Part shown: positions 1-61,587 of the stretch, piece after piece
How positions within the stretch are numbered: the stretch's first letter is position 1
Layout: every line of letters starts with the position of its first letter
DNA from: a virus
Lineage: Duplodnaviria; Caudoviricetes
Virus record (IMG/VR): IMGVR_UViG_3300043395_002060
Coordinates: 1 to 61,587 of that record
Direction: 5' to 3' (one strand)
Length of the DNA stretch: 61,587 nucleotides
Made by a program: the position numbers and the translations under genes
Notes under the pieces: model-generated
What the model was told of the DNA's origin: nothing
Database searches by the model: none
The model's input: only the letters and a program-made list of their open reading frames with translations

Positions 1-78
1 CTCATCTCTACCTGCGTTTTGTTCAGGTTGTTGTAGGTAGATACTGGCATCGTATGATGATGTGAAAAATTTATGCAT
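1..78 (-). CDS. 5' end of next structural-module gene, truncated by window (MHKFFTSSYDASIYLQQPEQNAGRDE...)
   Basis: ATG at 78, just after the stop of the 80..2104 gene; frame open to the window edge. Confidence 0.6.
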   Translation of the reverse strand, partial: MHKFFTSSYDASIYLQQPEQNAGRDE

Positions 79-79
79 A

Positions 80-2104
80 TTATAAAGCTCTTCCTTTTAT
101 ATCTTTGTTAGGGTATTTTACTTCGAATATAGATGGGTCTAAAGATGGATATACTATCTTACCTTTAGTTGCTGCTTCTATATTATATTTGTTTGGTGAA
201 TAATTGCCATCTCCGGCACATAAATTATGTATTTTAACGGATGGAACACTCATTACACCTTCTACATTTGCCAATATTAATTCTATTTCGGAAATATTGA
301 TTGTTTTATTAAATGTCCAATTATCTATTTCAAAATACGATTGTAATTCTGCTAAACAAGCTGATAATACTTCTGATTTATTATAATTCTGATAGCAAAT
401 CACTTCAAAATCAACACCAATATTTACAATGAATCCATCGATAATATTAACACCATCGGTAATCATTCTATATTCACCTAAATAAGTTTTTAAGTTTTGT
501 TTTATAGCTTGATTCAATGTTGTTAATTTTTTATTACCATCATACCCCAATACATACATATTGATTGCAAATGGATTATTTATTTCAGATAGCGATGTTT
601 TCTTTTGTGTAAGATATTTTACCAATTCTTTTTGAATATCTTGCTTTGAACTTCCTTTTAATTCATCTACTATATTTACAAACTCTGCAATATTTTGTGG
701 AGATGCTAATATAGATGCAGGTGAATTATTATCTATTTCTCCATCAGGCGAAACATATACTTTTGCAACACTACCATATCTTTCTGGCATTGATAAAGCT
801 CTTACAACATAATCTTGTCTTGTAACTGCTCTATTTTGAGAACCAAACATTGCTATTGCGTTTTGTCTGATTTCTTCAATTGATTCAGCCCCTCTACCAC
901 CAACTGCTGCTTCTAAATTTTCAACAGCCACAGTTCCTTTGGTTGCTCCATATAGTGGTAATAAATTTTCTGGCATAGATAATAAATCTTCAGAAAACTC
1001 TATGTTTCTTATATTAGTTAAATCACCTTGATTAACATTTGATTCAATCCCACCGCCAATCAAATATTCTATGTTTAAAGTTTCACCGGTTGGTGCTACT
1101 CCAAATGTATTTGTTTTTAGGAAATTAGATGGGTCTATTCCTTCGTTCAATCTATTAATAGAATGTGCTAACCCTAAACCAATATTTTTAGTATTGGGTA
1201 AAATGGTTTCATCTGGCATAGCGTTATTACCACTACCAAATTGTAAATCCATTGTATTATCAGAGTTTACTTTTACTGAAAATCTATTAGGAACTTTTTG
1301 AACTTCTAAAATATATGGAACTGATTCAGAATAGTTTGATAATTCACTTTTAGATTCTATATTAGGTTGTTCTACAAAAATACTTTCTTGTGCTAAATAA
1401 GGAACTTCATACCATTTAACGGCGCCACCATCAGATGTTACAGATGTTATAGAAATTATGTTTGTATCATCTAATGTAGTTGTTACATATTCTTCGTAAT
1501 CAGAAGAAAATGAAACAGTCTTATTAACTTTTCTTGCTGATATTGCCTTTACTTTTTTAGTAACTAAATATCTCGTAGGTGCTCCTGTTGTAGCATCTCT
1601 TTCATATACATCGATTTCTCTATCAGTTGTATTTGCGAAATCAACATCATCGGTTGTAATAAATGATACATTTGAATTAGAAGTTGATTCTACAACAAGT
1701 CCACTTTTTATCTTTAATAAAAACCTAGTATCAATTGTATAATCAGGTGCAGAGCCGGCAGGAACTAATTGATAAATAGTTAATGTAACTACCGCAGGTG
1801 ATGTTACTTTTGGTTTATATCCCATCGATTGTGCTAATGCCATAACATTCTTACGTTCCGTGGCATGAGACAACATCGATTCTTTTAATTGAGTGTCTTG
1901 GTAAAATGAAAGAATATCACCAATGGCAGCCGCTTGTTCAACGAACACCATACCTGGCGATGCTTCATTGAAATCCGAATAACTATTTGGGAAATATGTT
2001 TTAGTAAAATCAATAAGATTTTGTTTGAAAGATTCGAAGTCCTTTCCAACGTAATTTATATTCTTACTACTACCAAATGTCTTTTTTACAGGTTTAATTG
2101 CCAT
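80..2104 (-). CDS. baseplate wedge subunit (T4 gp6 / baseplate J-like)
   Basis: N-terminal KDFESFKQNL..YSDFNEASPG, GYKPK, FGSG, GG..AESIEEIRQNA...QNRAVTRQDY motifs typical of gp6-like wedge proteins. Confidence 0.9.
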   Translation of the reverse strand: MAIKPVKKTFGSSKNINYVGKDFESFKQNLIDFTKTYFPNSYSDFNEASPGMVFVEQAAAIGDILSFYQDTQLKESMLSHATERKNVMALAQSMGYKPKVTSPAVVTLTIYQLVPAGSAPDYTIDTRFLLKIKSGLVVESTSNSNVSFITTDDVDFANTTDREIDVYERDATTGAPTRYLVTKKVKAISARKVNKTVSFSSDYEEYVTTTLDDTNIISITSVTSDGGAVKWYEVPYLAQESIFVEQPNIESKSELSNYSESVPYILEVQKVPNRFSVKVNSDNTMDLQFGSGNNAMPDETILPNTKNIGLGLAHSINRLNEGIDPSNFLKTNTFGVAPTGETLNIEYLIGGGIESNVNQGDLTNIRNIEFSEDLLSMPENLLPLYGATKGTVAVENLEAAVGGRGAESIEEIRQNAIAMFGSQNRAVTRQDYVVRALSMPERYGSVAKVYVSPDGEIDNNSPASILASPQNIAEFVNIVDELKGSSKQDIQKELVKYLTQKKTSLSEINNPFAINMYVLGYDGNKKLTTLNQAIKQNLKTYLGEYRMITDGVNIIDGFIVNIGVDFEVICYQNYNKSEVLSACLAELQSYFEIDNWTFNKTINISEIELILANVEGVMSVPSVKIHNLCAGDGNYSPNKYNIEAATKGKIVYPSLDPSIFEVKYPNKDIKGRAL

Positions 2105-2105
2105 T

Positions 2106-2540
2106 TTATTTTGTTATATTAATTTGTATCGATTCTGATAAATTTGGGTTTGATACCAATGAAAACTTTATGTCTAAAGCTATTTTATTTGTATCAATAT
2201 CATTTTCATCATAATCAAATATAATTGTATCGATATTCAAATATGGCAACCAAGTTGATACTGCATTAACTATTGCATTTTCAATAGATTGTTCTATCCC
2301 ATCGGTTATTTGTTCAAACAACACCTTCCAAACATCACAACCAAATTCAGGTTGCATCATTCTTTCACCTTTTTTAGTCAATATCAGATTTTTTAAATTA
2401 TCTGATGCTTGTTGTAAAGTTGTATAGTTTGTTGCAAAGATACCATTAGAATCAGAACGTTTATTTATTCCAATCCCTAATACTTTGTAATCATTTTCCG
2501 TTAAATCGGTTACTTTAACTTTACCAAGCTCTATTGCCAT
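2106..2540 (-). CDS. baseplate wedge protein gp25/GPW-like
   Basis: NLKNLILTKKGERMMQPEFGC..LFE motif; adjacent to gp6-like gene. Confidence 0.92.
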   Translation of the reverse strand: MAIELGKVKVTDLTENDYKVLGIGINKRSDSNGIFATNYTTLQQASDNLKNLILTKKGERMMQPEFGCDVWKVLFEQITDGIEQSIENAIVNAVSTWLPYLNIDTIIFDYDENDIDTNKIALDIKFSLVSNPNLSESIQINITK

Positions 2541-2541
2541 A

Positions 2542-3060
2542 TTATCTTAATCCTTTATCTTTTTCTTGCTGTGAAAAAACTTTCGTTAAATCACTATAAT
2601 CTCTACTCAATGCTTTTTGAATAGCATCCAACCCAGCGTTTCCTGTTGATGGTATATTTTGTGGAACACTATTCATTCTATAATCCATTGTATCCCACCC
2701 ATCTTCTTCATATTGTGTAGGTTGCATCATATCCAATATAGAATTTTCTTCCATCATTCCTACATCAGTTCTTTGCTCTGCACTAAATGGAGTTGTCATA
2801 TTCAACACTTCGTTCAACATAGGATTCGATGTATATTCCTTCATTTGTTGAGGTCTTTGCTGTTGTATGGGTTGTTGCTTTCTAACTGGCTGTGCCGCAA
2901 TTTCTGTCATCTCTCTCAATGTTGGAGATGTTGTTTTCTTTTGTGAGTTTAATGTAACTGCACCGGATTTTATCATTTTTGCCAATTCTTCTTTGACTTG
3001 CTGCTTAACTTCACGTTGAACAACCTCTTTGATTAATCCGACTAATAATTTTGAATCCAT
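2542..3060 (-). CDS. hypothetical protein (structural module)
   Basis: 172-aa ORF tightly packed; ATATTTAT motif upstream. Confidence 0.7.
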   Translation of the reverse strand: MDSKLLVGLIKEVVQREVKQQVKEELAKMIKSGAVTLNSQKKTTSPTLREMTEIAAQPVRKQQPIQQQRPQQMKEYTSNPMLNEVLNMTTPFSAEQRTDVGMMEENSILDMMQPTQYEEDGWDTMDYRMNSVPQNIPSTGNAGLDAIQKALSRDYSDLTKVFSQQEKDKGLR

Positions 3061-3099
3061 AATTATGTTATTTTATAATAAATATTGAAAGTTTGTATT

Positions 3100-4344
3100 T
3101 TATCCTACGATTGTATATCCACTCCAATTGATAATAGCCGGAGCGGGTGGCGCTGGTGGTGGATATTGAGCTATAACACTCATAGTTCCGCCTGTACCCA
3201 TTAAATGTTGTTGTGCTGCATTTATAAAAGGACCTAATAATATATTCGATGGAATTGTAAATAAAATAGTTGGTGGAATAAAATTGATATATGGTATATC
3301 GGGTATTTTATCTTTAATAGCATCGTATGCCATTGCTTTTATTTCTTCTTCTGTTGGTAATTGTTCTTCTATTTGTTTTTTTAATTCCTCTTTTGTTGGT
3401 ATCTTTGGAATAGAAATGTCAGGCAATTCTATATCAGGCTTAACACCATCTATTGTATCTTTAACAAATTTTTTAATCTGTTCTTTTGTAGGTTTTGGAT
3501 TTGGAATAGATTCGGAAGCGTTTATAGCAACTTGTATTATAGCCAATATTGGTTGCAATATAATTTCTTCTATTGGTTTTATGAGTTGTTCTTTGATAAC
3601 TTTTACAGCCTCCTCTAATAATTTATTTTTTGCTTCTTCTATTAATTTTTGTCTATCAGGTAATTTCGGAAAAGGAATTTTAATAGATTTTTTTATTTGT
3701 GAGCCAGTTGATGGTTTTTTCTTTTTAGCTTCTTTTAGTTTTCTGATAATTTCAACCGCCGCTTTAATAATTGGATTATCTTTCAAATTACTATCAACCG
3801 GTTCTTTGTTTATTATTTTTTGTGCAGTTTCATATACCGGAATAGTTAATTCTGACAAAGGTGGTATTGCAGGTAGTGTTATGGTTTGCTTTTTTAATTC
3901 ATCTTCCAAAACTTTCATAGCTTCTACTTCTGCTTTATGAATAGCTGCCGATGTGGTTAATTGTATCGGATTTGGTCCAATATTCATAACAGCTCCTGGA
4001 GCAGGTGGTGTGGTTTGCCATCCACCGGGTCTCAATATTGGATTGGGAATTGGTGCCATTTCGGCACCCATCCAATATGCTTCAAATGCAGCCGGGCATA
4101 TTTCTTCTAATAGATTAAAATTAGAACCTTTTAATGCTATACCTTTTTTCATTGCATTTGCAATAACTTCAGCCATACCATTTACATTCCCATTTATTAC
4201 GGGAACTCCGTTCATCATATCGCCACCTCTTTTTATACAAGCATCATATTCTTCGGCATAAAAACGAGCAAACCCTTCAACATCAAATGCATATTTGAAG
4301 GATATCATTGCGTTTAAAACATTTAATCCGAATATTGTCCACAT
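3100..4344 (-). CDS. hypothetical Pro/Lys-rich virion-associated protein
   Basis: 414-aa ORF between spike-like and wedge genes. Confidence 0.65.
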   Translation of the reverse strand: MWTIFGLNVLNAMISFKYAFDVEGFARFYAEEYDACIKRGGDMMNGVPVINGNVNGMAEVIANAMKKGIALKGSNFNLLEEICPAAFEAYWMGAEMAPIPNPILRPGGWQTTPPAPGAVMNIGPNPIQLTTSAAIHKAEVEAMKVLEDELKKQTITLPAIPPLSELTIPVYETAQKIINKEPVDSNLKDNPIIKAAVEIIRKLKEAKKKKPSTGSQIKKSIKIPFPKLPDRQKLIEEAKNKLLEEAVKVIKEQLIKPIEEIILQPILAIIQVAINASESIPNPKPTKEQIKKFVKDTIDGVKPDIELPDISIPKIPTKEELKKQIEEQLPTEEEIKAMAYDAIKDKIPDIPYINFIPPTILFTIPSNILLGPFINAAQQHLMGTGGTMSVIAQYPPPAPPAPAIINWSGYTIVG

Positions 4345-5568
4345 TTATGATTTACTTAAATAATTTTTAGCAGATAGTAAAGTATTTAATTTACCTTTTA
4401 TAGCTTTAAATGCTGGAATATTTACAGGACCAGTTGATGTTGGCCCACAAGGAGTAGCATATACTTGCTTTGTTATTTCATCTATTAACTCTCCCATTAA
4501 TTTTACTAATTCACCACCCAATACCATCTTTTGTACATCCGCACCAGCTCCTCCCTCACCTTTGTTTTTTCCTAAATAAACTTTACCATTTTCGGAATTA
4601 AGGAATATCTGATTAGCTCCTTTGGAATGAATGGTTACGTTATTATTGGTATGTAGGTAAATATCTTTTGCAGCATCTATTGAATATTGTCCATCAGTTA
4701 TAACACCGGTATTACCTTTACCAAATATGATAAATTCTTTTGCTTTAGCTGATAGTATTATTCTATCCGAATTTACCCAAAGTTGGTCACCACTCAAATC
4801 TTTTGAGTTTGGGTAATTTTTGAATGCTTTTTTTTCCTTTTTAATTGTTTCTTTGAATGGAACTTTTATTTTATTAGATGTAATATAGATTGATGTACCA
4901 TCTTTATTAATATCTTCTTCAACCAAAGTACCAATTGGTTTTAAATCCAATTCAGGGTTTTGCTTATTACGAATGAATATACCGGAAGATGCTGTTTTAC
5001 CATCTTCTGTTAAAAAGAATTCGGAAAATCTAATTGTATTACCAACTCTACCCTGAATAATAGTATCTCCTTCTTTTGGTTTTAAAAATTTAATTTTTTC
5101 ATTTACCTTATATTCATTCTTATCATCTTTCTTTTTATCAGAACTTTGTCCACCCGTTTTTGCAGTGTTTGCCATAGATGAACCACCACCACCGCCTTCT
5201 GCTTTAACACCATCTACTAATTCTGTATTTTTATAAGTAATATAATCTCTTCTATATGAAGTGTATGGACTGATTGTATATGGAAGCCAAAATATATTAT
5301 TTTCATCAATTTCCATTATAATTACAGTCTCTCCTTTAATTGGCATTGTAAAATTATTCTTATCGAATGGATAAGCATAATATTCGGTAGTCATACCTTC
5401 ATAATGAAATGTTATAGCACCATAGAATCTGGCATCCTTATCTCCAAAATCCTCATTCTTATTATAAATTGGAATATAATCGGATTCCTCACCTTTTTTA
5501 TAAGGTAGTAAATCATCCGTTATTGGATAAACAGTGTGTACAGTTGCTAAAAAAGATTTTATCTCCAT
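4345..5568 (-). CDS. baseplate hub/spike protein (gp5/gpV-like)
   Basis: PIKGETV OB-fold-like motif, EGDTIIQGRVGNTIRF, beta-helix-like repeats, C-terminal TPCGPTSTGP. Confidence 0.65.
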   Translation of the reverse strand: MEIKSFLATVHTVYPITDDLLPYKKGEESDYIPIYNKNEDFGDKDARFYGAITFHYEGMTTEYYAYPFDKNNFTMPIKGETVIIMEIDENNIFWLPYTISPYTSYRRDYITYKNTELVDGVKAEGGGGGSSMANTAKTGGQSSDKKKDDKNEYKVNEKIKFLKPKEGDTIIQGRVGNTIRFSEFFLTEDGKTASSGIFIRNKQNPELDLKPIGTLVEEDINKDGTSIYITSNKIKVPFKETIKKEKKAFKNYPNSKDLSGDQLWVNSDRIILSAKAKEFIIFGKGNTGVITDGQYSIDAAKDIYLHTNNNVTIHSKGANQIFLNSENGKVYLGKNKGEGGAGADVQKMVLGGELVKLMGELIDEITKQVYATPCGPTSTGPVNIPAFKAIKGKLNTLLSAKNYLSKS

Positions 5569-5975
5569 TACTTTACTTTTTCTTTTATCTCTTCGATTTC
5601 AATTTGAATATCGGTTAGTTTTTCATCTGCTTTTTTTTCAACCTCACTAATAGTATCTTCCAAATCAGTTAATAATTGAGCTTTTTCACTTTCACTTAAC
5701 CAACCATCTTCTCCAATACCCTTAGCTTCAGCTGCTGCTAATCTTTGTGCAATTGTTGCAAGTTTAATTAAGTGGTCATCATTTTTAATTGATGCATCAA
5801 TAAGGTCTTTGATAATTGGAGCAATAACAGTTGCTTCACCAACATTTTTAATTAATTTACGAAGAGATTCAATCATTTCTGAAATATTCTTCTTTTTGTT
5901 TTGTTGGTTTTCATATATATCTTTAAACAATGATGATAGATTTTTACCATCAAATAATTGAAATTCGTTTGCCAT
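5568..5975 (-). CDS. hypothetical helical protein
   Basis: 135-aa ORF, translationally coupled. Confidence 0.7.
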   Translation of the reverse strand: MANEFQLFDGKNLSSLFKDIYENQQNKKKNISEMIESLRKLIKNVGEATVIAPIIKDLIDASIKNDDHLIKLATIAQRLAAAEAKGIGEDGWLSESEKAQLLTDLEDTISEVEKKADEKLTDIQIEIEEIKEKVK

Positions 5976-6751
5976 TATATTAATTTGTTTCCTACTATAT
6001 AATTATAAAGTTCTTCACTTATTAGTTTATAACCATCTTTATTAGGGTGTTGTGTTGCTCTAGTATCATATGTAGCATCTTGATATTCCCAAATATCCAA
6101 TCTATTTGTTTTAATTAGAAATTCTCTAAAAGTTTGTTTATTAAATTTCCAATAATAAGTTTTATCTATATTATCGGTAACATCATCTTTTTTATGTAAA
6201 TCAATAAGCATGTTTTCAATACTATCACACATTACATATTTTATGTTATATGATTCAAACAATTTTTGTAAAAAAATTATATAATTTTGATTAACAATAT
6301 TATAATAATTTTGATTAAACAATTCTGCTATAAAAAGATTTTTAAAATCTATTAAGAAATCGTTGTATTTATCATTGTTACTTCTAAATGAGTTTACAAA
6401 TTTTTCCGGCGTTTGTATTAAATGTTTGACACTCCAACTAACCCATTCTCCTTTTGGTAAAAACGGGACATAATCTCTTAAAGATGAACTCCACATAACA
6501 ACAACTAAATCATCTTCTCTTATTCTACCATCTTGCACATCAGTTACAATTTGATTAAATATTTTATTATTAGCATTTCCACTAATACCATTATTGTGAT
6601 GCGATACACCCAATTTATCAGCTAAATACTTTGGCCAAGAATGATTGTTTCTGAATAATCTCTTATCATCTCTATCGGTTAGGGTTCTTTCTATTTCTAT
6701 TTCTGCTCCTTCACCTTCTGTCCAACTACATCCGTATGTGTGTAAAATCAT
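5975..6751 (-). CDS. SGNH/GDSL-like protein
   Basis: GCSWTEG, NNGISGNAN and C-terminal HPNKDGY blocks. Confidence 0.7.
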   Translation of the reverse strand: MILHTYGCSWTEGEGAEIEIERTLTDRDDKRLFRNNHSWPKYLADKLGVSHHNNGISGNANNKIFNQIVTDVQDGRIREDDLVVVMWSSSLRDYVPFLPKGEWVSWSVKHLIQTPEKFVNSFRSNNDKYNDFLIDFKNLFIAELFNQNYYNIVNQNYIIFLQKLFESYNIKYVMCDSIENMLIDLHKKDDVTDNIDKTYYWKFNKQTFREFLIKTNRLDIWEYQDATYDTRATQHPNKDGYKLISEELYNYIVGNKLI

Positions 6752-8445
6752 GCTTTTTTAATTAAATAATTACCTAATACCAAATAATCCATATCACAAT
6801 TTTTGAATGTCCAAATTGCTTTATGTGGGTCATTTGTCATCGTATGTCCTCTTAAATTAAATGATGTATTTAATAAAATGGGAGTGCCACTTATCTTTTC
6901 AAATTCTTTTAATAATGTATGATATAATGGATTTTGTTCTTTTCTAACAGTTTGAATTCTTGCTGAATTATCAACGTGAGTTACTGATGGAATACTTTTA
7001 TATTTGGTAACTTGCACCACTTGATTCATATATGGAACTTCTCCTTCTGAACTAAAATATTTTGTATAATCTTCAATTGTTACCGATGGAGCAAATGGTC
7101 TAAACATTTCTCGTTTCTTAACAACTCTATTAATTCTATCCCTTACATCAGGTAAATGTGGGTTGGCTAATATAGAACGATTGCCTAAAGCTCTTGCACC
7201 AAATTCGGTTCTACCTTGAAACCATCCAACAACTGCTCCATCATTTATTAATTGCGCAACTTCTTTACATAATTTAGAATCATTTTTAATTAATTCTATT
7301 TTTAGTTTTTTATGTTTAGAAATAATATCAAACAATTTAGAATCATTCCATTCCGGTCCTAAATATGGAGATTGGTTATCTCCATTTGGTTTTTTATTAT
7401 GACCTAATACATTATGATATTGATATAGACAAGCGCCAATAGCAGAACCGGCATCGGATGGTGCAGGTGGAATCCATACATTTTTAACCGCCGAATGTTT
7501 CATAATTTTACCATTAGCAGTTCCATTATATGCACAACCACCACTCAATACTAAATTGTGATTATTAGATTGATGAATACAATGATTCACTAAAAAATAA
7601 AATTGAGATTCATACCATCTTTGTAAAGCCGCTGCTAAATCCATATGATGTTGTTCTATATCGGATTCAGGCGTACGTGGTTCGAATCCAATTAGATTGG
7701 CAAGTTTGATATTAAACATAGTTTTATCCGAATATTCCCATTCAAATAAACTCATATTGATATTAATCAATTTTTCAAAATCCAATGATGATATTTTTTC
7801 AAATACATCTCTATATTTCATATAATCACCATATGGTGCTAATCCCATTACTTTATATTCACCACCATTTGGTTTGAAACCCAAATATGCAGTTATAGCT
7901 GAATATACTAATCCCAATGAGTGTGGAAACTTTAATGATTTTATAAATCTGAATTCATTGTTATCACAGCTAACCGCATACATCGTATCCCATTCTCCAA
8001 CACCATCAATTGATATCGCTACCGATTCATCGTATGGTGATGTATAGTGTGCATAAGCTATATGAGAAAGATGATGCTTTGTATAGGTTATAACTCCATT
8101 ATATCCAATCATTTTTAATTTGTTTTGAATATCACCTTCGGTTTCAGCCCATCTTTTTTTAAATTCTTTCCATTGCTTTGGATATCTAAATCCAAACCAT
8201 TTACCAACGGTCTTTTTAACTCTATCGTATTTTACATCGGGTTCTTCATACCAACATACCATATCAACTTCATCTATTGTGATATGCGCATACTCTAATA
8301 CCCACTCTATTGCCTTAAACGGAAAAGAACTATCGTGCTTAATGCCCGATAGTTTCTCTTCTTCTATTGCTGCTACAACCTTACCATCTATAACTAAAGC
8401 TGCTGCTGAATCGTGGTAAAATCCCGATAATCCTAATTGAATCAT
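6748..8445 (-). CDS. carbamoyltransferase (NodU/CmcH/TobZ family)
   Basis: HDSAAAL, HHLSH, DGVGE, EYKVMGLAPYG, EFGARALGNRSILA, KKREMFRPFAP, LNTSFN motifs. Confidence 0.95.
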   Translation of the reverse strand: MIQLGLSGFYHDSAAALVIDGKVVAAIEEEKLSGIKHDSSFPFKAIEWVLEYAHITIDEVDMVCWYEEPDVKYDRVKKTVGKWFGFRYPKQWKEFKKRWAETEGDIQNKLKMIGYNGVITYTKHHLSHIAYAHYTSPYDESVAISIDGVGEWDTMYAVSCDNNEFRFIKSLKFPHSLGLVYSAITAYLGFKPNGGEYKVMGLAPYGDYMKYRDVFEKISSLDFEKLININMSLFEWEYSDKTMFNIKLANLIGFEPRTPESDIEQHHMDLAAALQRWYESQFYFLVNHCIHQSNNHNLVLSGGCAYNGTANGKIMKHSAVKNVWIPPAPSDAGSAIGACLYQYHNVLGHNKKPNGDNQSPYLGPEWNDSKLFDIISKHKKLKIELIKNDSKLCKEVAQLINDGAVVGWFQGRTEFGARALGNRSILANPHLPDVRDRINRVVKKREMFRPFAPSVTIEDYTKYFSSEGEVPYMNQVVQVTKYKSIPSVTHVDNSARIQTVRKEQNPLYHTLLKEFEKISGTPILLNTSFNLRGHTMTNDPHKAIWTFKNCDMDYLVLGNYLIKKA

Positions 8446-8448
8446 AAA

Positions 8449-9138
8449 TTAAATTTTTATATCACCATATACATCAAATTCATTATATAAATCCATTTGC
8501 TTTTCTTTCATTTTGTTTACAACTTTGGTTATATAATGAGTTGGAAATCCTGTCATCTCTCTAATAAGTAGGTATAAAGATTTTTTATTGAAACTTTCGA
8601 TGTAATTTGCTCTTCTAAATAATTCCAAAACCGCATCTGCTATTTGCATATCTCGTTTCTTTGGAAAATGGTTTTCTAAATGAACATCCCAATATGCCAA
8701 CATTCTTTCATTAAAAGTTCTATGTTCTTCGTTTCTAGTCTCTTCTGCCCAATTATTTTCAGTATCCCAATTTTCTGGCATAGATGACATTACATCCGTA
8801 TCTTTATATCTTTTATAATTTGCATTATTATTTAAAATAAGATAATTTCTTGCAACAATTGTAAAATAAGAGAATGCTTTACCTTTACCCTCTTGGTACA
8901 TATGAATCTTCTCAATCATAAATGCAACAACCTCTGCCATAACATCTTGTGGGTCATCATCGAAATAAGAGAATTTCCATTTGTTATAAACGATTTCAGC
9001 TAATTTTTCAAATGAATGCTGAATTCTATCTTTGTATATCTTATTTCTTACTAATTGTTCGGTTGCTTTGTTGTATTCTATGATGGCATCTTCGGTATCC
9101 TTCGTAAAATACATTCTTGGGACTCTTTTTCTAGGCAT
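8449..9138 (-). CDS. putative phage sigma factor (late, gp55-like)
   Basis: region 2-like KIHMYQEGKGKAFSYFTIVARN. Confidence 0.6.
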   Translation of the reverse strand: MPRKRVPRMYFTKDTEDAIIEYNKATEQLVRNKIYKDRIQHSFEKLAEIVYNKWKFSYFDDDPQDVMAEVVAFMIEKIHMYQEGKGKAFSYFTIVARNYLILNNNANYKRYKDTDVMSSMPENWDTENNWAEETRNEEHRTFNERMLAYWDVHLENHFPKKRDMQIADAVLELFRRANYIESFNKKSLYLLIREMTGFPTHYITKVVNKMKEKQMDLYNEFDVYGDIKI

Positions 9139-9382
9139 TTTCGTTAAAATCTTTGAATTGAATGATTGTGTTACTTATTTGATTAAATAAAGAACCTACT
9201 TCATCATCCTTCTCAAACATTTGTGCATTATCAATTTTGCGCAAAGTCTCCAGTAATGTTTGGTTATTAATTTCTTGCTCTTCTATAAACTCTTCGTATT
9301 TTTCTAATTTATTAAATAAATTAACTATTGTATAACCAGCTGCTATCAATAATACGATTAAAAAAATAATTATAATTTCCAT
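9131..9382 (-). CDS. small single-TM protein
   Basis: hydrophobic N-terminus followed by coiled coil. Confidence 0.65.
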   Translation of the reverse strand: MEIIIIFLIVLLIAAGYTIVNLFNKLEKYEEFIEEQEINNQTLLETLRKIDNAQMFEKDDEVGSLFNQISNTIIQFKDFNENA

Positions 9383-9383
9383 A

Positions 9384-10022
9384 TTAAGCTATTTCATATC
9401 CTTGTAAATAATATTTATTGGCGTTCTTATATTTAATCTCCACCAACTCTCCTTCAGGCGATTTCATTACAATTTTATCATTTCTACCATAAGATTGCTT
9501 TTTAACAATTTGAGTAGAATAAACTCTATCCTTAATAGTAATTCCATCTAAATGGTCAATCTCATGCTGAGCGATTACAGTCAACATTGTTTCATCCGAA
9601 ATCTGACCATCCAACTCTCTATCCTTTTCTGGGTTTACACTAAATGTAATTTCTCCCAAATTATCAGTTTGGACAGTAATTGATGTTGAACGAATTGTTC
9701 TCAATGGTTTTTCAACAGTTTTTGGAATTGATAAACATCCTTCATAAAATAAAAACCCTTCATTAGAACGATTTACAATTGTAGGGTTTAAAAGGTATAA
9801 TTCAGTATCATTATATTTGATAACACATGCTCTTTTATTTAAACCTAATTGATTTGCTGATAGCCCCAATCCACCCATTCCTTCCAATGCGGCAAATAAT
9901 GTTTTTTGTAAAATATCCGATTCCATTTGATTTAGTTCGGATTTTGGAACGGGATTTTTAAGATGTTTGTTAAAATCGGGATTTGGCATTCCTGTTGATG
10001 TTCTGTCTGTAATTAATTTCAT
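9384..10022 (-). CDS. def: peptide deformylase with C-terminal SecA-tail-like extension
   Basis: GLGLSANQLG, EGCLS and QHEIDHLDG catalytic motifs. Confidence 0.95.
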   Translation of the reverse strand: MKLITDRTSTGMPNPDFNKHLKNPVPKSELNQMESDILQKTLFAALEGMGGLGLSANQLGLNKRACVIKYNDTELYLLNPTIVNRSNEGFLFYEGCLSIPKTVEKPLRTIRSTSITVQTDNLGEITFSVNPEKDRELDGQISDETMLTVIAQHEIDHLDGITIKDRVYSTQIVKKQSYGRNDKIVMKSPEGELVEIKYKNANKYYLQGYEIA

Positions 10023-10157
10023 AACTTTATTTGTAATTAAAATAATAATTCATATACTACTACTCCCAATAATGAGATTAAAGCTCCAATAATTCCTATT
10101 GATGCTAAATCATATGAATCTTTCATTTGTTGTTTTGTTTTTCCTTGATTTTCCATT

Positions 10158-11033
10158 TTATTTAATAAAAGGTAATATTGCTAATTCTTTTGCTTTTGCT
10201 TCTACCATAATATCAACTTTGTGTCGATATGTGTTTGGTAATTGTTTGATATAATCCGAATGTGCTTGTGGTTTAGCTCCTTCTTTGGATTCCGAATAGT
10301 GAACAACCGGCGTAACACCGCTTTTTCTCCAAGTACTTGCTGCTAATAACAATGCTTGTTGTTCTGATAATCCACCATCGCAGAATTTGTGATGATGATA
10401 ATCGAAAACAATTGGAATGCCAATTTTATTGTGAATATACATTAAATCCGATACAGAATACATAGATGCTTTATCATCATTCTCAATTGTTAATCGTTTT
10501 TGAACCGATGGAGATAATCTTTTAAAGTTTTCACAAAATCTATCCATTGCTGCTATTTTATCTCCATAAACTCCATTACAATGAATATTAATCTTATTGT
10601 ATGGAGTTTTAGATAAACCCATCATATCAAAAACCTTACCATGTAATTCCAAGTCAGCAATAGTTTTAGTTACAACTGCTTCGTTTGGTGAAACTAATAC
10701 GTTAAATGGACCTGGATGTGATGTAATACGAATATTATGAAATTTAGCGAAATCACCTGCTTTTTTGAGTTCTGATTTGATTTCCTTATAATCTTTAAGA
10801 GTAGTAATATCGATACTATCGCCCCACGGAATTATGCCAGATGATAAACGAAAGAAATAGATATCATTTTGTCTATTCCATTCTAATATTTTGATAATAT
10901 CCTTTGCATTCGCTAATGCAAGTTCGGAAACATAGTCTAAACCTTTAATGTTTAGAGTCTTTTTAACCATTGTACGATTAGTGGTAACTTTCTTACCAAT
11001 AGTCATATTAATACAAGCGTATCCTAAATTCAT
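10158..11033 (-). CDS. uvsE: UV DNA damage endonuclease
   Basis: LGYACIN, FFRLSS, SHPGPF, IENDD, FDYHHH, HYSES, AHSDYI, MVEAKAKE; start moved to MNLGYAC, downstream of the promoter. Confidence 0.95.
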   Translation of the reverse strand: MNLGYACINMTIGKKVTTNRTMVKKTLNIKGLDYVSELALANAKDIIKILEWNRQNDIYFFRLSSGIIPWGDSIDITTLKDYKEIKSELKKAGDFAKFHNIRITSHPGPFNVLVSPNEAVVTKTIADLELHGKVFDMMGLSKTPYNKINIHCNGVYGDKIAAMDRFCENFKRLSPSVQKRLTIENDDKASMYSVSDLMYIHNKIGIPIVFDYHHHKFCDGGLSEQQALLLAASTWRKSGVTPVVHYSESKEGAKPQAHSDYIKQLPNTYRHKVDIMVEAKAKELAILPFIK

Positions 11034-11058
11034 ATTGTATATTTTAGATTTTAATAAA

Positions 11059-11090
11059 CAAATATACAAAAAATAATTTAAAAAACCAAA
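11059..11090 (-). promoter_or_regulatory. Bacteroidota housekeeping-sigma promoter (-33 TTTG / -7 TAnnTTTG)
   Basis: minus strand TTTGG-N19-TATATTTG upstream of uvsE. Confidence 0.8.
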
Positions 11091-11093
11091 TTA

Positions 11094-12176
11094 TTAATAG
11101 GTTTTTATAGAATCTGTTTTAGATTCCTCTTCAAGTCTGATTTTGTTGAATTCTCTGATTGTTCCGTTTTTGTTATTTATCCAATATTGAACGGCTTTTG
11201 GGTTATTTATCCAAATTGCTTTGTTATCCCACGGAAAATCGGGATGCATGTAATCTTCCCATTTTAGATTTAAATTATTTTCCACCAATTCTTCATTTTT
11301 TTCTTCAATTGGTAAATTTTTTCCACTATATTCGATATTTTGTGAAATATTTTCCACTAAATCCTCTTTTTTATCACCATAAACTTCATATAGCCCCAAT
11401 TTTTGGTCATCTTCCATCATTTTGGTTAAAATCTCTCTTTGTTTCTTTTTTTTATCATCAATCAAACCATTGAAAGCGATAATTAAAGCAACCGCTAATG
11501 GGTCAAACACAATTACAATCAAAAATATGAAAAATTTCACTACATTTTTCAATTCCATACCAAATGCTTCGGCAACAAATCGGAATCCACCAACTTCTTT
11601 CTCTAAATCTAAATTTTTTAATTTAATTTCGTTGATTTTTTCGGTATTTTGAGCGTTTTCGGCTTGTAATTTTTCAATTTGTGAGTTAATTTTTGTAGTT
11701 TGGCGGTCTTTACTGTCAATACTACGCAGTAAACGGCTATTTACTCTACCCTTATCGATTATTTGTGATTGAGTTTGTTGTAAATTTGATAATTGTGTAG
11801 TAAATTGATTAATTTGTTGCTCGTTTGTAGTAATTTTAGTTTGATAAACCGCGATTTCTCTATCTACAACTTGCAATTTAAGCGATTGTGCCTGAAAAGC
11901 ATTTGAAAGATATCCAAAAATACCTGCTGAAGTGATTAACATTAATAATGCTACGGCTGATGTTAGATACCATTTATTAAATCCGGCAATTTCATCCCAT
12001 TTTTGTTTAAGATATGTAGCTGCTACTAATTTAGCTAATTCCAATGAGGATGCCATTACCATTACGGATACCGATGCTCCTGCAAATAAAACACCCAAAC
12101 CTGTTACGGAAAAGTATGCGGCACATCCAGCAATAACTATTGCCGAAAATCCGACTAATAATTTAAGCCAATTCAT
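11094..12176 (-). CDS. multi-TM coiled-coil membrane protein
   Basis: three N-terminal TM segments, long coiled coil, VFDPLAV TM segment. Confidence 0.75.
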   Translation of the reverse strand: MNWLKLLVGFSAIVIAGCAAYFSVTGLGVLFAGASVSVMVMASSLELAKLVAATYLKQKWDEIAGFNKWYLTSAVALLMLITSAGIFGYLSNAFQAQSLKLQVVDREIAVYQTKITTNEQQINQFTTQLSNLQQTQSQIIDKGRVNSRLLRSIDSKDRQTTKINSQIEKLQAENAQNTEKINEIKLKNLDLEKEVGGFRFVAEAFGMELKNVVKFFIFLIVIVFDPLAVALIIAFNGLIDDKKKKQREILTKMMEDDQKLGLYEVYGDKKEDLVENISQNIEYSGKNLPIEEKNEELVENNLNLKWEDYMHPDFPWDNKAIWINNPKAVQYWINNKNGTIREFNKIRLEEESKTDSIKTY

Positions 12177-12177
12177 A

Positions 12178-12354
12178 TTATCTATTTATTGATACTAATT
12201 CAGATACTCTTTCTACTAATTTTCGAGCATCATCAATAACAATATTAACATCAGATGGTGATAATTGTTGTGCGCCGTTAGAAACGTTCTTTAAAATACG
12301 CAATTTGCCATCTATTGACTCTAATAAAATTTGTATTTGTTCGTTATATTTCAT
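12178..12354 (-). CDS. 58-aa hypothetical protein (not in ORF track)
   Basis: MKYNEQIQILLESIDGKLRILKNVSNG...; ATACTTAT motif just upstream. Confidence 0.6.
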   Translation of the reverse strand: MKYNEQIQILLESIDGKLRILKNVSNGAQQLSPSDVNIVIDDARKLVERVSELVSINR

Positions 12355-12374
12355 AATAATAAGTATTTTTAAAT

Positions 12375-12408
12375 AAAAAAAAGGTGGTAAATATACTTCA
12401 CCACCTTT
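12375..12408 (-). terminator. intrinsic terminator after Hsp20
   Basis: AAAGGTGGT/ACCACCTTT hairpin followed by T-run on minus strand. Confidence 0.75.
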
Positions 12409-12431
12409 ATAAGATACGAAAAAAAATTGAA

Positions 12432-12812
12432 TTATCCAACTTTAATTGAGATAGATTTTGCTTTTCTCTCTTCTTTCTTATCGATTGTTAAAATAAGTAA
12501 CCCATTAGAAAATTTAGCTTCTGTTTTAGTTCCATCGTAATCAGCGCCTACACTAAATGTAATATCAATATCTTCTACTAATTTGGAAGTATTTTCTTCT
12601 TTTTTTGCTTTTATTGATACTTCCTCATCGGTAACATATAATTTAATGTTTTTTATATCGTGTCCTAAAACACTAAATGTTGCCTGTAATTTACCATCTT
12701 CCAATACTTTTGCTTCATAGTGAGAAGGTAATTTTTTGTAAGTAGAAAAATCGTTTGTGAAAAACGTTTCAAATAAATTGTCTAAATTAGATAAATTTGC
12801 TGTTGTGTACAT
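12432..12812 (-). CDS. small heat shock protein (Hsp20 family)
   Basis: alpha-crystallin AKFSNGLLILTIDK and C-terminal I-S-I motif. Confidence 0.85.
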   Translation of the reverse strand: MYTTANLSNLDNLFETFFTNDFSTYKKLPSHYEAKVLEDGKLQATFSVLGHDIKNIKLYVTDEEVSIKAKKEENTSKLVEDIDITFSVGADYDGTKTEAKFSNGLLILTIDKKEERKAKSISIKVG

Positions 12813-12856
12813 AATTGTAAATATTTTTGTTTAAAATAAAAATTCGGTCAATATAG

Positions 12857-12928
12857 TTCAAATATTATACCAACAAAAAAAGTATGACGATTAGTCATAC
12901 TTTCTTAAATATTATTGACAAATTGTCA
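12857..12928 (-). promoter_or_regulatory. sigma54-like promoter with two TGAC-N5-GTCA palindromes
   Basis: TGGTATAATATTTGAA (12872-12857); palindromes at 12885-12897 and 12916-12928. Confidence 0.55.
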
Positions 12929-12931
12929 GTA

Positions 12932-13579
12932 TTACATTTCATTATCTTGCGATTCGATAACAGTACTCATATGGTCTGCCCAATGCATTATGTAAGGAAT
13001 TTTATATTTCATTCTCTTACTAATATCAAAAACTTTTAAGTATTTCATATTATCTTCATCATATAAACCATCGGTAAGTTTCATACCAAAATATTCTGCT
13101 TCTGAAAATGTTATACCATAATGCTGAAGAACAAATATAGTTCTATCGGTATGTGTCATATGATGTAATTCCGGATTAGATGCAAAAACTTTACCTTGAT
13201 TCTTAATGTGCCATTCTGAAGGATTTGGAATATAGAATGGTTTACCTTTAGTTCCTAATTTACCTAAATCGTGATGTAATGCAACAAATATTAATTCTTC
13301 ATCAGTAAAGTCTGGCTTACCGCCAAGCTGAATAAATAACTCTTTAACTTTAAGAGCATTTTTACAAACATTAAAAATATGGTCAATGTATCCACCTACA
13401 TAGCAATTATGATAACCCGCATTTCCACTAGCTGGAGCAATTGCAAGATTCATACCTAATTCTTCTTCTGAATACATAAAAAGAAGTTTCTCTAACCTAT
13501 CATCTTTAAAATATTTTTTGATGATGGCAATAAATCTCTCGTAGTTGTCTTTCAGTTCTTTTTCTGTCTTTTGTTTCAT
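12932..13579 (-). CDS. HD-domain phosphohydrolase
   Basis: APAS..YHNCYVGGYIDH, LHHDLGK, HWADH. Confidence 0.88.
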   Translation of the reverse strand: MKQKTEKELKDNYERFIAIIKKYFKDDRLEKLLFMYSEEELGMNLAIAPASGNAGYHNCYVGGYIDHIFNVCKNALKVKELFIQLGGKPDFTDEELIFVALHHDLGKLGTKGKPFYIPNPSEWHIKNQGKVFASNPELHHMTHTDRTIFVLQHYGITFSEAEYFGMKLTDGLYDEDNMKYLKVFDISKRMKYKIPYIMHWADHMSTVIESQDNEM

Positions 13580-13665
13580 AACCTTTATTTTTAAGTTTTA
13601 TTTTAATTCTTTTAGTTTTCAGTGCTGTCTGCTGTCTGCTTTAGAGTAATAATAAAAAGATACCA

Positions 13666-13697
13666 CAAATATACAAAAATTTTTTCAAATTTCCAAA
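13666..13697 (-). promoter_or_regulatory. Bacteroidota-type promoter
   Basis: TTTGG-N19-TATATTTG. Confidence 0.8.
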
Positions 13698-13701
13698 TAT
13701 T

Positions 13702-14025
13702 TTAGAATAAATCTTTTTTTGTTAAGATTTTATATAGAATTTCAACCTCTTCTTCCGATACTAATTCAGGCATATCTTCATCAAAAAGTCGCATTGTATA
13801 TAGGGATACTCCATCTTCGGATTCAAATTCACCCGATTCGGATGACCATAACGCCGGTATTGTATCTAAATTATTTTCTAATTCTTCTTCTGTAACTGAA
13901 AGTAATGGTATTACATAATAGTAAAAATCTTCTCCCAAAGATTCATCTTTCATTTCAATTCGAATGCATGGATTCCATTTATGGAAACTAGCTTCAGTTA
14001 TTGGAGTTTGAGGCACTGTTATCAT
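13702..14025 (-). CDS. hypothetical acidic protein
   Basis: 107-aa ORF. Confidence 0.65.
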   Translation of the reverse strand: MITVPQTPITEASFHKWNPCIRIEMKDESLGEDFYYYVIPLLSVTEEELENNLDTIPALWSSESGEFESEDGVSLYTMRLFDEDMPELVSEEEVEILYKILTKKDLF

Positions 14026-14061
14026 AACCCTAAATATACCAAAAATTATTTAAAATAACAA

Positions 14062-15300
14062 CTATAATAATGATTTATTTGATATTTTAATTCCGTTTCC
14101 AATGATTTCTAAAAAAGAATTTTCATTTTCTATTTTTGATATTAAAGATGTATGGCATTCAATTATCCATTTTTTACATAAATCATAATTGTAATCAAAA
14201 TTTTCTAAAAAATCTTTTACAAATATTGAAAACTTTTTTGCATCTCCTTTGTGATTTACAAATTCATTATAGAACGGATGCGGTGATACGTTTAATATTT
14301 TTTGAATAATATCCAATGGATACGAATGCGTAGATATAAATGGAATTTTCGCCAGTATTAATCCATATGATTTTTCTGAAAGATATTGAGATGTAAAATC
14401 ACCTTTAAACCAAGACCAACTTTCATCTAATATTTGCATTTTTGATAAATTTAAAAATCTAAAAAATACTTCATATTCGACACCCATTTGATAATCCAAT
14501 AATTTTAGATTTTGAAAATCAGATTTACCTTCCAATGTATTTAAATTAATATTTTTAATTTCAGATAATTCTGAATCATATTTATCATAAACTCTATTTT
14601 TAAAAAAACTAGCTCTTTGCAAAAATATATCATCATTATTCAAATATGCCAAATTTTTTAAAATCTCAACCCTATATGGTTTATGCCTTCTAATTGAATA
14701 CATTAATTTATAATCAAAATTTAATTTTTGATAAACCCTACCAAATTCATACCAATATCTAATATTAATTAATTCATTCCACTGCCATAGTGTGTTGGTT
14801 AAAGCAAAGTGGATATTTGGATATGATTTATGTATTTTTTCATTTATAAATAAATTATCCGTTATTATAATATGATTATTTAATTTTGCAATTTGATTTT
14901 CCAAATCAACTATATACGAATCGTTAGTATCTGCTTTATCTAAAATTTTTTCTGTTCTAAACAATGTAATTATCCAACCCGATTTACCTTCTAATAATTT
15001 TATAAATCTTTTTATAAATGGAGTATCTTCGATACCATTACTAACATCTATATCTGAATAGTGTTCGTAAAAATGTCTTTTCCTTAAAGCAGTGAAAAAA
15101 TCCAATAAGTGATAACCATCATCATTATTGTTAAATTCTGGATTAAAAACGAATTCCAAATCAATACTATTATATTTACATTTTACAATACCAATTTTCT
15201 GAAAATTAAAATCGGTTAAATCATATATTCTATCCGTTGTATTATGAGCTAATTTAATAAATAATTCATCCGTAAACCAATGATGTACATAAATTTTCAT
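14062..15300 (-). CDS. GT10-like putative glycosyltransferase
   Basis: ILDES...YLSEKSYGLILAKIPFI motif shared with six other ORFs; ends NKSLL. Confidence 0.55.
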   Translation of the reverse strand: MKIYVHHWFTDELFIKLAHNTTDRIYDLTDFNFQKIGIVKCKYNSIDLEFVFNPEFNNNDDGYHLLDFFTALRKRHFYEHYSDIDVSNGIEDTPFIKRFIKLLEGKSGWIITLFRTEKILDKADTNDSYIVDLENQIAKLNNHIIITDNLFINEKIHKSYPNIHFALTNTLWQWNELINIRYWYEFGRVYQKLNFDYKLMYSIRRHKPYRVEILKNLAYLNNDDIFLQRASFFKNRVYDKYDSELSEIKNINLNTLEGKSDFQNLKLLDYQMGVEYEVFFRFLNLSKMQILDESWSWFKGDFTSQYLSEKSYGLILAKIPFISTHSYPLDIIQKILNVSPHPFYNEFVNHKGDAKKFSIFVKDFLENFDYNYDLCKKWIIECHTSLISKIENENSFLEIIGNGIKISNKSLL

Positions 15301-16001
15301 ATTAATGAGTTTTCAATTGATAATGGATTTGAATTATATTTTTGCTGTCCTACAAAATGAGTATAATGATAATTTGGCTTACCCAATCTGTTTGATAAAT
15401 TTTGTATTTTATAATTTTTAGAAAGTAATGTTAATAAATATTGAGATGTAATAGTACAACACATATAAAAATATTCCATATTATGTTTATTATCATTACA
15501 AAATTGATACATTTTATACCATCTATCCAAATACAAATCTTTTAATTCGGAATTGTTTATTTTAAGTAATCCAATATTGATTACTCTTTGTGATTTATTT
15601 TCCCATTCTGGTATTATATCGCCTATTCCTAAATATGTCAATTCATTTACGCACTTTGAATATAAATCTATCCAACTTTCCCAACCATCAAAATATAAAT
15701 CTACATCAGAATTAAATTCAGGCAATTTTGAGTGAAATATTATATCACCATCTATCAATACGCCATTATTTTTATCCAATAATGGTAATGTTTTAAACCC
15801 ATCCCAAAAAGTAAAAGTAGTATTTATATAATTTGATACATCAACATATTCATCAAATATATTTGTATTTGTATAAATTTCGGTTGCATGTCCATATTTT
15901 TTAGCAGATTTTATACTATTGATGTAATACGATTTTATTACTTCAAATCTATGGGAATCATCTTTGTGTACATTTTTATCAAAAGTATAAATCAAATTCA
16001 T
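15297..16001 (-). CDS. GT-A-like putative glycosyltransferase (DUF6734-like)
   Basis: IDGDI DxD motif, NIGLLK, YTHF; ends ENSLI. Confidence 0.6.
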   Translation of the reverse strand: MNLIYTFDKNVHKDDSHRFEVIKSYYINSIKSAKKYGHATEIYTNTNIFDEYVDVSNYINTTFTFWDGFKTLPLLDKNNGVLIDGDIIFHSKLPEFNSDVDLYFDGWESWIDLYSKCVNELTYLGIGDIIPEWENKSQRVINIGLLKINNSELKDLYLDRWYKMYQFCNDNKHNMEYFYMCCTITSQYLLTLLSKNYKIQNLSNRLGKPNYHYTHFVGQQKYNSNPLSIENSLI

Positions 16002-16732
16002 TATATAATACTTTTATTGAAAATTGAATTAACGTGATTAAAAAACTTTTGTTTAAATTTTGTTTCCGATGCATAATGTGTGTAATCATTAAAATCTTTA
16101 CAAAACTTATAAGTTATTCCCTTTGCTTCCATTACTTTTGGAAAATAATATTCACATACAACAATTGATGGGTCGTTCCAATTCGTTAAATTCTCAAATG
16201 GTTCTATATTTTCTAAATAATATTTACGAAATTTATAATATGAATTTATTAAGATATCTTTTGCTGATTGAGAATTAAATTTTAAAATACCAACATTGGA
16301 TGCATGTAACCCATCATAATCGAAATATTCTATGTTAGATGGAACATCGTATTTTTTAAATATATCCATATATCTTTTGAATTTTTTATTTTTAGTATTC
16401 AAAAGTTTTGTCTCAAATAGAACATCGCAATCGTTTGGTAAATTTAATTTTGACTCCAAAATAACATCACCATCAATCGTAACACAATTTAAATCTTCTT
16501 TTGAGTGTATGAATATTTTCAAATCATCGGTAAGTATGAATTCTTCATTTTCAATACTTACAAATTCATCTATATCATCTTTTAGATTTTCATATATGAA
16601 ATCGCAACCATATAATTTTATAGTATAGCCCAATTGTTTTGCTCTACGCATTGCTGCTTTATAGTATATTACCACCCAATCGTTATCGGTATAATTACCC
16701 ATCTTTGTAGTAAAACTATAAATTAATTTCAT
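16001..16732 (-). CDS. GT-A-like putative glycosyltransferase (DUF6734-like), paralog of 15297..16001
   Basis: IDGDV, NVGILK, YTHY; ends NKSII. Confidence 0.6.
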   Translation of the reverse strand: MKLIYSFTTKMGNYTDNDWVVIYYKAAMRRAKQLGYTIKLYGCDFIYENLKDDIDEFVSIENEEFILTDDLKIFIHSKEDLNCVTIDGDVILESKLNLPNDCDVLFETKLLNTKNKKFKRYMDIFKKYDVPSNIEYFDYDGLHASNVGILKFNSQSAKDILINSYYKFRKYYLENIEPFENLTNWNDPSIVVCEYYFPKVMEAKGITYKFCKDFNDYTHYASETKFKQKFFNHVNSIFNKSII

Positions 16733-17142
16733 TATATTAGATTAACCTTTTCTTTAGCAAATTTATTTACAGTTTCCCAATATGTACTATCTCCATAATA
16801 TGTACAAACTTCTTCGCCAACTTCTATATCTCTTTGTGCTACAAATTCAAACGTTCTATTTTCTTTATTTGTTCTCCAAAAAGCATTATTATTATCTGAA
16901 TGATTATAGATTGCGCCATATCCCAATGGTATTACATATTCTTCAACTTTACCATGCGATGGAAAATTAAATTTATGATTAACTAAAAAAGAATCAAATG
17001 TTCCCAATTTAAATGGAATAGTTAAAAGATGGCATTCTTCTATTATTTCATCTTTTTTTATTGATTCTATTGTAAATACGCCATATCCATGTATTGGAGA
17101 TGTTCTTACTTCTACTTTAGTTGGGGATTTTAATGTAACCAT
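16732..17142 (-). CDS. SET-domain lysine methyltransferase
   Basis: SPIHGYGVF, YNHS..NNA, AQRDIEVGEEVCTYYG. Confidence 0.93.
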   Translation of the reverse strand: MVTLKSPTKVEVRTSPIHGYGVFTIESIKKDEIIEECHLLTIPFKLGTFDSFLVNHKFNFPSHGKVEEYVIPLGYGAIYNHSDNNNAFWRTNKENRTFEFVAQRDIEVGEEVCTYYGDSTYWETVNKFAKEKVNLI

Positions 17143-17528
17143 TATATTATACTTTTATTAACAACTATTTCTTCATCAATATAATCAAAGTTAAATATTT
17201 CATATGACAAAATCAAACTTTCTGGCAAATTAATCAATTTAACTACACTCAAATAATCAACAGTCAATTCAGTATGCTTTGGAATTATTTGATTAGAATA
17301 TAGTTCAATAATATTTTCGTTTTTGATTAATGTTAAATTTGGATTTTCATTATGATTTAAATATCTACCCAATGGATTCGTTTCAATCCACCCATCATAT
17401 ATAGGTCTACTTTCGGATGTAACCAATTCATTTTTTGTAAAATAAAAACCTATTAATTTGTTAGATGGGATGAATTCGGTTGATATAACACCCGTACCTC
17501 TACTTTTAAAGTTATATAAGGAATACAT
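17142..17528 (-). CDS. SET-domain protein (second, divergent)
   Basis: RGTGV, GRYLNHNENPN, ELTVDY. Confidence 0.85.
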   Translation of the reverse strand: MYSLYNFKSRGTGVISTEFIPSNKLIGFYFTKNELVTSESRPIYDGWIETNPLGRYLNHNENPNLTLIKNENIIELYSNQIIPKHTELTVDYLSVVKLINLPESLILSYEIFNFDYIDEEIVVNKSII

Positions 17529-18031
17529 TAAATGATTGATTTAGTCATATTTAAATTTTCTTCTCTTAAAAATAACACCATCGATAATCTTTCGCCTGAT
17601 ATTAATTTTGTAACTTCATGCGGTGTTGTTGGATTTATAATTGATAATGAACCTTGTTCTCTCGACGCAATTTCTTTACCAACTATTAAATCACCGCCTT
17701 CATATTCATTTGAATCACTTAATTGAATTAAATATGTTTTATAGATTATATCAACTCCATACTTTGAAAAATCAGTATGTCGTGCTAAATTATCACCCTT
17801 TTGATAACGCATAAATTTAACCAATGGGATTGATTTAACACCCCATTGGTTTAACTTATTTTCTAAAAATTTGATTAATTCTTCGTTTTTAGTCGAAGTA
17901 TATTTGGCAGATGAATTACTAAATTTTAATTTTACACCACCATAATTCTGAACATCATCCGATGATTCTTCCAAATCGATATTATAAAATCCCTTAATAT
18001 ACTCACACTCATCTTTAGTGAATACAACCAT
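17528..18031 (-). CDS. 2OG-Fe(II) oxygenase (prolyl 4-hydroxylase-like)
   Basis: Y..GD...HTD, QLS...YEGGDL, HEV....GER. Confidence 0.92.
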   Translation of the reverse strand: MVVFTKDECEYIKGFYNIDLEESSDDVQNYGGVKLKFSNSSAKYTSTKNEELIKFLENKLNQWGVKSIPLVKFMRYQKGDNLARHTDFSKYGVDIIYKTYLIQLSDSNEYEGGDLIVGKEIASREQGSLSIINPTTPHEVTKLISGERLSMVLFLREENLNMTKSII

Positions 18032-18046
18032 AACCTATTTGTTTAA

Positions 18047-18184
18047 TTACATATGCTTTGCCTTAAAGTAAGCAATGAAATTAGAAACAATTTCTGAAAT
18101 CTTTTGCTTTTGTGTTGCGGTTGTTGCCGTTACACCCTTATTAGCCAAATCAGCTTTTGTAAAAGTTTTATATACGTTTGCCAT
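18047..18184 (-). CDS. 45-aa Lys/Thr-rich peptide (not in ORF track)
   Basis: MANVYKTFTKADLANKGVTATTATQKQKISEIVSNFIAYFKAKHM; fills the gap between the Hint gene and the oxygenase. Confidence 0.7.
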   Translation of the reverse strand: MANVYKTFTKADLANKGVTATTATQKQKISEIVSNFIAYFKAKHM

Positions 18185-18191
18185 TTTAAAA

Positions 18192-20456
18192 TTATTTATT
18201 ATGAACTAATATTCCGTTTGCGTAAAAATTATGGTTATCTTCAACAGTAAAGATATATGTTTGAGTATCCCCTAAATCCATTTCAACAATATCTTTAATA
18301 GCCGTTTGTGATTTTGATTCATTTACAAATACTAAATCACCTACTTTTATTTGTCTAACATCTTTTCCAATATTATATCTACTATTTGTTAAGAATGGAG
18401 CGTAAGATGCTAATTCACCATTTCCACCTGCTACAAAGAATGGGTGGTCATATGTACATATAATTTCAGTTTGATTAGCAAATACATATTTAACCATATC
18501 ATCATGTATTGGAGTTTTTACACCAACAACTTTTTTAGATTCGTTTTCTATTCCGTTAAATGATAATACTTCATCACCAATAACAACATCTTCAATATTC
18601 TTTTCAGAACCATCTGCCATTGTTACTTTAGTTCCGGCTACAAAACAAGAACCTCCACCATATTTAAAATTATGAACCAATATACCTTCTGCAAAATATG
18701 TGTGATTATCTTTAACATCTAAAATGTGATACACTTCCACTTCACCACTCAAATCTTGTCTATCTACAATTACTGATTCTGATTTATCTTTCTTAATTAC
18801 AATATCGCCTTTTAAGATATCTTGCGCTGCTACCCAACCTTTTCCTTTGATATAGAATTTATGTAAAGGAGTTGATTTAACAACTGAACCATCACCTGTT
18901 TCTAATTGAATTAATAAGAATTCTTTTTTCTTTAAAATATTTCCAATAGAACCTTCTGCTAAAACACCTGTTTTTTCGTTGTAAGTTAATAACTTATCAT
19001 CGGTTGTTAAATCTTCAATGTTCTTTTCAGTACCATCTGCTAAAGTAATTTTAGTTCCAGCTGGGAAACAGTTGTGTGTTACAATTTTAACACTTAATTC
19101 ACCATTATATAAGAAGTAAGTATCACTTGATTCAACGTCAATAATGTGAGTATGATAATCTCCATCTAAAATTTCACCAATTACCGATTGGATTTCGACT
19201 ACACCACCATTCAAATTGATAAGTTTGTGTTTGGTTTCATCTATTTCAGAAATAGTTTCGTATCTTAATACATCTTTTTCAATATCATAAATCAATAAGT
19301 GTGCTCCACCCGATGCTCTAAAATCAGAGCCATCTACCATTGTTATGTGAAATATAGTATTATTTGATAATTCTTGCTGAATATTATTTACAACAACTGA
19401 AGATGTTTCATATGAACCTGATGGTAAATCAGAACCACCAAAAGACCATTGCATGAATTCCGAAACAACATCAGTATCAGGCGCACCTTCTATAAAATAA
19501 GATTTCAAAGATGTACCAACCGATGCACTACATATTAATACAGGCGTACCATCTTCTTTAACGATTGATTCCTCTTCAAAAATACCACCCCAGTTATTAA
19601 CAGTTGCAAATTTAGGATAATTAGTTGTTAATTCATAATAATGTTTAATATTTGATTGATTAACAAATTGCTCATCATTAAATTCGATAGATGTTGGTTT
19701 TTCAAATAATCCTTCATTTATAAAGCTACCAAATGTAATTACATCCAAATTAGAACCATAAATAGCATTTACAGAACGAATACTTTTAACTTTAGTATCG
19801 GCAGGATTTTCATAAAACTTTATCAACAAATTATTTTCGGGAAAAGATGCCTTTAAACCATCATATCTCGATACTTCGGATAAATTTGAATATCCTATTT
19901 TGACAAATTTAATAGAACTATTAACGTTTGCGTTTAAATCTTTAACAGCCACATCCGGCATTGTAGATGAATTAAATTCTAATGGTAATATATCAGTAAC
20001 ACCCGTTACAGATGATGAAACATAGTATTCAACAATTGAACCGCTATCTCCATTTGAATTAAATAAATCTAAAGGAGCTAATTTATTTTTTGCATATTCC
20101 GAATCAAAAATAGCTGATTCATCATAAGCCAATCTTAAAATAAATTTATTATCCGAATCAGCAATAGTATTTGGATATATAGTTGTATCTTCTTCTAAAT
20201 GATTTTGAAAAAGAGTTATAAACGATGCATTATCTGCTATACTTTGAGATAAAGCATTTATAAATCCACTTTGAAATGATTTAGATATAGTATGTACTTC
20301 GGTTATAGAATTTTGATTCAATACATCAATAAACGATGTAAAATCTAAATTAGTTAAACCACCCGGCGCTATAGCTGTATCGGTATTTATTTCCATTAAA
20401 CGAAGATTTCCATTAACATCTTCGATGAAATCCATTGAAAAAAGAGTTCCTTTCAT
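18192..20456 (-). CDS. protein with N-terminal ATP-grasp-like motif and three tandem Hint (intein-like) domains
   Basis: CFPAGTKITLADG...VHN and CFVAGTKVTMADG...VHN, plus an in-register degenerate GIFEEESIVKEDG...THN; N-terminal MDF...LRLMEINT. Confidence 0.85.
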   Translation of the reverse strand: MKGTLFSMDFIEDVNGNLRLMEINTDTAIAPGGLTNLDFTSFIDVLNQNSITEVHTISKSFQSGFINALSQSIADNASFITLFQNHLEEDTTIYPNTIADSDNKFILRLAYDESAIFDSEYAKNKLAPLDLFNSNGDSGSIVEYYVSSSVTGVTDILPLEFNSSTMPDVAVKDLNANVNSSIKFVKIGYSNLSEVSRYDGLKASFPENNLLIKFYENPADTKVKSIRSVNAIYGSNLDVITFGSFINEGLFEKPTSIEFNDEQFVNQSNIKHYYELTTNYPKFATVNNWGGIFEEESIVKEDGTPVLICSASVGTSLKSYFIEGAPDTDVVSEFMQWSFGGSDLPSGSYETSSVVVNNIQQELSNNTIFHITMVDGSDFRASGGAHLLIYDIEKDVLRYETISEIDETKHKLINLNGGVVEIQSVIGEILDGDYHTHIIDVESSDTYFLYNGELSVKIVTHNCFPAGTKITLADGTEKNIEDLTTDDKLLTYNEKTGVLAEGSIGNILKKKEFLLIQLETGDGSVVKSTPLHKFYIKGKGWVAAQDILKGDIVIKKDKSESVIVDRQDLSGEVEVYHILDVKDNHTYFAEGILVHNFKYGGGSCFVAGTKVTMADGSEKNIEDVVIGDEVLSFNGIENESKKVVGVKTPIHDDMVKYVFANQTEIICTYDHPFFVAGGNGELASYAPFLTNSRYNIGKDVRQIKVGDLVFVNESKSQTAIKDIVEMDLGDTQTYIFTVEDNHNFYANGILVHNK

Positions 20457-20482
20457 ATTTTATTGTTTGAATTATTTCTTAT

Positions 20483-20490
20483 ATAAATAT
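20483..20490 (-). promoter_or_regulatory. putative phage late-promoter motif ATATTTAT
   Basis: ATAYTTAT recurs closely upstream of starts at 3078, 12359, 20483, 23662, 49738, 52692. Confidence 0.45.
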
Positions 20491-20516
20491 GTGTTTTTGA
20501 TTTTAAACTACCATAT

Positions 20517-20747
20517 TTATTCTACTTTATCCCACTTCTTTAAATCACACGTTCCTTTTTTTGGTGTAAATATTTTCTTACCTATCGGACACCCACATTC
20601 ATTACATTTATAAGTAAATACAACGGATTCTACCATAGAATCGCAAGTTGTACATATGGATAATCTTTTTTGAGCAAGTTTATTCTGCTCAAGCGTTGGA
20701 TTGCTCGCTATTTTCCAAGCGGCGTATATTTCTTTTATATCTATCAT
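20517..20747 (-). CDS. small Cys-rich metal-binding protein
   Basis: RLSICTTC...CNECGC...K......CDLKKW. Confidence 0.7.
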   Translation of the reverse strand: MIDIKEIYAAWKIASNPTLEQNKLAQKRLSICTTCDSMVESVVFTYKCNECGCPIGKKIFTPKKGTCDLKKWDKVE

Positions 20748-21060
20748 TTTTCTTCTTTTCAATATATTTCATTATACGAATTATATCTTTACACATTTCA
20801 TACTGCTCCCTATCTATTAGGGTATTCTTTATCCATTCTAAAACTTCGACATATTCTTCTTTAGTAAACATAACATATGCCGGAATTCCTTCGAATCTAA
20901 ACATAATTAGTTCGTTGGCGTTTTTATTTCCCTTAAAATTATCGATTAATGTAATAATTGTTGAAAGGTTATCATTTGATAAATGTACACGATTTACATA
21001 ATCAAACCAATTGAGTCTGATATAGCCCTTTTCTAAAGTTTGTAGGAATTTACTGTTCAT
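20689..21060 (-). CDS. hypothetical protein with UVR-like helical motif
   Basis: EQYEMCKDI, similar to EEYEKCSKI in 37865..38164. Confidence 0.6.
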   Translation of the reverse strand: MNSKFLQTLEKGYIRLNWFDYVNRVHLSNDNLSTIITLIDNFKGNKNANELIMFRFEGIPAYVMFTKEEYVEVLEWIKNTLIDREQYEMCKDIIRIMKYIEKKKNDRYKRNIRRLENSEQSNA

Positions 21061-21109
21061 AACGGAGAGGATAGTATATTAGTATATACATATATATACT
21101 AAATTAAAA

Positions 21110-21742
21110 TTATCCGATACCCACATATTTTTCCGTTTTTATTTTAGAAATACACCATTGAGCAAAATCACATTGCCCTCTTTCCGACCAATGATAATCC
21201 ATTATTTTATCATTCGTTTCATCGCTTATTCGTTCATATGTTATTTTTGGAATGCCCCAATCATAATCAGACCAAGTTGAATTTATAAAGATATTTGATT
21301 TAAAAGTATGCTTTAATAGATTTATCCAATTTTGAACTTCTTTTTTATAAAGAATATGATTTCTATTAACAAATATCTCATTAATAGTTCTTTCGCTTAT
21401 TTCATTTGGTATCAGATTATCCTTTTGTTTTAATTCGAAACTACCCGGTTGTATCGAAACCCATTTATCCAATCGGTGATTTACTAATCTAAATCTACTT
21501 AATCCACTCCATAAAATAATAACAATATCATTTTCTCCAATGGAATTCACATTTTGACAAACCGATTCAAATATATCAGCATTGGAAAATCCTGCTTTAG
21601 CAAAGTTAAAAGACTTGATTCCTAACTCTTCTGAAATTATTTCTGAATAGGTTTTTGGTATATATCCTTTCCATATGGAATAGGGTGAATTGGTTTTCCA
21701 ATTTTCGCTAAAAGAATCCCCAAATACAAATAATCTTTTCAT
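21110..21742 (-). CDS. SGNH/GDSL-like protein
   Basis: FGDSF, NFAKAGFSN, WS...R, DYHWSERG; related to 5975..6751. Confidence 0.7.
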   Translation of the reverse strand: MKRLFVFGDSFSENWKTNSPYSIWKGYIPKTYSEIISEELGIKSFNFAKAGFSNADIFESVCQNVNSIGENDIVIILWSGLSRFRLVNHRLDKWVSIQPGSFELKQKDNLIPNEISERTINEIFVNRNHILYKKEVQNWINLLKHTFKSNIFINSTWSDYDWGIPKITYERISDETNDKIMDYHWSERGQCDFAQWCISKIKTEKYVGIG

Positions 21743-21906
21743 AGGATTAAATATCATCGAACAACCAAAACATTAATCTAACCCCTAAAATCAGAGCTAT
21801 AATAAATAATCCACATAAGATGATTACCTCTAACATTTGGTGGGGGGTTGGGGGGCCAGTCGTTTTTTAAAGAAATTTTTTTCTTATCTCTATTGATAGA
21901 ACCTAT

Positions 21907-22170
21907 TTATTTTCGTTTTAAGCGATTCCACTTCCAATTGGGATAATATACCATAAATCCCAAAATGAGCAAAATTAACCCCAAAAGAATGAACGGAATC
22001 ATCATTACGCCCATTATTATGTTAAATAGGAATTTTAAAGTGAGTTGTATATACCCACTACCCCTACTATTAACCAAAATACGTTTAATAAAATGTAAGG
22101 TCGGTTGTCTCTTTCCCATGCGCAATAAGTTAAAATGCCGGCATCGATGGTATTCCATATCCACATCCAT
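21907..22170 (-). CDS. small membrane protein (true start probably internal)
   Basis: hydrophobic C-terminal half with basic tail. Confidence 0.35.
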   Translation of the reverse strand: MDVDMEYHRCRHFNLLRMGKRQPTLHFIKRILVNSRGSGYIQLTLKFLFNIIMGVMMIPFILLGLILLILGFMVYYPNWKWNRLKRK

Positions 22171-22301
22171 AAAAATGGAGTATCTTTATTTAAAATAGAT
22201 AGCGTACCAAAAGCAAGAACTCTCATTACCACTCCTATTCCTTCCAATAATTCCAATGTCTTATCGGACTTGATTAATTTTCCTTTAGATTGTTGTTTCA
22301 T
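22035..22301 (-). CDS. small multi-TM protein
   Basis: three hydrophobic segments. Confidence 0.6.
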   Translation of the reverse strand: MKQQSKGKLIKSDKTLELLEGIGVVMRVLAFGTLSILNKDTPFLWMWIWNTIDAGILTYCAWERDNRPYILLNVFWLIVGVVGIYNSL

Positions 22302-22307
22302 AAACTA

Positions 22308-23366
22308 TTATTTTTGTTGTACAGCTCCTTTTTGAATTTCTCTAACAAAGTTATCCCATCCTCCCTTTTGTTGAACATAGGATGTAATACCACCCGCTTC
22401 GGAGATTTTCTCATTCAAACTCTTTTGAGTGGTTTTTAGGGCATCGGTTTCTATTTTAAGTGCTTCAGCGGATTTCTTTGCCAATTGTTGTGTTGCTTCC
22501 GTTTGAGCATCTACCGCAATATCTTTAGGGGTTTGTTCTACCACTTTAACTGCGGTTGCGGAATCCGTTATGAATGAATCTACGGATTGTTCCTCATCGA
22601 TAGTTTGAGCAACGACCCTTTCGAATTTCTTAACACCAACGGATGGTGGGGTATCTCCTTTATAGAAAGTATTTTTAATTGCAGTGAAATCGGCATTTAA
22701 TAGATTTAGACGGGAATTGATTTCCTTTAAAAAGGTATCCAATTTCTTTTGGTCAAACTTACCATCTTCTTGCGCAGTAGCAACGTTTATAGGTTCAATC
22801 GAATAAGCCGATGGATTGGCAAGTTTCCAATCCCATATAGCAAATGAATCGCCCCTTTTATCTATCCCATCGGTTAGTGTCCAATCGATTTGGTTAATAA
22901 GGTTAATAGGAACTCCTCCTTCCTTCTCACCTTCGAATAACCACTCAACGGATTCGACACCCGCAAAAGAATTAGTATTCTTCATCTTTTTAGAAGAAGT
23001 AACAAGCCCATTAGTATCTAATGTCAGTATAGGGATAGTCTTACCTATGGTTACTGATTTATCCTTTATAGTGATAGAACCATTAGATAGTATAGAGAAG
23101 TGTGGGTTCTGAAACTCCTTTATAGAATCCAAAGTCTTTTGAGAACATAAGTATTCACCTGAAGATAGGGATACGATAACCGAATCCGTCTTTAATAGGG
23201 GTTTAAGGATATCCTCCGATTGAAACTTACCTAATGGAAACTCCAATGGTTTTATTTCACCTCCCTTATTAGAGTTGGGTGAATCCGCAATAGAACTCAC
23301 CTTAAAGGTCTCTTCTCCTATACTATACCTTTGTGGGTTGTTCGTTATATTTTTCGATGATATCAT
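22308..23366 (-). CDS. hypothetical protein
   Basis: 352-aa ORF. Confidence 0.7.
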   Translation of the reverse strand: MISSKNITNNPQRYSIGEETFKVSSIADSPNSNKGGEIKPLEFPLGKFQSEDILKPLLKTDSVIVSLSSGEYLCSQKTLDSIKEFQNPHFSILSNGSITIKDKSVTIGKTIPILTLDTNGLVTSSKKMKNTNSFAGVESVEWLFEGEKEGGVPINLINQIDWTLTDGIDKRGDSFAIWDWKLANPSAYSIEPINVATAQEDGKFDQKKLDTFLKEINSRLNLLNADFTAIKNTFYKGDTPPSVGVKKFERVVAQTIDEEQSVDSFITDSATAVKVVEQTPKDIAVDAQTEATQQLAKKSAEALKIETDALKTTQKSLNEKISEAGGITSYVQQKGGWDNFVREIQKGAVQQK

Positions 23367-23634
23367 TAAATGCTTTCTTATATATAGTTACTTCCTTTAT
23401 ATTCTTTCTACTCTTTTGAGATATTCGATAAACCTCTCTTTGGAACTCCTTATACTTACCCTCATCAATCATATACATAATCATTCCATTCATAGCAGAT
23501 TCATCTTTATCCCGTTTATCCCACTTTTCGGTTATTGATACCCCATCTTCTACCCAAGGGCCGAATATATGTGCCACTCCTATTGATGTTCCAAACTCTT
23601 CCGATATCCATTCAAATACTGAATCTCTTAACAT
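23323..23634 (-). CDS. hypothetical protein
   Basis: 103-aa ORF downstream of promoter at 23680. Confidence 0.55.
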   Translation of the reverse strand: MLRDSVFEWISEEFGTSIGVAHIFGPWVEDGVSITEKWDKRDKDESAMNGMIMYMIDEGKYKEFQREVYRISQKSRKNIKEVTIYKKAFNDIIEKYNEQPTKV

Positions 23635-23679
23635 ATCTCTCTTTCGTTTAAAAGTTCTCTTATAAATATATACGTTCTA

Positions 23680-23711
23680 CAAAGATACGAAAATTAATTC
23701 ACAATTCCTAA
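23680..23711 (-). promoter_or_regulatory. Bacteroidota-type promoter
   Basis: TTAGG-N19-TATCTTTG. Confidence 0.65.
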
Positions 23712-24090
23712 TAGATTTTAAATCGGCTAAGTCCCACTTATAGGGGGTTTAAAGGGGGTTATAGGACGCCTAGTGTATCACACTACTATATAAAAAAGGG
23801 TTTCCACAGCGAAAAAACCGGGCTCGGTATTTAAGCGTACCCGACCCGGCGTGAGCACACGTCCGCTTTCTCGCTTTACGTGAAATTCAGTTGGGGGGGG
23901 GGTCTACCGTTAAGGCATAAGAAAGCCCGTAACTCGCTAAAGCTACGGGCGGATTGTGTTGTAGTTAGATGTTTATCTAATTACTTATTTAACTAACCTT
24001 CTAAATACTATACTATGTTGTTCTTCTTATATACTATATGTTGTTATGTATATACTATACTAGCTGATTTTATTTTTATTAGTGTCCGCA

Positions 24091-24321
24091 CTATGCTTGT
24101 GCAATAGGTGGGTTTAGGATTAGTGATTCCTTTAGATACTCATCTTGCTCAGCTTCAAACGCCTCCGCTTCCTGCTCTATCAGTTTGATTACCTTTAGTG
24201 CGGAACGTAGTTCATTCAAGCGTTTACTGGCTTCCCACTTTGGTTTACCATCTCTCATTGCTCTAATGCGTTTCATAAGGACCGCCTCCGCTTTCTCTAA
24301 TACTACAATTGCTTCATTCAT
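24091..24321 (-). CDS. hypothetical protein
   Basis: 76-aa ORF coupled to upstream gene. Confidence 0.6.
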   Translation of the reverse strand: MNEAIVVLEKAEAVLMKRIRAMRDGKPKWEASKRLNELRSALKVIKLIEQEAEAFEAEQDEYLKESLILNPPIAQA

Positions 24322-24324
24322 ATA

Positions 24325-24729
24325 CTATCTATTTAATTTGTGTTTAATACTTGCCCATAGGGTAGGGTAGTGTTCGTTCTCTGCTCTTATCGCTTCCTTC
24401 TCATAGGGGTTATTCCTATACCCAGTCCTAGCTAATGATTCATCATACTTACTCATCGTTTGTAGCTGATGTTGCCATTCGTGTATGATTGTCTTAATGA
24501 ATTCTTTTATGCTAGGGGTATTGTTATAATATACTATAATCTCGTTGTCCCAATACCTATACTCACCCATATCCTCATCCCCTTCCATGCTCTTATAGAA
24601 CGTAACTACTACATCGTACTTCTTTCTACTATTCACTCCCATATTCCTTCTACACCATGTCTCAGCCATTCTGCCGATGCGTAACGCCTCCGCTCTGCTT
24701 GATATAGGTGATTTCAATGTATATTTCAT
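24325..24729 (-). CDS. zincin-like metallopeptidase
   Basis: TIIHEWQH and NPYEKEA. Confidence 0.8.
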   Translation of the reverse strand: MKYTLKSPISSRAEALRIGRMAETWCRRNMGVNSRKKYDVVVTFYKSMEGDEDMGEYRYWDNEIIVYYNNTPSIKEFIKTIIHEWQHQLQTMSKYDESLARTGYRNNPYEKEAIRAENEHYPTLWASIKHKLNR

Positions 24730-24746
24730 TCAAATAGTTTTAAAAT

Positions 24747-24777
24747 AAAAAGAGTGGCTGTTCGGTACAGCCACCCT
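24747..24777 (-). terminator. intrinsic terminator
   Basis: GGGTGGCTG/CAGCCACTC hairpin followed by TTTTT. Confidence 0.75.
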
Positions 24778-24852
24778 TCAAGTGGTAAACGCTTGTTGTA
24801 AATGTAAATCAATCAATCAATCAGAGAATAACCAAATATACCGAATGCGTTG

Positions 24853-24923
24853 AGCGGTGGGGCAGAATCGAACTACCTCCTTCGACCTGGACGGCCATTG
24901 TGCTACCGGAACACTTCCACCGC
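24853..24923 (-). tRNA. atypical tRNA-Gly(TCC)
   Basis: GCGGTGG/CCACCGC acceptor, U73, GGTAG-TTCGATT-CTGCC T arm; loop CG-TCC-AG. Confidence 0.65.
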
Positions 24924-24952
24924 TTATAGGGGGCGACCTCACCCCCGTTGGA

Positions 24953-25114
24953 TTACTTCACTGCTGAAGTGTCTGCTGCTGGAGCCGCTGTTGTATCAAC
25001 TGCTACTGCTGCTGTATCAACTGCTGTTGAATCAGCTTTAGCTTCAGTTGAAGCGTTACCACCACATGACATTAACCCTACGGTCACCAATACTGCTAAT
25101 AGTACCTTTTTCAT
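24953..25114 (-). CDS. 53-aa lipoprotein (not in ORF track)
   Basis: MKKVLLAVLVTVGLMS-C lipobox followed by Ala/Asp/Thr-rich tail. Confidence 0.8.
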   Translation of the reverse strand: MKKVLLAVLVTVGLMSCGGNASTEAKADSTAVDTAAVAVDTTAAPAADTSAVK

Positions 25115-25143
25115 TGTTTATTGTTTTAGTTTTAAATATAATA

Positions 25144-25175
25144 CAAATATACGAAATTATTTCGATATATACAAG
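25144..25175 (-). promoter_or_regulatory. Bacteroidota-type promoter
   Basis: CTTG-N20-TATATTTG. Confidence 0.7.
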
Positions 25176-25251
25176 CCTTTCGGCAATTATTTTTTAGTTA
25201 AATAGTGGGACCGGCTATATTGGTATCCACCACCGGTCCCTCTATATGATA

Positions 25252-25515
25252 TTATGCTAACATTGCCTTCTTCACCTCTCTCGCCTTCTTCAATGAAGTT
25301 GCGAACTCTGATTGACCAGCTACTCTCACTCTATAAGATACCTTACCACTTCCGTAAGTAATCTTTTGAATGTTAGATACTACAGTCTCATAAGATGTAC
25401 TGCGCTTAGCAGCCTTACGAGTTGTTTTACCTTTAGCAGGTGTGAAGTTAATGTTGTTACCTTTAGCACTCTTAAAAGTAACTGTCTTAGCGGTTTTGTT
25501 TGACTTTGTAGCCAT
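25252..25515 (-). CDS. small basic putative nucleic-acid-binding protein
   Basis: Lys/Thr/Ala-rich N-terminus, SYRVRV motif. Confidence 0.7.
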   Translation of the reverse strand: MATKSNKTAKTVTFKSAKGNNINFTPAKGKTTRKAAKRSTSYETVVSNIQKITYGSGKVSYRVRVAGQSEFATSLKKAREVKKAMLA

Positions 25516-25588
25516 TTTGTTTAAATTTTAATCCAGCGTAGTTGAATAGAGGTCTACGCCTTCACCTCATTATTAATGTTGATTTATA

Positions 25589-25620
25589 CAAATATACGAC
25601 AATTTTTCCGAATTGCCAAA
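25589..25620 (-). promoter_or_regulatory. Bacteroidota-type promoter
   Basis: TTTGG-N19-TATATTTG. Confidence 0.8.
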
Positions 25621-25672
25621 TATTTTCTAGTCTATTTAGAAAATAATTTATAACTCATTGATAACCAATGAA

Positions 25673-25963
25673 TTAACCATCGATACGTTCTGCTAGCTCT
25701 ACTGCAGCCAGTGCATCTTTGTGGGCTGATACAACCCCTTTAACATGCTGATATCCTTTGATATCCAATGCTTTAGCCTCTACTTTATTGGCTTCAAGCT
25801 TCTGAATGAACTTAATAGCGTATTCTTCGTTACCGAATAGCTTTTGAATACCTCTACGTTTGTGGGTAAGCTCGACTAGATTAGTACGTTTCTTACCATC
25901 TTTAGTACGCAGGAACTTCACTTTTGGGGTAATAGTGTAACCTCTTGGGATTTTGTAACTCAT
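25673..25963 (-). CDS. hypothetical basic protein
   Basis: 96-aa ORF beginning MSY. Confidence 0.65.
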   Translation of the reverse strand: MSYKIPRGYTITPKVKFLRTKDGKKRTNLVELTHKRRGIQKLFGNEEYAIKFIQKLEANKVEAKALDIKGYQHVKGVVSAHKDALAAVELAERIDG

Positions 25964-25975
25964 ATCGTTTATGTT

Positions 25976-26131
25976 TTATTTATTATCTAATTGGTCAACC
26001 GCATCAGCATATCCATCGGACCAGCTGTATTCTTTCTCCTGTTCGATTAGTTCTATTAACTTATCGTTGTACTCTGCCGGCAGATTCAATGTGCCGATAA
26101 ATTCTAATGTTTCGTTATCTAAATTAGTCAT
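25976..26131 (-). CDS. 51-aa acidic hypothetical protein (not in ORF track)
   Basis: MTNLDNETLEFIGTLNLPAEYNDKLIELIEQEKEYSWSDGYADAVDQLDNK fills the gap. Confidence 0.55.
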   Translation of the reverse strand: MTNLDNETLEFIGTLNLPAEYNDKLIELIEQEKEYSWSDGYADAVDQLDNK

Positions 26132-26143
26132 ATATAAATTGTT

Positions 26144-26512
26144 TTAATATTCTAAACTAGCCAAATACTCTTTACCTTCAGCAACACCCATATTAGGTGA
26201 ATACTCAATTGTTTCAACTTCTTCGTCAATTGCAACAGGCTCATTAACACGATATAGAACCGGATACTTAACCACTACAGACCACACTTTAGCAATTCGT
26301 CTGAACAAATCTTTTGGTAGGTACTGTGAATTAATAATCAATTCATCGTAAAGGTATCCATCGTATAAACCATACAATTGGTTAATCAATTCCCAACTGC
26401 CGGCACCATTATCGCCTTTAGTACCAAAACGAGCCAAATCAATGATAGAGCCAATCTCACTCAAAGTCTCTCTATCCATATTCTCATGTCGATTAAATAA
26501 ACTATAACTCAT
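26144..26512 (-). CDS. hypothetical protein
   Basis: ORF with likely ATG start at MSYSLF. Confidence 0.6.
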   Translation of the reverse strand: MSYSLFNRHENMDRETLSEIGSIIDLARFGTKGDNGAGSWELINQLYGLYDGYLYDELIINSQYLPKDLFRRIAKVWSVVVKYPVLYRVNEPVAIDEEVETIEYSPNMGVAEGKEYLASLEY

Positions 26513-26641
26513 ATTACTTATTTTTAGGTGATTCAAAAATGGTTTTAATTAATGCATAAACTACTAAAACAATGCCTGAAAGAATAATAGCTTCGAAAAT
26601 TGTAATGTGTGTACCCATATAGGTGAATTTAATTTTAATGA

Positions 26642-27007
26642 TTAATGAGCGGCAATTACTGAATCAATAGCCGATTTAGTGAAACCAAACGCTTCTTTCA
26701 ACTCCTTACGAAGTTTAACCTCATTCACATACTTACCAACTGAAACTGAATAGTCAGATAAAATCCTATTCAATGTAATGTTGTCCTGTTTCAACAACTT
26801 AATCAAAGAAACCGCCTCAGCGTATTGTTTCTTCGTTCTATAAGGGAACTGATAACGTTTACCAAAGATATCGGTAAAAGTGATAATCGGAGTACCCGCC
26901 TTAATAACTCTTTCCTTATTAGCCGGAACATTTTTGTACATTCCAAACTTTTCGTAATTCATTGATGTGTAACTCATAACTGATTGATTTAATTGTTCGT
27001 AACTCAT
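26642..27007 (-). CDS. hypothetical early protein
   Basis: 121-aa ORF directly under promoter 27016-27047. Confidence 0.65.
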   Translation of the reverse strand: MSYEQLNQSVMSYTSMNYEKFGMYKNVPANKERVIKAGTPIITFTDIFGKRYQFPYRTKKQYAEAVSLIKLLKQDNITLNRILSDYSVSVGKYVNEVKLRKELKEAFGFTKSAIDSVIAAH

Positions 27008-27015
27008 TTACATAG

Positions 27016-27047
27016 TAAATATAGACAATTCTGCGCACATGGCCAAA
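27016..27047 (-). promoter_or_regulatory. Bacteroidota-type promoter
   Basis: TTTGG-N19-TATATTTA. Confidence 0.7.
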
Positions 27048-27099
27048 CTTTTTATGAATTATTTTTCACTTTTTTTAAAATAATTTCTAAGCCATTCAG

Positions 27100-27149
27100 A
27101 ATCAATGAGTTACGCATTAAGAATTAAAGTAATTTATAACTCGTTGATA
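27100..27149. promoter_or_regulatory. two IHF-consensus sites
   Basis: AATCAATGAGTTA (27100-27112) and reverse TATCAACGAGTTA (27137-27149) match WATCAANNNNTTR. Confidence 0.55.
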
Positions 27150-27219
27150 ATCAATTTTACTCTCTTCCCGCCCTCACCGCCCTATAAAAATACGAAAAAA
27201 ACCTGAAAAAGTCAAGGGA

Positions 27220-27228
27220 TGTGGATAA
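27220..27228 (-). promoter_or_regulatory. DnaA box TTATCCACA
   Basis: perfect consensus match in a non-coding region 28 bp from the dif-like site. Confidence 0.4.
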
Positions 27229-27256
27229 CTTTTTATTGGATTTATATGGGAATTTT

Positions 27257-27284
27257 TTGTTATATAATTTACATTATGTTAAAT
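27257..27284 (+). other. dif-like XerC/XerD recombination site
   Basis: TTGTTATATAA-TTTACA-TTATGTTAAAT; XerD arm identical to E. coli dif, 11-6-11 geometry. Confidence 0.75.
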
Positions 27285-27640
27285 AGATTGTATTATTCCA
27301 ATACACTTTTGCTCTAATGCTTTTATCTCGCCCTGGAGCAAAGCGAACAGAACGTAGACGCCTCCACGCTTTCACAGCTATTTACATTTGTAAACGTTAG
27401 TGAATTTTTCCGATATAGCCAAATTTATTTCAGCGATAGCGTTTGTTTACATTTGTACACAGCTCTTTTGTGTTACGGATTTTAGGGCAAATGGCCAAAT
27501 ATTCCACAGAATTTTTTTTGCTCTCACGGCGTGAAAGGGTGGTGTCCATTCAAAACTTATGCCACACCCCTTATCACCCTCTTGATTGTTTGTTCTATAT
27601 TCATATATAAATATATATTATGATAGACATCGTTGGTTAT

Positions 27641-27670
27641 TACACACTTTTTACCACTTTCTCCCACTTT
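27641..27670 (+). repeat. three 10-bp-phased repeats ending CACTTT
   Basis: tacaCACTTT ttacCACTTT ctccCACTTT. Confidence 0.55.
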
Positions 27671-27731
27671 ATTCCCTCACCTCTATTTTGATATGCTTTA
27701 TGGAGCACTTTCATTTGATATATTAATTACC

Positions 27732-28073
27732 TTAAAAGTATATCTTGCGGATTGAATAGTACTTACCATCGTATAGCTCAAAAGAATTCGTCAATAGGTA
27801 CTCTTCGGCCTTTTGTAGTGTTTCGAATCGAAGGATAGAGTATGGATTCGTTTTATGATTCCTATCCACTATCGCTATATCCTTATAATCTTTTCCTCTT
27901 AAAATGATTTGTGGTTTATCGCCCATTCCATAGTTACTCACTAATATATCAGCATTCCATTTCGTTGGTAGGTTTTCAGTATAGAGTGCTTCATCCTTAC
28001 TCCACCATTGGGTATCCATTAACCATTTACCCTCACTACATTCGTATATACAATACCATCCTTTCATAGTCAT
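27732..28073 (-). CDS. hypothetical protein
   Basis: 113-aa ORF. Confidence 0.55.
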   Translation of the reverse strand: MTMKGWYCIYECSEGKWLMDTQWWSKDEALYTENLPTKWNADILVSNYGMGDKPQIILRGKDYKDIAIVDRNHKTNPYSILRFETLQKAEEYLLTNSFELYDGKYYSIRKIYF

Positions 28074-28086
28074 CTTTGATACGTTA

Positions 28087-28236
28087 CTATCCTTTGTTTA
28101 TCTTATACCTCTTATTCCTTTGTTCCTCTTCTCTTTGTATCCTTTCCTTATACTTCCTTTCTAATCTCTTTTGTATCAAAGCTAGTGTCAGTACTACTAT
28201 ACCTATTCCTATTATTGTTCCTATCTTATATAACAT
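28087..28236 (-). CDS. 49-aa single-TM protein (not in ORF track)
   Basis: MLYKIGTIIGIGIVVLTLALIQKRLERKYKER... Confidence 0.5.
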   Translation of the reverse strand: MLYKIGTIIGIGIVVLTLALIQKRLERKYKERIQREEEQRNKRYKINKG

Positions 28237-28271
28237 ATTTAGCTGAATTTATTTTATTAAGTGTGTCGAGC

Positions 28272-28595
28272 TTAATCCCTACTAAACACATCTATTAAGA
28301 ACGTTTCCAATTGGTTTTGAAATTCCTTTTTATCCTTTATCATTCCCCTCGTCAATAACCATATCTTATTGCCCGTTTTCATCTTATACATTCCATCACT
28401 TCTTTGCTCCCTTTCCAAATGAACATATGTCGACCACTTCTTTGTTTGTGGTACAAAGCTCATCGGATTGTATATTTTGATTTCCCTTTCCATTCCAATA
28501 ACGTATTCTCTTTCGGTTATATCCATATCGGTTATATACCATCCATCCGAAAACTGCGTATTGGCTAAGTTTAAAAATCCTACTATATCTAACAT
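28272..28595 (-). CDS. hypothetical protein (local paralog family)
   Basis: 107-aa ORF. Confidence 0.6.
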   Translation of the reverse strand: MLDIVGFLNLANTQFSDGWYITDMDITEREYVIGMEREIKIYNPMSFVPQTKKWSTYVHLEREQRSDGMYKMKTGNKIWLLTRGMIKDKKEFQNQLETFLIDVFSRD

Positions 28596-28618
28596 AAGTC
28601 AATTTTAATTGCGTTGTT

Positions 28619-28975
28619 TTATATTTTTATTTTATTGATTGAATTCCCTTCTCTTAATTGCTCCAATACATATCCCAACCATAAACGGCAATCTTCCATC
28701 GTTCTCAACTCATCTATATGACAATCCTTTTTAACGTATTCGCCCGATTCACTCCAACCTCCAATTGAATAGTGTTTAAAAAACTTTTCACCACTCGGCC
28801 TTCTCTTCAAATCCATATAATGAGTCGTATTCTTACATCCGTGTAGTATTTTGAATACATACATTATAGGGTGAACCTCAACCGATTCCACATAGAATCC
28901 CTTTGTATTGGGCATCCATTTTGATTCCAATGATTCACCTTCTATCTTATCTATATTCTTTATATCCAATAACAT
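28619..28975 (-). CDS. hypothetical protein (local paralog family)
   Basis: LDIKNIDKIEG N-terminus. Confidence 0.6.
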   Translation of the reverse strand: MLLDIKNIDKIEGESLESKWMPNTKGFYVESVEVHPIMYVFKILHGCKNTTHYMDLKRRPSGEKFFKHYSIGGWSESGEYVKKDCHIDELRTMEDCRLWLGYVLEQLREGNSINKIKI

Positions 28976-29100
28976 ATTACTTACTCACATTCACATTTTG
29001 CTGAAATAATTTCAACTCACTCTTTATTTCCAAAATATACCACATTTGAAATAAGATGCATAACGCCATAAATCCAAATGCTATCCAAATACTATTCCTT

Positions 29101-29391
29101 TCAAACCATTTCATTTTCTACTCTATCTTTATTCCTATCTTTACTCAAAGACGCACTATCAATAAAATTTTCCTTTAACGACTCACCCCCAACCCCCGCC
29201 CCTTCCTTCGGTTCGTTTTCTAATGGTGCGTAATATTCTTTACAATGCTCACATTGTGTTTCACATTTACCATTATCTTCTATATGACTTTGACAATATC
29301 TAAAACTCTTATCCATATTTTGAATATATGTAGTCCCATCTTCTAAAGGAAATGTTTTTTGTAAATACTCTTCCCTATTCATATTAATCAA
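29101..29391 (-). CDS. hypothetical Cys-motif protein
   Basis: YCQ..C...CEHCKEYY. Confidence 0.5.
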   Translation of the reverse strand: MINMNREEYLQKTFPLEDGTTYIQNMDKSFRYCQSHIEDNGKCETQCEHCKEYYAPLENEPKEGAGVGGESLKENFIDSASLSKDRNKDRVENEMV

Positions 29392-29638
29392 TTACCTCTT
29401 CTACATCAATCCAGCTATCGTGTCCATCTTCATCGTATGAATTTTCATCTTCATCCAATAACATATCCAACATAGGTATGCCATCTTTGTGTTCAAATTC
29501 ACCTTCTAAAATTAAATCTGAAATTTGCTCCTTTGTTAATCCTTCTAATTCGGGATAATCATTCGTGTCAATTTCAATTGCGTTTTTGTATGCCCATACT
29601 ACATACGTTTCACCATAGTTAATAAGATACTTTGCCAT
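29384..29638 (-). CDS. hypothetical acidic protein
   Basis: 84-aa ORF. Confidence 0.6.
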   Translation of the reverse strand: MAKYLINYGETYVVWAYKNAIEIDTNDYPELEGLTKEQISDLILEGEFEHKDGIPMLDMLLDEDENSYDEDGHDSWIDVEEVID

Positions 29639-29642
29639 AATT

Positions 29643-29882
29643 TTATAATGTTTTGAAATATTTACTTTTACCTTTTCTTGCTAATTGAATTTCATCGTGA
29701 AGTGTTTTACCTTCCTTTTCTAATTCCTTTTCTATCTCATTAAGTCTTTGCCACTTTCGAATTTCTCTTTGTTCTTCTTCTTTCCCACCAAAAACATAAT
29801 AATGAAGAAGTGCCCCGAATATACCCGGTGGTTCGGGTAAACAAAATCCCGCTAATATTATCAATAATACAAATGTCATCAT
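29643..29882 (-). CDS. small membrane protein
   Basis: hydrophobic N-terminus. Confidence 0.55.
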   Translation of the reverse strand: MMTFVLLIILAGFCLPEPPGIFGALLHYYVFGGKEEEQREIRKWQRLNEIEKELEKEGKTLHDEIQLARKGKSKYFKTL

Positions 29883-30151
29883 AACTTAAAATTTAAATAC
29901 CATTTACTGAATTTATATATTACCATTACTATCCCTGCTATCAGCCACATTGGCATTGTCATAAACCAAAAAGTAGACATTCCAATATAAAAATCATTAT
30001 TACTTTCCCAATCATCCGGCCATCTATCTTCGGGCTTTATTGAATCATAATCTATATCGTTTATTCTTTTACCAAAGAATTTAAAGAATGTAAGTGTCAA
30101 TAAAAATCCTATTGGATATATTATCATTAATATCATTACTGCTATACTCAT
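29879..30151 (-). CDS. two-TM membrane protein
   Basis: two hydrophobic segments. Confidence 0.6.
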   Translation of the reverse strand: MSIAVMILMIIYPIGFLLTLTFFKFFGKRINDIDYDSIKPEDRWPDDWESNNDFYIGMSTFWFMTMPMWLIAGIVMVIYKFSKWYLNFKL

Positions 30152-30152
30152 A

Positions 30153-30482
30153 CTATTTTCCTATTGTTTTTAAAAGTAATTTTGTTATTTTATTCCAACG
30201 CCATTCTCTCTTCTGCTCTTCTATTGTCATTGGCTCTTTGTCATCATCCGTATTGTTATACACATTCACACTACCATATGAAGCCCACATAGATTGTAAA
30301 TACAATTGATGTAAGTGTGGTGGAACATCTTTGAAATCACCCGTTATTTCAATTGGTAATTTTGTACCAGTCCCTACTATCGTTTGTGATGCTTTGATAG
30401 TAACTTTAGTGCTACCTTCCATCGTTAAATGTGATGAATCATTTGATATTGTTATACTCATATTTAAATTGTTTGCATACAA
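30153..30482 (-). CDS. hypothetical protein
   Basis: 109-aa ORF. Confidence 0.55.
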   Translation of the reverse strand: MYANNLNMSITISNDSSHLTMEGSTKVTIKASQTIVGTGTKLPIEITGDFKDVPPHLHQLYLQSMWASYGSVNVYNNTDDDKEPMTIEEQKREWRWNKITKLLLKTIGK

Positions 30483-30943
30483 ATTATAATCTTTTCAGGC
30501 GTATCAATTTCCTCTTTTGTTACCCAAAGCGTTTTACTATCGTACTGCATTATGTAATGCCCACTATCCGTTTGCCTTCTATGTAGTAATATAGTATAAG
30601 CTTCATTCATTCTATCATTATTCAAATGAAATTCATAATACTTGTCCTCTTCTACAACTCCGGTGATAGTTAATCTGTCATCGTACTTTTCACCTACTAT
30701 TCTATGGATGTTTTTTATTTTCAGCTTTGTTTCTTTTGCTTCGAACAAATCTTTATTCTGCTTCATCCATTCATCTATTACCATACGAGCCTGCTGCTCC
30801 GCAACATCTTTTATTTGTTGAGCAATATTTGAGTTCGGTTGTGCTATATTTACAACTCCATTCGCATTTGCTGCTATTGTACCCGTCAATTGTGTTAATC
30901 CTTTACTTTGAAATGATTTTGGCGGTATTGGTAAGTGTGCCAT
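30464..30943 (-). CDS. hypothetical protein (local paralog family)
   Basis: internal LKIKNIHRIVG...YYEFHL. Confidence 0.6.
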   Translation of the reverse strand: MAHLPIPPKSFQSKGLTQLTGTIAANANGVVNIAQPNSNIAQQIKDVAEQQARMVIDEWMKQNKDLFEAKETKLKIKNIHRIVGEKYDDRLTITGVVEEDKYYEFHLNNDRMNEAYTILLHRRQTDSGHYIMQYDSKTLWVTKEEIDTPEKIIICMQTI

Positions 30944-30946
30944 ATA

Positions 30947-31249
30947 TTAATCAATTGATATGTAACATTTAATTCCATCTTCACTTTCAAATAACCAATG
31001 TGTAAATTCATAATCACTCGCCATATATACCTCTTCTTTTATGAATCTAAATCTTCTGAATCCTCCCGTTTTTGGATTATCAATAAAGAATTGTTGCTTT
31101 TGATTTGGAAATGCTTCGGGATGAATATTACCATCCGGCATTACACATTCCAAATAAGGAGCTTCAGCAAAGAATTCATTGTTAGCTTTATCCCATCTAA
31201 ATTGGCTTATGTGATAACGATATTCCATATTAAAGTTTATTAAATACAT
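30947..31249 (-). CDS. hypothetical protein
   Basis: 100-aa ORF. Confidence 0.6.
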   Translation of the reverse strand: MYLINFNMEYRYHISQFRWDKANNEFFAEAPYLECVMPDGNIHPEAFPNQKQQFFIDNPKTGGFRRFRFIKEEVYMASDYEFTHWLFESEDGIKCYISID

Positions 31250-31457
31250 TTAAAATTGAATCAACACTTAATAATTCAGAAATTTTAACCATTATAGCGC
31301 CGGATTCAGACTCTACTACACATAAATCATCCATTGCTTTTTTATGAATCAATATTCTGTTGTTCGATTGAATGAATTCATAATAATATTCGTTATCATT
31401 TACAGATTGAATATCATTTTTACCAACGAATTCGTTCAAATTTTGAATTACTAGCAT
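31230..31457 (-). CDS. hypothetical protein (local paralog family)
   Basis: LVIQNLNEFVG...YYYEFI. Confidence 0.55.
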   Translation of the reverse strand: MLVIQNLNEFVGKNDIQSVNDNEYYYEFIQSNNRILIHKKAMDDLCVVESESGAIMVKISELLSVDSILNVFNKL

Positions 31458-31460
31458 ATA

Positions 31461-31841
31461 TTAAAGTTTATTAGTTTCTAATCGTGTTTTGTTTTCCCTT
31501 TCTAATTGGCGAGAATATCTTTCTTTCATTCCGATTATACGATGAAAATCTTTGTATGCTGCTGGATGATAATCTTTTAAATAAGATAAACCCAAATCAA
31601 ATTCACTTATAATATCTTCATATCTGCTTTCCCTACTATCAAACGCATCTTCGTTGAATTGTATTTCGGTTTGAAGAGAATCAACCACATTTTCCAAAGA
31701 ATCAACTCTCAATACCAATTCATCGTAGTGTGATTTTGTTGGTAATTTTTCAGTACCTTTATGTGATACGCCATACACTACTGCAATACCCATTATTAGT
31801 ATTGCACTCAATGCAACTTTTAATTTAAAATTTGTATCCAT
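31461..31841 (-). CDS. TM-anchored coiled-coil protein
   Basis: N-terminal TM; DSLQTE...RYE similar to 42287..42583. Confidence 0.65.
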   Translation of the reverse strand: MDTNFKLKVALSAILIMGIAVVYGVSHKGTEKLPTKSHYDELVLRVDSLENVVDSLQTEIQFNEDAFDSRESRYEDIISEFDLGLSYLKDYHPAAYKDFHRIIGMKERYSRQLERENKTRLETNKL

Positions 31842-31842
31842 T

Positions 31843-32088
31843 TTATTTGATATATGTTATTTTAACCTTATCGGGTCTTTTATCTTCTTTTATAATATTT
31901 CTAGCCCATTCTAATGTATAACTTCCATTGTAAGTTCTAACGCCTTCCCATTCGGAAACTAAAAATCGTTTCTCTGGAAAGTAATAAGTAGTCCCATTCG
32001 GATGTGATACTACTTTAATACGATACGATGTGCAACTTGCTAATGCTAACACTCCCATTAACATTAGTAATACTATTCTTTTTTTCAT
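31843..32088 (-). CDS. small lipoprotein
   Basis: MKKRIVLLMLMGVLALAS-C lipobox. Confidence 0.7.
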   Translation of the reverse strand: MKKRIVLLMLMGVLALASCTSYRIKVVSHPNGTTYYFPEKRFLVSEWEGVRTYNGSYTLEWARNIIKEDKRPDKVKITYIK

Positions 32089-32520
32089 CTATGTTATTTT
32101 CCAATTCTTTCTAAATTCATCAAACGTTGGCATATTTTGTGACCACGAATGTGTTGCTCCACTATTAGCTACTACATTTAATATTCCATTTGCTTTTGAT
32201 TCTGATTCAGTTAAATAATCTTCAATACAAAGTTCATAAATTTGTCTGAAACCACTCATACTTTGTAGCATATCGTAGTTTATCATTCGTTGAACTTTTA
32301 TTTTACTAAACTTATCTTCTAATATCAAAGCATAATATTTAATAGAACCAAAATCATTATAGGTTGAATCTAAATCTAATAACATATATAGCTTATTCTT
32401 TGTTGTCAAATCCATTACATCAGCTATGTATTGTGTATTAATAGCATTATGAATTGGATTCAATATTGAATAACCTTTATAAGTTATACCATGCAATTTT
32501 TCCCAACCGCTGATTTTCAT
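32089..32520 (-). CDS. hypothetical protein
   Basis: 143-aa ORF, MKISGWEKLHG start. Confidence 0.6.
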   Translation of the reverse strand: MKISGWEKLHGITYKGYSILNPIHNAINTQYIADVMDLTTKNKLYMLLDLDSTYNDFGSIKYYALILEDKFSKIKVQRMINYDMLQSMSGFRQIYELCIEDYLTESESKANGILNVVANSGATHSWSQNMPTFDEFRKNWKIT

Positions 32521-32676
32521 ATTAAGAGAATAGAGCTTTTAATACTGTCCAAATCATAGATACGCCAAATGCTATTATGGATAATCCAAATAGAATTCCA
32601 CCGATGAACAAAGTTCCTTCTAAAATTTCGGCTAATTTTACTTTTGTTTTTTCACTTATTTTCATATTATATAGTT

Positions 32677-33204
32677 TTAAAAAGGTAATGCTGGGTCTGC
32701 TAATTCTAATAATTTTGTTCTAATCCAAGTTGGTTGATTTAAAAATTCTCTTTTAATCGTAGCTTCCGGCTTTGTTTCAAATACGGATTTCATATGAAGT
32801 TTTATTTCACCATCTTTAGTAGGATTTTTGAATACCGTCAGTTGAGCTTCGTTTAATACATTTTTAGTAGCCCTACATACCCAACTGAAATTATCTTCAG
32901 CTAATGATAAATTTCTACCAACGTAAATGATTTCATAGGTAGCACCTTTGTGTTCAATTTTACCACTCAACTTTTCGGGGTTAGCAAAATGTATTTGTTT
33001 TCTACCATCAACTTTTAGTAATTCCTTTTCTATTTGCAATTTCAAATCGTTATTTGATTTGATTCTATCTATTTCCAACTGCAATTGTTTAGCAGCATCA
33101 ACAGCTGCTGACATTGCAACTGAAGAGCTGATATTAGAATTACTCAAATTAATACCCAACAAACGAGCAAATTCATCCAATGCTAATGAATCTTTAGTTT
33201 CCAT
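32677..33204 (-). CDS. hypothetical protein
   Basis: 175-aa ORF. Confidence 0.6.
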   Translation of the reverse strand: METKDSLALDEFARLLGINLSNSNISSSVAMSAAVDAAKQLQLEIDRIKSNNDLKLQIEKELLKVDGRKQIHFANPEKLSGKIEHKGATYEIIYVGRNLSLAEDNFSWVCRATKNVLNEAQLTVFKNPTKDGEIKLHMKSVFETKPEATIKREFLNQPTWIRTKLLELADPALPF

Positions 33205-33376
33205 CTTTACTCTTTTTTAATTCCGCAATTTTCTTTTCTACTTTTGCTATTTTATTTTTATAACTTTCAATTGCAACACTACGAGACCATTTACCCATAT
33301 TGTTTACGGGCACTTTATCTTCGTAGTATTTCAATTGTGCTTTTAGCTCTTTTAATTCTTTGAATAATGGCATCAA
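33194..33376 (-). CDS. small coiled-coil protein
   Basis: 60-aa coupled ORF. Confidence 0.55.
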   Translation of the reverse strand: MMPLFKELKELKAQLKYYEDKVPVNNMGKWSRSVAIESYKNKIAKVEKKIAELKKSKDGN

Positions 33377-33642
33377 CTTACATTTAAAATTTTTGTATAA
33401 TTAAAACTTCTCCACCCCTCTTTCTCTAAATCGTAAACTGTAATTAAATCAGTTTCAATTGGATTTCCATTCTCATCCAACTTTACAACCTTATCCGTTT
33501 TTGGCTGTTGTGCTTCGGGAATCTTACTCGTCTGCTTTGTGCATAACATTGTACGTTCCGAACCATCTGCTTTTGTAAAGGTTACACTAACCGATTCCAT
33601 TTGCAATTTCTCTAATAACTCGTCTTTTGTAATTTGTAACAT
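33373..33642 (-). CDS. WYL-like SH3 beta-barrel protein
   Basis: VTFTKADGSERTMLCT...VYDLEKEGWRSF. Confidence 0.8.
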   Translation of the reverse strand: MLQITKDELLEKLQMESVSVTFTKADGSERTMLCTKQTSKIPEAQQPKTDKVVKLDENGNPIETDLITVYDLEKEGWRSFNYTKILNVS

Positions 33643-33669
33643 ATCGTTTATTTTTGATTTATATTTAAA

Positions 33670-33701
33670 CAAATATACGAATTTTATTCCAATTTTCCAA
33701 A
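33670..33701 (-). promoter_or_regulatory. Bacteroidota-type promoter
   Basis: TTTGG-N19-TATATTTG, just downstream of a terminator at about 33703-33727. Confidence 0.8.
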
Positions 33702-33716
33702 TAAAAAAAGGGTTAT

Positions 33717-33926
33717 TTAAACCCCTTCTATTTTAGCTTCTTCTATAAGATTGACAAACAAATATTCATTGGTTTGCATACTCTTTAATATCTTTTCACA
33801 TCTATAATATTCTTTTAATATATTAGCATTATCACCGCCCAACTCTTTTGTTATTTTATGATATGGCACTCTTGCTACTATTTCATACAATTCATCACCG
33901 ACTTTTACTAAATCTAATTTTCTCAT
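33717..33926 (-). CDS. hypothetical protein
   Basis: likely start MRKLDL overlapping upstream stop. Confidence 0.55.
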   Translation of the reverse strand: MRKLDLVKVGDELYEIVARVPYHKITKELGGDNANILKEYYRCEKILKSMQTNEYLFVNLIEEAKIEGV

Positions 33927-34264
33927 TTCCAAAAAATTTGAACACTTAATATACCCATTGCTAATAATAAACAAATAAATGTTTTAGTAGTAATTGGTTC
34001 TTTAAATAAGATATAACTCATTAGAGCAAATACAATTATACCAATTGCAAATCCAATCAATCTGCTTGGCCATATTTCTCCATTGAAATGATATACGAAT
34101 GATTCTACTGATTTTATAAATAACCAGCTTATGGGTACTGCAATTCCCAACATTAGATATGGATATCTAGCGTACCAATTCCATTTAATGTTTCCCTGTA
34201 ATTGTAAAAATGTTAATACCTGGGCTATAAAGCCGTAGATAAATCCTAAAAGTAACCTATTCAT
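33923..34264 (-). CDS. four-TM DMT/EamA-like membrane protein
   Basis: four TM segments, ILFKEPIT motif. Confidence 0.65.
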   Translation of the reverse strand: MNRLLLGFIYGFIAQVLTFLQLQGNIKWNWYARYPYLMLGIAVPISWLFIKSVESFVYHFNGEIWPSRLIGFAIGIIVFALMSYILFKEPITTKTFICLLLAMGILSVQIFWK

Positions 34265-34276
34265 TTAATTTATTTT

Positions 34277-34456
34277 TTAATCCATATATTCCGAAATGTC
34301 TATACCATCGACATCTTCATCATCATATATTTCATCTTCGATTTCATACAAAGCTTCCCATATATTATCAATTAGTGGATGGTATGTTCCTTCGTTTTCA
34401 ATTTGCTTCAAGTCATCTTTGATTGAAGAAATCAATTTTAAAATTTGCTGTTTCAT
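34277..34456 (-). CDS. 59-aa acidic hypothetical protein (not in ORF track)
   Basis: MKQQILKLISSIKDDLKQIENEG... Confidence 0.5.
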   Translation of the reverse strand: MKQQILKLISSIKDDLKQIENEGTYHPLIDNIWEALYEIEDEIYDDEDVDGIDISEYMD

Positions 34457-34457
34457 A

Positions 34458-35621
34458 CTAAAATTTATTGTAAATTGTTTTTAATGTTTGTTTATAAAAA
34501 TTTTCAATAAATATAGTATTATTATTTTTTGTTTCAATATATTTGTAATATAAATCATGCAACGAATTACCACTTAATAAAGTTTCTATTCGTTTACTTA
34601 TATTATTCATTCTGATTACGTCATCTTCAATTGTATCATATTCATGCAGCCAATCATTCATTTCAAAATCAAATCCAAATTTATCTTTTAATAATTTTAA
34701 TGTATTTGGCTTTGATACCATAATAAATGGATTACCCATTCTAATTGCTTTAAACGTTTTTTCACTAATATTATTCCAATCTTTTCTATTACCATCTTTG
34801 TGATAAAATTGAGTTTCCAATATTATTTCAAAGTAAGTATTTAAATAATGAGATATGTTCACATTTGGAGAATAATTTTTTGTTTTTAGTAATTCATTGG
34901 AATCAAAATCGGGCCAATGTGGAACTCTTTCCAATATTTTGAATTTACGATATTCATCTTGCTTATCTTTAGGAACAAATATATCAAAGCAATCTGGCTC
35001 CCAATTCTCATCAGTAGAACTCCATATAAAATTATTTTCTAATAGATTTTTTTCATAAAAATAGTTTAATAGTTGTATTTTATGAAACCTAATGTGTCCT
35101 GATAAAAATAAACCTTTGAATGGTCTGATATGCCGTTTTTCCCATTTATTTATGGTATTAAAACTATTTAGTACATCATTTGATATCAAATTATGTATGG
35201 CATGCCACATATGTTGCTCGTAATATATTATATCGTTTGATACTGATATTAAATTTTTATCTAAAAAATATAATTCTCTATTACATTCTTTTCTACAAAA
35301 ATCATAAACATCGGTTGATATTTCTTGGTTATCATAAGATGATAAATCTACAAATATATTTTTACAATTTGTATCAAATACGTTCTTCAAAACTACTAAA
35401 GCTGCAGGATTTTCGTAAAAAATGTTAGTTGAAAAACTTACAATTATAGAAGTATGAATATCAGCATCAGTATATTCTACCAATTCTATTGGATAATTTT
35501 CCTGATAAAAACTCGTCAATAATTCACTGCAAATATCAAATGGTTTATTGTTTTGAATAATCCATTCGGATTTTAAATCATTAATTGTTTTAACTATACT
35601 AATAAAGCAAACTTTTTTCAT
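34458..35621 (-). CDS. GT10-like putative glycosyltransferase
   Basis: YFEIILET...ISEKTFKAIRMGNPFI. Confidence 0.6.
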   Translation of the reverse strand: MKKVCFISIVKTINDLKSEWIIQNNKPFDICSELLTSFYQENYPIELVEYTDADIHTSIIVSFSTNIFYENPAALVVLKNVFDTNCKNIFVDLSSYDNQEISTDVYDFCRKECNRELYFLDKNLISVSNDIIYYEQHMWHAIHNLISNDVLNSFNTINKWEKRHIRPFKGLFLSGHIRFHKIQLLNYFYEKNLLENNFIWSSTDENWEPDCFDIFVPKDKQDEYRKFKILERVPHWPDFDSNELLKTKNYSPNVNISHYLNTYFEIILETQFYHKDGNRKDWNNISEKTFKAIRMGNPFIMVSKPNTLKLLKDKFGFDFEMNDWLHEYDTIEDDVIRMNNISKRIETLLSGNSLHDLYYKYIETKNNNTIFIENFYKQTLKTIYNKF

Positions 35622-36805
35622 TAAAATTTATTAAATATTTTTGTTAATGAATTGTTATAAAAATTATTAACAAATATTGGATAATTATCTTTTGATTTAA
35701 AATATTCATAATGTAAATCGTGTAAATCAGAATTACTTAAACTCAATATATCTTTAATTTTTGATTGAATTGCTATCATTCTTTTTGAATCATCTTCAAT
35801 AGAATCATATTCGTGTAACCAACCATTCATTTCAAAATCAAATCCATAATCTTCTTTCAAAATATTCAAAATATTAGCTTTACCTAAAAAAACAAATGGA
35901 TGGTCCATTAACAAAGCTTTCAATGTTTTTTCACTTACACTTGCCCAATTGGTTTGAGTGGCGCGCGTACCTCGTAAAAATTTAGTTCTATGATAAAATT
36001 GAGTTTCCGGAATCACTTCAAAATATGTATTGAAATAATGCATATGATTTACCTGAAATGAATAATTGTAGTATTTAAATTTATCATTTAAATCATAATC
36101 ATGCATATTTGGAACTCTTTGTAATATTTTAAATTTACGATATTCCTCTTCATTATGCGCCGGTATAAATTCATTGAATAAACTTGGCTCCCAATTTTCA
36201 TCAGTAGAACTCCACAAAAAATTCTCATCCAATAAATTATTTTCATACAAATAATTTAATAATTGTATTTTGTGAAATCTAATGTGGCCCGATAAAAATA
36301 AACCTTTGTATTGTTTACCAAATTTACTACACCAATTATTTATCTTTTTATATTCCTTTATATAATGTGGAATATACATATCAACGTGAAACGAACTATT
36401 TTCAAAAAACAAAGTATCATCTTCTAATATGAGATTTTTGCTTATAAAATATAATTCTTTATCACATTCATTTCTACAAAAACTATAAAATTCCGGCTCT
36501 ACATCTTGATGGTCGTAAGTTGCCAATTCAATAAATAATTTTTTATAATTTAAATTAAATATTTTTTTAAGATTATCTAAAAATACAATATCATCCATAT
36601 CAATAACTTCTATTACGCATATTGCCGTTGTATCGATATCGATTGAATCGTAATTTTTAAAGTCCAATGGATAACCTTTGGAATACATAGAAGTAATAAC
36701 TTCAGATATGTGTGGTGGTTGATTTGGTCTTAAATCTTCCCAATACCATACGAATTTATCATTGTCTGTTTTACGTTTTAATTTAAAGAAGCAGACTTTT
36801 TTCAT
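35621..36805 (-). CDS. GT10-like putative glycosyltransferase, tandem paralog of 34458..35621
   Basis: shared KGLFLSGHIRFHKIQLLNY and WSSTDENWEP; VSEKTLKA. Confidence 0.6.
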   Translation of the reverse strand: MKKVCFFKLKRKTDNDKFVWYWEDLRPNQPPHISEVITSMYSKGYPLDFKNYDSIDIDTTAICVIEVIDMDDIVFLDNLKKIFNLNYKKLFIELATYDHQDVEPEFYSFCRNECDKELYFISKNLILEDDTLFFENSSFHVDMYIPHYIKEYKKINNWCSKFGKQYKGLFLSGHIRFHKIQLLNYLYENNLLDENFLWSSTDENWEPSLFNEFIPAHNEEEYRKFKILQRVPNMHDYDLNDKFKYYNYSFQVNHMHYFNTYFEVIPETQFYHRTKFLRGTRATQTNWASVSEKTLKALLMDHPFVFLGKANILNILKEDYGFDFEMNGWLHEYDSIEDDSKRMIAIQSKIKDILSLSNSDLHDLHYEYFKSKDNYPIFVNNFYNNSLTKIFNKF

Positions 36806-37868
36806 ATTTTTGTAACATTTCTTTTTTAAATTCTATAAATCTATTTTTATTAAATAGATGTTTTTCATAAATCATATCAAAATTATCAGCATACTTTTGC
36901 TGAATATCATTTGTATGTAATTGAGTGACTATGCTATCCAATCTTTCCAAATCATTTTTTATACAATCAAATCTATAATCAAATAATTCACCAAATAATT
37001 CAAATCCCCACTCTTTTATTTTATTAAATGAATTTGGTAAATTAAATGAAATGAATGGATAACCCAACGATAATGGTTTGAATGTTTTTTCTGAAAAGTT
37101 CAATAAATTTTCATCATTCTTAACCGGATTTATAGATAAATAATATATGGTTTCACTAATTATTTCGGCAATATGATTTTTATAGAAATCTAAATTAGGT
37201 GTAACACCAACACTATTTAATATATAATCGGATGATGCATTATTGTGATACTCTAAATCATTGTGATTATCTATATCTAAACGTTTAGGAAGTAATGCAT
37301 GAATATCCAAATCTTTATAAATATCTTTGAATTCATATGGTATTTCCAACATAATTAAAGCCTCATCCACTGCTCTTTGTGACCAACTAATATTTTTTAG
37401 TTGATTTAAACCATATAATTTATCTAAAAATAATAATCTATGATATCTAGCATGTCCTCCTAAATAAAAATAACTATTTTGAATAGTATCTTTATTTAAG
37501 ATAAATTCCATTTTAGTAATTCTATATATCAAAGGGTCTATATATAGCCAATTATCTTTTTCAACTGCATTTTTAGATATAACATATATTTCATTTGCTT
37601 TTATTAGTTTAATAAAGTGTTGTATATCTTCGTATCTAAAAATTAAATCATCTGCACTAAAATCTACAAATACTTTATCGTATTCGGATAAATTTAATTC
37701 AAAATCAAATTCATTCATTCCAAATGAACCGGAATAAAATAAATGTAGTACTTTTTTAGATGTATTAAATTTGGAATATAATTCATCTTTAGCATAATTT
37801 AATTCTAAAAAGGATTTATCTACATCAACTATTTTATTAAATTTATTGAATACTTTAAATTCTATCAT
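36783..37868 (-). CDS. GT10-like putative glycosyltransferase
   Basis: EIISET...FSEKTFKPLSLGYPFI; ends KSLLL. Confidence 0.6.
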   Translation of the reverse strand: MIEFKVFNKFNKIVDVDKSFLELNYAKDELYSKFNTSKKVLHLFYSGSFGMNEFDFELNLSEYDKVFVDFSADDLIFRYEDIQHFIKLIKANEIYVISKNAVEKDNWLYIDPLIYRITKMEFILNKDTIQNSYFYLGGHARYHRLLFLDKLYGLNQLKNISWSQRAVDEALIMLEIPYEFKDIYKDLDIHALLPKRLDIDNHNDLEYHNNASSDYILNSVGVTPNLDFYKNHIAEIISETIYYLSINPVKNDENLLNFSEKTFKPLSLGYPFISFNLPNSFNKIKEWGFELFGELFDYRFDCIKNDLERLDSIVTQLHTNDIQQKYADNFDMIYEKHLFNKNRFIEFKKEMLQKYEKSLLL

Positions 37869-38164
37869 AACAAATTTTGTAAATCACGTATTTTACTACA
37901 TTTTTCATACTCTTCTACTTCTAAAAAATACGCCATTGCTTTTTCTAAAGTAATGTGAATGTTTTTCTTTTCCAAAACAAATACAACATTATCAGATAGA
38001 TTTGAAACCAAAACAGCTTCAATTGCATCCAAATCTTCTTTCAGAAGTTTTTCTGAAAATCTAACTAACTCCGAATAAATGATATATCGATTAGCAATTA
38101 ACCACGATTGTAATGATTGATTACCTAAATCGATGTGTAATATGTTTGGGTTTGGTTTGTTCAT
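37865..38164 (-). CDS. hypothetical protein with UVR-like motif
   Basis: EEYEKCSKIRDL. Confidence 0.6.
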   Translation of the reverse strand: MNKPNPNILHIDLGNQSLQSWLIANRYIIYSELVRFSEKLLKEDLDAIEAVLVSNLSDNVVFVLEKKNIHITLEKAMAYFLEVEEYEKCSKIRDLQNLL

Positions 38165-38655
38165 ACAAATAAATATTCCAATCCTTTAGTATTTTTTCTT
38201 TTAAATAAAATATCCATTTCGGATTTTGTGGTTGCTTCTTTACATTGTTTTTTATACCAATAGTATAAATCTTCCAATGTTCCTTTACCCCTTTGTCTCT
38301 CCATTGCTTTATCCCATAAATCCTTACCGAATTCAGCTGCTAATTCTTTTTGTAGTTTCCAAAGGATTCTATTCTCATCGGTTAATGCTTCCATTTCCAA
38401 TTTCAATGCTTTGATTCGTTTCATTCTTCCCGCTTCCAAAGATGCCTGAATACGATTCTGCTCATCCGTTCCCCCATAATTCTTATAAGCATCCGCACTA
38501 GCTTTCTCGGCAGATTCCTTAACCAACCTAGCCTCACTAAACATATAAGAATAATCAAAGTCACCATTTCGTATCTTTAATAAAAGTGGAGCATCTGCTT
38601 TAAGTGGTTTGTTTGGTCTACCTTTTGTCCACCATCTATATTTGTTATATCCCAT
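38161..38655 (-). CDS. hypothetical protein
   Basis: 164-aa ORF. Confidence 0.65.
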   Translation of the reverse strand: MGYNKYRWWTKGRPNKPLKADAPLLLKIRNGDFDYSYMFSEARLVKESAEKASADAYKNYGGTDEQNRIQASLEAGRMKRIKALKLEMEALTDENRILWKLQKELAAEFGKDLWDKAMERQRGKGTLEDLYYWYKKQCKEATTKSEMDILFKRKNTKGLEYLFV

Positions 38656-38667
38656 TTGTTTTAAGTT

Positions 38668-39849
38668 TTATTGCCAACTTCTATTTGAAGTTTTAAATTT
38701 GTTAGTTGCTTTATCCCATTTGAAAAATGCACCCATACTAGCATTTACATTAAATAAATCCAAATACCCATCAAAATTACAATCAGCTACAACAAAGTTA
38801 GGTAATCCAAAAGTTTTATATGGTGTACCATCCACCGGCATTCTATCCTTATTTAAAGTAAATGTACCATCACCATTATTTTCGTAGTAAAAATAATAAT
38901 GTTTATTTTCCAAAACCATATGATTATCTACATTAACTCTTTGAGCAATAAATATAATATCTTTTCTACCTACTTTTCGAAAATCACCAGTCATCGCTCT
39001 AGCTGATAAATATCCGTTTGGCATTTCACTAAATGTAAATGAAGATTTTGGTGTATTGAATACATCAAATACTATTTTTGGCTTTTCAACACAAAAATAA
39101 ATCAAATCAGATTTACCATCATTATCCATATCTTCATATGAATGCTGATTCATAGTAAAGTTTTTCATATCATCCGAAACGTTTTTGAAAGGAGTTGATA
39201 CGAATGTAGTACCATTCCATTCCCAATATTCATTAACGTTAGGTTGTCCCAATATCAATACATCTTTATTTTGAGATATTTTGCCAGTTACCAAAACAAA
39301 GGAATTTTCTTTCACCGCAGTTACAATTGTTTTGTTACCATCAAATCCCCATCTAGTATTCCAATAAACAGTAACAGGAGTTTTTTCGGGATTAGAAATT
39401 ATATTCCAAAGATTATCCGGCCCATTATCAAAAACTGCAATATCTTTGTAACCATCACCATTAAAATCACCACTCGTCAATTCACTACCACCTTTCCATA
39501 AATTGGTAATATCTTTAATAGTACCATCATCCATAACAACGTATGGGTCTAATAAATCGTAAATGATTTTTGTACCCACAACAGATTGATTATGACGCAT
39601 AGTAATCATATCATATCTACCATTGTTATCAAAATCAATTAGAGCATTTTGGCTAATTTGCTTATATTTAGCCAGCGAATCATACAAAATTGTCAAATAA
39701 GGATATGTAGAAATCATTCTATTATCCTGCCATAAAACCTCCGTATCATTTGATACTGAAGGATTACTATTTACAATCGGAACTACATATTCTTTCTCAC
39801 AACTCGTTAGTAGTATTAAAGTTACTATTACTGATAATATATTTTTCAT
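38668..39849 (-). CDS. lipoprotein with FG-GAP/VCBS beta-propeller repeats
   Basis: LTS-C lipobox; DFDNNGRYD, DFNGDGYKD, DMDNDGKSD, DCNFDGYLD repeats. Confidence 0.85.
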   Translation of the reverse strand: MKNILSVIVTLILLTSCEKEYVVPIVNSNPSVSNDTEVLWQDNRMISTYPYLTILYDSLAKYKQISQNALIDFDNNGRYDMITMRHNQSVVGTKIIYDLLDPYVVMDDGTIKDITNLWKGGSELTSGDFNGDGYKDIAVFDNGPDNLWNIISNPEKTPVTVYWNTRWGFDGNKTIVTAVKENSFVLVTGKISQNKDVLILGQPNVNEYWEWNGTTFVSTPFKNVSDDMKNFTMNQHSYEDMDNDGKSDLIYFCVEKPKIVFDVFNTPKSSFTFSEMPNGYLSARAMTGDFRKVGRKDIIFIAQRVNVDNHMVLENKHYYFYYENNGDGTFTLNKDRMPVDGTPYKTFGLPNFVVADCNFDGYLDLFNVNASMGAFFKWDKATNKFKTSNRSWQ

Positions 39850-40012
39850 TATAATATTTTTTAACTATACCTTCTATAAAATCTATACATTCGGAATCAC
39901 CGCTGATAGAATCATATTTAGTATATCGTTTAACAAATGTTTCTATACCTACCTCATCCAATTCCTTTTGAATTTGTAGTATGCTACCCACATAACATTG
40001 ATTGAATCCCAT
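39797..40012 (-). CDS. hypothetical protein
   Basis: 71-aa ORF. Confidence 0.55.
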   Translation of the reverse strand: MGFNQCYVGSILQIQKELDEVGIETFVKRYTKYDSISGDSECIDFIEGIVKKYYNEKYIISNSNFNTTNEL

Positions 40013-40020
40013 TATTTTCT

Positions 40021-40401
40021 TTAATTTATTTTACTTCCGTAATCATCAAACCCATCTTCTTCAGCATTATGCTGAGCCAAAGCATCATCAATGTATTCTT
40101 CTGGCAAATTAGCTACATAATTTTTAAAAGCTTTCTTCAAAGCTTCATTTGGTTTAGCATGCTCTGCTTCCCATTCATCAGCTCTATCTTCTTCAATGAA
40201 ATTCATTCCTGCTTCTTTTACCCAATCTCTAAATCCATCTTTACTGAATCCCATAGCGATTGTAAGTGATTCGAATACTTCCATCAATTCATTTAAATCA
40301 ATATCACTATGGTCGATTTCGATTGTAATCGTTTTATCGTAGTGTTTAGCAGTTACAATAGTTGGTTTATTAAAACCTGTTTTAAAATTTGTATAATCCA
40401 T
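40021..40401 (-). CDS. hypothetical protein
   Basis: 126-aa ORF. Confidence 0.6.
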   Translation of the reverse strand: MDYTNFKTGFNKPTIVTAKHYDKTITIEIDHSDIDLNELMEVFESLTIAMGFSKDGFRDWVKEAGMNFIEEDRADEWEAEHAKPNEALKKAFKNYVANLPEEYIDDALAQHNAEEDGFDDYGSKIN

Positions 40402-40412
40402 ATTTTTCTATT

Positions 40413-40757
40413 TTAATCAAACCATTGAGTTCGGTTTGTTTTAATATTCTTAATTCCAGCATCTTTAAATTTTGGGTCACCACCCAACTTTTCAGCTGCC
40501 TTTGCTATATTTTCCATACGAGCTTCATCACCTTGCTTACCAATTTCTTTAGCTTTTCGTAACTCTTCAGTTGTAAGCGTATCGCCTTTAGTCCAAGCTG
40601 CGAAATGTTTTGTTTCGTATGAACCCAATGGACGAGTAAATTGTTTTAGATATGCCGCTTTTTGGTCTAAATAGCTAAAGAAATCAGCTTCATTTAATGC
40701 TGATAACTCTTCATCAGTTAGCTCCGAGTTTGGATTGTAAGTAACCATCGATATCAA
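40413..40757 (-). CDS. hypothetical protein
   Basis: 114-aa ORF. Confidence 0.6.
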   Translation of the reverse strand: MISMVTYNPNSELTDEELSALNEADFFSYLDQKAAYLKQFTRPLGSYETKHFAAWTKGDTLTTEELRKAKEIGKQGDEARMENIAKAAEKLGGDPKFKDAGIKNIKTNRTQWFD

Positions 40758-41067
40758 TATTAGGGTTTAATTTATAAACTAATTCACCATTGGCATCTAC
40801 TGAATCTATATTCAATATACCATCCACTACCAAATCACTAAATACATTTTGGATACCTTCTCTATAATTGTTTTGAATGATTTCTTCAAATTGCTCATCA
40901 TTCAAATACATATCATCGATTTGCTCCCAATTGTATTGCATTTGTTTTTCCAATTCTTGTCTTAACTTAAATCGGTCACAAAATATATACTCTTCGAAAA
41001 AATTGGAACGTTCCAATTGATTCATAATATTATCAGCCGTTTCAATTATTTCAGTTAGTATGTTCAT
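40714..41067 (-). CDS. hypothetical acidic protein
   Basis: likely start MNILTEII; upstream extension overlaps 41051..41329. Confidence 0.55.
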   Translation of the reverse strand: MNILTEIIETADNIMNQLERSNFFEEYIFCDRFKLRQELEKQMQYNWEQIDDMYLNDEQFEEIIQNNYREGIQNVFSDLVVDGILNIDSVDANGELVYKLNPNIDIDGYLQSKLGAN

Positions 41068-41329
41068 CGGATTTGTTTTCGTTAAATAATCTAAATGCTT
41101 CCTCTTCTTCTTCCTTTGTAGGATGATATGTTGATTTGTAATACTCATCATCGTAAAACAAATCATCGGGAAATATAGAACCACTTGCCACACTTTCCCA
41201 AAATTCAATTTCTTCTTTAGCTCTTTGCTCAGCCCATTGTTGGAAATGATATTCATCATCCAAAAAATCAACGTTACTACCAGTCATTTGTTGCTGATAT
41301 TCCATAAATAATTCTTTCATTCTACCCAT
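41051..41329 (-). CDS. hypothetical acidic protein
   Basis: 92-aa ORF. Confidence 0.6.
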   Translation of the reverse strand: MGRMKELFMEYQQQMTGSNVDFLDDEYHFQQWAEQRAKEEIEFWESVASGSIFPDDLFYDDEYYKSTYHPTKEEEEEAFRLFNENKSDEHTN

Positions 41330-41333
41330 AACT

Positions 41334-41726
41334 TTAGTATTTAAGTGTTAAAGATTGTTTTATATTATCCAACAATTCCAATTCATTTTGGAATACACTC
41401 TCATCAAATTCATCCCTCGCTTTTTCAATAGCTGAACGAACAATATCACTCAATATATCGTGGAACTTTGAAACACCACTATATTGTAATGTGAATTTGT
41501 GATTTGTAATTGTTACTTCGAATTCGGTTATTCGAATCCAATATTCTTTTTGCTTATTTACAATAAAGAATCGATGAGTCAAAGGCGCCATCTTAATATC
41601 AGATTGTGGATGTTTACACATTTCTTCTACGATATCAATGATACGCTGTTCTTTTTCGTTTGGTTTATACTTCCCTCTTATATTACTCATAATTGAGGAA
41701 AATAATGTTTCAGTTTGATTAACCAT
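41334..41726 (-). CDS. hypothetical protein
   Basis: 130-aa ORF below promoter at 41753-41784. Confidence 0.65.
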   Translation of the reverse strand: MVNQTETLFSSIMSNIRGKYKPNEKEQRIIDIVEEMCKHPQSDIKMAPLTHRFFIVNKQKEYWIRITEFEVTITNHKFTLQYSGVSKFHDILSDIVRSAIEKARDEFDESVFQNELELLDNIKQSLTLKY

Positions 41727-41775
41727 ATGTTTAAGTTTTAACTTTTTATATTACAATATACGAAATTTTTTCCAA

Positions 41776-42285
41776 TTAATCAAGTATTATTTTACTTATT
41801 TTCACCAACCCATTTGATTTAGCCACTATAGTCATAGTATCACCCTTCATATTATACATAGGTGCAATGACTGTATTAATACTACCATCTGCCGAGTTGT
41901 AACAAACGGGATTGATTGTAGGTACCTGAGCCGTTTTCATATTATATACTTTAATACTATCTACAATCTGCCAACCCAATCCTCTCCAAGTCCTACGATA
42001 TATTGTACCAATCGTTTCACCTTGCTTCAGTGTCCAATAATGTGAACTTTCCCACTCCACCTTTTCTCTCGGATTATCTGGCACTCTACCATTGACTCTA
42101 ATTGAGCCGGATATGGTTTGAATGTTTTGAGTTGATGTTGAATATAGCTTAAAATGAGAATACCCATTTCCATCAATTGGTAAACGGGTATCAATATTCA
42201 TTTCAACGTTATTCGGAAATATATCATCCTTTGTACATCCTAACATAAACAATGTTAGAATATAAACTAATGCTATGGGTTTCAT
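41776..42285 (-). CDS. lipoprotein
   Basis: MLG-C lipobox. Confidence 0.7.
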   Translation of the reverse strand: MKPIALVYILTLFMLGCTKDDIFPNNVEMNIDTRLPIDGNGYSHFKLYSTSTQNIQTISGSIRVNGRVPDNPREKVEWESSHYWTLKQGETIGTIYRRTWRGLGWQIVDSIKVYNMKTAQVPTINPVCYNSADGSINTVIAPMYNMKGDTMTIVAKSNGLVKISKIILD

Positions 42286-42286
42286 A

Positions 42287-42583
42287 CTATTCAGTTTGAG
42301 TAGTTAATATTAATTCGAATTTATCAGCTGCTTTTTTATCCTGCTCTTTTAGTATTTCTAAAGCAACTTCATAACGTCCTACGATTGTTTGTTGAACAAA
42401 TAATTCACTTTGTAATGAATCCAATGTTTCTGATTTGGCGATATCACCATTAGATGCCGCTGAATTGTTTACAACTTCGGATTTCATTTTGAGTTCTTTT
42501 ATCTCATTGTTCTGCATATAGATTACACTTAACAATGCAATAGCTGTTCCCAATCGTAATAATGGATTTATAAACTTTTTCAT
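42287..42583 (-). CDS. TM-anchored coiled-coil protein
   Basis: paralog-like to 31461..31841. Confidence 0.6.
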   Translation of the reverse strand: MKKFINPLLRLGTAIALLSVIYMQNNEIKELKMKSEVVNNSAASNGDIAKSETLDSLQSELFVQQTIVGRYEVALEILKEQDKKAADKFELILTTQTE

Positions 42584-42849
42584 AGTTGTTGTATTTTAAC
42601 TAAAACTTCGGTTACATCTTTCTTTGAAAGATATCCCAATACATCATTTGTAATTGGGGTATCATATGTTAAACTACCATCATCCTTCAATACTGCTAAT
42701 TCATATAATCCTTCTTTACCACCATAAGTAAATGGAGTACATACTACACTAGCGCCAAACCCATTTTCAAATTTAATGATAGCTTGAACACCATTATCGT
42801 GTCCAAAGTTTGGATGTGGTTTAAATTCTAAATCTTTAAATGTTTTCAT
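42580..42849 (-). CDS. conserved phage hypothetical protein
   Basis: FENGFGASVV..YGGKEGLYELAV..YDTPIT.DVLGYL. Confidence 0.75.
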   Translation of the reverse strand: MKTFKDLEFKPHPNFGHDNGVQAIIKFENGFGASVVCTPFTYGGKEGLYELAVLKDDGSLTYDTPITNDVLGYLSKKDVTEVLVKIQQL

Positions 42850-43021
42850 TTTATTTAATATTAAAGCTCTTCAGCTATTCCTAAAATTTCAGCTATAATG
42901 AATAGCACACCGGCAATCCATATTTCAGATTTACAAAGTGCGATTCCGGCAGCAATTCGTAATGTAGATTTAACTACACTAATTCGAAAGTGCCAATTTG
43001 TTTTTGATTCTTTTATTTGCA

Positions 43022-43264
43022 TTATGCTATGATTTTATTTGTGATTCGTAAAATTGTTGCTTCATCTTCTTTGGACAACCTCCAACTATTACCAATTAGT
43101 TTTCTAACATTGGTATCCCATTCATCAGAATTTTCATCATCGGGATGATTACCTATTTGCTTTGGGCAATATCCATCATCGTAAAGTTCATCAGCTAATT
43201 CCTGTTTTTCGTATGAAGATAAACTATATAGAATATCATCAATATCAATATCAATACTTGCCAT
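43022..43264 (-). CDS. hypothetical acidic protein
   Basis: 80-aa ORF. Confidence 0.6.
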   Translation of the reverse strand: MASIDIDIDDILYSLSSYEKQELADELYDDGYCPKQIGNHPDDENSDEWDTNVRKLIGNSWRLSKEDEATILRITNKIIA

Positions 43265-43298
43265 AATTTTATATTTAAAGTTATTTTATCATTAATTA

Positions 43299-43334
43299 AA
43301 AAAACATAGAGCCCCACCAAAGGTGGGGTCTATG
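43299..43334 (-). terminator. intrinsic terminator downstream of AAA ATPase
   Basis: CATAGACCCCACC/GGTGGGGCTCTATG hairpin followed by T-run. Confidence 0.8.
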
Positions 43335-43337
43335 CGG

Positions 43338-43382
43338 CGGGGTGGGTGAGTTATGAGTTATGAGTTATGAGTAACCACCCCG
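43338..43382. repeat. (TGAGTTA)x3+TGAGTAA tandem repeat inside an 8-bp GC stem
   Basis: CGGGGTGG...CCACCCCG enclosing heptamers at 43347-43374. Confidence 0.85.
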
Positions 43383-43389
43383 TATATCA

Positions 43390-44610
43390 TTACCAAACAA
43401 TTTCATCTTTTTGCTCCTCAACTACATTCTCATACAATGTAGAATCGTTTTCAGCTCTCATATACTTTTGAACTAATTGTTTGATGTAAGTTCGTTCTGA
43501 ATCCATACCACCATCTTGCGAATAAAGTGGGAAGATAGCAACCTCAGCGGCCTCAATGATATTGAAACCATCGTAAATCAATCCAGCCATCTCAACAGCG
43601 ATACGAGTCGAAACTGCGGTAGTGATTTTACCAACATCGGATTTGATTTGGTCACGAGTGTGAGCGGCGATTTCAGCGATTGCTTTTAAATCTTCAGAGT
43701 TAGCTTCTGGATATAACATCGAAAGTAATTCGAATTCCTGCTCAGCGTTTAACACATCCACTTCGATAGTTACGAAACGGTCAATCAACGCACGGTCAAG
43801 AACACGTGTCGATGTAAATTCGTTACCGATGTTAGCAGTGGCGATAAAGGTAACACCTTCAGCTACTTTAACAATTGGAGAATCAACAGCCTCATCCAAA
43901 CGTAAGTAACGTTGTCCGGCATCCAACACAGTCATTAAGATGTTCCATGCTTCAGGGTGTGAACGGGATAACTCATCCAATAACACAACCGAATAAGGAG
44001 TCTTAATTGCTTTAACGAAAGCGGATTCGTTGAAGTAAGTACCATCTGCTTTACTGAAGTGGGTATTACCAATTAACGATGCTCTCGGGTCCTGCGTTGC
44101 TCCTAGATTGAAATAGAAGAACGGACGATTAAGAGCTTCAACCAATGCTTTAGCCGCCATAGTTTTACCACTACCAGCGGGTCCGGTCATCATAATGTTT
44201 TTAGCTCTAACCGCTGAACGAAGTAAGTATTTCCACTTCAATTCAGTCATAATAAGATTTTTAGGTTTTAACTTAAATCCATCTTTGTGGATAAAGTCAA
44301 TAACGGCTGTATGGTCGGTTGGATTTTCCACAACAGTCTCAGCCAATTCAGTATTGATTGGTTTAACTAATGCTTCGTTGTATTCATTGATATCAACCAT
44401 ACGGAAAGATTTTTTACCGGCTTTGTTAATGTGCCCACGAATAGCCGAATTAGATTTGTGAGCTTTTTTACGAAGAAACGATGTAACTAATGTTGAATCG
44501 GTTTCAACTTCACCATTGGTATTAACCAAATTAAAACGGCTACCAATGTTTTCAACTTTGTAGATTTCAGATGTGTAACCTACTAACACTTCATTTTTTA
44601 ACTTACTCAT
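43390..44610 (-). CDS. MoxR-family (CbbQ/NorQ/CobS-like) AAA+ ATPase
   Basis: GPAGSGKT Walker A, LLDELSR Walker B, IATAN, LDRALIDRF. Confidence 0.9.
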   Translation of the reverse strand: MSKLKNEVLVGYTSEIYKVENIGSRFNLVNTNGEVETDSTLVTSFLRKKAHKSNSAIRGHINKAGKKSFRMVDINEYNEALVKPINTELAETVVENPTDHTAVIDFIHKDGFKLKPKNLIMTELKWKYLLRSAVRAKNIMMTGPAGSGKTMAAKALVEALNRPFFYFNLGATQDPRASLIGNTHFSKADGTYFNESAFVKAIKTPYSVVLLDELSRSHPEAWNILMTVLDAGQRYLRLDEAVDSPIVKVAEGVTFIATANIGNEFTSTRVLDRALIDRFVTIEVDVLNAEQEFELLSMLYPEANSEDLKAIAEIAAHTRDQIKSDVGKITTAVSTRIAVEMAGLIYDGFNIIEAAEVAIFPLYSQDGGMDSERTYIKQLVQKYMRAENDSTLYENVVEEQKDEIVW

Positions 44611-44657
44611 AACTGTATATTTAAAAGGTTTATAACTAACTAACTCTCAATTGTTCC

Positions 44658-44689
44658 ACAATATACGAAATTTTCCCGAATCCGCCAAA
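44658..44689 (-). promoter_or_regulatory. Bacteroidota-type promoter
   Basis: TTTGG-N19-TATATTGT. Confidence 0.7.
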
Positions 44690-44899
44690 TATTTTATTAA
44701 TTATTTTCAAAAAAAATCAAAATATTTTCAGATATTAACCACAATAATAGGGCTGTAAACTCACAGAAACCCGGTAAATTTCGATTCAATTGTTCAAATA
44801 GGGTAACTACCTTCCCAATCATATTAGTATAATTTAAATACATAACTCATTGATTTATAATACAATATAACTGGCTGATAATCAACCAGTTATAAGGGT

Positions 44900-47062
44900 T
44901 TATTTTTTAAGGAATAATTCGTTCAAAGTCTTTGTAATTGGAACGATATTTTCGATATCGATAAATCGGCTATCTTCACCATACATACGTTTGAATTTAC
45001 GTTTAGAGTTTTCACTATCGTAATCCGAAACGAAGTAAGCCATCATATTGATACCTTGCTCCTTCATTTTCTTAACCATTTTACGAGTGTGCTCAATAGC
45101 AACATCACCATAATAGTTAGTACCATCTTCACTAAAGTTAGGTTCACCATCACAAATGTTTAAGAAGTAAGAATCGATATCCTTTGTGGTTGGAACGAAG
45201 TGTTTCATAGTTGCTTCGTAACACAAACCTTCAGGCGTTGTACCATTAGCGTGAAGCGCTGGGAACAAACGTTTTACTTTATCGAACTTATCTACACGCG
45301 AATCATACGCCTGGCAGATGTAAGGTTTTCTACCCCAAATACCACGAATAGTTACCTGAACATTTAAGTTGGAAACCATCGAAGCTGCTTTACAAATAGC
45401 GATTGTAGTAGTTAATGCTCTATCCCAAGTTCTACCACTCATTGAACCACTACCATCTAAACTGATGTGTAAGTTAGCTTTCTTAAACTTATCAACATCT
45501 TTGGTGCTGAATACGTTTACATAATCATAACCAAGTCCGGCAATCAATCTACGGTCAATCTTACCACTTTTTTGACGAGGGTTATCGGTAACACGTTCTT
45601 CAGAACGAACAGCCAATCGTTTACCTAACAACGTACCTAATTGAATTCCCTTTCTTAAAGTTGCTTCATTGTAGTTAGAAAAACGAGCTTCTTCTTTACC
45701 CCAACCTCTCCACCAATCAGCGAATGGGAACGAAGGGTCTTTCATTAACTCTTCAGTCATTTTTTTAGAAACGATACATTGTGTACCACGTAAGAAACCC
45801 GAATCACCAATTTGCTCACCACCAACACTAACCATTTCAGTACCACTTTGCTCAACCGATTCAAGCATCTGGTCATCTTTCTTTGAGATAGCTTTCTTTT
45901 TGATTTTGTTATCAATGAAATCTTTTTGATTCTGAATCTTTTTGTTAAGTTGGCGTTTAACGTTATCAGATAATGATTGTTTAGCTTTACCTTCCGCATC
46001 ATCTTTATCACCATCAGCCGTAGCGTTATCATCATCAGATTCAGTACCACCCATAGTAGGTTGTTCTTTCATAGAACCACCACCCATCGATGGCGATTGT
46101 TCATCGTTGAAAGCATCACTATCAGCATCGTTTTGTTCTTGCTCACTACCACCCTGTCCTTCAGTTTGTTGTGGTTCACCGTCCTTATCTTCACCACCAC
46201 CTTGTCCGGCATCGGAAGGTGCTTGTGGAAGCGGGTCGATTGCTTTGGCGATAATCTCAGCGATTTGTTCAGCTACTAATAAACTATCAGAAGTTGATTT
46301 CAATCGGTTGATGTTTTTAAGGTCAATCAATGAATAAATCTTAACTAATCCTTTCAACTTTTTTAAATCAGTATTTGGGTTGGTAAGGTTGATAATACGG
46401 AACATATATGAAGCAATCGTTTCATCGGTATATTCATCCGAAACCAAACCTTTATCGATTACTTTATCATTGAAGTATTCATCGTATAAAGCACGATAGT
46501 AATCTCTATAACCTGGACACGTAGTGAAAATGAAATTATCAATACGTCTATCTTCTACATAGTTAGTAAGTGATTTAACTAAACCCCAAATCTCACCGCC
46601 AGCTGGATGATATCCTTTCGATTCAAATAAATCTCTCAAATATTGAGGAACTGAATACAAACTGAAAGTATCAAAGTTTGTTAGGTTAATGTGGGATGCT
46701 TCGTGCAATGCCAAACCAACAGCCACGTCGAATTTTTCTGGCTTAACTTCAGCCGATAATACAACGTGCTTACCATCGGTATAAGAATCACCTTTTTTGT
46801 AGAACTTAACCGGAATAGATTTGTTAGTAAGAATGTTTACGAAGTTAGCGATAGCTCTTCGATGAGCCGATAATCTTAACAACTCAACAGTTGAAGATTC
46901 TGAAGTAGATAACTTTTTTGTAACGAATTCACCTTTCGTATCATCGTAATACGATTCAGCGAACATGTCATCATCGTAATTACTCCATTCATCAGCCCAA
47001 AACGATGAAGCGTAACTAACTTTTGATTTTTTGTTGGAACTAAATTTAGATAGATAACTCAT
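44900..47062 (-). CDS. VWA-domain protein with N-terminal HExxH domain (CobT-like MoxR partner)
   Basis: LHEASH, VEDRRID, acidic linker, MIDAS DGSGS, TP and CDGEP. Confidence 0.88.
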   Translation of the reverse strand: MSYLSKFSSNKKSKVSYASSFWADEWSNYDDDMFAESYYDDTKGEFVTKKLSTSESSTVELLRLSAHRRAIANFVNILTNKSIPVKFYKKGDSYTDGKHVVLSAEVKPEKFDVAVGLALHEASHINLTNFDTFSLYSVPQYLRDLFESKGYHPAGGEIWGLVKSLTNYVEDRRIDNFIFTTCPGYRDYYRALYDEYFNDKVIDKGLVSDEYTDETIASYMFRIINLTNPNTDLKKLKGLVKIYSLIDLKNINRLKSTSDSLLVAEQIAEIIAKAIDPLPQAPSDAGQGGGEDKDGEPQQTEGQGGSEQEQNDADSDAFNDEQSPSMGGGSMKEQPTMGGTESDDDNATADGDKDDAEGKAKQSLSDNVKRQLNKKIQNQKDFIDNKIKKKAISKKDDQMLESVEQSGTEMVSVGGEQIGDSGFLRGTQCIVSKKMTEELMKDPSFPFADWWRGWGKEEARFSNYNEATLRKGIQLGTLLGKRLAVRSEERVTDNPRQKSGKIDRRLIAGLGYDYVNVFSTKDVDKFKKANLHISLDGSGSMSGRTWDRALTTTIAICKAASMVSNLNVQVTIRGIWGRKPYICQAYDSRVDKFDKVKRLFPALHANGTTPEGLCYEATMKHFVPTTKDIDSYFLNICDGEPNFSEDGTNYYGDVAIEHTRKMVKKMKEQGINMMAYFVSDYDSENSKRKFKRMYGEDSRFIDIENIVPITKTLNELFLKK

Positions 47063-47100
47063 ATATTACTCAATTTTGTTGTTTAACTCTCAATTACTCT

Positions 47101-47132
47101 GCAATATACGAAGAAATTTCGAGTTCGCCAAA
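47101..47132 (-). promoter_or_regulatory. Bacteroidota-type promoter
   Basis: TTTGG-N19-TATATTGC. Confidence 0.7.
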
Positions 47133-47180
47133 CAATTTGGTAATTATTTTTAAAATATTTTGTAAATAATTGAAAATCAA

Positions 47181-48371
47181 TCAATTATACATAATATTTT
47201 TTTTATATGTGTAATTCATTGATTTTGAATCAAATACATCTGTCATCCATTTTGATGTATAATTTTCTTTATCGTGTAATAATGATAATAACAATTGCTT
47301 ATTATGCTTTATTTTGGATTGAACTGAATCGGAATAGTAATAAGATTCATTTAGATTTGTAAAAAAATCATCATCCGATTCAAAATACATTTGAAATCCC
47401 AATTCTTTCAAAGCATTTTCATATAAATAATTTTTAGGTATTATATGAAATACGTTTTCGAATAAAATGGGAAATATGGTTTTGCCAGTTATAGATGAAA
47501 AATAATTAAAAACATCAAATTCATCATCAGATATTATTGGAGAACATGCTTCCGATATAATGTTAAACATAGATACTGAATGGGCTTTTATCAAATTTTC
47601 ACGCTGCTTTGCTTGGTCTTGAATATTGAAATTTTCAGAATCTAATATTTTTTGATATGTTTCAAAGAATTTTATATCGATATTGTTTTGTTCAATAAAT
47701 TTTATTTGTTGACTATGTTTATAAAATGGATTTAATTTTGATAATTTTTCCAAAGTCATTGGAATTTTACTATTAGCATCAAAATTGTGATAAGTTATTA
47801 AATTGGAATCAGAATTCAATAAATTAAATTCCCTTAATAACTGAATAACATAATCTTTATGAGGCGCTCTATTGTAAGTAAAGTATAATAATAATTTTTC
47901 TTTCTTATTTTTTTGCTTTATTTGTTCATTATTAATGAAGCAATTACTATAAGCATTTACAATAGTATTTTTTATAGGTACATATAATAATCTATCACTA
48001 TTAATGAATTTTTTCAGATATTGTTCGTATCCAAATGTGAAATTAGAAAATAAAACATATTTACCTTCATTTATCAATTTAACAACTAAATCTTTTATTT
48101 TAACACTAAACCAATGTTCACTATAAGCAAATATGATAAATTTATATGGCTTAAAATATTCAAATAGAAGGTCGCATAATTCATCTGTTGGTTCATTATA
48201 AAATGAATCATGCAATACAATACATTCATTATTCAAAAATGTTATACCATTAAATGTATTTGATAATCGATAATGAGCTTCTAAATACTCTGTATTATAA
48301 TGTGAAATCATCTGTTGCCGTAAATCCTTTAGCTTTTGGAACTGAATTTGTTTGTGGCTTATTACCAACAA
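47181..48371 (-). CDS. GT10-like putative glycosyltransferase (start uncertain)
   Basis: FNIISEA...ITGKTIFPI. Confidence 0.5.
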   Translation of the reverse strand: MLVISHKQIQFQKLKDLRQQMISHYNTEYLEAHYRLSNTFNGITFLNNECIVLHDSFYNEPTDELCDLLFEYFKPYKFIIFAYSEHWFSVKIKDLVVKLINEGKYVLFSNFTFGYEQYLKKFINSDRLLYVPIKNTIVNAYSNCFINNEQIKQKNKKEKLLLYFTYNRAPHKDYVIQLLREFNLLNSDSNLITYHNFDANSKIPMTLEKLSKLNPFYKHSQQIKFIEQNNIDIKFFETYQKILDSENFNIQDQAKQRENLIKAHSVSMFNIISEACSPIISDDEFDVFNYFSSITGKTIFPILFENVFHIIPKNYLYENALKELGFQMYFESDDDFFTNLNESYYYSDSVQSKIKHNKQLLLSLLHDKENYTSKWMTDVFDSKSMNYTYKKNIMYN

Positions 48372-48461
48372 CTGTAATCTTCGTTTGTGGTTGCTGATTA
48401 TTTTCTAATAGATTTTTAATATCTGTAAGCAAATTTATTAATTGTTGAAATTGTTCGTTTG

Positions 48462-49505
48462 TCATAATATATTGTATTCTTTGAATAGATTTTTATTCAA
48501 TATTTTTTTAATTACTTCAAAGTTATTTGTAGGAATTATTTCATTTGAATTATAGCATTCAAATATAGATTCCATAACACATTCCGGTGTATATTCTGTT
48601 ATATATTTTGAATTTGAAAACCAAAATCCAGCTTCATGCAATTCTTTTATATGCATTGGTGATGTTATCAATATCGTATTTGTATTGAATATTTCCATAA
48701 ATGCACCCTTCATTATTTTTTCAGAAGTAAAATATGGTAAATCAAAAAACAAAGGAGCCATAGGGTTTTCATTTCTTCTATTGAAATGCGTTTCAGCTGT
48801 TATGAAATAATTGCAATTTGCAAAATCAAATGGTAAAGCTAAATGCTGATTTCTATATAATTGGGATAATTGAAACATACCTTGCGTTTTATAAGATAAA
48901 ATTAAGGCATCTTGCTTTGTTGAAAAAAAATCAATATATCCGTTTCTCCAATGCCTATCTTCATTTTTTAATTTAGATGATGTTACACCATACATCCCAA
49001 CTTTATAATCTTTTCTAAATGTATCTTTTATCAGATTATCGTAATGTATGTAGCACAATCCATTAAAATAATTAAAATAATGAATTGAAAAATCCATACT
49101 ATAATTGTAATTTGAAAATTCCAAAAATTCTTTTATCCATGTGGAACTATACACACTTACGCCGGATTGCATTAATCTTTCCCAAATTTTATTGGTACTA
49201 TGCATGGCTTCACCAAAATACCAAAAAACAAAATATTTTTTAGATGGGTTTAGATTTTCAAAAAAATTATCTAAATAGGAAAATGAATTATTACTATCTT
49301 GTAAAAGTAATTCAAATATATTTAATTCGATGATATCGTATTTATCATCATCATTCCGATTGGAATTTCTATCGTATATAAAAATATGGTCTTTGGTTTT
49401 AAACCACCAAAGACCATTATTTAAACTATCGGTTTCAATTATTTCATCCTTAAAGCAACCTTCAGCTATGAAATATGTGAATTCCAATGCTAATTTTATA
49501 ACCAT
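48462..49505 (-). CDS. GT10-like putative glycosyltransferase
   Basis: FITAET...YFTSEKIMKG. Confidence 0.5.
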   Translation of the reverse strand: MVIKLALEFTYFIAEGCFKDEIIETDSLNNGLWWFKTKDHIFIYDRNSNRNDDDKYDIIELNIFELLLQDSNNSFSYLDNFFENLNPSKKYFVFWYFGEAMHSTNKIWERLMQSGVSVYSSTWIKEFLEFSNYNYSMDFSIHYFNYFNGLCYIHYDNLIKDTFRKDYKVGMYGVTSSKLKNEDRHWRNGYIDFFSTKQDALILSYKTQGMFQLSQLYRNQHLALPFDFANCNYFITAETHFNRRNENPMAPLFFDLPYFTSEKIMKGAFMEIFNTNTILITSPMHIKELHEAGFWFSNSKYITEYTPECVMESIFECYNSNEIIPTNNFEVIKKILNKNLFKEYNIL

Positions 49506-49518
49506 AATTTAGCTAATT

Positions 49519-49707
49519 TTATTCAGCTGGAGATGTTTCTGATGTAGCATCATCAACTATCCAATTGTCAGGTCTTGCTTCATATTTGTTTTCGGTGTTA
49601 TTTTCTAACAACCAAGCAATAGCTTCATCGTGTGATAAACCCGTCATTCCTTCAATTGCCAAATCAGCATCAACTGTTAAGTCTACGATACAATATTTTT
49701 TTTCCAT
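49519..49707 (-). CDS. hypothetical protein
   Basis: 62-aa ORF with ATATTTAT motif upstream. Confidence 0.55.
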   Translation of the reverse strand: MEKKYCIVDLTVDADLAIEGMTGLSHDEAIAWLLENNTENKYEARPDNWIVDDATSETSPAE

Positions 49708-49757
49708 AATAATGTTTTTTTAGTTTATTAATCAATGATAAATATCAAATTTAAAAT

Positions 49758-49964
49758 TTAAAACTCATTTTCAGTATGAACATTATTATCATCCCATGCA
49801 TCTCTACCGGCTGATTTTGTTACTTCATTGTTTTCCCAATTTAAAAAATCCTCACCTTTGTAATCGGGATGATTTTTTTGCATATAATCAATACCTTCAA
49901 CCCATCTCCAAGCTATTAAGCCAGAAAATAGTATAATGATTCCAATAACCAATAGTTGCTCCAT
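49758..49964 (-). CDS. small single-TM protein
   Basis: hydrophobic N-terminus. Confidence 0.6.
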   Translation of the reverse strand: MEQLLVIGIIILFSGLIAWRWVEGIDYMQKNHPDYKGEDFLNWENNEVTKSAGRDAWDDNNVHTENEF

Positions 49965-49981
49965 ATGTTTGTTTTTTTAGT

Positions 49982-50605
49982 TTAGTCCCACCAACCTCTC
50001 ATATCAGAACCATTGAACCACTCATCCCACGCACTATTTTGTTCTTCTTTAGGTAAAGTTTTTAAATGCTTTTTGAAATCCAAATGTGATTGACCTTTGA
50101 AGATATTCCACAACTCTCTCCATTCTTTATCATCTATAACAGATGCTAATTTGAATACCTTTGTGTTATGTGCTCTCTCTTCTTTGGTTTCATTCTCAAC
50201 CATTCTATATAAACCATCTTCGGTTGGTTCAAAATCAAATGGTTTTAAATATAATTGCCCCAACTCAAGTTCAGCTTGTGCTATATAATTATCATCCAAA
50301 CGATTATCAATAAGTTTAATTGCTCTACGAATCTTATTCAACTTTTTAGTTCTACCGATTGGTTCTTCGATTCCTTTCTTTTGTAAATTCTTCTCCATAA
50401 TAATAAGAGAACGTCTTAACATTTCTAATGTATAACGATAATCCCACCATTGATGCGAATACAACTCTTTGCGGAAACGCCAAATGTTACCAATGAAGTT
50501 TGGAATACCTCGTCTAATGAAATTCCACACTTTCCATAATTTAGTATCATACCAAACTAATCTTTCTACACTTTCAAAAAATGTATCTTTAAATTTTACA
50601 TCCAT
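49982..50605 (-). CDS. conserved phage hypothetical protein
   Basis: 207-aa ORF ending GWWD. Confidence 0.7.
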   Translation of the reverse strand: MDVKFKDTFFESVERLVWYDTKLWKVWNFIRRGIPNFIGNIWRFRKELYSHQWWDYRYTLEMLRRSLIIMEKNLQKKGIEEPIGRTKKLNKIRRAIKLIDNRLDDNYIAQAELELGQLYLKPFDFEPTEDGLYRMVENETKEERAHNTKVFKLASVIDDKEWRELWNIFKGQSHLDFKKHLKTLPKEEQNSAWDEWFNGSDMRGWWD

Positions 50606-50778
50606 AATTTTAATGTTTTGAACGGCCTCTACCTAATTTTTCTAAATCGGAATAAGAGCCACTGCTTTTTGTTTTTTTAATAAATTTACCCGTTGTTTCA
50701 TTATAAGTTGGCGCTGTGATGAATTCATATATAATCCATATCCACAATATTGCCAATGTGATAATTACTATTTTCATA

Positions 50779-51258
50779 TTAATCCTTTTTCATTATTCGA
50801 TATCTACGATGTCTTTCTTCTTCACTCATATGATTATCATATGTGTGCCCAATATTAACTTTTATACACAATTCTGGCAATTTTTGGTTTCTAAAATAAT
50901 TGTTTATATAACCTATAATATTTGCCGAACCAATTGGATTAGCTGAATGAACGTAGATTTGTGGTAATGGAATGCTTTTAGCTATTGATTCAGACACCAA
51001 CCATTTAGCACAATCGTATCCCGTCTTTTCCTCTATTCTTTTATAATCCAATTCAAAGTTTGGTTTTGTATTGGTATAATATTCAATCATAGCACTTTCA
51101 CCTAAATCGTGGTCTAATGAAATTACTTCATAATTTTCTAAACCATTTAATCTAATATGTGCTACAAATTCATCATAATTTTTAACAACTTCCCATTCTC
51201 CTTCTGTTGGTATTCGTACATCATCTAAATACAAATACATTTTTTTATTTCTATTCAT
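50779..51258 (-). CDS. cyclic-phosphate-processing Receiver-like domain protein
   Basis: LYLDDVR, ISLDHDLG, TGYDCAKWL, VHSANPIG. Confidence 0.8.
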   Translation of the reverse strand: MNRNKKMYLYLDDVRIPTEGEWEVVKNYDEFVAHIRLNGLENYEVISLDHDLGESAMIEYYTNTKPNFELDYKRIEEKTGYDCAKWLVSESIAKSIPLPQIYVHSANPIGSANIIGYINNYFRNQKLPELCIKVNIGHTYDNHMSEEERHRRYRIMKKD

Positions 51259-52033
51259 CTATAAAATCTATTAATTCTCTATGTAAAAAATCATAATCAA
51301 ATGTGATTGGTTTGTTTATTGGGTCATAACTTAAATCACACGTACATCCATTAAAAGCGTATCCCCATTTTGTTGGTTTATATCCATAACCTTCGTGAAT
51401 GTGACCCGAAAAGTGTAATTGAGGATTAATATCATTTAACCTGTGATATAAATCAGCACATCCTACATTTTCATGTGTTCTCATAGTTTTATCACAATAC
51501 CCATAAATTGGTCCGTGAGTAACTACAATATCGGTATCTTCGGGTATCTGATTCCACATTTGAACCGAATCATTTCCCCTATCTACATTGAATGCCCAAT
51601 TATATCCAAAGGTTGCAGAATAAGGTGAACCCCAAATCTTAATATCCTCTAACATCACATAAGAGTTTTCCAAATAGAATACGTTTGGGTTTAAACTATC
51701 TAATAATTCATTTAACCATTCCGGCTTACCTTCCGATGGTATATGTTCTAATCCCTCGGTTTCCCATACTGAACGTCTACCATCAAAATAATCAATTTTA
51801 TTTTGCATCAAAAATTCGGATTCAAAACTCATATCGTGATTTCCGGCAATGAAAATCTTATACATATAGTTATCAATTCCATTAAACCATTTAATGAAAT
51901 CGGTTACTTCAGATTTTCTACCCAATGAAGATATATCACCGGAGTGAATAAGGATATCTCCGCCTGGCAATCTACCATTCAATTTTTTGTGTTTGTTGTG
52001 GGTATCACTAATATGTGTGATTCTCATTTTCAT
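51251..52033 (-). CDS. calcineurin-like metallophosphoesterase
   Basis: SDTH, HSGD, AGNHD, THGP, SGHIHE. Confidence 0.92.
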   Translation of the reverse strand: MKMRITHISDTHNKHKKLNGRLPGGDILIHSGDISSLGRKSEVTDFIKWFNGIDNYMYKIFIAGNHDMSFESEFLMQNKIDYFDGRRSVWETEGLEHIPSEGKPEWLNELLDSLNPNVFYLENSYVMLEDIKIWGSPYSATFGYNWAFNVDRGNDSVQMWNQIPEDTDIVVTHGPIYGYCDKTMRTHENVGCADLYHRLNDINPQLHFSGHIHEGYGYKPTKWGYAFNGCTCDLSYDPINKPITFDYDFLHRELIDFIDE

Positions 52034-52319
52034 AACCTTCTTCTTTTTGTCCTACCAATTGATATGCATCATAAGTTGCTTCGATAGCAGTTTCTATTGC
52101 TTTATATATTTCTTCATCATATTCTGATAATGGATGTTCCAAACAATGCTCATGCAATGTAGATGCTAAAACATATAACCTATCCATCAATTCCAAATAA
52201 TGGCCCGGATTAATTTCGGATTTAGATACCACTTGATTTTTCTTTATGAGTTTGAATATATTTTTTATAATCGATTTGCCTAACAGCCCCATCGTTTTCA
52301 GGAGTGCCATCGGAATCAT
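52008..52319 (-). CDS. hypothetical protein (true start probably internal)
   Basis: C-terminal HYLELMDR...AYQ region is coding-like. Confidence 0.5.
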   Translation of the reverse strand: MIPMALLKTMGLLGKSIIKNIFKLIKKNQVVSKSEINPGHYLELMDRLYVLASTLHEHCLEHPLSEYDEEIYKAIETAIEATYDAYQLVGQKEEGYENENHTY

Positions 52320-52497
52320 CTATTAATATGGATATATTACCATCCATCTTAACACCGATTCCATAAAATCCAAAACCTTCACAAATCATTGGTTTAAAAT
52401 GTCCTTTTGGAATCGTTGAAGCAATTTCTTCAATATCGAAATCCCAAGGGAACTCCGGGTCATATATTTCTGCCCATTGTTTACTGAACTCTGCCAT
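52222..52497 (-). CDS. hypothetical protein
   Basis: MAEFSKQ...ICEGFG; below promoter 52516-52547. Confidence 0.6.
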   Translation of the reverse strand: MAEFSKQWAEIYDPEFPWDFDIEEIASTIPKGHFKPMICEGFGFYGIGVKMDGNISILIDDSDGTPENDGAVRQIDYKKYIQTHKEKSSGI

Positions 52498-52515
52498 AAT
52501 ATTCGTATTTATCCG

Positions 52516-52547
52516 TAAATATACGAAAAATTATCCGTATTTCCAAA
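52516..52547 (-). promoter_or_regulatory. Bacteroidota-type promoter
   Basis: TTTGG-N19-TATATTTA. Confidence 0.7.
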
Positions 52548-52572
52548 TAAAAAAACCCATAAATTATGGGTT

Positions 52573-52671
52573 TTAGGTTTTTTTCTTAAAAATCCCACGC
52601 TTTTGTTGTTCTTTGCGTGTTTTCTTCGCAATTCTCTTACGATTTTTGTTTATTCTTTCTCTGTTTGTCAT
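52573..52671 (-). CDS. 32-aa highly basic peptide (not in ORF track)
   Basis: MTNRERINKNRKRIAKKTRKEQQKRGIFKKKT between ATACTTAT motif and a terminator hairpin. Confidence 0.5.
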   Translation of the reverse strand: MTNRERINKNRKRIAKKTRKEQQKRGIFKKKT

Positions 52672-52699
52672 AGTAAATTAGTTTATTATCTATAAGTAT

Positions 52700-53377
52700 T
52701 TACTTATAAAAATAACTAATGCCAGACCATTTATTTTCTACAATATCTTTTATTTCAATTCTTTTACCATTGGTATATTTACCTGCTCTAATTTCAGCTA
52801 TCAATTGTGGAACTCCCATATTATCTTCTGAAAGTGCTGTATCGTGAAATCCAACAATTCCACCCGGCTTTACTAATGGATAATATAATAAAAAATCACA
52901 TAATACTGATTCATACGAATGATTACCATCTATGAATAAGAAGTCAATTTCTGAAACTTTTGAATATACATCTGCTATGTTTTTTTCATCATTTGAATAT
53001 CCAACAAAGAATTGAGAACGACCATCATCCAATGTCCAATCACCATAAAACTTTTTCATATTACGGCCAAACTCCCTAATCCTTTCAAAGTTTTTTTCTA
53101 TGGTAATAACTTTATCATATATTTGTCTCCAAAGAAAATGCGTACTACCGAAAAATCCTAATCCGATTTCTAAACATATTTTAGTATCGGATTTAAGTAA
53201 TACATCTATAAATTTAGATAACTCTTCTTTGTTTTGTTGAATACCAACTTCTTCATTTAAGAAATTATTGTGTACTGCATAATATGGATTAAAATCTATT
53301 GGAACATATCCACCATTTCCTTTATCGGAAACCCAATCATCCAATTGAAACAATATTTTTTCGGCTGTCTTATTCAT
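52700..53377 (-). CDS. class I SAM-dependent methyltransferase (Methyltransf_24-like)
   Basis: LEIGLGFFGS, FIDGNHSYE, KPGGIVGFHD. Confidence 0.9.
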   Translation of the reverse strand: MNKTAEKILFQLDDWVSDKGNGGYVPIDFNPYYAVHNNFLNEEVGIQQNKEELSKFIDVLLKSDTKICLEIGLGFFGSTHFLWRQIYDKVITIEKNFERIREFGRNMKKFYGDWTLDDGRSQFFVGYSNDEKNIADVYSKVSEIDFLFIDGNHSYESVLCDFLLYYPLVKPGGIVGFHDTALSEDNMGVPQLIAEIRAGKYTNGKRIEIKDIVENKWSGISYFYK

Positions 53378-53395
53378 TAACTGATTAAATTAAAA

Positions 53396-53548
53396 TGGCT
53401 GTAGCGGAGGGATTCGAACCACTCAAATGGAGATTCAGTTAGTAACACATTCCGGCCGGAAAGGTGGTCTACCCCTATATCACTAACCTATTTCTTTATC
53501 CACACCCCCGAGACAGGAGGGCACGTCTGCCAATTTCGTCACACTACA
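53396..53548 (-). ncRNA. 153-nt tRNA-like RNA with greatly expanded variable region and encoded CCA
   Basis: TGTAGTG/CGCTACA-G-CCA acceptor, D arm, CCCTC-CTGTCTC-GGGGG arm, TTCGAAT T loop. Confidence 0.75.
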
Positions 53549-53553
53549 ATGTG

Positions 53554-53638
53554 CAGAGAGTGAGGGATTCGAACCCCCGTTACCTTTCAGTAAAACAGTT
53601 TTCAAGACTGCCGCCATCAACCTCTCGGCCAACTCTCT
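53554..53638 (-). tRNA. tRNA-Ser(TGA)
   Basis: cloverleaf with long variable arm; GCAGT-CTTGAAA-ACTGT. Confidence 0.92.
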
Positions 53639-54716
53639 ATTTATTAATTAAAAGATTAATTTCATTAACCTTATCAGAGTATATATAATCAAATAATTTA
53701 TTTTTATTATTTTTTGCTTTTTTAACTGCTAAATTATATAAATTATCAAATTCATCATCTGAACAATTTTTCATAAATCTACAAAAATTTTTGTAATTTT
53801 CATAATTTATACCTTCAAATTCTTCATTCAATGTATAATAACCTTTATTTTTCAGTTCTTTTACTAAAAAATCATTTGCATTTACATAGAATGGAGTACT
53901 ATACATCAATCCTTTTGTTGTTTTTTCACTTAAAAAGTACACCATATCATATGTGTAATCTAAAGTCTCTAAAACTAAATTAAATTTACATTTGTTATAA
54001 TCTAATGGATTCGAAAAATGTATAGATGCCGGATTTGCTTCAAAGTGAAAATAATCATTTTCATTGAAAGCTTTTTTGTGAAATCTATCTATATTTTCAA
54101 ATTCTTTTACAGAATTAATTCTACCGATTCTATCTTGAGCTTTAGTATATACAAACACTTTATTCAATCTTTCGGTATTAATATTTAAATAGTAATCATT
54201 TGTAAAATTAAATCCAACTTTAATTGCTCCAAATAATAAACCATAATTGATATCAAAAAAGAATTTATCTAAATTTTTATATTCCCATTGAAACCATTTA
54301 GAGTCATCAATTGTTTTTGATGATGAAAAAAAGTATTTTAAATTTTTATATTCGTAAATACTATATGGATTATTATCCGATATAAATTCGCCTGGGTTAT
54401 ACATTATGGAGTAATCAAAATTTGAAAAATCCATTTTACGTTCTAAATGATTTATTATAAATTCATCAGTTCCACTATCGGTAAATACATAATGCACATA
54501 ATTTTCTTTTGAAAGAGAATTAAGAGTTAAAAATAATTTCTGATTATTGAATATATTTTTTATAAACAATAAATAAAAATCATAATCATTTGCATAATAT
54601 ATTACATATTCATCATTATCATTAATTTTTGTTTTATTTTTACATATATTGTATATAAAAAAAGATGCCGAATCTTTTAATCCACAACAAATAATTTTTT
54701 TATTAATGATATCCAT
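53637..54716 (-). CDS. GT10-like putative glycosyltransferase
   Basis: KFNLVLET...YFLSEKTTKGLMYSTPF. Confidence 0.55.
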   Translation of the reverse strand: MDIINKKIICCGLKDSASFFIYNICKNKTKINDNDEYVIYYANDYDFYLLFIKNIFNNQKLFLTLNSLSKENYVHYVFTDSGTDEFIINHLERKMDFSNFDYSIMYNPGEFISDNNPYSIYEYKNLKYFFSSSKTIDDSKWFQWEYKNLDKFFFDINYGLLFGAIKVGFNFTNDYYLNINTERLNKVFVYTKAQDRIGRINSVKEFENIDRFHKKAFNENDYFHFEANPASIHFSNPLDYNKCKFNLVLETLDYTYDMVYFLSEKTTKGLMYSTPFYVNANDFLVKELKNKGYYTLNEEFEGINYENYKNFCRFMKNCSDDEFDNLYNLAVKKAKNNKNKLFDYIYSDKVNEINLLINK

Positions 54717-54720
54717 TGAT

Positions 54721-54951
54721 TTATAATATTCTTCTACTATTTCTTCTTCTAGCTTCTTCAGCTTCCTTATACCAACGAATCCAAGTTAATGAAATATCGA
54801 TAGGAGCTAATACCCAAGCCATCATCATAACCATAATTGTATCCAATTCAGGTGAGTTGCCAGTTGGTCCTTCATCGTAACGATGTTTATACTTTCGAAA
54901 AAGCTGGAACATACAATAAATGATACAAATTACATAATACGTTATAAACAT
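54721..54951 (-). CDS. small membrane protein
   Basis: two hydrophobic segments. Confidence 0.55.
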   Translation of the reverse strand: MFITYYVICIIYCMFQLFRKYKHRYDEGPTGNSPELDTIMVMMMAWVLAPIDISLTWIRWYKEAEEARRRNSRRIL

Positions 54952-54978
54952 AACTTTTGTTTTTAGTGGTTAATAGAT

Positions 54979-55180
54979 TTGAGTTTGTGAGGTTGAATCC
55001 AATTAAAAAGGTTATTCAGGTTTCAATGAGTTTTGATTATATTGACTTGCCGACAAGAGACCCTAATATTGTTGAAATTTGTTAATTATTCATTATCTTA
55101 TTCGTTCATCCGCTATTTTGGCATCATAGTAGAATTGTAAGAATAAACTAATCAATCAGTTTCAAACCCCACTCACTCAA
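54979..55180 (-). ncRNA. candidate ~200-nt structured RNA
   Basis: ends pair: TTGAGT-GA-GTGGGGTTTGAA with TTCAACCTCAC-AA-ACTCAA; no ORF in track. Confidence 0.4.
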
Positions 55181-55185
55181 TATTT

Positions 55186-55614
55186 TTAAATTTGAGTATT
55201 GGAGTTATGAATATCTAATTCATTCTGCAATGCCTCAACTCTATCTTGTAGTTTTGAAACAATTGCTTCAATTTCTACAATATTTAATTCTACTTCTTTT
55301 ACTGAAACGACACTTCCGTATCTTTCATTAATTTTACCTTCTTCCGTTGGAACTTTTTTCAATTCCTTAATCATCCCTTTCAATTCTGCCAATGCGAAGA
55401 TTTTATCATACACCGGTTGGTTTGCTTTATGGATTTGTGCTTTCAATTCTACCAACTCATTTGATAGAGTATGGATTCTGTCTAAAGTAGCACTCATAGA
55501 ATATCTACGAGGATTACCTTCTTCAATTGAGTTATACTTTTTCAAAATCTCAAATTGAGCTTTCAAATCAGTAACCAATTTGTTCTTTTGTTTTAATGCT
55601 TGTTTTACATTCAT
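55186..55614 (-). CDS. DIP1984-like coiled-coil protein
   Basis: QAL..K, NS..EGN, LKAQIHKAN, LDIHN..T pattern. Confidence 0.6.
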   Translation of the reverse strand: MNVKQALKQKNKLVTDLKAQFEILKKYNSIEEGNPRRYSMSATLDRIHTLSNELVELKAQIHKANQPVYDKIFALAELKGMIKELKKVPTEEGKINERYGSVVSVKEVELNIVEIEAIVSKLQDRVEALQNELDIHNSNTQI

Positions 55615-55640
55615 TGTTTTAAATTTTATTGTTTGTTATA

Positions 55641-55672
55641 CAAATATAGTACAATTATTTCAAATTACCAAA
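55641..55672 (-). promoter_or_regulatory. Bacteroidota-type promoter
   Basis: TTTGG-N19-TATATTTG. Confidence 0.8.
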
Positions 55673-55673
55673 T

Positions 55674-55967
55674 TTATTTTATTTTGTTATCATACAAATT
55701 TTGTAATCGATTTATATGTTGATATATTTCATATCTAACTGCATCTTTTAATTCTTCATTTTGAATCAAAACGCCACCCTTATCTTTCCAACCCCAATAC
55801 CAACCACCTTCAGTATTTTGTGATTTAGCTGATATAGAATAATCAATAGTTATGGTAGGTTCATCGGTATGTAGATACTTTTCATCATTCCAACGAATTG
55901 TAGCCCATATACCAACTGTCCCACCATCTCTATATGTATCTATATTGTGAATTAAAATTACACTCAT
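55674..55967 (-). CDS. hypothetical protein
   Basis: DTYRDGGT motif, 97 aa. Confidence 0.6.
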   Translation of the reverse strand: MSVILIHNIDTYRDGGTVGIWATIRWNDEKYLHTDEPTITIDYSISAKSQNTEGGWYWGWKDKGGVLIQNEELKDAVRYEIYQHINRLQNLYDNKIK

Positions 55968-55976
55968 ATATTTATT

Positions 55977-57134
55977 TTAATGTGAATCACCTACATTGTG
56001 TTTTTCAGCGAAGATTAAATAATCAGGGTTGATTACCTTTGCTATTTTCTCTCTACCTTTAGATTGATGTTTGATTACAATACCTTCTTCTGGCACTTTA
56101 GTACCTTTGATGTAGTTATTGAATACATACTTATCTTGCACTTCTTGTGACCATCTACCATAATATAATTGCTCCACATATGGTAATTCCAAAATGTGTT
56201 CGATTAACAACTTTGAATTGATTGGGTCTAAATACTCACCTTCCTCTTTTACATCGAATCCTACGAACTCAATCTCTTTTAACCCATAATCATATCCCTT
56301 TTGAATTCCAGCTCCGTAAATCTCACCATATAAGGTAATGCCATCACCAATTTCAGGCTCCATCGCATCACTCTTAACATAATCCCACAACTTTTGTTTG
56401 ATGTTATATTTCTTTTCGATTTCATACCAAACATTAGTATCATAGAATCCATTAGAGTCTGAACCTTTCTCTACATTATGTGAACCAACTACGAATTCAT
56501 ATTCAATCCATTTGTCTGCTAATCCAATGAACTTTCTAATTTTATCCCATAATGATAATTTGTTTTTCTTAACAATACCATAACGGGCATTAGTTCCGTG
56601 AATCTTACGAGTGATTTCAACTGTGTCCTCTTCGGTAAACATTCCCGGCACATTCTTTAAGTTAGGGAATTTGTAATAGACATGGAAGTTTGGATTGTCT
56701 TGATAACGAATCTTTCTACCTCCTGCTAATTGAACCATTTTAACAGGTGGTTCATATTTGAAGATTCCTAAATGAGCCATCATATCATCACCTTCATTAC
56801 AAAAATATCCAATTCCTTTTGCAAAGAATTTTTTCATTTGTGGTAAACTATCTAATGAAATGATTAAACATTCCGAATATACTCCTCTCAACTTTACAGT
56901 TCGAACTCTACCCCCATTTCTCAAATAATTAGTAACACCCAATTCATCCGATAATGTTTGTGGAATAACTGCATCTGTCGTTGTACATACTACCAATTCA
57001 CCTACTTTATGTGCTCCTTTTTTAACAATACAATTCCAACCACCAATAGTTGCTAATTGAATATTATCAGCACCTTCAATTGGTTTGATTTCTTTAATTC
57101 TTGCTACATAGCAAACTGAATTATTATTTTCCAT
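55977..57134 (-). CDS. RNA ligase (Rnl2/DRB0094-like)
   Basis: N-terminal PIEGADNI OB-like domain; KIHGTN, GEIYG, FD, EGIVIK, KVIN motifs. Confidence 0.92.
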   Translation of the reverse strand: MENNNSVCYVARIKEIKPIEGADNIQLATIGGWNCIVKKGAHKVGELVVCTTTDAVIPQTLSDELGVTNYLRNGGRVRTVKLRGVYSECLIISLDSLPQMKKFFAKGIGYFCNEGDDMMAHLGIFKYEPPVKMVQLAGGRKIRYQDNPNFHVYYKFPNLKNVPGMFTEEDTVEITRKIHGTNARYGIVKKNKLSLWDKIRKFIGLADKWIEYEFVVGSHNVEKGSDSNGFYDTNVWYEIEKKYNIKQKLWDYVKSDAMEPEIGDGITLYGEIYGAGIQKGYDYGLKEIEFVGFDVKEEGEYLDPINSKLLIEHILELPYVEQLYYGRWSQEVQDKYVFNNYIKGTKVPEEGIVIKHQSKGREKIAKVINPDYLIFAEKHNVGDSH

Positions 57135-57139
57135 TTCTT

Positions 57140-57559
57140 TTAAAGTTTAATACTGAATCTATCTTTCATTTGTTCTAACTTTTCTTTTGGAACTCCATGT
57201 TGATTTACACCACCATGTCTATTCTCTACAATCAAAGAGAATACTTTGTATCCATATTTTTCAGCTAATTTGAAATAATCTTCCATTTCCCATTCTTGTG
57301 TGAATGTATTAGATACTACGATGTTTGTATAGAATTGTGCATTTGCTTGATTATCTTGCATAAAGGTTTCAACTCTAAACTTACACCAATTGTGTGCTTT
57401 TGGTAAATCTCTTGCATTGAATTTGTATTCGCCAGTTTCTTCATCAACAAAATACATATCTGCTTCACAAATAACATATTCACTCCACATTGCTTCAGCA
57501 AATGTAGATTTACCAGCTCCTGGCAATCCTCTTAATAATATTAAATTTTTTGGTAACAT
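57140..57559 (-). CDS. P-loop polynucleotide kinase-like protein (AAA_33)
   Basis: RGLPGAGKST, VSNTF, HGVP. Confidence 0.85.
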   Translation of the reverse strand: MLPKNLILLRGLPGAGKSTFAEAMWSEYVICEADMYFVDEETGEYKFNARDLPKAHNWCKFRVETFMQDNQANAQFYTNIVVSNTFTQEWEMEDYFKLAEKYGYKVFSLIVENRHGGVNQHGVPKEKLEQMKDRFSIKL

Positions 57560-57560
57560 A

Positions 57561-58214
57561 TTATCTATAATTTTCTACAATTTCGTGATGGTCAAACTCA
57601 AACATACTTTTGATTGGTTGCTTGTCCATCAAACTTAATACAGTTCTCATTTCAATTGGATACAATGCGTTACCATCACATCCCACATCCATCATCTTAC
57701 CCACACCAATTCTTTTATTGGGTGTAAAGTGAACGTGTCCATGTAAGTGAATTGCACCTCTTGCCATATTATCCCAACTTGCAATTGGAAAGTGCATTAA
57801 TGCAAATCGTTGTTCACCGGCAAAGTGTGTTCCCACATTCCATTTAACATTTAAGTTTAGGTATTTATTTACTGAACTGAATAAAGATTGACAATTTTCT
57901 CTATTATTTTCAATGTGATGGTCGTGGTTACCTGTAATGATGTGAATGTTTTTACAAAAGATTTGATTTCTGAATATTTCAATTTGTTCAAATCCACCAA
58001 AACTCCAATCACCTAAATGAAATAGAATATCATCTTGTCCTACAAACTCGTTGATATTAGCAACTAAATGAGCATTCATTTGTTCTAATGACTTGAATTC
58101 TCTACAAGTTACGGGGTCTGTCCACTTTGTTGTGGCAGAACAAATATTAGCATGGTTGTAGTGGGTATCACTGGTGAACCATAATTTCTGTCCTTTATTT
58201 AATGTTAGTTTCAT
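57561..58214 (-). CDS. calcineurin-like metallophosphoesterase
   Basis: TSDTH, HLGD, GNHD, HFP, HGHVH, DVGCD. Confidence 0.92.
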   Translation of the reverse strand: MKLTLNKGQKLWFTSDTHYNHANICSATTKWTDPVTCREFKSLEQMNAHLVANINEFVGQDDILFHLGDWSFGGFEQIEIFRNQIFCKNIHIITGNHDHHIENNRENCQSLFSSVNKYLNLNVKWNVGTHFAGEQRFALMHFPIASWDNMARGAIHLHGHVHFTPNKRIGVGKMMDVGCDGNALYPIEMRTVLSLMDKQPIKSMFEFDHHEIVENYR

Positions 58215-58813
58215 TTTAAAAAACTTATTATTTTTTCTTTAATTCCACTTTGTTTGATTCCTTCTCTACTCGATGGAGTCAATACAAAGTTATCCAAACC
58301 CCAATCGTAATTGTATTCCATACTATAATGCATCTGAACTTTTCCCATATTCAAATCATCAATAGATACCCAATGTGTAATTTCTGGGTGGTCTACCAAA
58401 TATTGTTTGATTTCTATTGAACGGGTTTGTTCTAAATCCATTTCTCTATTCCACGGAAACCCAGCAGGATATTCTTTAGCATAATGAGTACATTCACCCA
58501 AATTCTTTGTGAATGCTATGGGTTTCTTTTTGATGCCCTGTGATTCATAATATTCACCCATCTCATCAACAGTGGCCCATCTTTTCCAATCAGAAGAGAT
58601 AATAATTTCAGCATCAGTTTCTTCCAATATTTCATTTAATATCTTAATTGCTTTCTTATTAAAATTATCAAATCGAGATAGAACTGGCAAAGATGCTACC
58701 GATTGTGATAACTTTCTACCTGCTTCTCTTTGTTTCTTAAATCTACCACCCCATTCGGTTGCTAAACATATAACACCATCGTGGTCTAAAAATATTACTT
58801 TCATAACTTTCAT
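58211..58813 (-). CDS. HAD-family phosphatase (RNA-repair type)
   Basis: IFLDHDGV, ISSDWK, R..EI..YL, VSIDD. Confidence 0.85.
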   Translation of the reverse strand: MKVMKVIFLDHDGVICLATEWGGRFKKQREAGRKLSQSVASLPVLSRFDNFNKKAIKILNEILEETDAEIIISSDWKRWATVDEMGEYYESQGIKKKPIAFTKNLGECTHYAKEYPAGFPWNREMDLEQTRSIEIKQYLVDHPEITHWVSIDDLNMGKVQMHYSMEYNYDWGLDNFVLTPSSREGIKQSGIKEKIISFLK

Positions 58814-58825
58814 TTTATTAAATTG

Positions 58826-58896
58826 TTACCCGAGCTGGATTCGAACCAACCCTAAATGCACCAAAAACATTTGTGCTACCGCTACACCATCGGGCA
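58826..58896 (-). tRNA. tRNA-Gln(TTG)
   Basis: cloverleaf, loop TT-TTG-GT. Confidence 0.9.
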
Positions 58897-58902
58897 ATTT
58901 TG

Positions 58903-58974
58903 AGCAGATAGTCAGAATCGAACTGACATCTCAGGCTTGGAAGGCTAGAGTAATAACCATTATACGATATCTGC
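58903..58974 (-). tRNA. tRNA-Gly(TCC)
   Basis: cloverleaf, loop CT-TCC-AA, U73; two mismatches in anticodon stem. Confidence 0.85.
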
Positions 58975-59034
58975 ATTTGTAGGTGGGACTAACCTACTTC
59001 AAATGTGTACACCATTCATTATACCGTCCTTTTG

Positions 59035-59108
59035 TGGGCCAGTCTGGGCTCGAACCAGAGACCTACTGATTATGAGTCAGTTGCTCTAACCAACTGAGCT
59101 ACAAGCCC
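59035..59108 (-). tRNA. tRNA with CAT anticodon (Ile2 or Met)
   Basis: cloverleaf, ACTGA-CTCATAA-TCAGT. Confidence 0.9.
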
Positions 59109-59111
59109 GAA

Positions 59112-59159
59112 TATCGTTTATACTAACGATAATTCAATGTATCGTTTATATCAACGATA
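59112..59159. repeat. two copies of TATCGTT-N6-AACGATA palindrome
   Basis: 59112-59131 and 59140-59159 in a tRNA spacer. Confidence 0.75.
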
Positions 59160-59160
59160 G

Positions 59161-59234
59161 TGGAGATAGAGGGATTCGAACCCACGACCCTCTGCGTGCA
59201 AGGCAGATGCTCTAGCCAACTGAGCTATATCCCC
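59161..59234 (-). tRNA. tRNA-Ala(TGC)
   Basis: cloverleaf with G3:U70. Confidence 0.95.
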
Positions 59235-59239
59235 CATTG

Positions 59240-59326
59240 TACCTCGGGCCGGAGTCGAACCGGCACGGACGTTTTCTGTCCAAAGGATTTTAAGTCCTTC
59301 GTGGCTACCAATTACACCACCGAGGC
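59240..59326 (-). tRNA. tRNA-Leu(TAA)
   Basis: cloverleaf with long variable arm. Confidence 0.95.
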
Positions 59327-59331
59327 AACTA

Positions 59332-59799
59332 TTAGATTTTTCTTACTACAACTCCAACTAGCTTTGTATGTTTATCGGTTTCATTAATAAGAATATCTAT
59401 TTTATTTCTGAATCTACTATTCATTAAATCTCTCACATACCAAACTCCACTATACTTTCCGGCATTTTCTAATACAACCTTTTCACCCCATTTAAAATGC
59501 CTTTTCAAATCTCTACTAACTGCTATAATTCTATGTTTCTTTGGATTCCTCATATTGATTTCAAATCCACTAGCGGTTACATTTGGTGTTGAATCACATT
59601 GTTGTTCAACTGCGTTATAAGTTGTTAAGGTTACTTTTCTTTTGAAATCTTTTTTAATTTTCTTTTCAGATTTACTTTCAAAATTACTATTAACTTCTTC
59701 TACTTCAGTTTGCTCCACTTCTTCCACTTTTGGTAAATGTGTATCTATAATGTATAGAATAAAAAAAAGTGTAACATAAGTAATAAATACATTTTTCAT
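59332..59799 (-). CDS. 3D-domain (lytic transglycosylase-like) protein with TM anchor
   Basis: TTYN..CD.TP.VTASG, IAVSRD, VRDLM...KIDIL. Confidence 0.8.
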   Translation of the reverse strand: MKNVFITYVTLFFILYIIDTHLPKVEEVEQTEVEEVNSNFESKSEKKIKKDFKRKVTLTTYNAVEQQCDSTPNVTASGFEINMRNPKKHRIIAVSRDLKRHFKWGEKVVLENAGKYSGVWYVRDLMNSRFRNKIDILINETDKHTKLVGVVVRKI

Positions 59800-59828
59800 A
59801 ACTTTTAAGTTTTAGTGACAATTAATAG

Positions 59829-59902
<74 letters not shown>

Positions 59903-59907
59903 ATATG

Positions 59908-59981
59908 CGGGATGTACGGGATTCGAACCCGTGACCTCCACCGTGACAGGGTGGCATTGTAACCAACTCTACTAACATCCC
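59908..59981 (-). tRNA. tRNA-Asp(GTC)
   Basis: cloverleaf. Confidence 0.93.
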
Positions 59982-59986
59982 AATTG

Positions 59987-60060
59987 AGCCTCCGGTCGGA
60001 TTCGAACCAACGACCACCTGATTACAAATCAGGAGCTCTGGCCAGCTGAGCTACGGAGGC
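59987..60060 (-). tRNA. tRNA-Thr(TGT)
   Basis: cloverleaf. Confidence 0.95.
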
Positions 60061-60065
60061 AATTG

Positions 60066-60137
60066 TACTCGGTACGGGATTCGAACCCGTGCTACATCCG
60101 TGAAAGGGATGCGACCTAACCTCTAGTCGAACCGAGC
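60066..60137 (-). tRNA. tRNA-Glu(TTC)
   Basis: cloverleaf. Confidence 0.93.
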
Positions 60138-60171
60138 GTTTACATATTATCCATTATTTCAAAGAACATTA

Positions 60172-60203
60172 CAAATATACGAAAACTTTTCCATATATCC
60201 TAA
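60172..60203 (-). promoter_or_regulatory. Bacteroidota-type promoter driving the tRNA array
   Basis: TTAGG-N19-TATATTTG. Confidence 0.75.
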
Positions 60204-60210
60204 TTCTATT

Positions 60211-60798
60211 TTACATTTTTTTAAAGTGTATGTTCACTTCATTTTTCGGGCATCCACCAATTGAGTTATATTTCCAATCAATATCATATCCGTTTTTATC
60301 AAAGAAAGCAACAAATTCAGAAAATGATGGCTGATTATCATATAATTTCCATTCAGTATCTTCCGAAAGACTTTCACATATTCCTTCTTTAACTATTCCA
60401 ATCTTATTTCCAAACCCATTCAATACATCTAAATCACTTCCTTGCGTATCTATTGAAACAAACTCTATTTCATCAATACCAATTTCTTCAATAAAGGTAT
60501 CCATTCTAACACATTCTACTTCAATTTTGTTCATTTCACCCATAGTTGGTCCATTACCCCAATCCATTAAACTAGAACAACTATCCAAAGAACATATATT
60601 AAATGGAACTAATCCATTAATGTTTGAAACAGCTTTTTCAAAGATAATATAATTTTTTGGTATTTCAAACTTATTGTAATTGGATTTTACGATTTCTGAA
60701 TTTGGTTCAAAAGCGTAAACAACTAATGATTCATCAGCTTTTGCTTCTTCCAAAAATTCCATCGATACGTGTAATCCAATTACAATTTTTATTCTCAT
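60211..60798 (-). CDS. FkbM-family methyltransferase
   Basis: VYAFEPN, AVS, SSL, VECVRMD, IDTQGSDLDVL.G. Confidence 0.88.
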   Translation of the reverse strand: MRIKIVIGLHVSMEFLEEAKADESLVVYAFEPNSEIVKSNYNKFEIPKNYIIFEKAVSNINGLVPFNICSLDSCSSLMDWGNGPTMGEMNKIEVECVRMDTFIEEIGIDEIEFVSIDTQGSDLDVLNGFGNKIGIVKEGICESLSEDTEWKLYDNQPSFSEFVAFFDKNGYDIDWKYNSIGGCPKNEVNIHFKKM

Positions 60799-61250
60799 AC
60801 CTTTACTAAATGGTCGGCACAATATGTTGCAATTGGGCCTAATGATTTGTATCTAACTTTATAACCCATACCTTCAACCATACCAACAGCTTGTCTGAAC
60901 ACTTCGTTTGATTTGAATTTAGGGTCTGGATTAATATCAATATCAATCCATCTCACTTTTGGTAATCCAGCTTCTTTCATTGCTTCAGCAACTTCAACTG
61001 AATACCAAACTTCATTTAATAAACGAGTAGAACGAGTCCATTCCCTTTTAGTTGTCCACTTATTAAATAAAACATGTGCTCCTTTTCCAACATCATATAA
61101 AGCAACTACAATAGCATATATGGTTTTATCTGAAAAGTTTTGTGAATCGCAACCAATTAGTATTTCTGCGTTTGGTTTTGTTTCCAACCATTCACCAACA
61201 TAATTCATCAAATCAACTTTCTGTCCATCGTGTAGCCGTTTGTATTCCAT
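60795..61250 (-). CDS. RNase H-like YkuK (DUF458) family protein
   Basis: IGCDSQ, GKGAH, RLLNEVWYS, IDIN, ADH. Confidence 0.85.
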   Translation of the reverse strand: MEYKRLHDGQKVDLMNYVGEWLETKPNAEILIGCDSQNFSDKTIYAIVVALYDVGKGAHVLFNKWTTKREWTRSTRLLNEVWYSVEVAEAMKEAGLPKVRWIDIDINPDPKFKSNEVFRQAVGMVEGMGYKVRYKSLGPIATYCADHLVKV

Positions 61251-61287
61251 AGCTGTTTTATTTTATATATAAACAATTTCGTTTTTG

Positions 61288-61361
61288 TGTCCATAGAAAG
61301 ATTCGAACTTTCACAAACTGGGTTCTAAAGCCAGTGCGGTTACCAATTACGCCATACGGAC
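61288..61361 (-). tRNA. tRNA-Leu(TAG) with short variable region
   Basis: cloverleaf, loop TT-TAG-AA, A73, 5-nt variable region. Confidence 0.75.
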
Positions 61362-61369
61362 ATTTTCAG

Positions 61370-61455
61370 TAGAGAGTGAGGGGCTCGAACCCTCGCGACT
61401 TTAACATCCTAACGATTTAGCAAACCGTCCCCTTCACCAACTTGGGTAACTCTCT
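61370..61455 (-). tRNA. tRNA-Ser(GCT)
   Basis: cloverleaf with long variable arm. Confidence 0.9.
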
Positions 61456-61461
61456 ATTTGG

Positions 61462-61533
61462 GGTGAATAATGGGATTCGAACCCATACTAACAGAACCAC
61501 AATCTGTCGTGCTACCCTTACACAATAAACACC
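61462..61533 (-). tRNA. tRNA-His(GTG)
   Basis: cloverleaf with G-1 and C73. Confidence 0.9.
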
Positions 61534-61538
61534 ATATG

Positions 61539-61587
61539 TTGCGTGTATGAGGTTCGAACTCATTTGGCCATCCTTATGAGAGATAGC
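61539..61587 (-). tRNA. 3' part of tRNA-Met(CAT), truncated by window
   Basis: CT-CAT-AA loop, T arm, ACACGCAA 3' end. Confidence 0.7.

What the first reader, a model, noticed from the sequence alone, without database searches (positions are those of the whole stretch)
14062..20456. Candidate new system: tandem-Hint precursor plus small peptide plus six tailoring enzymes
Seen: one co-oriented run, with the six enzyme genes overlapping at stop/start codons. Order: triple-Hint protein, 45-aa peptide, 2OG-Fe(II) oxygenase, two SET proteins, two DxD GT-A-like proteins, one GT10-like protein. Known: these families methylate Lys, hydroxylate residues and glycosylate hydroxyls, and Hint domains self-cleave or ligate. 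Inference: a phage-encoded RiPP-like or protein-decoration pathway in which Hint autoprocessing replaces a leader protease and activates the product for ligation, for example onto virion or host proteins. The candidate late motif precedes the operon.
Basis: partly seen in the sequence, partly recalled or inferred. Interest (0 to 1): 0.9.

Follow-up and report, generated by a model that had tools for sequence, protein, structure and literature searches.

The report
Self-cleaving phage ligase with partner peptide
An uncultured freshwater phage carries a widespread, undescribed gene pair, a ligase-like protein fused to self-cutting Hint domains plus a tiny partner peptide, flanked by protein-modifying enzymes; it may be a new way for viruses to make or attach modified peptides.

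Summary
The gene run is real. Eight co-oriented minus-strand genes lie at 14062-20456, and the six enzyme genes overlap by 1-4 nt.

The 754-aa protein is more than a Hint precursor:
- Residues 1-285 fold like an ATP-grasp ligase.
- Residues 289-462 are a degenerate Hint. It lacks Cys1 but keeps an invariant C-terminal His-Asn.
- Two intact BIL-type Hints follow, without a +1 nucleophile.

The 45-aa gene is its constant companion. A 35-60-aa ORF follows 121 of 124 distinct homologues. The complex prediction scored 0.84 against 0.00 for the best of 3 controls.

A sister subfamily replaces the Hints with a Cys-rich tail and keeps the peptide.

2OG oxygenases and SET genes cluster beside the pair. 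The full six-enzyme set occurs in only 3 of 52 loci.

Not verified: the GT-A and GT10 labels and the late promoter.

I found no cultured-phage homologue and no paper.

Verdict: a real, widespread, undescribed peptide-linked self-processing module. Its chemistry is unknown.

The parts
18192..20456 (-). 754-aa self-processing protein: an ATP-grasp-like domain, a degenerate Hint, two BIL-type Hints and a final Lys
   Evidence: ORF. Pfam finds Hint models. The AF2 model has pLDDT 87.9. 627 homologues at E<=1e-3 among the 8000 candidates scored. 329 clusters at 50% identity match the profile of the N-terminal domain.
19602..20456 (-). Residues 1-285: ATP-grasp-like ligase domain. The protein begins with the strands that carry an E-x-N motif (E22, N24).
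   Evidence: In the Foldseek top 50, all six hits that are not Hints are ATP-grasp enzymes: YgiC 7uk8 (E 2.7e-5, 315 columns), YjfC 7uk6, 7uka, and glutathione-synthetase-like 5oev, 5oet and 1m0t. Residues 8-34 align weakly to the Ddl segment 265-291 (E about 2). Invariant residues are E22 N24 D26 K59 R108 E113 D118 K123 D168 K172 K186 R227. No Pfam match.
19071..19592 (-). Residues about 289-462: 'Hint0', a degenerate Hint with Gly where Cys1 should be, no conserved block-B His, and an invariant C-terminal H461-N462
   Evidence: Profile against PDB sequences: BIL2 at E 8e-4 and 1e-4. Foldseek: 6y75 at E 3.7e-9. H461 and N462 are invariant in 40 diverse sequences.
18669..19070 (-). Residues 463-596: Hint1, with Cys463, T529..H532 and H595-N596; the +1 residue is Phe
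   Evidence: Pfam PT-HINT, E 1.6e-15. Conserved columns. Foldseek: BIL2 6y75 at E 2.6e-12 and the C. thermocellum BIL 2lwy.
18648..18668 (-). Residues 597-603: linker FKYGGGS between Hint1 and Hint2, not conserved in relatives
   Evidence: the linkers run from 0 to 16 residues and their sequence varies.
18195..18647 (-). Residues 604-754: Hint2 (Cys604, T668..H671, H752-N753) and the terminal Lys754
   Evidence: Pfam Intein_splicing, E 9.8e-17. Conserved columns. 108 of 124 distinct homologues end with Lys at the last or next-to-last residue.
18047..18184 (-). 45-aa partner peptide (near-invariant Y5 and K6; C-terminal helix NFIAYFKAKHM)
   Evidence: It starts 7 nt after the stop of the large gene. 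A homologous small ORF is present in 33 of 33 representative loci and after 121 of 124 distinct homologues. hhalign links it to the sister subfamily's peptide (probability 95%, E 3.9e-8). Complex score 0.84 against 0.00 for the best of 3 controls.
17528..18031 (-). 2OG-Fe(II) oxygenase, 167 aa (H-T-D ... H ... R-x-S, read in the translation)
   Evidence: Pfam 2OG-FeII_Oxy_3, E 7.7e-8, and PHROG 61. It is the only PF13640 match in the window. It is the most regular accessory gene of the pair in both subfamilies.
17142..17528 (-). SET-domain protein, 128 aa (matches the C-terminal half of the model)
   Evidence: Pfam SET, E 5.5e-9.
16732..17142 (-). SET-domain protein, 136 aa (matches the full-length model)
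   Evidence: Pfam SET, E 2e-11. These two are the only SET matches in the window.
16001..16732 (-). 243-aa protein of unknown family with an invariant D-G-D; the GT-A label is unverified
   Evidence: No Pfam or PDB match. It is a paralogue of the next gene. The Atlas neighbours carry DUF6734 in 20-39% of members.
15297..16001 (-). 234-aa paralogue of the previous gene (25% identity)
   Evidence: no Pfam match.
14062..15300 (-). 412-aa protein of unknown family; the GT10 label is only a weak lead
   Evidence: No Pfam or PDB match. The nearest Atlas cluster with a family is GT10 at 0.82. Homologues occur in L002, L003, L004 and L027.

Best explanation
The core is a conserved two-gene module of uncultured aquatic tailed phages. 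The rest of the cluster is a variable set of accessory enzymes.

Gene 1 encodes an ATP-grasp-like carboxylate ligase fused to 'Hint0'. Hint0 is a Hint domain that has lost the N-terminal nucleophile but keeps the C-terminal His-Asn. A replaceable C-terminal module follows Hint0. Here that module is two intact BIL-type Hints and a final Lys. In the sister subfamily it is a Cys-rich tail of 25-35 residues.

Gene 2 encodes a peptide of about 45 residues that wraps around the ATP-grasp and Hint0 domains.

Shown by computation: the architecture, its conservation, the constant pairing, the predicted binding, and the clustering of 2OG and SET genes next to the pair.

Inferred:
1. The protein cuts itself at N462|C463, by Asn cyclisation of Hint0 helped by the N-S acyl shift of Cys463. 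It also cuts at the Hint1 and Hint2 borders. This frees a 462-residue ligase bound to the peptide.
2. The ligase-peptide complex carries out an ATP-dependent ligation in which the peptide is the substrate, a tag or an essential subunit. Its conserved Lys-rich C-terminus K-x-K-H is the likely reactive or catalytic part.
3. The neighbouring 2OG oxygenase and SET methyltransferases, and in other lineages GDSL hydrolases, sulfotransferases and radical-SAM enzymes, modify the same peptide or its product.

Overall this would be a RiPP-like or peptide-tagging pathway with built-in autoprocessing.
For: Architecture:
- Pfam finds two Hints.
- The AF2 models have pLDDT 87.9 and 81.7.
- The best Foldseek hits for the Hints are BIL2 of the Tetrahymena BUBL locus and a bacterial intein-like domain.
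- Hint0 is recognised by profile and by fold.
- Every non-Hint hit in the Foldseek top 50 is an ATP-grasp enzyme, 6 of 6.

Catalytic columns:
- N462 and C463 are invariant across 94 sequences.
- H461, T529, H532, H595, N596, C604, H671 and N753 are at least 90% conserved.
- H461 and N462 stay invariant when the subfamilies are pooled.
- The +1 residues are F and K, so this is not classical splicing.

Pairing:
- 33 of 33 representative loci have a 43-50-aa ORF starting 2-87 nt downstream.
- 77 of 79 loci of the Cys-tail subfamily have one.
- 121 of 124 distinct proteins overall have one.
- The large proteins of the two subfamilies are homologous (hhalign E 1e-52), and so are the peptides (E 3.9e-8).

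Binding:
- ipSAE was 0.84 (runs 0.81, 0.85, 0.84) and the best of 3 controls 0.00.
- That mark was reached by 58 of 80 solved complexes and 2 of 110 mismatched pairs. The counts hold only roughly, because my own alignments were used.
- The runs agree in at least 96% of contacts, and the partner's pLDDT is at least 88.
- All contacts lie in residues 8-434, none in Hint1 or Hint2.

Accessory enzymes:
- 2OG makes up 37 of 130 downstream ORFs against 11 of 117 upstream. SET makes up 14 of 130 against 2 of 117.
- In the sister subfamily 25 of 64 next-door ORFs are 2OG.
- In the window the only 2OG match and both SET matches lie in the cluster.
- In five records totalling 1.07 Mb, 6 of 8 SET and 7 of 17 2OG matches lie within about 3 kb of the gene.

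Precedent:
- BIL2 forms Lys isopeptides without ATP (passages read in PMC8616854).
Against: - No biochemical data exist for any member.
- The ATP-grasp assignment rests on fold alone. Pfam gives no hit. Profile searches of PDB sequences give only E about 2 for a 27-residue stretch and no ATP-grasp hit with the wider profile. The Foldseek TM-scores are 0.28-0.36 and the rmsd 8-10 A.
- In the predicted complex the peptide touches residues 8, 10, 12, 18, 20, 23 and 226, 228, 230, 232. These alternate with the invariant E22, N24 and R227. By my inference the peptide may therefore sit on the face away from the active site, which favours a subunit over a substrate.
- The accessory set varies. All six enzymes occur in 3 of 52 loci. 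10 of 17 2OG matches and 2 of 8 SET matches in large records lie elsewhere.
- The loci are related, so the counts are not independent events.
- The peptide's K-H ending is found in only 9 of the 26 one-Hint members that have a small ORF.
- A module whose tail can be a single Lys or a few residues is hard to read as 'cargo release'.
Confidence: 0.5

Rival explanations
1. The peptide is only a small structural subunit or chaperone of a self-maturing ATP-grasp enzyme. The enzyme's real substrate is something else, such as a host protein or a small molecule. The 2OG, SET and other genes would then be independent host-takeover or auxiliary genes that happen to collect in the same variable island.
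For: - In the predicted complex 41 of the 45 peptide residues are in contact, and they lie on residues that alternate with the invariant catalytic-type residues.
- The accessory content differs between lineages.
- 2OG genes also occur elsewhere in the large records, 10 of 17.
- The pair sits at a boundary of conserved synteny (Zn-ribbon gene and g123 upstream; g107, HD, Hsp20, UvdE and PDF downstream) where insertions vary.
Against: - SET matches are rare, 8 in 1.07 Mb, yet 6 of them lie within about 3 kb of the pair.
- A 2OG gene is within the first two neighbours in most loci of a sister subfamily only about 24% identical to this one.
- The enzyme genes overlap at stop and start codons, and the 2OG gene follows the peptide gene after a 15-nt gap on the same strand.
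Confidence: 0.3
2. The multi-Hint protein is a RiPP-type precursor. Its inter-Hint segment, or the 45-mer, is the core peptide. Hint self-cleavage replaces the leader protease and hands the product over for ligation, and all six enzymes act as a fixed tailoring set.
For: - Intact Cys1 and His-Asn residues lie at both borders of the linker.
- The best structural match of the Hints is a BIL that makes Lys isopeptides.
- The enzymes lie beside the pair.
Against: - The linker is 0-16 residues and is conserved neither in length nor in sequence.
- The number of Hints varies from 0 to 3, and 55 of 124 distinct homologues have a Cys-rich tail and no canonical Hint at all.
- The six-enzyme set occurs in 3 of 52 loci.
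- The model ignores the conserved ATP-grasp-like domain.
Confidence: 0.07
3. The Hint domains are selfish or decaying inteins that ride on an ordinary enzyme gene and contribute nothing to function.
For: - Inteins are common in phage genes. The only matches of this protein in GenBank phages are inteins in helicase, terminase and polymerase genes.
- The copy number varies.
Against: - There is no C-extein to splice to and no +1 Cys, Ser or Thr.
- No homing-endonuclease domain was found.
- Hint0 is present in all members examined, with invariant His-Asn.
- The catalytic residues of Hint1 and Hint2 are kept down to 31% identity.
Confidence: 0.05

Closest known systems
BIL2 of the Tetrahymena thermophila BUBL1 polyubiquitin-like locus (PDB 6Y75, 6TMM) and A-type bacterial intein-like (BIL) domains (PDB 2LWY)
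   Same: These are the best structural matches of Hint1 and Hint2 (E 2.6e-12) and of Hint0 (E 3.7e-9). They share Cys1, block-B His and C-terminal His-Asn, have no canonical +1 nucleophile, and are not inserted into a host enzyme. BIL2 joins the upstream domain to a Lys by an isopeptide bond without ATP (passages read in PMC8616854).
   Different: Here no ubiquitin-like domain lies between the Hints. The upstream partner is an ATP-grasp-like enzyme plus a Cys1-less Hint. The C-extein is a single Lys. A separate 45-aa peptide is obligatory. No activity has been tested.
ATP-grasp peptide ligases of the glutathionylspermidine-synthetase and glutathione-synthetase type (E. coli YgiC and YjfC, PDB 7UK8, 7UK6, 7UKA; yeast GS 1M0T)
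   Same: These are the only non-Hint fold matches of residues 1-285 (E 2.7e-5 to 1.8e-4). An E-x-N motif sits on a beta-hairpin. By recall, these enzymes activate the C-terminal carboxylate of a short peptide.
   Different: There is no sequence-level match. The protein starts with the E-x-N strands, which usually lie near the C-terminus of the fold. This suggests a circular permutation like that recalled for eukaryotic glutathione synthetase. It could not be checked, because Foldseek gave no aligned ranges. The domain is fused to Hint domains.
Graspetide (microviridin-type) RiPP pathways
   Same: An ATP-grasp enzyme stands next to a short gene-encoded peptide that binds the enzyme, with extra tailoring enzymes nearby.
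   Different: The ATP-grasp here is not of the MdnB/MdnC type by any search. In the model the whole peptide is bound, leaving no free core. The enzyme carries its own Hint autoprocessing domains. The comparison rests on recalled knowledge of graspetides.
Small-protein tagging or carrier systems that use carboxylate-amine ligases (Pup-PafA; LysW-LysX)
   Same: A short protein is paired with an ATP-dependent carboxylate-amine ligase. LysX is an ATP-grasp and LysW a small zinc-binding protein, which resembles the Cys-rich tail of the sister subfamily. Both points are recalled, not tested.
   Different: There is no sequence or fold match to Pup, PafA, LysW or LysX in any search here. The peptide's C-terminal residue is not fixed (L, S, M or T). 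No target is known.
Hedgehog C-terminal autoprocessing domain (PDB 1AT0)
   Same: It has the Hint fold (rank 27) and uses a Cys1 thioester to attach a non-protein nucleophile to the upstream domain.
   Different: There is no sterol-recognition region. Several Hints stand in tandem. The setting is a phage.

Membership tests
Hint superfamily (Hint1 and Hint2) | Hint fold and Pfam Hint/intein models above cut-off | tested here: met
   Intein_splicing 61.6 bits (cut-off 35.8) and PT-HINT 58 bits (cut-off 27.7). Foldseek E 2.6e-12 to BIL2, with TMt 0.84-0.91.
Canonical (class 1) intein | A Cys, Ser or Thr nucleophile at +1 and a C-extein to be ligated | tested here: not met
   The +1 residues are F597 and K754, and the protein ends one residue after Hint2. 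These are not inteins in the strict sense.
Canonical (class 1) intein | Cys1, block-B T-x-x-H and terminal His-Asn | tested here: met
   C463, T529..H532 and H595-N596; C604, T668..H671 and H752-N753. All are invariant or at least 90% conserved in 94 sequences.
A-type bacterial intein-like (BIL) domain | A Hint with a C-terminal His-Asn, no obligatory +1 nucleophile, and no insertion into a conserved host enzyme site (definition recalled) | tested here: met
   The best PDB matches are BIL2 (6y75) and the C. thermocellum BIL (2lwy). Cleavage or ligation activity was not tested.
Hint superfamily (Hint0, residues about 289-462) | Hint fold | tested here: met
   Foldseek 6y75 at E 3.7e-9 and 2lwy at E 1.3e-8. 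Profile against PDB sequences at E 8e-4 and 1e-4. Pfam itself does not reach significance.
Hint superfamily (Hint0) | N-terminal nucleophile (Cys1 or Ser1) and block-B His | tested here: not met
   By my reading of the alignment, Gly (G291) stands at the Cys1 column. No conserved His lies between residues 291 and 460. Only D445, H461 and N462 are kept.
ATP-grasp superfamily | ATP-grasp fold | tested here: inconclusive
ATP-grasp superfamily | Sequence membership (Pfam ATP-grasp models or a PDB profile match) | tested here: not met
   No Pfam ATP-grasp hit in 31 members. Only E about 2 to D-Ala-D-Ala ligase over residues 8-34. No ATP-grasp hit with the wider profile.
ATP-grasp superfamily | Mg/ATP-binding E-x-N and conserved Lys and Arg residues | tested here: inconclusive
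   E22, N24, K59, R108, K172, K186 and R227 are invariant within the subfamily. E22, N24 and R227 are invariant across subfamilies. I could not map them onto a solved active site.
RiPP pathway (graspetide type) | A precursor with a leader and a free core that holds the cross-linked residues, plus an MdnB/MdnC-type ligase | tested here: inconclusive
   A peptide gene is always present, but the whole peptide is bound in the model. No similarity to known graspetide ligases appeared in any search. No chemistry was tested.
2OG-Fe(II) oxygenase | Pfam model above cut-off and the H-x-D...H facial triad | tested here: met
   PF13640 at 33.6 bits, cut-off 27, and 34.2 bits. 'RHTDF' and 'TPHEV' can be read in the translation.
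SET-domain methyltransferase | Pfam SET above cut-off | tested here: met
   36.8 and 44.6 bits, cut-off 22.4. The 128-aa protein matches only the C-terminal half of the model. Activity and substrate were not tested.
GT-A glycosyltransferase (genes 16001-16732 and 15297-16001) | GT-A fold or family model, and a DxD motif | tested here: inconclusive
   D87-G-D89 is invariant in 10 homologues. There is no Pfam or PDB-sequence match, even at E 10.
GT10 fucosyltransferase (gene 14062-15300) | Pfam Glyco_transf_10 or a structural match | tested here: not met
   No Pfam hit at E up to 10. No PDB hit of relevance. The only support is an Atlas feature score of 0.82, below the 0.9 line.
T4-type late promoter | TATAAATA upstream in the coding orientation | tested here: not met
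   The window holds 8 copies against 20.5 expected from shuffles. The copy at 20482-20489 is on the wrong strand. Only ATAAATA lies 64 nt upstream.

The most novel reading that the evidence does not exclude
This is a phage-encoded peptide-conjugation system that needs no E1, E2 or E3 enzymes. The ATP-grasp domain activates a carboxylate. The Hint chemistry provides the transfer step, through the thioesters at Cys463 and Cys604 and the succinimide at Asn462. The 45-aa peptide, marked by SET methylation and 2OG hydroxylation, is covalently joined through a Lys to the enzyme's own C-terminal module or to host or virion proteins. It would be a viral analogue of BUBL-type ubiquitination or pupylation. 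The Cys-rich tails of the sister subfamily would serve as alternative thiol carriers or released mini-proteins.
Probability: 0.15. Interest if true: 0.95.

Novelty: new variant of a known kind. Interest (0 to 1): 0.8.

Why it matters
If the reading holds, a large family is a new kind of self-processing enzyme with an obligatory micro-protein partner. It comprises 329 clusters at 50% identity. The three IMG/VR scans confirmed 53, 299 and 110 stretches. The family has no cultured representative.

It would widen what Hint domains are known to do outside inteins, Hedgehog and polymorphic toxins.

It would give SET-domain and 2OG enzymes of phages a concrete candidate substrate.

It would add a compact, genetically encoded cleavage-and-ligation device that could be of use in protein engineering.

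It also makes an open question testable: what the many 2OG oxygenase genes of aquatic phages act on.

Tried and rejected
Dead ends and rejected ideas:
1. DNA similarity of 14062-20456 to GenBank phages gave no match. The protein search found only inteins in unrelated genes. The Cys-tail relative P0238 found nothing.
2. Sequence-level proof of the ATP-grasp failed. I keep the assignment as fold-based only.
3. The GT-A and GT10 labels gained no support from Pfam at E up to 10, PDB profiles or the Atlas. I neither accept nor exclude them.
4. The late promoter was not supported.
5. The inter-Hint linker as a core peptide is rejected, because its length and sequence vary.
6. The BFVD fold search returned mostly Hint-containing viral proteins. 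The best were three unnamed entries (A0A1C3NFC6, 506 aa, 391 columns, E 6.6e-14, and two others). It gave no functional name.
7. Expression: no RNA holder is listed. Two runs labelled RNA-Seq are 'probably DNA'. The contigs laid say nothing on transcription.
8. The R2K ATP-grasp paper (PMC4431377, passages found by term search) and the jumbo-phage paper (PMC7824862, passages) mention phage ATP-grasp peptide ligases but no Hint fusion.
9. Literature searches for ATP-grasp with Hint, for Hint with cyanophage or phage, and for BIL with phage found no description of this architecture. Only listings and abstracts were seen, apart from the passages named above. Subscription journals and supplementary files are not covered.
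10. No p-values are given for the 2OG and SET enrichment, because the loci are related.

Full report
SETTING. The window is a 61.6-kb IMG/VR virus record estimated at 32% complete. All long ORFs run on the minus strand, GC is about 30%, and there are 13 tRNA genes. It also holds a baseplate-J-like gene, a carbamoyltransferase, a peptide deformylase, UvdE, Hsp20 and a CobS-like AAA ATPase. The nearest cultured phages by the baseplate protein are Microcystis phage Mel-JY01 (41% identity) and Flavobacterium phage immuto (37.5%). Nearly identical DNA is held by freshwater, reservoir and estuary metagenomes from about eight studies besides the possible source. This is therefore an uncultured aquatic myovirus-like phage.

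THE OBSERVATION. One search confirms eight co-oriented genes at the stated coordinates. The six enzyme genes overlap by 1, 1, 1, 1 and 4 nt. Pfam confirms one 2OG-Fe(II) oxygenase, two SET proteins and Hint models on two stretches of the 754-aa protein. The two putative GT-A genes and the putative GT10 gene have no Pfam or PDB-sequence match. The first two are 25% identical paralogues with an invariant D-G-D. The third has only a sub-threshold Atlas lead to GT10 (0.82). The canonical T4 late motif is not upstream in the right orientation.

ANATOMY OF THE LARGE PROTEIN. An alignment of 94 family members and an AF2 model (pLDDT 87.9) show four parts.
- Residues 463-596 and 604-753 are intact Hints. 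They keep Cys1, T-x-x-H and terminal His-Asn. Their best structural matches are BIL2 of the Tetrahymena BUBL locus, a bacterial intein-like domain and mini-inteins.
- The residues after each His-Asn are Phe and Lys, and the protein ends at Lys754. Classical splicing is therefore impossible.
- Residues about 289-462 are a third Hint, recognised by profile (BIL2, E 8e-4; E 1e-4) and by fold (E 3.7e-9). It has Gly where Cys1 should be and no conserved block-B His. It ends in an invariant His-Asn that abuts Cys463.
- Residues 1-285 are a separate alpha/beta domain. In the Foldseek top 50 every hit that is not a Hint is an ATP-grasp enzyme: YgiC, YjfC and glutathione-synthetase-like proteins, at E 2.7e-5 to 1.8e-4.

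The protein begins with a hairpin that carries E22-x-N24. This aligns weakly with the Mg-binding segment of D-Ala-D-Ala ligase (E about 2). Twelve charged residues are invariant in the subfamily. Sequence methods do not detect the ATP-grasp, so this assignment rests on fold and is provisional.

THE PEPTIDE IS THE CONSTANT PARTNER.
- In 33 of 33 representative loci a 43-50-aa ORF starts 2-87 nt after the large gene.
- Tyr5 and Lys6 are near-invariant, and the C-terminus reads F-x-x-x-F-K-x-K-H.
- A complex prediction with my alignments gave ipSAE 0.84 (0.81, 0.85, 0.84) against 0.00 for the best of three controls. The partner's pLDDT was at least 88 and the runs agreed in at least 96% of contacts.
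- That mark was reached by 58 of 80 solved complexes and 2 of 110 mismatched pairs, counts that hold only roughly here.
- All contacts lie on the ATP-grasp-like domain and Hint0. Peptide residues 4-8 pair with strand 427-431, and helix 32-40 packs on L131 and F132. No contact falls on Hint1 or Hint2.
- This is a model's confidence, not a measurement.

THE FAMILY IS WIDER THAN THE WINDOW'S TYPE. A profile of residues 1-285 finds 329 clusters at 50% identity. In 146 of the 150 listed, the match begins at residue 1 or 2 of the protein. I retrieved 22 short members of 460-510 aa. All consist of the ATP-grasp-like domain plus Hint0 and end in His-Asn. In 10 a short tail follows the His-Asn; in 12 a Cys-rich tail follows it.

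The Cys-tail type is homologous to residues 1-462 from end to end (hhalign E 1e-52). It gave 299 confirmed stretches in IMG/VR. A 35-60-aa ORF follows it in 77 of 79 loci, and that peptide family is homologous to the window's 45-mer (probability 95%, E 3.9e-8).

Over all fetched loci there are 124 distinct complete proteins:
- 55 have Cys-rich tails, 28 about one Hint, 33 about two, 3 about three, and 2 short tails. Three more lack the His of Hint0's ending; by length two of them carry about three Hints and one about two.
- 121 have the small ORF.
- 108 end with Lys at the last or next-to-last residue.

The conserved unit is therefore [ATP-grasp-like domain + C-terminally reactive Hint0 + exchangeable C-terminal module] plus [partner peptide].

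THE ENZYMES. tblastn of the window's genes against 52 loci shows the complete six-enzyme set only in L002, L003 and L004, the closest relatives. The set is therefore not a fixed pathway. The neighbourhood is still not random:
- Among the four ORFs of 100 aa or more after the peptide, 37 of 130 are 2OG oxygenases and 14 of 130 are SET proteins. On the upstream side the figures are 11 of 117 and 2 of 117.
- In the Cys-tail subfamily 25 of 64 next-door ORFs are 2OG oxygenases and 11 are GDSL hydrolases. Sulfotransferases and radical-SAM enzymes also occur.
- The window's only 2OG match and both its SET matches lie in the cluster.
- In five large records totalling 1.07 Mb, 6 of 8 SET and 7 of 17 2OG matches lie within about 3 kb of the gene.
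- The loci are related, so these are not independent events. The pattern nevertheless recurs in subfamilies only about 24% identical.

MECHANISM, WITH ITS STATUS. The architecture, the pairing, the predicted binding and the enzyme clustering are shown by computation. Three steps are inferred.
1. Self-cleavage occurs at N462|C463. Hint0's Asn cyclisation is the one Hint reaction it can still perform, and Cys463 can add an N-S acyl shift at the same bond. Cleavage also occurs at the borders of Hint1 and Hint2.
2. The complex of residues 1-462 with the peptide performs an ATP-dependent ligation.
3. The SET and 2OG enzymes act on the peptide or on its product.

BIL2, the closest solved relative, attaches the upstream domain to lysines without ATP (PMC8616854, passages read). 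Lys-directed ligation is therefore a live option, and the conserved lysines of the peptide and of the protein's C-terminus are candidates for it.

Against the substrate reading, the peptide's contacts alternate with the invariant residues of the E-x-N hairpin and with R227. The peptide may therefore lie on the opposite face and be a subunit (my inference).

NOVELTY.
- GenBank phage records hold neither the N-terminal domain nor the Cys-tail relative.
- The N-terminal 462 residues have no significant Pfam family.
- Six literature searches and passages of two comparative-genomics papers gave no description of an ATP-grasp-Hint fusion or of this peptide.
- The searches do not cover subscription journals or supplements, and one relevant review (PMC3268129) was not held.
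- I file this as a new variant of known kinds (BIL-type autoprocessing, and ATP-grasp systems with a peptide). There is an open chance that it is a new kind of conjugation system.

LIMITS.
- No model coordinates could be inspected.
- No clear RNA data exist.

Noticed in passing
Loci L054-L133 (for example L054:6001-7503) and proteins P0229, P0238, P0243, P0244, P0247-P0251, P0260-P0264: A sister subfamily of about 495 aa ends, right after Hint0's His-Asn, in a tail of 25-35 residues with 5-7 cysteines (patterns such as C-x-C...C...C-x2-C). The tail usually ends in Lys or Lys plus one residue. It could be a zinc-binding tail or a released Cys-rich mini-protein.
   Followed up: partly
window 18195-18197, and the C-termini of homologues in L002-L211: 108 of 124 distinct homologues end with Lys at the last or next-to-last residue, whatever the C-terminal module is. 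No explanation so far accounts for this.
   Followed up: partly
window 20517-20762 and 20689-21060 (minus strand): An 81-aa Cys-rich protein (C-x2-C ... C-x2-C-x-C; weak DUF6171 match, E 0.007) and a 123-aa protein lie just upstream. Both are conserved upstream of the pair in several relatives (L002, L003, L010-L014, L031-L034; the 81-aa gene alone in L043), sometimes with 1-2 kb inserted in between.
   Followed up: partly
window 21110-21757 (minus strand): A 215-aa protein starts with a GDS(F) motif (weak GDSL match, E 0.021). Relatives of it lie downstream of the pair in other loci. GDSL hydrolases are the second most common neighbour in the sister subfamily (11 of 64).
   Followed up: partly
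window 34458-37868: A low-GC stretch (0.24-0.25) holds three ORFs of 361-394 aa with no Pfam match. It has the same low GC as the enzyme cluster at 14-18 kb, so it may be another variable island.
   Followed up: no
window 53553-61532: 13 tRNA genes lie on the minus strand, most of them in two tight arrays.
   Followed up: no
L016-L023, L040, L047 (proteins of about 912 aa) against L035, L037, L041, L042, L044, L045 (about 607-648 aa): The number of canonical Hints varies from one to three. The one-Hint forms have a linker of 12-16 residues after Hint0, and their peptides mostly lack the K-H ending.
   Followed up: partly
L011-L015, L028, L029, L031-L034, L036, L043: In these relatives the last domain is a different Hint type. 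It ends in ...SEHNFIV..SGLGDN... followed by about 15 more residues, not in His-Asn-Lys.
   Followed up: no
BFVD entries A0A1C3NFC6, A0A1C3NF88, A0A1C3NFC5: Three unnamed viral proteins with neighbouring accession numbers are the best (ranks 1, 2) or a high (rank 6) structural matches of residues 1-462. A0A1C3NFC6 has 506 aa and 391 aligned columns (E 6.6e-14). It may be a deposited member of the family.
   Followed up: no
window 17141: One reservoir-metagenome contig carries a 2-base insertion at the SET128/SET136 junction. This would alter the stop/start overlap in that population.
   Followed up: no

What the first reader, a model, noticed from the sequence alone, without database searches (positions are those of the whole stretch)
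18192..19586. Three back-to-back Hint domains that could excise and activate the heptapeptide FKYGGGS
Seen: Hint1 (19586-19071) aligns in register with the others but has Gly instead of Cys1; it ends HN and its +1 residue is Cys1 of Hint2. Hint2 (19070-18669) runs C...HN and is followed by FKYGGGS (18668-18648). Hint3 (18647-18198) runs C...HN followed by K-stop. None has an endonuclease insert. Known: Asn cyclisation frees the downstream N-terminus and Cys1 forms a thioester with the preceding residue. Inference: Hint2 frees Phe while Hint3 holds the peptide as a Ser-thioester, allowing head-to-tail cyclisation or transfer to a nucleophile. This is not the layout of a selfish intein.
Basis: partly seen in the sequence, partly recalled or inferred. 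Interest (0 to 1): 0.85.

Follow-up and report, generated by a model that had tools for sequence, protein, structure and literature searches.

The report
Phage ligase with stacked Hint domains
An uncultured aquatic phage encodes an ATP-using ligase fused to one half-disabled and two intact intein-like self-cutting domains, and the seven residues between the intact ones are a variable spacer rather than a hidden peptide product.

Summary
ORF 18192-20456 (-) encodes 754 aa ending Hint1 (Gly291...HN462), Hint2 (Cys463...HN596), FKYGGGS, Hint3 (Cys604...HN753), Lys, stop.

The proposed purpose is not supported. In 182 Hint-Hint junctions from 258 unique relatives the spacer is 1-36 aa, has 122 different sequences, and is 3 aa or shorter in 53. 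In the fold it is disordered. Relatives carry one, two or three intact Hints in shuffled combinations. Others carry none and have a short or Cys-rich tail instead. Hint3 has a different history from the rest of the protein (AU tests, p 4.5e-53 and 1.6e-15).

Residues 1-290 fold like the E. coli YgiC/YjfC ligases, which are ATP-grasp enzymes of the glutathionylspermidine-synthetase family. Hint1 can at most cut after its own Asn. A 45-aa gene 7 nt downstream follows the gene in 78 of 80 related loci. It is predicted to clamp the ligase to Hint1. Five of the six enzyme genes that follow end in [KNS]-x-[LIV]-[LIV]; the sixth ends K-V-N-L-I.

Hint2 and Hint3 are closest to A-type bacterial intein-like (BIL) domains. 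My best reading is that they are self-excising cassettes in a hypervariable tail that always ends in Lys.

This scan has met the same family before on other DNA, in at least 17 genomes. My seven literature searches found no paper on it.

The parts
18192..20456 (-). Whole gene, 754 aa: ligase domain, half-Hint, two intact Hints, terminal Lys
   Evidence: 1184 relatives at E<=1e-3 among the 8000 candidates scored. 107 related IMG/VR loci.
19587..20456 (-). Residues 1-290: ATP-grasp amide-ligase domain of the glutathionylspermidine-synthetase type. It starts at the D..LxExNTDT motif.
   Evidence: AlphaFold2 model pLDDT 87.1, pTM 0.80. The top four Foldseek hits in the PDB are YgiC, YjfC and trypanothione synthetase (E 3.2e-6 to 4.4e-5); the fifth hit has E 0.064. 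hhalign places residues 8-27 on YgiC 101-121. There is no Pfam or PDB hit by sequence.
19071..19586 (-). Hint1, residues 291-462: degenerate Hint with Gly at position 1 and no block-B Thr-x-x-His register, but terminal His-Asn kept
   Evidence: hhalign against Hint2. Gly291 104/104, His461 103/104, Asn462 104/104. The fold is a beta-rich domain with block means of pLDDT mostly between 68 and 94.
18669..19070 (-). Hint2, residues 463-596: intact A-type BIL-like Hint (cluster 'A')
   Evidence: Pfam PT-HINT 1.6e-15. phmmer to C. thermocellum BIL 2lwy 1.5e-8. Catalytic residues 104/104.
18648..18668 (-). FKYGGGS, residues 597-603: variable junction spacer
   Evidence: pLDDT below 50 for residues 597-602. 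Linker statistics.
18198..18647 (-). Hint3, residues 604-753: intact BIL-like Hint (cluster 'B'), exchanged between lineages
   Evidence: Pfam Intein_splicing 9.8e-17. phmmer to Tetrahymena BIL2 6tmm/6y75 about 7e-9. Foldseek 1.3e-11, TM 0.84. AU tests.
18192..18197 (-). Lys754 and the stop codon. A terminal Lys is a family-wide feature.
   Evidence: Lys754 104/104. 227 of 227 short tails contain Lys and 216 of them start with it.
18047..18184 (-). 45-aa partner gene. It starts 7 nt after the stop of the Hint gene.
   Evidence: A like ORF of 43-53 aa follows in 78 of 80 loci. Tyr5 is invariant; Lys6 and His44 are at least 90% conserved. The predicted complex with residues 1-462 scores 0.87 against a best control of 0.00.
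17528..18031 (-). 2OG-Fe(II) oxygenase ending ...TKSII
   Evidence: Pfam 2OG-FeII_Oxy_3 7.7e-8. A homologue starts 147-191 nt after the Hint gene's stop in 29 of 80 loci. Tag.
17142..17528 (-). SET-domain protein ending ...NKSII
   Evidence: Pfam SET 5.5e-9; tag.
16732..17142 (-). SET-domain protein ending ...KVNLI
   Evidence: Pfam SET 2e-11; tag.
16001..16732 (-). 243-aa protein of no known family, ending ...NKSII
15297..16001 (-). 234-aa protein of no known family, ending ...ENSLI
14062..15300 (-). 412-aa protein of no known family, ending ...NKSLL

Best explanation
The gene encodes the central protein of a phage-only module.

- **Ligase domain.** Residues 1-290 are an ATP-grasp amide ligase of the glutathionylspermidine-synthetase (YgiC/YjfC) type.
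- **Hint1.** Residues 291-462 are a Hint domain that has lost its N-terminal nucleophile but kept its terminal His-Asn. It can at most cut the bond after Asn462.
- **Partner.** A 45-aa protein encoded 7 nt downstream is predicted to clamp these two domains together.
- **Tail.** Everything after Asn462 is a hypervariable tail. In relatives it is a few residues, a Cys-rich peptide of 26-68 aa, or one to three intact Hint domains. It ends in Lys or has Lys within its last few residues: 227 of 227 short tails behind intact Hints contain Lys, and 58 of 59 Cys-rich tails have Lys in the last three residues.

In this phage the tail is Hint2-FKYGGGS-Hint3-Lys. Hint2 and Hint3 are A-type BIL-like autoprocessing domains.

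Inferred, not shown: after translation each forms a thioester at its Cys1 and cyclises its terminal Asn, and so cuts itself out. The flanks are then either hydrolysed or joined through the amine of the flanking Lys, as shown for the closest solved relative, Tetrahymena BIL2. What remains is the mature ligase/half-Hint core with a short Lys-bearing tail.

FKYGGGS is the spacer at the junction of two such cassettes. It came in with the Hint3 cassette and is not a selected peptide product.
For: Architecture and catalytic residues.

Linker:
- It is not conserved. 74 distinct linkers occur among 104 aligned relatives.
- 182 junctions span 1-36 aa with 122 distinct sequences, and 53 are 3 aa or shorter.
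- The only segments of the full-length fold with pLDDT below 50 are 459-462 and 597-602.

Intact Hints are optional and shuffled:
- Of 258 unique proteins of at least 580 aa, 57 have one intact-Hint match, 172 two, 26 three and 3 none.
- The cluster combinations include A-B 73, A-A 31, B 17, A 13, D-B-B 13, C 10, A-C 9, D-A-B 2 and D-B-A 2.
- Core-only members of 460-490 aa end in HN plus a short tail.
- 59 of 59 unique core-only relatives found with alignment A3 carry a tail with at least 4 Cys, and 58 of 59 have Lys in the last three residues.

Cassette exchange:
- Hint3 data reject the 12-row clade of the core tree (p-AU 4.5e-53).
- Core data reject the Hint3 clade WIN+P0013+P0015+P0016 (p-AU 1.6e-15).
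- Hint3 is 92% identical to that of P0015, whose core is 60% identical.

BIL type:
- Cys1 433/433, His-Asn 432/433, and the +1 residue is never Cys.
- The closest solved structures are BIL2 (6y75, Foldseek 1.3e-11) and C. thermocellum BIL (2lwy, 4.3e-10).
- BIL domains lack a +1 nucleophile and mainly give cleaved products (PMC7664689, passages).
- BIL2 forms a Lys-epsilon isopeptide with the C-terminus of its N-flank (PMC8616854, section 2.4 read in full).

Ligase fold: and the weak Atlas leads.

Partner:
- It follows the gene in 78 of 80 loci.
- The complex model scores 0.87 against a best control of 0.00. That mark was reached by 58 of 80 solved complexes and 2 of 110 mismatched pairs.
- The runs agree in at least 96% of contacts and the partner's pLDDT is at least 89.
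Against: - No cleavage, splicing or ligase activity has been measured for any member. All the chemistry is inferred from residue conservation and from relatives.
- Perfect conservation of the catalytic residues in 433 intact Hints is what a self-excising passenger needs. It is equally what a domain that works for the phage would show.
- The conserved basic residue after each intact Hint (Lys 254 and Arg 60 of 433 at +1; Lys or Arg in the first two linker positions in 170 of 182) and the terminal Lys are not explained by simple parasitism.
- 48 of 182 linkers have Arg but no Lys. Joining through a Lys cannot be general for internal junctions.
- Hint2 is largely co-inherited with the core in the subset tested (p-AU 0.040 only).
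- There is no homing endonuclease to explain mobility.
- The ligase assignment rests on fold (TM 0.33-0.46) and one motif. hhalign to YgiC gives only 10% probability, and Pfam and PDB sequence searches found nothing.
Confidence: 0.6

Rival explanations
1. Conjugation device of the BUBL type. The thioester formed at Cys1 of an intact Hint is not simply hydrolysed. It is passed to a Lys amine of another protein, such as a virion or host protein, the partner, or one of the tagged enzymes. The polypeptide upstream of the Hint (the ligase/half-Hint core, or Hint2 plus linker) becomes covalently attached to that target without ATP. Arrays of Hints would give several single-use transfers.
For: - The closest solved relative of Hint3 is Tetrahymena BIL2. 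BIL2 conjugates the domain on its N-side to Lys residues of substrates (PMC8616854, section 2.4).
- The catalytic residues are strictly conserved.
- A Lys follows the last Hint: 216 of 227 short tails start with Lys and all 227 contain it.
Against: - Core-only relatives keep the partner gene without any intact Hint (all 63 unique loci), so the core-and-partner unit does not need one. Tagged neighbour enzymes were not examined in those loci.
- The number, order and type of the Hints are shuffled.
- Hint3 is exchanged between lineages.
- No target is known.
Confidence: 0.15
2. The tail is a ribosomal peptide product. Hint1 releases the C-terminal tail by Asn cyclisation. The ATP-grasp ligase and the tagged enzymes (oxygenase, SET methyltransferases and others) then modify it, as in a RiPP pathway whose leader is the enzyme itself. 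In this phage the product would be the remnant FKYGGGS plus Lys, after the BIL cassettes have left.
For: - Tails are Cys-rich with a regular Cys pattern in 59 of 59 unique core-only relatives.
- The terminal Asn of Hint1 is conserved: 104/104 and 12/12.
- The gene sits in a cluster of modifying enzymes.
- Lys lies at or near the end of nearly every tail examined.
Against: - Tails in the window's own subfamily can be a single Lys (161 of the 251 tails that follow the last intact Hint). Some core-only members have tails of only 1-8 residues.
- No product has been detected.
- The tagged enzymes are equally explained as clients docking on a hub.
Confidence: 0.12
3. Hint2 frees Phe597 and Hint3 holds Ser603 as a thioester, so that FKYGGGS is cyclised head-to-tail or transferred as an activated acyl peptide. 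This peptide would be the purpose of the arrangement.
For: - Both catalytic sets are intact, and the linker is flexible in the model.
- From my own recall, not from any call: intein halves flanking a peptide can cyclise it (SICLOPPS), and BIL domains can ligate without a side-chain nucleophile (the title of Aranko 2013, as listed in the references of PMC7664689).
Against: - Linkers are 1-36 aa with 122 distinct sequences among 182 junctions, and 53 are 3 aa or shorter.
- Close relatives show Gly-run length polymorphism.
- 57 of 258 proteins have a single intact-Hint match and so have no inter-Hint peptide at all.
- The linker travels with an exchanged cassette.
Confidence: 0.05
4. The Hints do not process at all. 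They serve as folded binding or spacer modules at the end of the ligase.
For: None directly. No processing has been observed for any member.
Against: Cys1 is kept in 433 of 433 and His-Asn in 432 of 433 intact Hints, while the rest of the domain diverges to about 31% identity. Block-B Thr and His are also kept in Hint2 and Hint3: Thr529, His532 and His671 104/104, Thr668 102/104. That pattern is hard to explain without catalysis.
Confidence: 0.03

Closest known systems
A-type bacterial intein-like (BIL) domains, e.g. Clostridium thermocellum BIL (PDB 2lwy)
   Same: Hint fold of mini-intein size. Cys1, block-B Thr-x-x-His and terminal His-Asn are present. There is no +1 Cys/Ser/Thr and no endonuclease. 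The domains sit in a variable region rather than in a conserved site of an essential enzyme. Foldseek 4.3e-10 with TM 0.91 on the target; phmmer 1.5e-8 to Hint2.
   Different: Here the domains come in arrays of one to three, directly behind a third, half-disabled Hint, at the very end of an ATP-grasp ligase. Almost nothing lies downstream, only a Lys. They are encoded by phages.
BIL2 of the Tetrahymena thermophila BUBL1 polyubiquitin-like locus (PDB 6y75, 6tmm)
   Same: This is the best structural and sequence match to Hint3 (Foldseek 1.3e-11, TM 0.84; phmmer about 7e-9). Like this gene, the locus is a polyprotein with Hint domains between short units. Its mechanism uses a Lys amine of the C-flank (PMC8616854, section 2.4), and here a Lys follows the last Hint.
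   Different: In BUBL the units between the Hints are folded ubiquitin-like domains, which are the cargo. Here the units are spacers of 1-36 residues, and 48 of 182 of them have no Lys.
Glutathionylspermidine-synthetase family of ATP-grasp ligases: E. coli YgiC/YjfC (PDB 7uk8, 7uk6, 7uka) and trypanothione synthetase (2vps)
   Same: These are the only significant fold matches of residues 1-290. The D...LLExNxDT motif is shared. RefSeq names YgiC a peptide--spermidine ligase, and PMC12568646 calls YgiC and YjfC peptidylpolyamine synthetases (passage).
   Different: The phage domain begins about 95 residues into YgiC, so it lacks that N-terminal part. There is no detectable sequence-family membership. 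It is fused to Hint domains and paired with a 45-aa protein. Its substrates are unknown.
Class 2 inteins (e.g. Methanococcus jannaschii KlbA), which lack the N-terminal nucleophile
   Same: Hint1 has a non-nucleophilic first residue (Gly291), a terminal His-Asn and, in this phage, Cys at +1. That is the class 2 pattern as described in PMC7664689 (passages).
   Different: The Cys is not at +1 across the family. The junction between Hint1 and the first intact Hint has length 0 in 118 of 246 proteins, and is otherwise 1-29 residues. In Cys-rich tails the first Cys is at +2 in 54 of 59. Hint1 is a permanent, conserved part of the protein and is contacted by the partner. It is not an insertion.
Hedgehog/Hog autoprocessing proteins
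   Same: A functional N-terminal domain is followed by a Hint domain at the C-terminus. PDB 1at0 is among the fold matches (E 1.2e-5).
   Different: In Hedgehog the Hint's Cys1 cleaves off and lipidates the N-domain. Here the Hint next to the N-domain has Gly at that position, so that reaction is not possible.

Membership tests
A-type BIL domain (Hint2, Hint3) | Hint fold with blocks A, B, F and G | tested here: met
   Pfam Hint-clan hits from 1e-17 to 1e-11. Foldseek to 2lwy and 6y75 with TM 0.84-0.91 on the target.
A-type BIL domain (Hint2, Hint3) | N-terminal Cys/Ser nucleophile and C-terminal His-Asn | tested here: met
   Cys463, Cys604, Asn596 and Asn753 are each 104/104. Family-wide, Cys1 is 433/433 and HN 432/433.
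A-type BIL domain (Hint2, Hint3) | No nucleophilic +1 residue (feature as stated in PMC7664689) | tested here: met
   The +1 residue is Phe597 after Hint2 and Lys754 after Hint3. Family-wide it is never Cys, and is Ser 9 and Thr 2 of 433.
A-type BIL domain (Hint2, Hint3) | No homing endonuclease; located in variable protein regions (feature recalled from Amitai 2003, which I did not read) | tested here: met
   The domains are 134 and 150 aa. They sit in a tail that varies from 1 residue to three Hints.
A-type BIL domain (Hint2, Hint3) | Autocatalytic N- and C-terminal cleavage | not testable with these tools
   Needs expression and mass spectrometry.
Classical (class 1) intein | +1 Cys/Ser/Thr, and insertion in a conserved site of a host protein whose function needs splicing | tested here: not met
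   The +1 residues are Phe and Lys. The downstream 'extein' is a 7-residue spacer or a single Lys.
Class 2 intein (Hint1) | Non-nucleophilic residue 1, with Cys at +1 that attacks the N-terminal junction | tested here: inconclusive
   In this protein the pattern is met (Gly291, Cys463). Cys is at +1 in only 118 of 246 family junctions.
Glutathionylspermidine-synthetase-type ATP-grasp (Pfam GSP_synth) | Sequence match to the family model | tested here: not met
   Pfam finds 0 families at E<=1 for residues 1-290. The PDB profile search gives no YgiC/YjfC hit at E<=10. hhalign to YgiC gives 10% probability.
Glutathionylspermidine-synthetase-type ATP-grasp (Pfam GSP_synth) | Fold | tested here: met
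   The four best PDB matches are all from this family (E 3.2e-6 to 4.4e-5, probability 0.99-1.00, TM 0.33-0.46). The next match has E 0.064.
Glutathionylspermidine-synthetase-type ATP-grasp (Pfam GSP_synth) | Metal-binding E-x-N motif and conserved basic and acidic residues | tested here: inconclusive
   Asp9, Glu22, Asn24, Lys59, Arg108, Lys172, Lys186 and Arg227 are invariant in 40 sequences. The motif aligns to YgiC LLENNADT. The roles I give these residues are recalled, not tested.
Glutathionylspermidine-synthetase-type ATP-grasp (Pfam GSP_synth) | ATP-dependent carboxylate-amine ligation | not testable with these tools
   Needs an enzyme assay.

The most novel reading that the evidence does not exclude
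The ligase and the Hints work together as a new ATP-driven protein-tagging machine.

1. Hint1 cuts after Asn462 and exposes the N-terminal Cys of the next Hint, or the first residues of a Cys-rich tail.
2. The ATP-grasp domain ligates the free C-terminus of a client onto that new amine. The client would be one of the neighbouring enzymes that share the ...K-x-[LI]-[LI] end.
3. The intact BIL domain converts the new bond into a thioester and passes the client to a Lys, as BIL2 does for ubiquitin-like domains.

On this reading the tandem Hints are single-use carriers, not passengers, and the shared end-tag is the ligase's recognition signal.
Probability: 0.08. Interest if true: 0.92.

Novelty: new variant of a known kind. 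Interest (0 to 1): 0.66.

Why it matters
- **For Hint biology.** Hint domains are known as selfish inteins, as Hedgehog-type lipidation devices, as toxin-releasing PT-HINT modules and, in ciliates, as ubiquitin dispensers. This gene shows a further natural context: arrays of BIL-type Hints stacked behind a nucleophile-less Hint on an ATP-grasp ligase, in a family that looks confined to uncultured aquatic phages. I found 238 clusters at 50% identity and more than 400 IMG/VR loci in two searches. No hit to the ligase domain or to most of Hint1 (residues 1-457) appeared in 50,697 GenBank phage records.
- **For the unresolved questions.** The family offers a natural series: no Hint, a Cys-rich tail, and one, two or three Hints. 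That series could show how Hint cassettes spread without endonucleases. It could also show whether Hint chemistry has been coupled to ATP-dependent ligation.
- **For annotation.** Short peptides caught between tandem Hints should not be read as products without comparing homologues.

Tried and rejected
- **Near-identical DNA in GenBank phages.** None was found for window 10000-30000.
- **Sequence-family assignment of residues 1-290.** Pfam, phmmer and a profile against PDB sequences and the BFVD viral structure library (0 matches at E<=0.001) gave nothing. Only the PDB fold search did.
- **A missing N-terminal piece of the ligase encoded upstream.** Rejected. The two upstream ORFs (20517-20762 and 20689-21060) have homologues in only 14 and 13 of 80 loci, and these are not at a fixed distance.
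- **T4-type late promoter TATAAATA upstream of the gene.** None on the coding strand. The window has 8 matches against 20.5 expected.
- **Other Hint-bearing genes in this 61.6-kb record.** None.
- **Cellular hosts.** One scan of 185,579 species genomes gave a single true match, a 2.8-kb contig binned with a Cyanobium MAG. That is too little to name a host.
- **Lys-only joining at every junction.** Rejected as a general rule, because 48 of 182 linkers have Arg and no Lys.
- **Correction to my notes.** They say the oxygenase sits directly downstream in 'about 33 of 80' loci. A recount gives 29 of 80.
- **Rows dropped before counts.**
  - A1 holds 104 of the 120 proteins listed. I left out those shorter than about 700 aa or longer than 800 aa.
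  - One search used only unique proteins of at least 580 aa that start with Met (258).
  - Searches counted only Hint matches that cover the whole profile and start after residue 430.
  - Searches used 37 of the 73 A-B proteins, for speed.
- **Literature.** Seven full-text searches found no paper that describes an ATP-grasp-Hint fusion. The 2009 amidoligase survey by Iyer and colleagues, which I recall, is not held and could bear on this. Supplementary files were not consulted.


Full report
**The observation.** Window 18192-20456 on the minus strand is one open frame of 754 codons. A domain starts at Gly291 and ends His461-Asn462. Then comes Cys463...His595-Asn596, then FKYGGGS (597-603), then Cys604...His752-Asn753, then Lys754 and the stop.

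Pfam recognises the last two domains as Hint-clan domains: Intein_splicing 9.8e-17, PT-HINT 1.6e-15, Hom_end_hint 5.8e-14 and Hint 2.7e-11. It does not see the first one. Profile-profile comparison of family alignments does: Hint1 against Hint2 gives 93.9% probability and E 1.6e-7, while the control of the N-domain against Hint2 gives 0.1%.

**The family.** The protein is not a singleton.
- A word-indexed search found 1184 relatives at E<=1e-3 among the 8000 candidates scored.
- An exhaustive search with residues 1-462 found 238 clusters at 50% identity.
- IMG/VR holds 107 loci of the window's subfamily and 309 of a more distant one. I kept the best 80 of each.
- In 50,697 GenBank phage records only the two intact Hints find anything, namely ordinary inteins in helicase or terminase genes at about 30% identity. 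Nothing matches residues 1-457.
- One scan of 185,579 species genomes gave a single true match on a 2.8-kb contig.
- The window itself is an IMG/VR virus record estimated 32% complete. Its baseplate wedge protein is 41% identical to that of Microcystis phage Mel-JY01 and 37.5% to Flavobacterium phages. It is therefore a fragment of a large aquatic myovirus.

- In 104 aligned relatives there are 74 different linkers of 2-21 residues. FKYGGGS occurs 12 times. Close relatives differ mainly in the length of the Gly run, from FKYGS to FKYGGGGGGS. Others have Pro-rich linkers.
- Over 258 unique proteins, the 182 junctions between intact Hints are 1-36 residues long with 122 distinct sequences. 53 are 3 residues or shorter and 9 are 12 or longer.
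- The only conserved property is a basic residue in the first two positions (170 of 182). 126 linkers contain Lys, 48 contain only Arg and 8 contain neither.
- In the full-length AlphaFold2 model (pLDDT 85.6, pTM 0.59) the only segments below pLDDT 50 are 459-462 and 597-602, which are the two junctions.

A defined heptapeptide product is therefore not what selection maintains.

**Variable number and order of Hints.** The profile of intact Hints matches once in 57 proteins, twice in 172, three times in 26 and not at all in 3. I clustered the Hints by single linkage at 50% identity or more. The clusters combine freely: A-B (the window's type) 73, A-A 31, B 17, A 13, D-B-B 13, C 10, A-C 9, D-A-B 2, D-B-A 2, B-B 1 and so on.

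Members with no intact Hint exist. Proteins of 460-490 aa end in His-Asn plus K, AKSY, KVKIEPPK, PAPPPKL and the like. In the distant subfamily, all 59 unique core-only proteins carry a tail of 26-68 residues after His-Asn with at least four Cys. The first Cys is at +2 in 54 of them, and 58 have Lys in the last three residues.

So the constant part is residues 1-462. Everything after Asn462 is a hypervariable tail that almost always ends in, or close to, Lys. All 227 short tails behind a last intact Hint contain Lys, and 216 start with it. Lys754 is 104/104.

**History of the cassettes.** Within the 73 A-B proteins, the window's nearest relatives by core are P0003-P0005 (up to 78% identity). 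By Hint3 they are P0015 (92%) and P0013, whose cores are 60-62% identical.

In a 37-row subset the results were as follows.
- Hint3 data reject the 12-row clade of the core tree (delta lnL 297.6, p-AU 4.5e-53).
- Core data reject the Hint3 clade WIN+P0013+P0015+P0016 (delta lnL 349.3, p-AU 1.6e-15).
- Hint2 is nearly congruent with the core (p-AU 0.040).
- The exact string FKYGGGS is shared with P0015 and P0016 but not with the nearest-core relatives. The spacer therefore came with the Hint3 segment.

**What kind of Hints these are.** Of 433 complete intact Hints, 433 start with Cys and 432 end in His-Asn. The residue after the Asn is Lys 254, Phe 60, Arg 60, Tyr 19, Leu 10, Ser 9, Val 5, Ile 5, Trp 4, Ala 4, Thr 2 and Gln 1. 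It is never Cys.

The closest solved proteins are BIL2 of the Tetrahymena BUBL1 locus and the C. thermocellum BIL domain.
- BIL2 (6y75, 6tmm): Foldseek 1.3e-11 with TM 0.84; phmmer about 7e-9 to Hint3.
- C. thermocellum BIL (2lwy): Foldseek 4.3e-10 with TM 0.91; phmmer 1.5e-8 to Hint2.

According to the passages I read in PMC7664689, BIL domains lack the +1 nucleophile and give mainly cleaved products. According to section 2.4 of PMC8616854, which I read in full, BIL2 joins the C-terminus of the domain on its N-side to a Lys epsilon-amine without ATP. Hint2 and Hint3 meet every sequence-level criterion of A-type BIL domains. Their activity is inferred.

**Hint1.** It has an invariant Gly at position 1 and lacks the Thr of the block-B Thr-x-x-His register. 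The aligned His386 is present in 91 of 104 and is not conserved in the distant subfamily. The terminal Asn is kept (104/104 and 12/12). Hint1 can therefore at most cut after its own Asn. This resembles class 2 inteins in this one protein, which has Cys at +1. Across the family, however, the Cys is at +1 in only 118 of 246 junctions.

**The N-domain.** Folded from a 40-sequence alignment (pLDDT 87.1, pTM 0.80), it matches only E. coli YgiC and YjfC and Leishmania trypanothione synthetase in the PDB. The E-values are 3.2e-6 to 4.4e-5 and the TM-scores 0.33-0.46. The next hit has E 0.064.

hhalign is weak (10% probability) but puts the N-terminal D..LxExNTDT motif on YgiC residues 101-121. The phage domain thus corresponds to about the last 290 of YgiC's 386 residues. 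RefSeq names YgiC a peptide--spermidine ligase. A language-model search gave weak leads to the same superfamily (scores 0.81-0.83). I treat the fold as established and the family membership and substrates as open.

**The partner and the neighbours.** A 45-codon ORF (18047-18184) starts 7 nt after the stop of the gene. An ORF of 43-53 aa starts 1-31 nt after the stop in 78 of 80 loci, and in all 63 unique loci of the distant subfamily. In the 51 aligned partners of the window's subfamily Tyr5 is invariant, and Lys6 and His44 are at least 90% conserved.

A complex model of residues 1-462 with the partner scores 0.87 against a best control of 0.00. That mark was reached by 58 of 80 solved complexes and 2 of 110 mismatched pairs. 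The runs agree in at least 96% of contacts and the partner's pLDDT is at least 89.

In that model, partner residues 3-8 pair with Hint1 residues 426-431, and the partner's helix lies on the ligase domain. The ligase residues that touch it alternate with the invariant ones (8, 10, 12 against Asp9; 226, 228 against Arg227). I read this, as an inference, as binding on the back of the sheet. That would make the partner a clamp rather than a substrate.

The next six genes are a 2OG-Fe(II) oxygenase, two SET-domain proteins and three proteins of no known family. They end in TKSII, NKSII, KVNLI, NKSII, ENSLI and NKSLL. In the window, 7 of 67 minus-strand ORFs of at least 100 aa end in [KNS]x[LIV][LIV], against 0.73 expected from composition. 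In 52 unique related loci a strict form of the tag ends 112 of 485 downstream ORFs and 23 of 342 upstream ORFs. An oxygenase homologue lies directly behind the partner in 29 of 80 loci.

**Reading.** The best-supported account (0.6) has four parts.
- Residues 1-462 plus the partner are the working unit of a phage-only module.
- The tail is a tolerant site.
- Hint2 and Hint3 are BIL-type self-excising cassettes lodged in that tail.
- FKYGGGS is their junction spacer.

What this account does not explain is the strict terminal Lys, the basic residue after every intact Hint, and the Cys close to Hint1's Asn in both subfamilies. These keep alive the functional readings: BUBL-like conjugation (0.15), a released and modified tail peptide (0.12), and a coupling of ATP-dependent ligation to Hint chemistry (0.08, my most novel reading).

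**Novelty.** Earlier notes of this scan describe the same family on other DNA in at least 17 genomes, with the same main conclusions. I re-derived each point here on this window's own gene. My own seven literature searches found no description of an ATP-grasp-Hint fusion. One survey that I recall could not be read.

Noticed in passing
window 18047-18184 (-): A 45-aa ORF sits between the Hint gene and the oxygenase gene. It is conserved in position and motif in 78 of 80 related loci and is predicted to bind the ligase/Hint1 core.
   Followed up: yes
window 14062-18031 (-), also 5975-6751 (-) and 36783-37868 (-): Five of six consecutive enzyme genes end in [KNS]-x-[LIV]-[LIV]; the sixth ends K-V-N-L-I. 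Two more genes elsewhere in the window carry the tag. In all, 7 of 67 ORFs match against 0.73 expected.
   Followed up: partly
loci L082-L161 (relatives; e.g. L126:5001-6464 and others): In a larger, more distant subfamily the half-Hint is followed not by intact Hints but by a peptide of 26-68 aa. It has a regular six-Cys pattern (C-x-C ... C-x2-C), with Lys within its last three residues in 58 of 59. It looks like a releasable Cys-rich peptide.
   Followed up: partly
proteins P0080, P0095, P0104 and loci L010, L040, L042, L046, L056: Some relatives replace the last Hint by a different Hint-like domain that ends ...SGLGDN. It is followed by a tail of about 20 aa ending in ...GII, ...KHL or ...NHL, which echoes the enzyme end-tag and the C-terminus of the partner.
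   Followed up: no
window 20517-20762 (-) and 20689-21060 (-): Two ORFs directly upstream overlap by 74 nt in different frames. One is an 81-aa Cys-rich protein that looks like a zinc ribbon; the other is a 123-aa protein. Each has homologues in 13-14 of 80 loci, in the same tandem order where present.
   Followed up: partly
window 16732-17528 (-): Two adjacent SET-domain (lysine methyltransferase fold) genes lie in a phage, next to a protein family whose conserved terminal residue is Lys.
   Followed up: no
window 6748-8445, 9384-10022, 10158-11069, 12432-12812 (-): Auxiliary genes in the same strand block: a Nol-like carbamoyltransferase, a peptide deformylase, a UvdE UV endonuclease and an Hsp20.
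   Followed up: no
partner residues 4-6 (window 18167-18175) and linker residues 597-599 (18660-18668): The partner's conserved N-terminal [VIL]-Y-K motif resembles the [FY]-K-(Y) start of many inter-Hint linkers. This may be coincidence.
   Followed up: no

Follow-up and report, generated by a model that had tools for sequence, protein, structure and literature searches.

The window analyzed here is the whole stretch of an IMG/VR virus record, 61,587 bases long and estimated to be 32% complete. Its GC content is 30.7%, and of its open reading frames of at least 50 aa, 106 lie on the minus strand and 27 on the plus strand. Thirteen tRNA genes are present; an Rfam search of the window returned these 13 tRNAs only, and nothing at or above the gathering score at 43.3 kb. 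Shine-Dalgarno sequences were absent from the gene starts of the window, where U stood at position -1 in 58% and A at position +4 in 56% of the cases. Promoter-like sites of the form TTTGG-N17-19-TATATTTG recurred in the window; we take TTTGG ... TAnnTTTG sites to be of the Bacteroidota type, and the host probably belongs to this group. At the DNA level, the neighbors among GenBank phages comprised only short matches to Polaribacter phages and one Microcystis phage.

The locus under study is a gene for an AAA+ ATPase together with the segments before and behind it (Table 1). The AAA protein matched the Pfam families AAA_5 (2.5e-18) and CbbQ_C, the C-terminal domain of CbbQ/NirQ/NorQ (2.5e-6), as well as PHROG 249 ‘porphyrin biosynthesis’ (6.1e-27), and none of the NCBIfam models scored at or above its cut-off against it. 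The 720-aa protein encoded upstream gave CobT/VWA-type matches that were all below threshold. Among GenBank phages, relatives of the AAA gene at E 1e-40 or better were found in two records, Microcystis phage Mel-JY01 (52% identity) and one uncultured phage. In Mel-JY01 the relative is longer, and the next gene begins 20 nt past its stop codon.

Table 1. Features of the AAA locus, with positions in the window.
Feature	Position	Strand	Remark
VWA/CobT-like partner gene, 720 aa	44900..47062	minus	upstream of AAA
Conserved small ORF, 41 aa, LPGFCE motif	44697..44822	minus	between VWA and AAA genes
Promoter-like site TTGGCG-N17-TATATT (Bacteroidota-style TTTGG ... TAnnTTTG)	44660..44688	minus	motif prediction
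5' leader segments: box GAGAGUUA (44648-44641) and AGUUAU (44637-44632)	44632..44648	minus	
AAA start region AGUUAUGAGUAA, -4 to +8	44603..44614	minus	perfect 12-nt complement of loop 43363-43374
AAA+ ATPase gene, 406 aa, MoxR/CbbQ/CobS-like	43390..44610	minus	
AAA stop codon UAA	43392-43390	minus	
Eight unpaired bases between stop codon and presentation stem		minus	
Presentation stem, 5' arm CGGGGUGG	43375..43382	minus	fold
29-nt loop UUACUCAUAACUCAUAACUCAUAACUCAC = UUACUCA(UAACUCA)3C	43346..43374	minus	
Presentation stem, 3' arm CCACCCCG	43338..43345	minus	fold
Three bases between presentation stem and terminator hairpin		minus	
Terminator hairpin CAUAGACCCCACC-UUU-GGUGGGG(C)UCUAUG	43305..43334	minus	13 bp, one bulge, 3-nt loop
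U7 tract of intrinsic terminator	43298..43304	minus	

The earlier note on this DNA had described a GC stem of 8 bp after the AAA gene that presents the loop UUACUCA(UAACUCA)3 and is followed by a terminator, and both the sequence and the ViennaRNA fold bear this out. The fold consists of exactly these two hairpins (-36.5 kcal/mol, z -3.49), and 2 of 200 shuffled sequences were equally stable. Seven pairs of the presentation stem are G-C or C-G and one is U-A. The second hairpin has the make-up of an intrinsic (Rho-independent) terminator, a GC-rich stem followed by a U tract (43334-43298), and its inner stem was also recovered by a terminator scan. Tandem Repeats Finder (TRF) reported 3.7 copies of a period of 7 with 100% match at 43347-43372. 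In prediction, the plus strand of the same segment folds even better; the U tract and the genes are found on the minus strand only. The predicted promoter-like site (44688-44660) and the terminator, both motif predictions, bracket the leader and the loop, and given the former, the AAA mRNA would be monocistronic with the leader box at its 5' end. The same promoter-like architecture stands upstream of the VWA gene (47131-47103).

The same two hairpins were present in L003 from the viral contigs and in L091-L098 and L101 from metagenome contigs, giving eleven close sequences. Eight of them were aligned over the 3'UTR (window, L003, L091, L092, L094, L097, L098, and L101); L093, L095, and L096 were left out, their 3'UTRs being identical to that of L092. 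At a protein identity of 86-94%, all 26 core columns of the loop were invariant, and the bases before the presentation stem and between the two hairpins were variable. In the genes of seven of these sequences (L101, where the gene start is absent, was set aside), 45% of the four-fold degenerate sites and 86% of the codon positions 1 and 2 were invariant. All 160 cells of the two stems were paired, with one compensatory pair in each helix: the presentation stem was paired in 56 of 56 cells, including a U-A to C-G change in L097, and the terminator hairpin in 104 of 104. A loop that stays invariant while only 45% of the four-fold sites do so is a constrained sequence and not a free-running microsatellite; strong purifying selection acts on it.

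The search for partners of the loop within the window returned the start of its own gene as the best match, 12 nt (AGTTATGAGTAA, 44614-44603) across the AUG. Two further segments of the leader, 6 nt at 44646-44641 inside the GAGAGUUA box and 6 nt at 44637-44632, match later units of the loop and stand in the order needed for antiparallel pairing with them. The start region (-40 to +15) and the post-stop segment of all 108 genes of the window were compared in cognate and non-cognate pairs. AAA was the sole gene with an own complementarity of at least 10 nt (12 nt; the next best gene had 9 nt), and only 4 of 11556 non-cognate pairs reached 12 nt or more. Own-gene complementarity beyond chance, the mark of an interaction between 5'UTR and 3'UTR, was thus found in the window, and it was found in the relatives as well.

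A neutral heptanucleotide microsatellite in an accessory hairpin loop, with start matches that arise by chance in an AT-rich genome, is very improbable as an explanation. Short complementary words are indeed common in DNA of 31% GC. Moreover, the perfect heptamer periodicity was found in the window only, and the seven relatives lack one A, a 1-nt deletion of the kind that a slippage-prone sequence might show. However, the repeat does not behave as one of variable copy number, since the number of units is the same in all eight sequences, with this one indel, and the microsatellite reading has to face the invariant core of the loop, the rarity of a 12-nt match, and the recurrence of own 5'/3' complementarity across the gene family, which is described below.

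Predictions of RNA structure agreed with the pairing of the two ends. Cofolding of leader and 3'UTR gave a gain of -6.2 kcal/mol in the window, -5.4 kcal/mol in the relative G001, and -8.9 kcal/mol in the relative G002, values that were equaled by 1-3.5% of shuffled leaders. In the minimum free energy (MFE) fold of the whole 1362-nt mRNA, the segments 44646-41, 44637-32, and 44614-03 were paired with 43348-53, 43356-61, and 43363-74, respectively, so that the three helices occupied 24 of the 29 loop nucleotides. The long-range pairing has a competitor in the local 8-bp stem, and on balance the predicted gain is modest.

The loop of the close relatives has the sequence (U/A)AUUACUCAUAACUCAUACUCAUAACUCUC. 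Here the 3' part AUAACUCUC is antisense over 8-9 nt to the leader box GAGAGUUA(U), a box conserved in relatives, and the middle and 5' part are antisense over 11-13 nt to the start region (A)GAGUUAUGAG(UA). The loop is repetitive because a GAGUUA core is common to the leader box GAGAGUUA and the start region GAGUUAUGAG. At greater distance, in L004 (71% identity) and L099 (79% identity), the hairpin in this position is a different, shorter one. The stem of L004 is quite different (GGGUAUAGUAUGG/CCAUACAUACCC), and its loop UAACUCUCUCAAUAUAACUC contains 12 nt that are perfectly complementary to the leader box of the same genome, a match that extends to 16 bp with G-U pairs and gives the highest helix score of the set. 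In the subclade of L005-L007 and L100, the leader box is kept and a short, unrelated hairpin loop follows the stop codon, with no antisense loop.

The repeat unit CUCAUAA is also the anticodon loop of the tRNA-Met of the phage (59034-59108), and a phage with 13 tRNA genes in the window evidently invests in tRNAs. On this basis the 3'UTR loop could be read as an imitation of the CAU anticodon loop, serving as a decoy for an anticodon nuclease or for some other enzyme that recognizes that loop. We regard this as hardly credible. The idea arose post hoc, the repeat units lack the closing stem of an anticodon loop, and the loop of L004 has no CAU, yet it is antisense to its own leader. Furthermore, the identity with CUCAUAA would be automatic if the start context UUAUGAG were itself to complement the anticodon loop of the initiator tRNA, as in the ‘extended codon-anticodon’ idea, which would account for this context. 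The phrase ‘extended codon-anticodon’ itself was not found in the literature surveyed.

Relatives of the AAA gene were collected from viral contigs; 283 were found, 80 were kept, and these formed 45 non-redundant loci. Their start codons were set mechanically at the most upstream in-frame ATG and are possibly wrong at some loci. The post-stop segment of relatives was complementary to the leader or start of the same gene, and the sequences involved differed entirely between lineages. Exact own complementarity of at least 10 nt (10-14 nt) occurred in 15 of 45 cognate compared to 67 of 1980 non-cognate combinations (Mann-Whitney p 9e-13), and 3 of 241 neighboring genes in the same loci reached this length (Fisher p 5e-11). 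With an ungapped-helix score, 18 of the 45 representatives exceeded the 95th percentile of non-cognate pairs, compared to 4 of 45 when the 3' segment was read backwards; the remaining 27 were not above this percentile.

The 18 strong cases comprise about 13 unrelated arm sequences, such as CACTACATGA, GAGGTTACCA, AATCACCAAATTA, and ACCTATATAACAAT. The 3' arm begins at most 12 nt after the stop codon in 15 of them, the three exceptions being the hairpin-loop clade of the window, and in 14 the 5' arm is placed between -21 and +7 relative to the AUG. About 13 unrelated arms, together with own-gene uniqueness in three of four other contigs, indicate that pairing has been maintained through changes on both sides. 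Loop and start did not vary independently in the relatives, in keeping with the antisense relation proposed in the earlier note; the post-stop segment tracks the start or leader of its own gene throughout the family. A sample of metagenome contigs supplied 16 new representatives, 5 of which had at least 9 nt compared to 24 of 240 non-cognate pairs (p 0.0025). These 16 belong mostly to one subfamily with similar sequences.

Whole contigs of four other lineages (113-261 ORFs) were searched for start-site matches of the post-stop segment, and the own gene was the best start-site match in three of them, with 14, 10, and 13 nt compared to 9, 8, and 10 nt, respectively, for the next best. Each of these three contains the matching k-mer a single time in either orientation. 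The fourth contig was missed by the exact-word test because its helix holds a G-U pair. A comparison of G-U pairs on the sense strand with A-C on the antisense strand favored the sense strand at 17 loci and the antisense strand at 10, with 18 equal, which is marginal (p 0.05). MFE folds of the whole mRNA at 33 of the 45 loci did not discriminate, as at least 8 leader/post-stop pairs were formed in 20 of 33 real mRNAs and in 16 of 33 with reversed 3'UTRs.

A small antisense ORF starting from the inverted AUG was also considered and rejected. The whole ATG lies within the 5' arm in only 5 of the 20 representatives with at least 9 nt, and the antisense ORFs of these five are inconsistent, with 3, 6, 11, 15, and 34 codons.

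The earlier note had offered, as an alternative, a decoy array for a TGAGTTA-binding protein. In such an arrangement, a protein would bind TGAGTTA/GAGAGTTA on DNA or RNA, with the leader boxes as operators and the 3' loop as a decoy or sink. The GAGAGTTA box does stand at a fixed promoter-proximal position in several genes, and it persists in the subclade that has no antisense loop, which argues that the box has a function of its own. Binding of this kind nevertheless fits the 3' element poorly. On the transcribed strand, every 3' copy is the reverse complement of the leader copies, and the loop itself is the sole place where GAGAGTTA occurs on the opposite strand, both in G001 and in G002. 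Moreover, these copies are displayed in a hairpin loop between covarying stems, the paired segments of other lineages are arbitrary sequences that lie on start and stop codons, and a 7-bp repeat lacks helical phasing. We therefore consider the protein array distinctly improbable.

The principal proposal of the earlier note was a multivalent 3'UTR small RNA that shuts off a set of early genes. Such an RNA would act in trans, through AUGAGUUA starts or, in relatives, through leaders with the GAGAGUUA box. The observations behind the proposal were reproduced. All five complementarities that it named are present, at the AAA start (12 nt), as TATGAGTTAT at 47063-47054 and 26513, as TATGAGTTA at 25964, and as ATGAGTTA at 27007; four genes begin Met-Ser-Tyr as it had stated. 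A count gave 12 copies of ATGAGTTA in the window compared to 3.84 ± 2.16 expected, a number reached by 1 of 100 shuffles, and 2 of the 12 are the repeat itself. In the window 4 of 108 gene starts, and in G001 6 of 116, match the loop over at least 10 nt, compared to 0.44 and 0.84, respectively, in column-preserving shuffles. Matches of the loop to further start sites in this clade span 9-12 nt. Three unrelated small genes of one cluster (26977, 26512, 25963) begin with AUGAGUUA. Paralogy of the Met-Ser-Tyr genes was ruled out, as no significant similarity was found among them.

The VWA gene is a possible secondary target: its start UAUGAGUUAU (47063-47054) shares a 10-nt match with the loop, and a leader box GAGAGUUA stands at 47091-47084. 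In addition, the leader of the 41-aa ORF holds AUGAGUUAUG (44850-44841), which complements 10 nt of the loop. Matches of 8-10 nt link the loop of G002 with the leader boxes of six other genes, and in this genome 6 of the 7 coding-strand copies of GAGAGTTA lie 27-33 nt upstream of a start; Pfam returned nothing informative for five G002 genes with the leader box. A hairpin followed by a terminator is, furthermore, the typical body of a small RNA, and the predicted fold, a conserved single-stranded seed and then a terminator hairpin and U tail, has the features of a 3'UTR-derived sRNA.

Against this stands the start context of the clade. The sequence AGTTATGAGT, on which the other matches of 8-10 nt fall, is among its commonest start contexts, and the repeat unit is antisense to AGTTATG, which is preferred clade-wide. 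When all 256 CAU-containing heptamer repeats were compared for matches to start sites, (CATAACT)n ranked 1-3 in the window, G001, and G002. The preference is independent of the loop, and G002 has the most (CATAACT)n-matching starts (18 of 128 with at least 8 nt) though its loop is without CAU. Of the starts, 58-62% have U at -1 and 56-62% have A at +4. Because the AGTTATGAGT preference does not depend on the loop, extra start matches are to be expected irrespective of any action of the loop. Out-of-frame coding words (xAT GAG TTA) account for most of the strand bias of ATGAGTTA in relatives (12 vs. 1 and 13 vs. 2); just 2 of the 12 and 2 of the 13 copies, respectively, stand at called starts. 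Complementarity has likewise not been preserved in the flanks upstream of the starts of orthologous small genes (12 nt in the window compared to 9 nt in G001).

In both the window and G002 the best match of the loop is its own gene, and elsewhere in the family the post-stop segment matches its own gene only. The earlier proposal thus stands insofar as the loop is antisense to start regions; its set of early genes as the main target does not, as the sole family-wide partner is the mRNA of AAA itself. Repression of other genes in trans is unlikely in our judgment, a minority possibility; in G002 it would run through the shared leader box.

We propose instead that the hairpin is a 3'UTR anti-start element acting on its own AAA mRNA, a reading to which we assign a probability of roughly 0.6. 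The GC-rich stem would hold open a single-stranded loop of 29 nt in the 3'UTR, and the loop units would pair with the own start region (12 bp over the AUG) and with two segments of the leader (6 + 6 bp). This pairing would mask the start site, either within one molecule or through a released 3'UTR small RNA that acts back on its parent mRNA. We infer that the element works through pairing at the RNA level and represses or gates translation, acting in cis or in trans on its own mRNA; the duplex may in addition be exposed to RNases. Stabilization of the mRNA, as in hbs, could result instead.

The position of the anti-start segment suggests a more specific form of the anti-start reading. It lies 0-12 nt past the stop codon in 15 of the 18 strong lineages, and in the window the 5' arm of the hairpin starts from 9 nt past the stop. 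Because the segment sits directly after the stop codon, a terminating ribosome would have to melt the helix that masks the start. The AAA transcript would then be a closed-loop phage mRNA in which termination unmasks the own start, one termination licensing one new initiation, and this rule of self-coupling would have been kept over at least 13 sequence-unrelated lineages of one ATPase gene. If this were true, the mRNA would keep to the ribosome load set during transcription, and one that is not translated would lock itself and be cleared. This form is speculative, and we hold it to be rather unlikely.

Pairing between the ends of one mRNA has several bacterial precedents, and the AAA element is a well-supported candidate variant of known 5'UTR-3'UTR interactions. 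As set out in the cited part of the icaR study in Staphylococcus aureus, a motif in the 3'UTR pairs with the RBS region of the same mRNA, blocks initiation, and makes a substrate for RNase III (PMC3868564). The AAA mRNA likewise has a short 3'UTR motif complementary to its own start region. The icaR motif, in the same part of that study, is the anti-Shine-Dalgarno sequence UCCCCUG in a long 3'UTR of more than 100 nt (PMC3868564), whereas the phage AAA gene has no Shine-Dalgarno sequence. Its target is the AUG with flanks and leader, its element lies 16-44 nt past the stop codon in a hairpin loop, and, in contrast to icaR, the relation recurs with different sequences over a large phage gene family.

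In hbs of Bacillus subtilis, a 14-bp helix between 5'UTR and 3'UTR is described, in the portion of the work drawn on here, as shielding the leader from RNase Y (PMC5737220). A long-range leader/3'UTR helix of similar length in a monocistronic mRNA is what we predict for AAA, with the difference that the hbs helix leaves the start codon unmasked according to the same portion (PMC5737220). The tac/fbi pairing of hok joins the 5' end of the mRNA to its 3' end, and the full-length mRNA is given as untranslatable until 3' processing in the relevant section of PMC9841398. The AAA mRNA shares with hok the complementarity of the 5' end with the 3' end; hok, in that section, encodes a small toxin of type I and has a partner in an antisense RNA (PMC9841398), whereas no antisense partner was seen here. 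A hok-like type I toxin mRNA was accordingly rejected, as the gene encodes a 406-aa AAA_5 ATPase and the antisense ORFs are inconsistent.

The 3'-end RNAs OppZ and CarZ of Vibrio cholerae are derived from operons and pair with start regions of their own transcript, as summarized in the cited passages of a review (PMC7821165). In the same passages their body is a seed followed by a terminator hairpin, which the phage element resembles (PMC7821165). In contrast, processing to a stable fragment is hypothetical for the phage element, whose host type is probably Bacteroidota. Anti-RBS sequences hundreds of nucleotides downstream have been reported to pair with the RBS, to inhibit initiation, and to promote decay, and, within the cited extract, to be depleted from genes (PMC12697547); the phage one is conserved and lies just past the stop codon. 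Functional bacterial 3'UTRs are mostly not conserved between orthologs in the account of the review (PMC7821165). The family-wide 5'/3' complementarity of the AAA gene appears to be undescribed; our literature search found no description of this element, which is not proof that none exists.

Single-mRNA interactions between 5'UTR and 3'UTR in bacteria have so far been a handful of single-species cases, whereas here, in one gene family of uncultivated aquatic phages, the relation has persisted although the sequences changed completely many times. The family thereby offers natural compensatory-mutation evidence at a scale beyond icaR or hbs. It would furthermore provide a defined system for translation gating in hosts that initiate without a Shine-Dalgarno sequence, and the stop-adjacent position of the element makes a termination-coupled mechanism directly testable. 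For annotation, the lesson is that a striking repeat in a loop need not mean a multi-target regulator, as this repeat arises because two cis targets, the leader box and the start region, resemble each other.

DNA near-identical to the window was found in metagenome runs from freshwater, reservoir, estuary, and drinking water, and partial matches were found in six RNA-library runs; DNA and RNA runs taken together, these come from 14 studies. The AAA gene was present in three metatranscriptomes, as judged by the presence of RNA-library contigs. One RNA-library contig of 673 nt (depth 24.6) covers 43347-43995, which puts a fragment end at the 3' edge of the loop in this one run, and its remaining 24 letters presumably derive from sequencing adapter, which they resemble. 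The fragment end at 43347 could be an effect of the flanking stems on priming or reverse transcription, or a processing site. In one DNA run, a contig was identical to the window over 43029-43515 and was accompanied by a minor variant with two extra letters behind 43372.

The open reading frame (ORF) called with a start at 27007 in the window is preceded, 9 nt ahead, by a promoter-like -7 box. An AUG at 26977 lies in frame with this ORF in the context AGUUAUGAGUUA, and translation from it would also begin with Met-Ser-Tyr. This AUG carries the only other 12-nt complement, within the window, of the hairpin loop in the 3'-UTR of the AAA gene. We consider the 26977 AUG a likelier true start of the ORF than 27007.

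The gene starts in the window were compared with those of two relatives' genomes, G001 and G002. No Shine-Dalgarno sequence was found at the gene starts of any of the three. Among all starts in the window, U occupied position -1 in 58% and A occupied position +4 in 56%, with G enriched at -3, and the same pattern was seen in G001 and G002.

The leader and start ataaacgatATGAGTTAC were identical at 25964-25940 of the window and at about 32995-33020 of G001, and the genes downstream of it were small and non-orthologous between the two genomes. The orthologues of the window genes at 25963 and 26977 were found at 34561 and 33013 of G001, respectively. The presence of ataaacgatATGAGTTAC ahead of non-orthologous small genes points to modules having been shuffled at a gene boundary that is itself conserved.

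Some of the promoters in G002 (loci L087-L090) have a conserved leader element, GGTATTGAGTTnAGAGAGTTATTAAT, downstream of them, and the genes bearing it are small and without annotation. Six of the seven GAGAGTTA copies in this genome lie 27-33 nt upstream of a start. Several distant lineages (L046-L048, L067, L071, and L076) carry AAUCACCAA within the leader and the post-stop sequence UUGGUGAUU; the former presumably resembles part of the 16S rRNA 3' tail.

Between the VWA and AAA genes, the 41-aa ORF was conserved among close relatives, and no family matching it was found. The hairpin after the VWA stop codon possibly acts as a partial terminator; if so, read-through could reach the AAA gene as well. 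The anticodon loop of tRNA-Met(CAU), CUCAUAA, is identical to the repeat unit of the 3'-UTR loop.

Coordinates of features in the window and in G002
Feature	Genome	Position	Strand	Remarks
41-aa ORF	Window	44697-44822		LPGFCE motif, hydrophobic tail; between VWA and AAA genes
13-bp hairpin	Window	44866-44894		Weak T-rich tail; after VWA stop codon
13 tRNA genes	Window	53553-61532	Minus	
tRNA-Met(CAU)	Window	59034-59108	Minus	One of the 13
Leader element GGTATTGAGTTnAGAGAGTTATTAAT	G002	36534, 38425, 47479, 48673, 61604, 62352		Example sites
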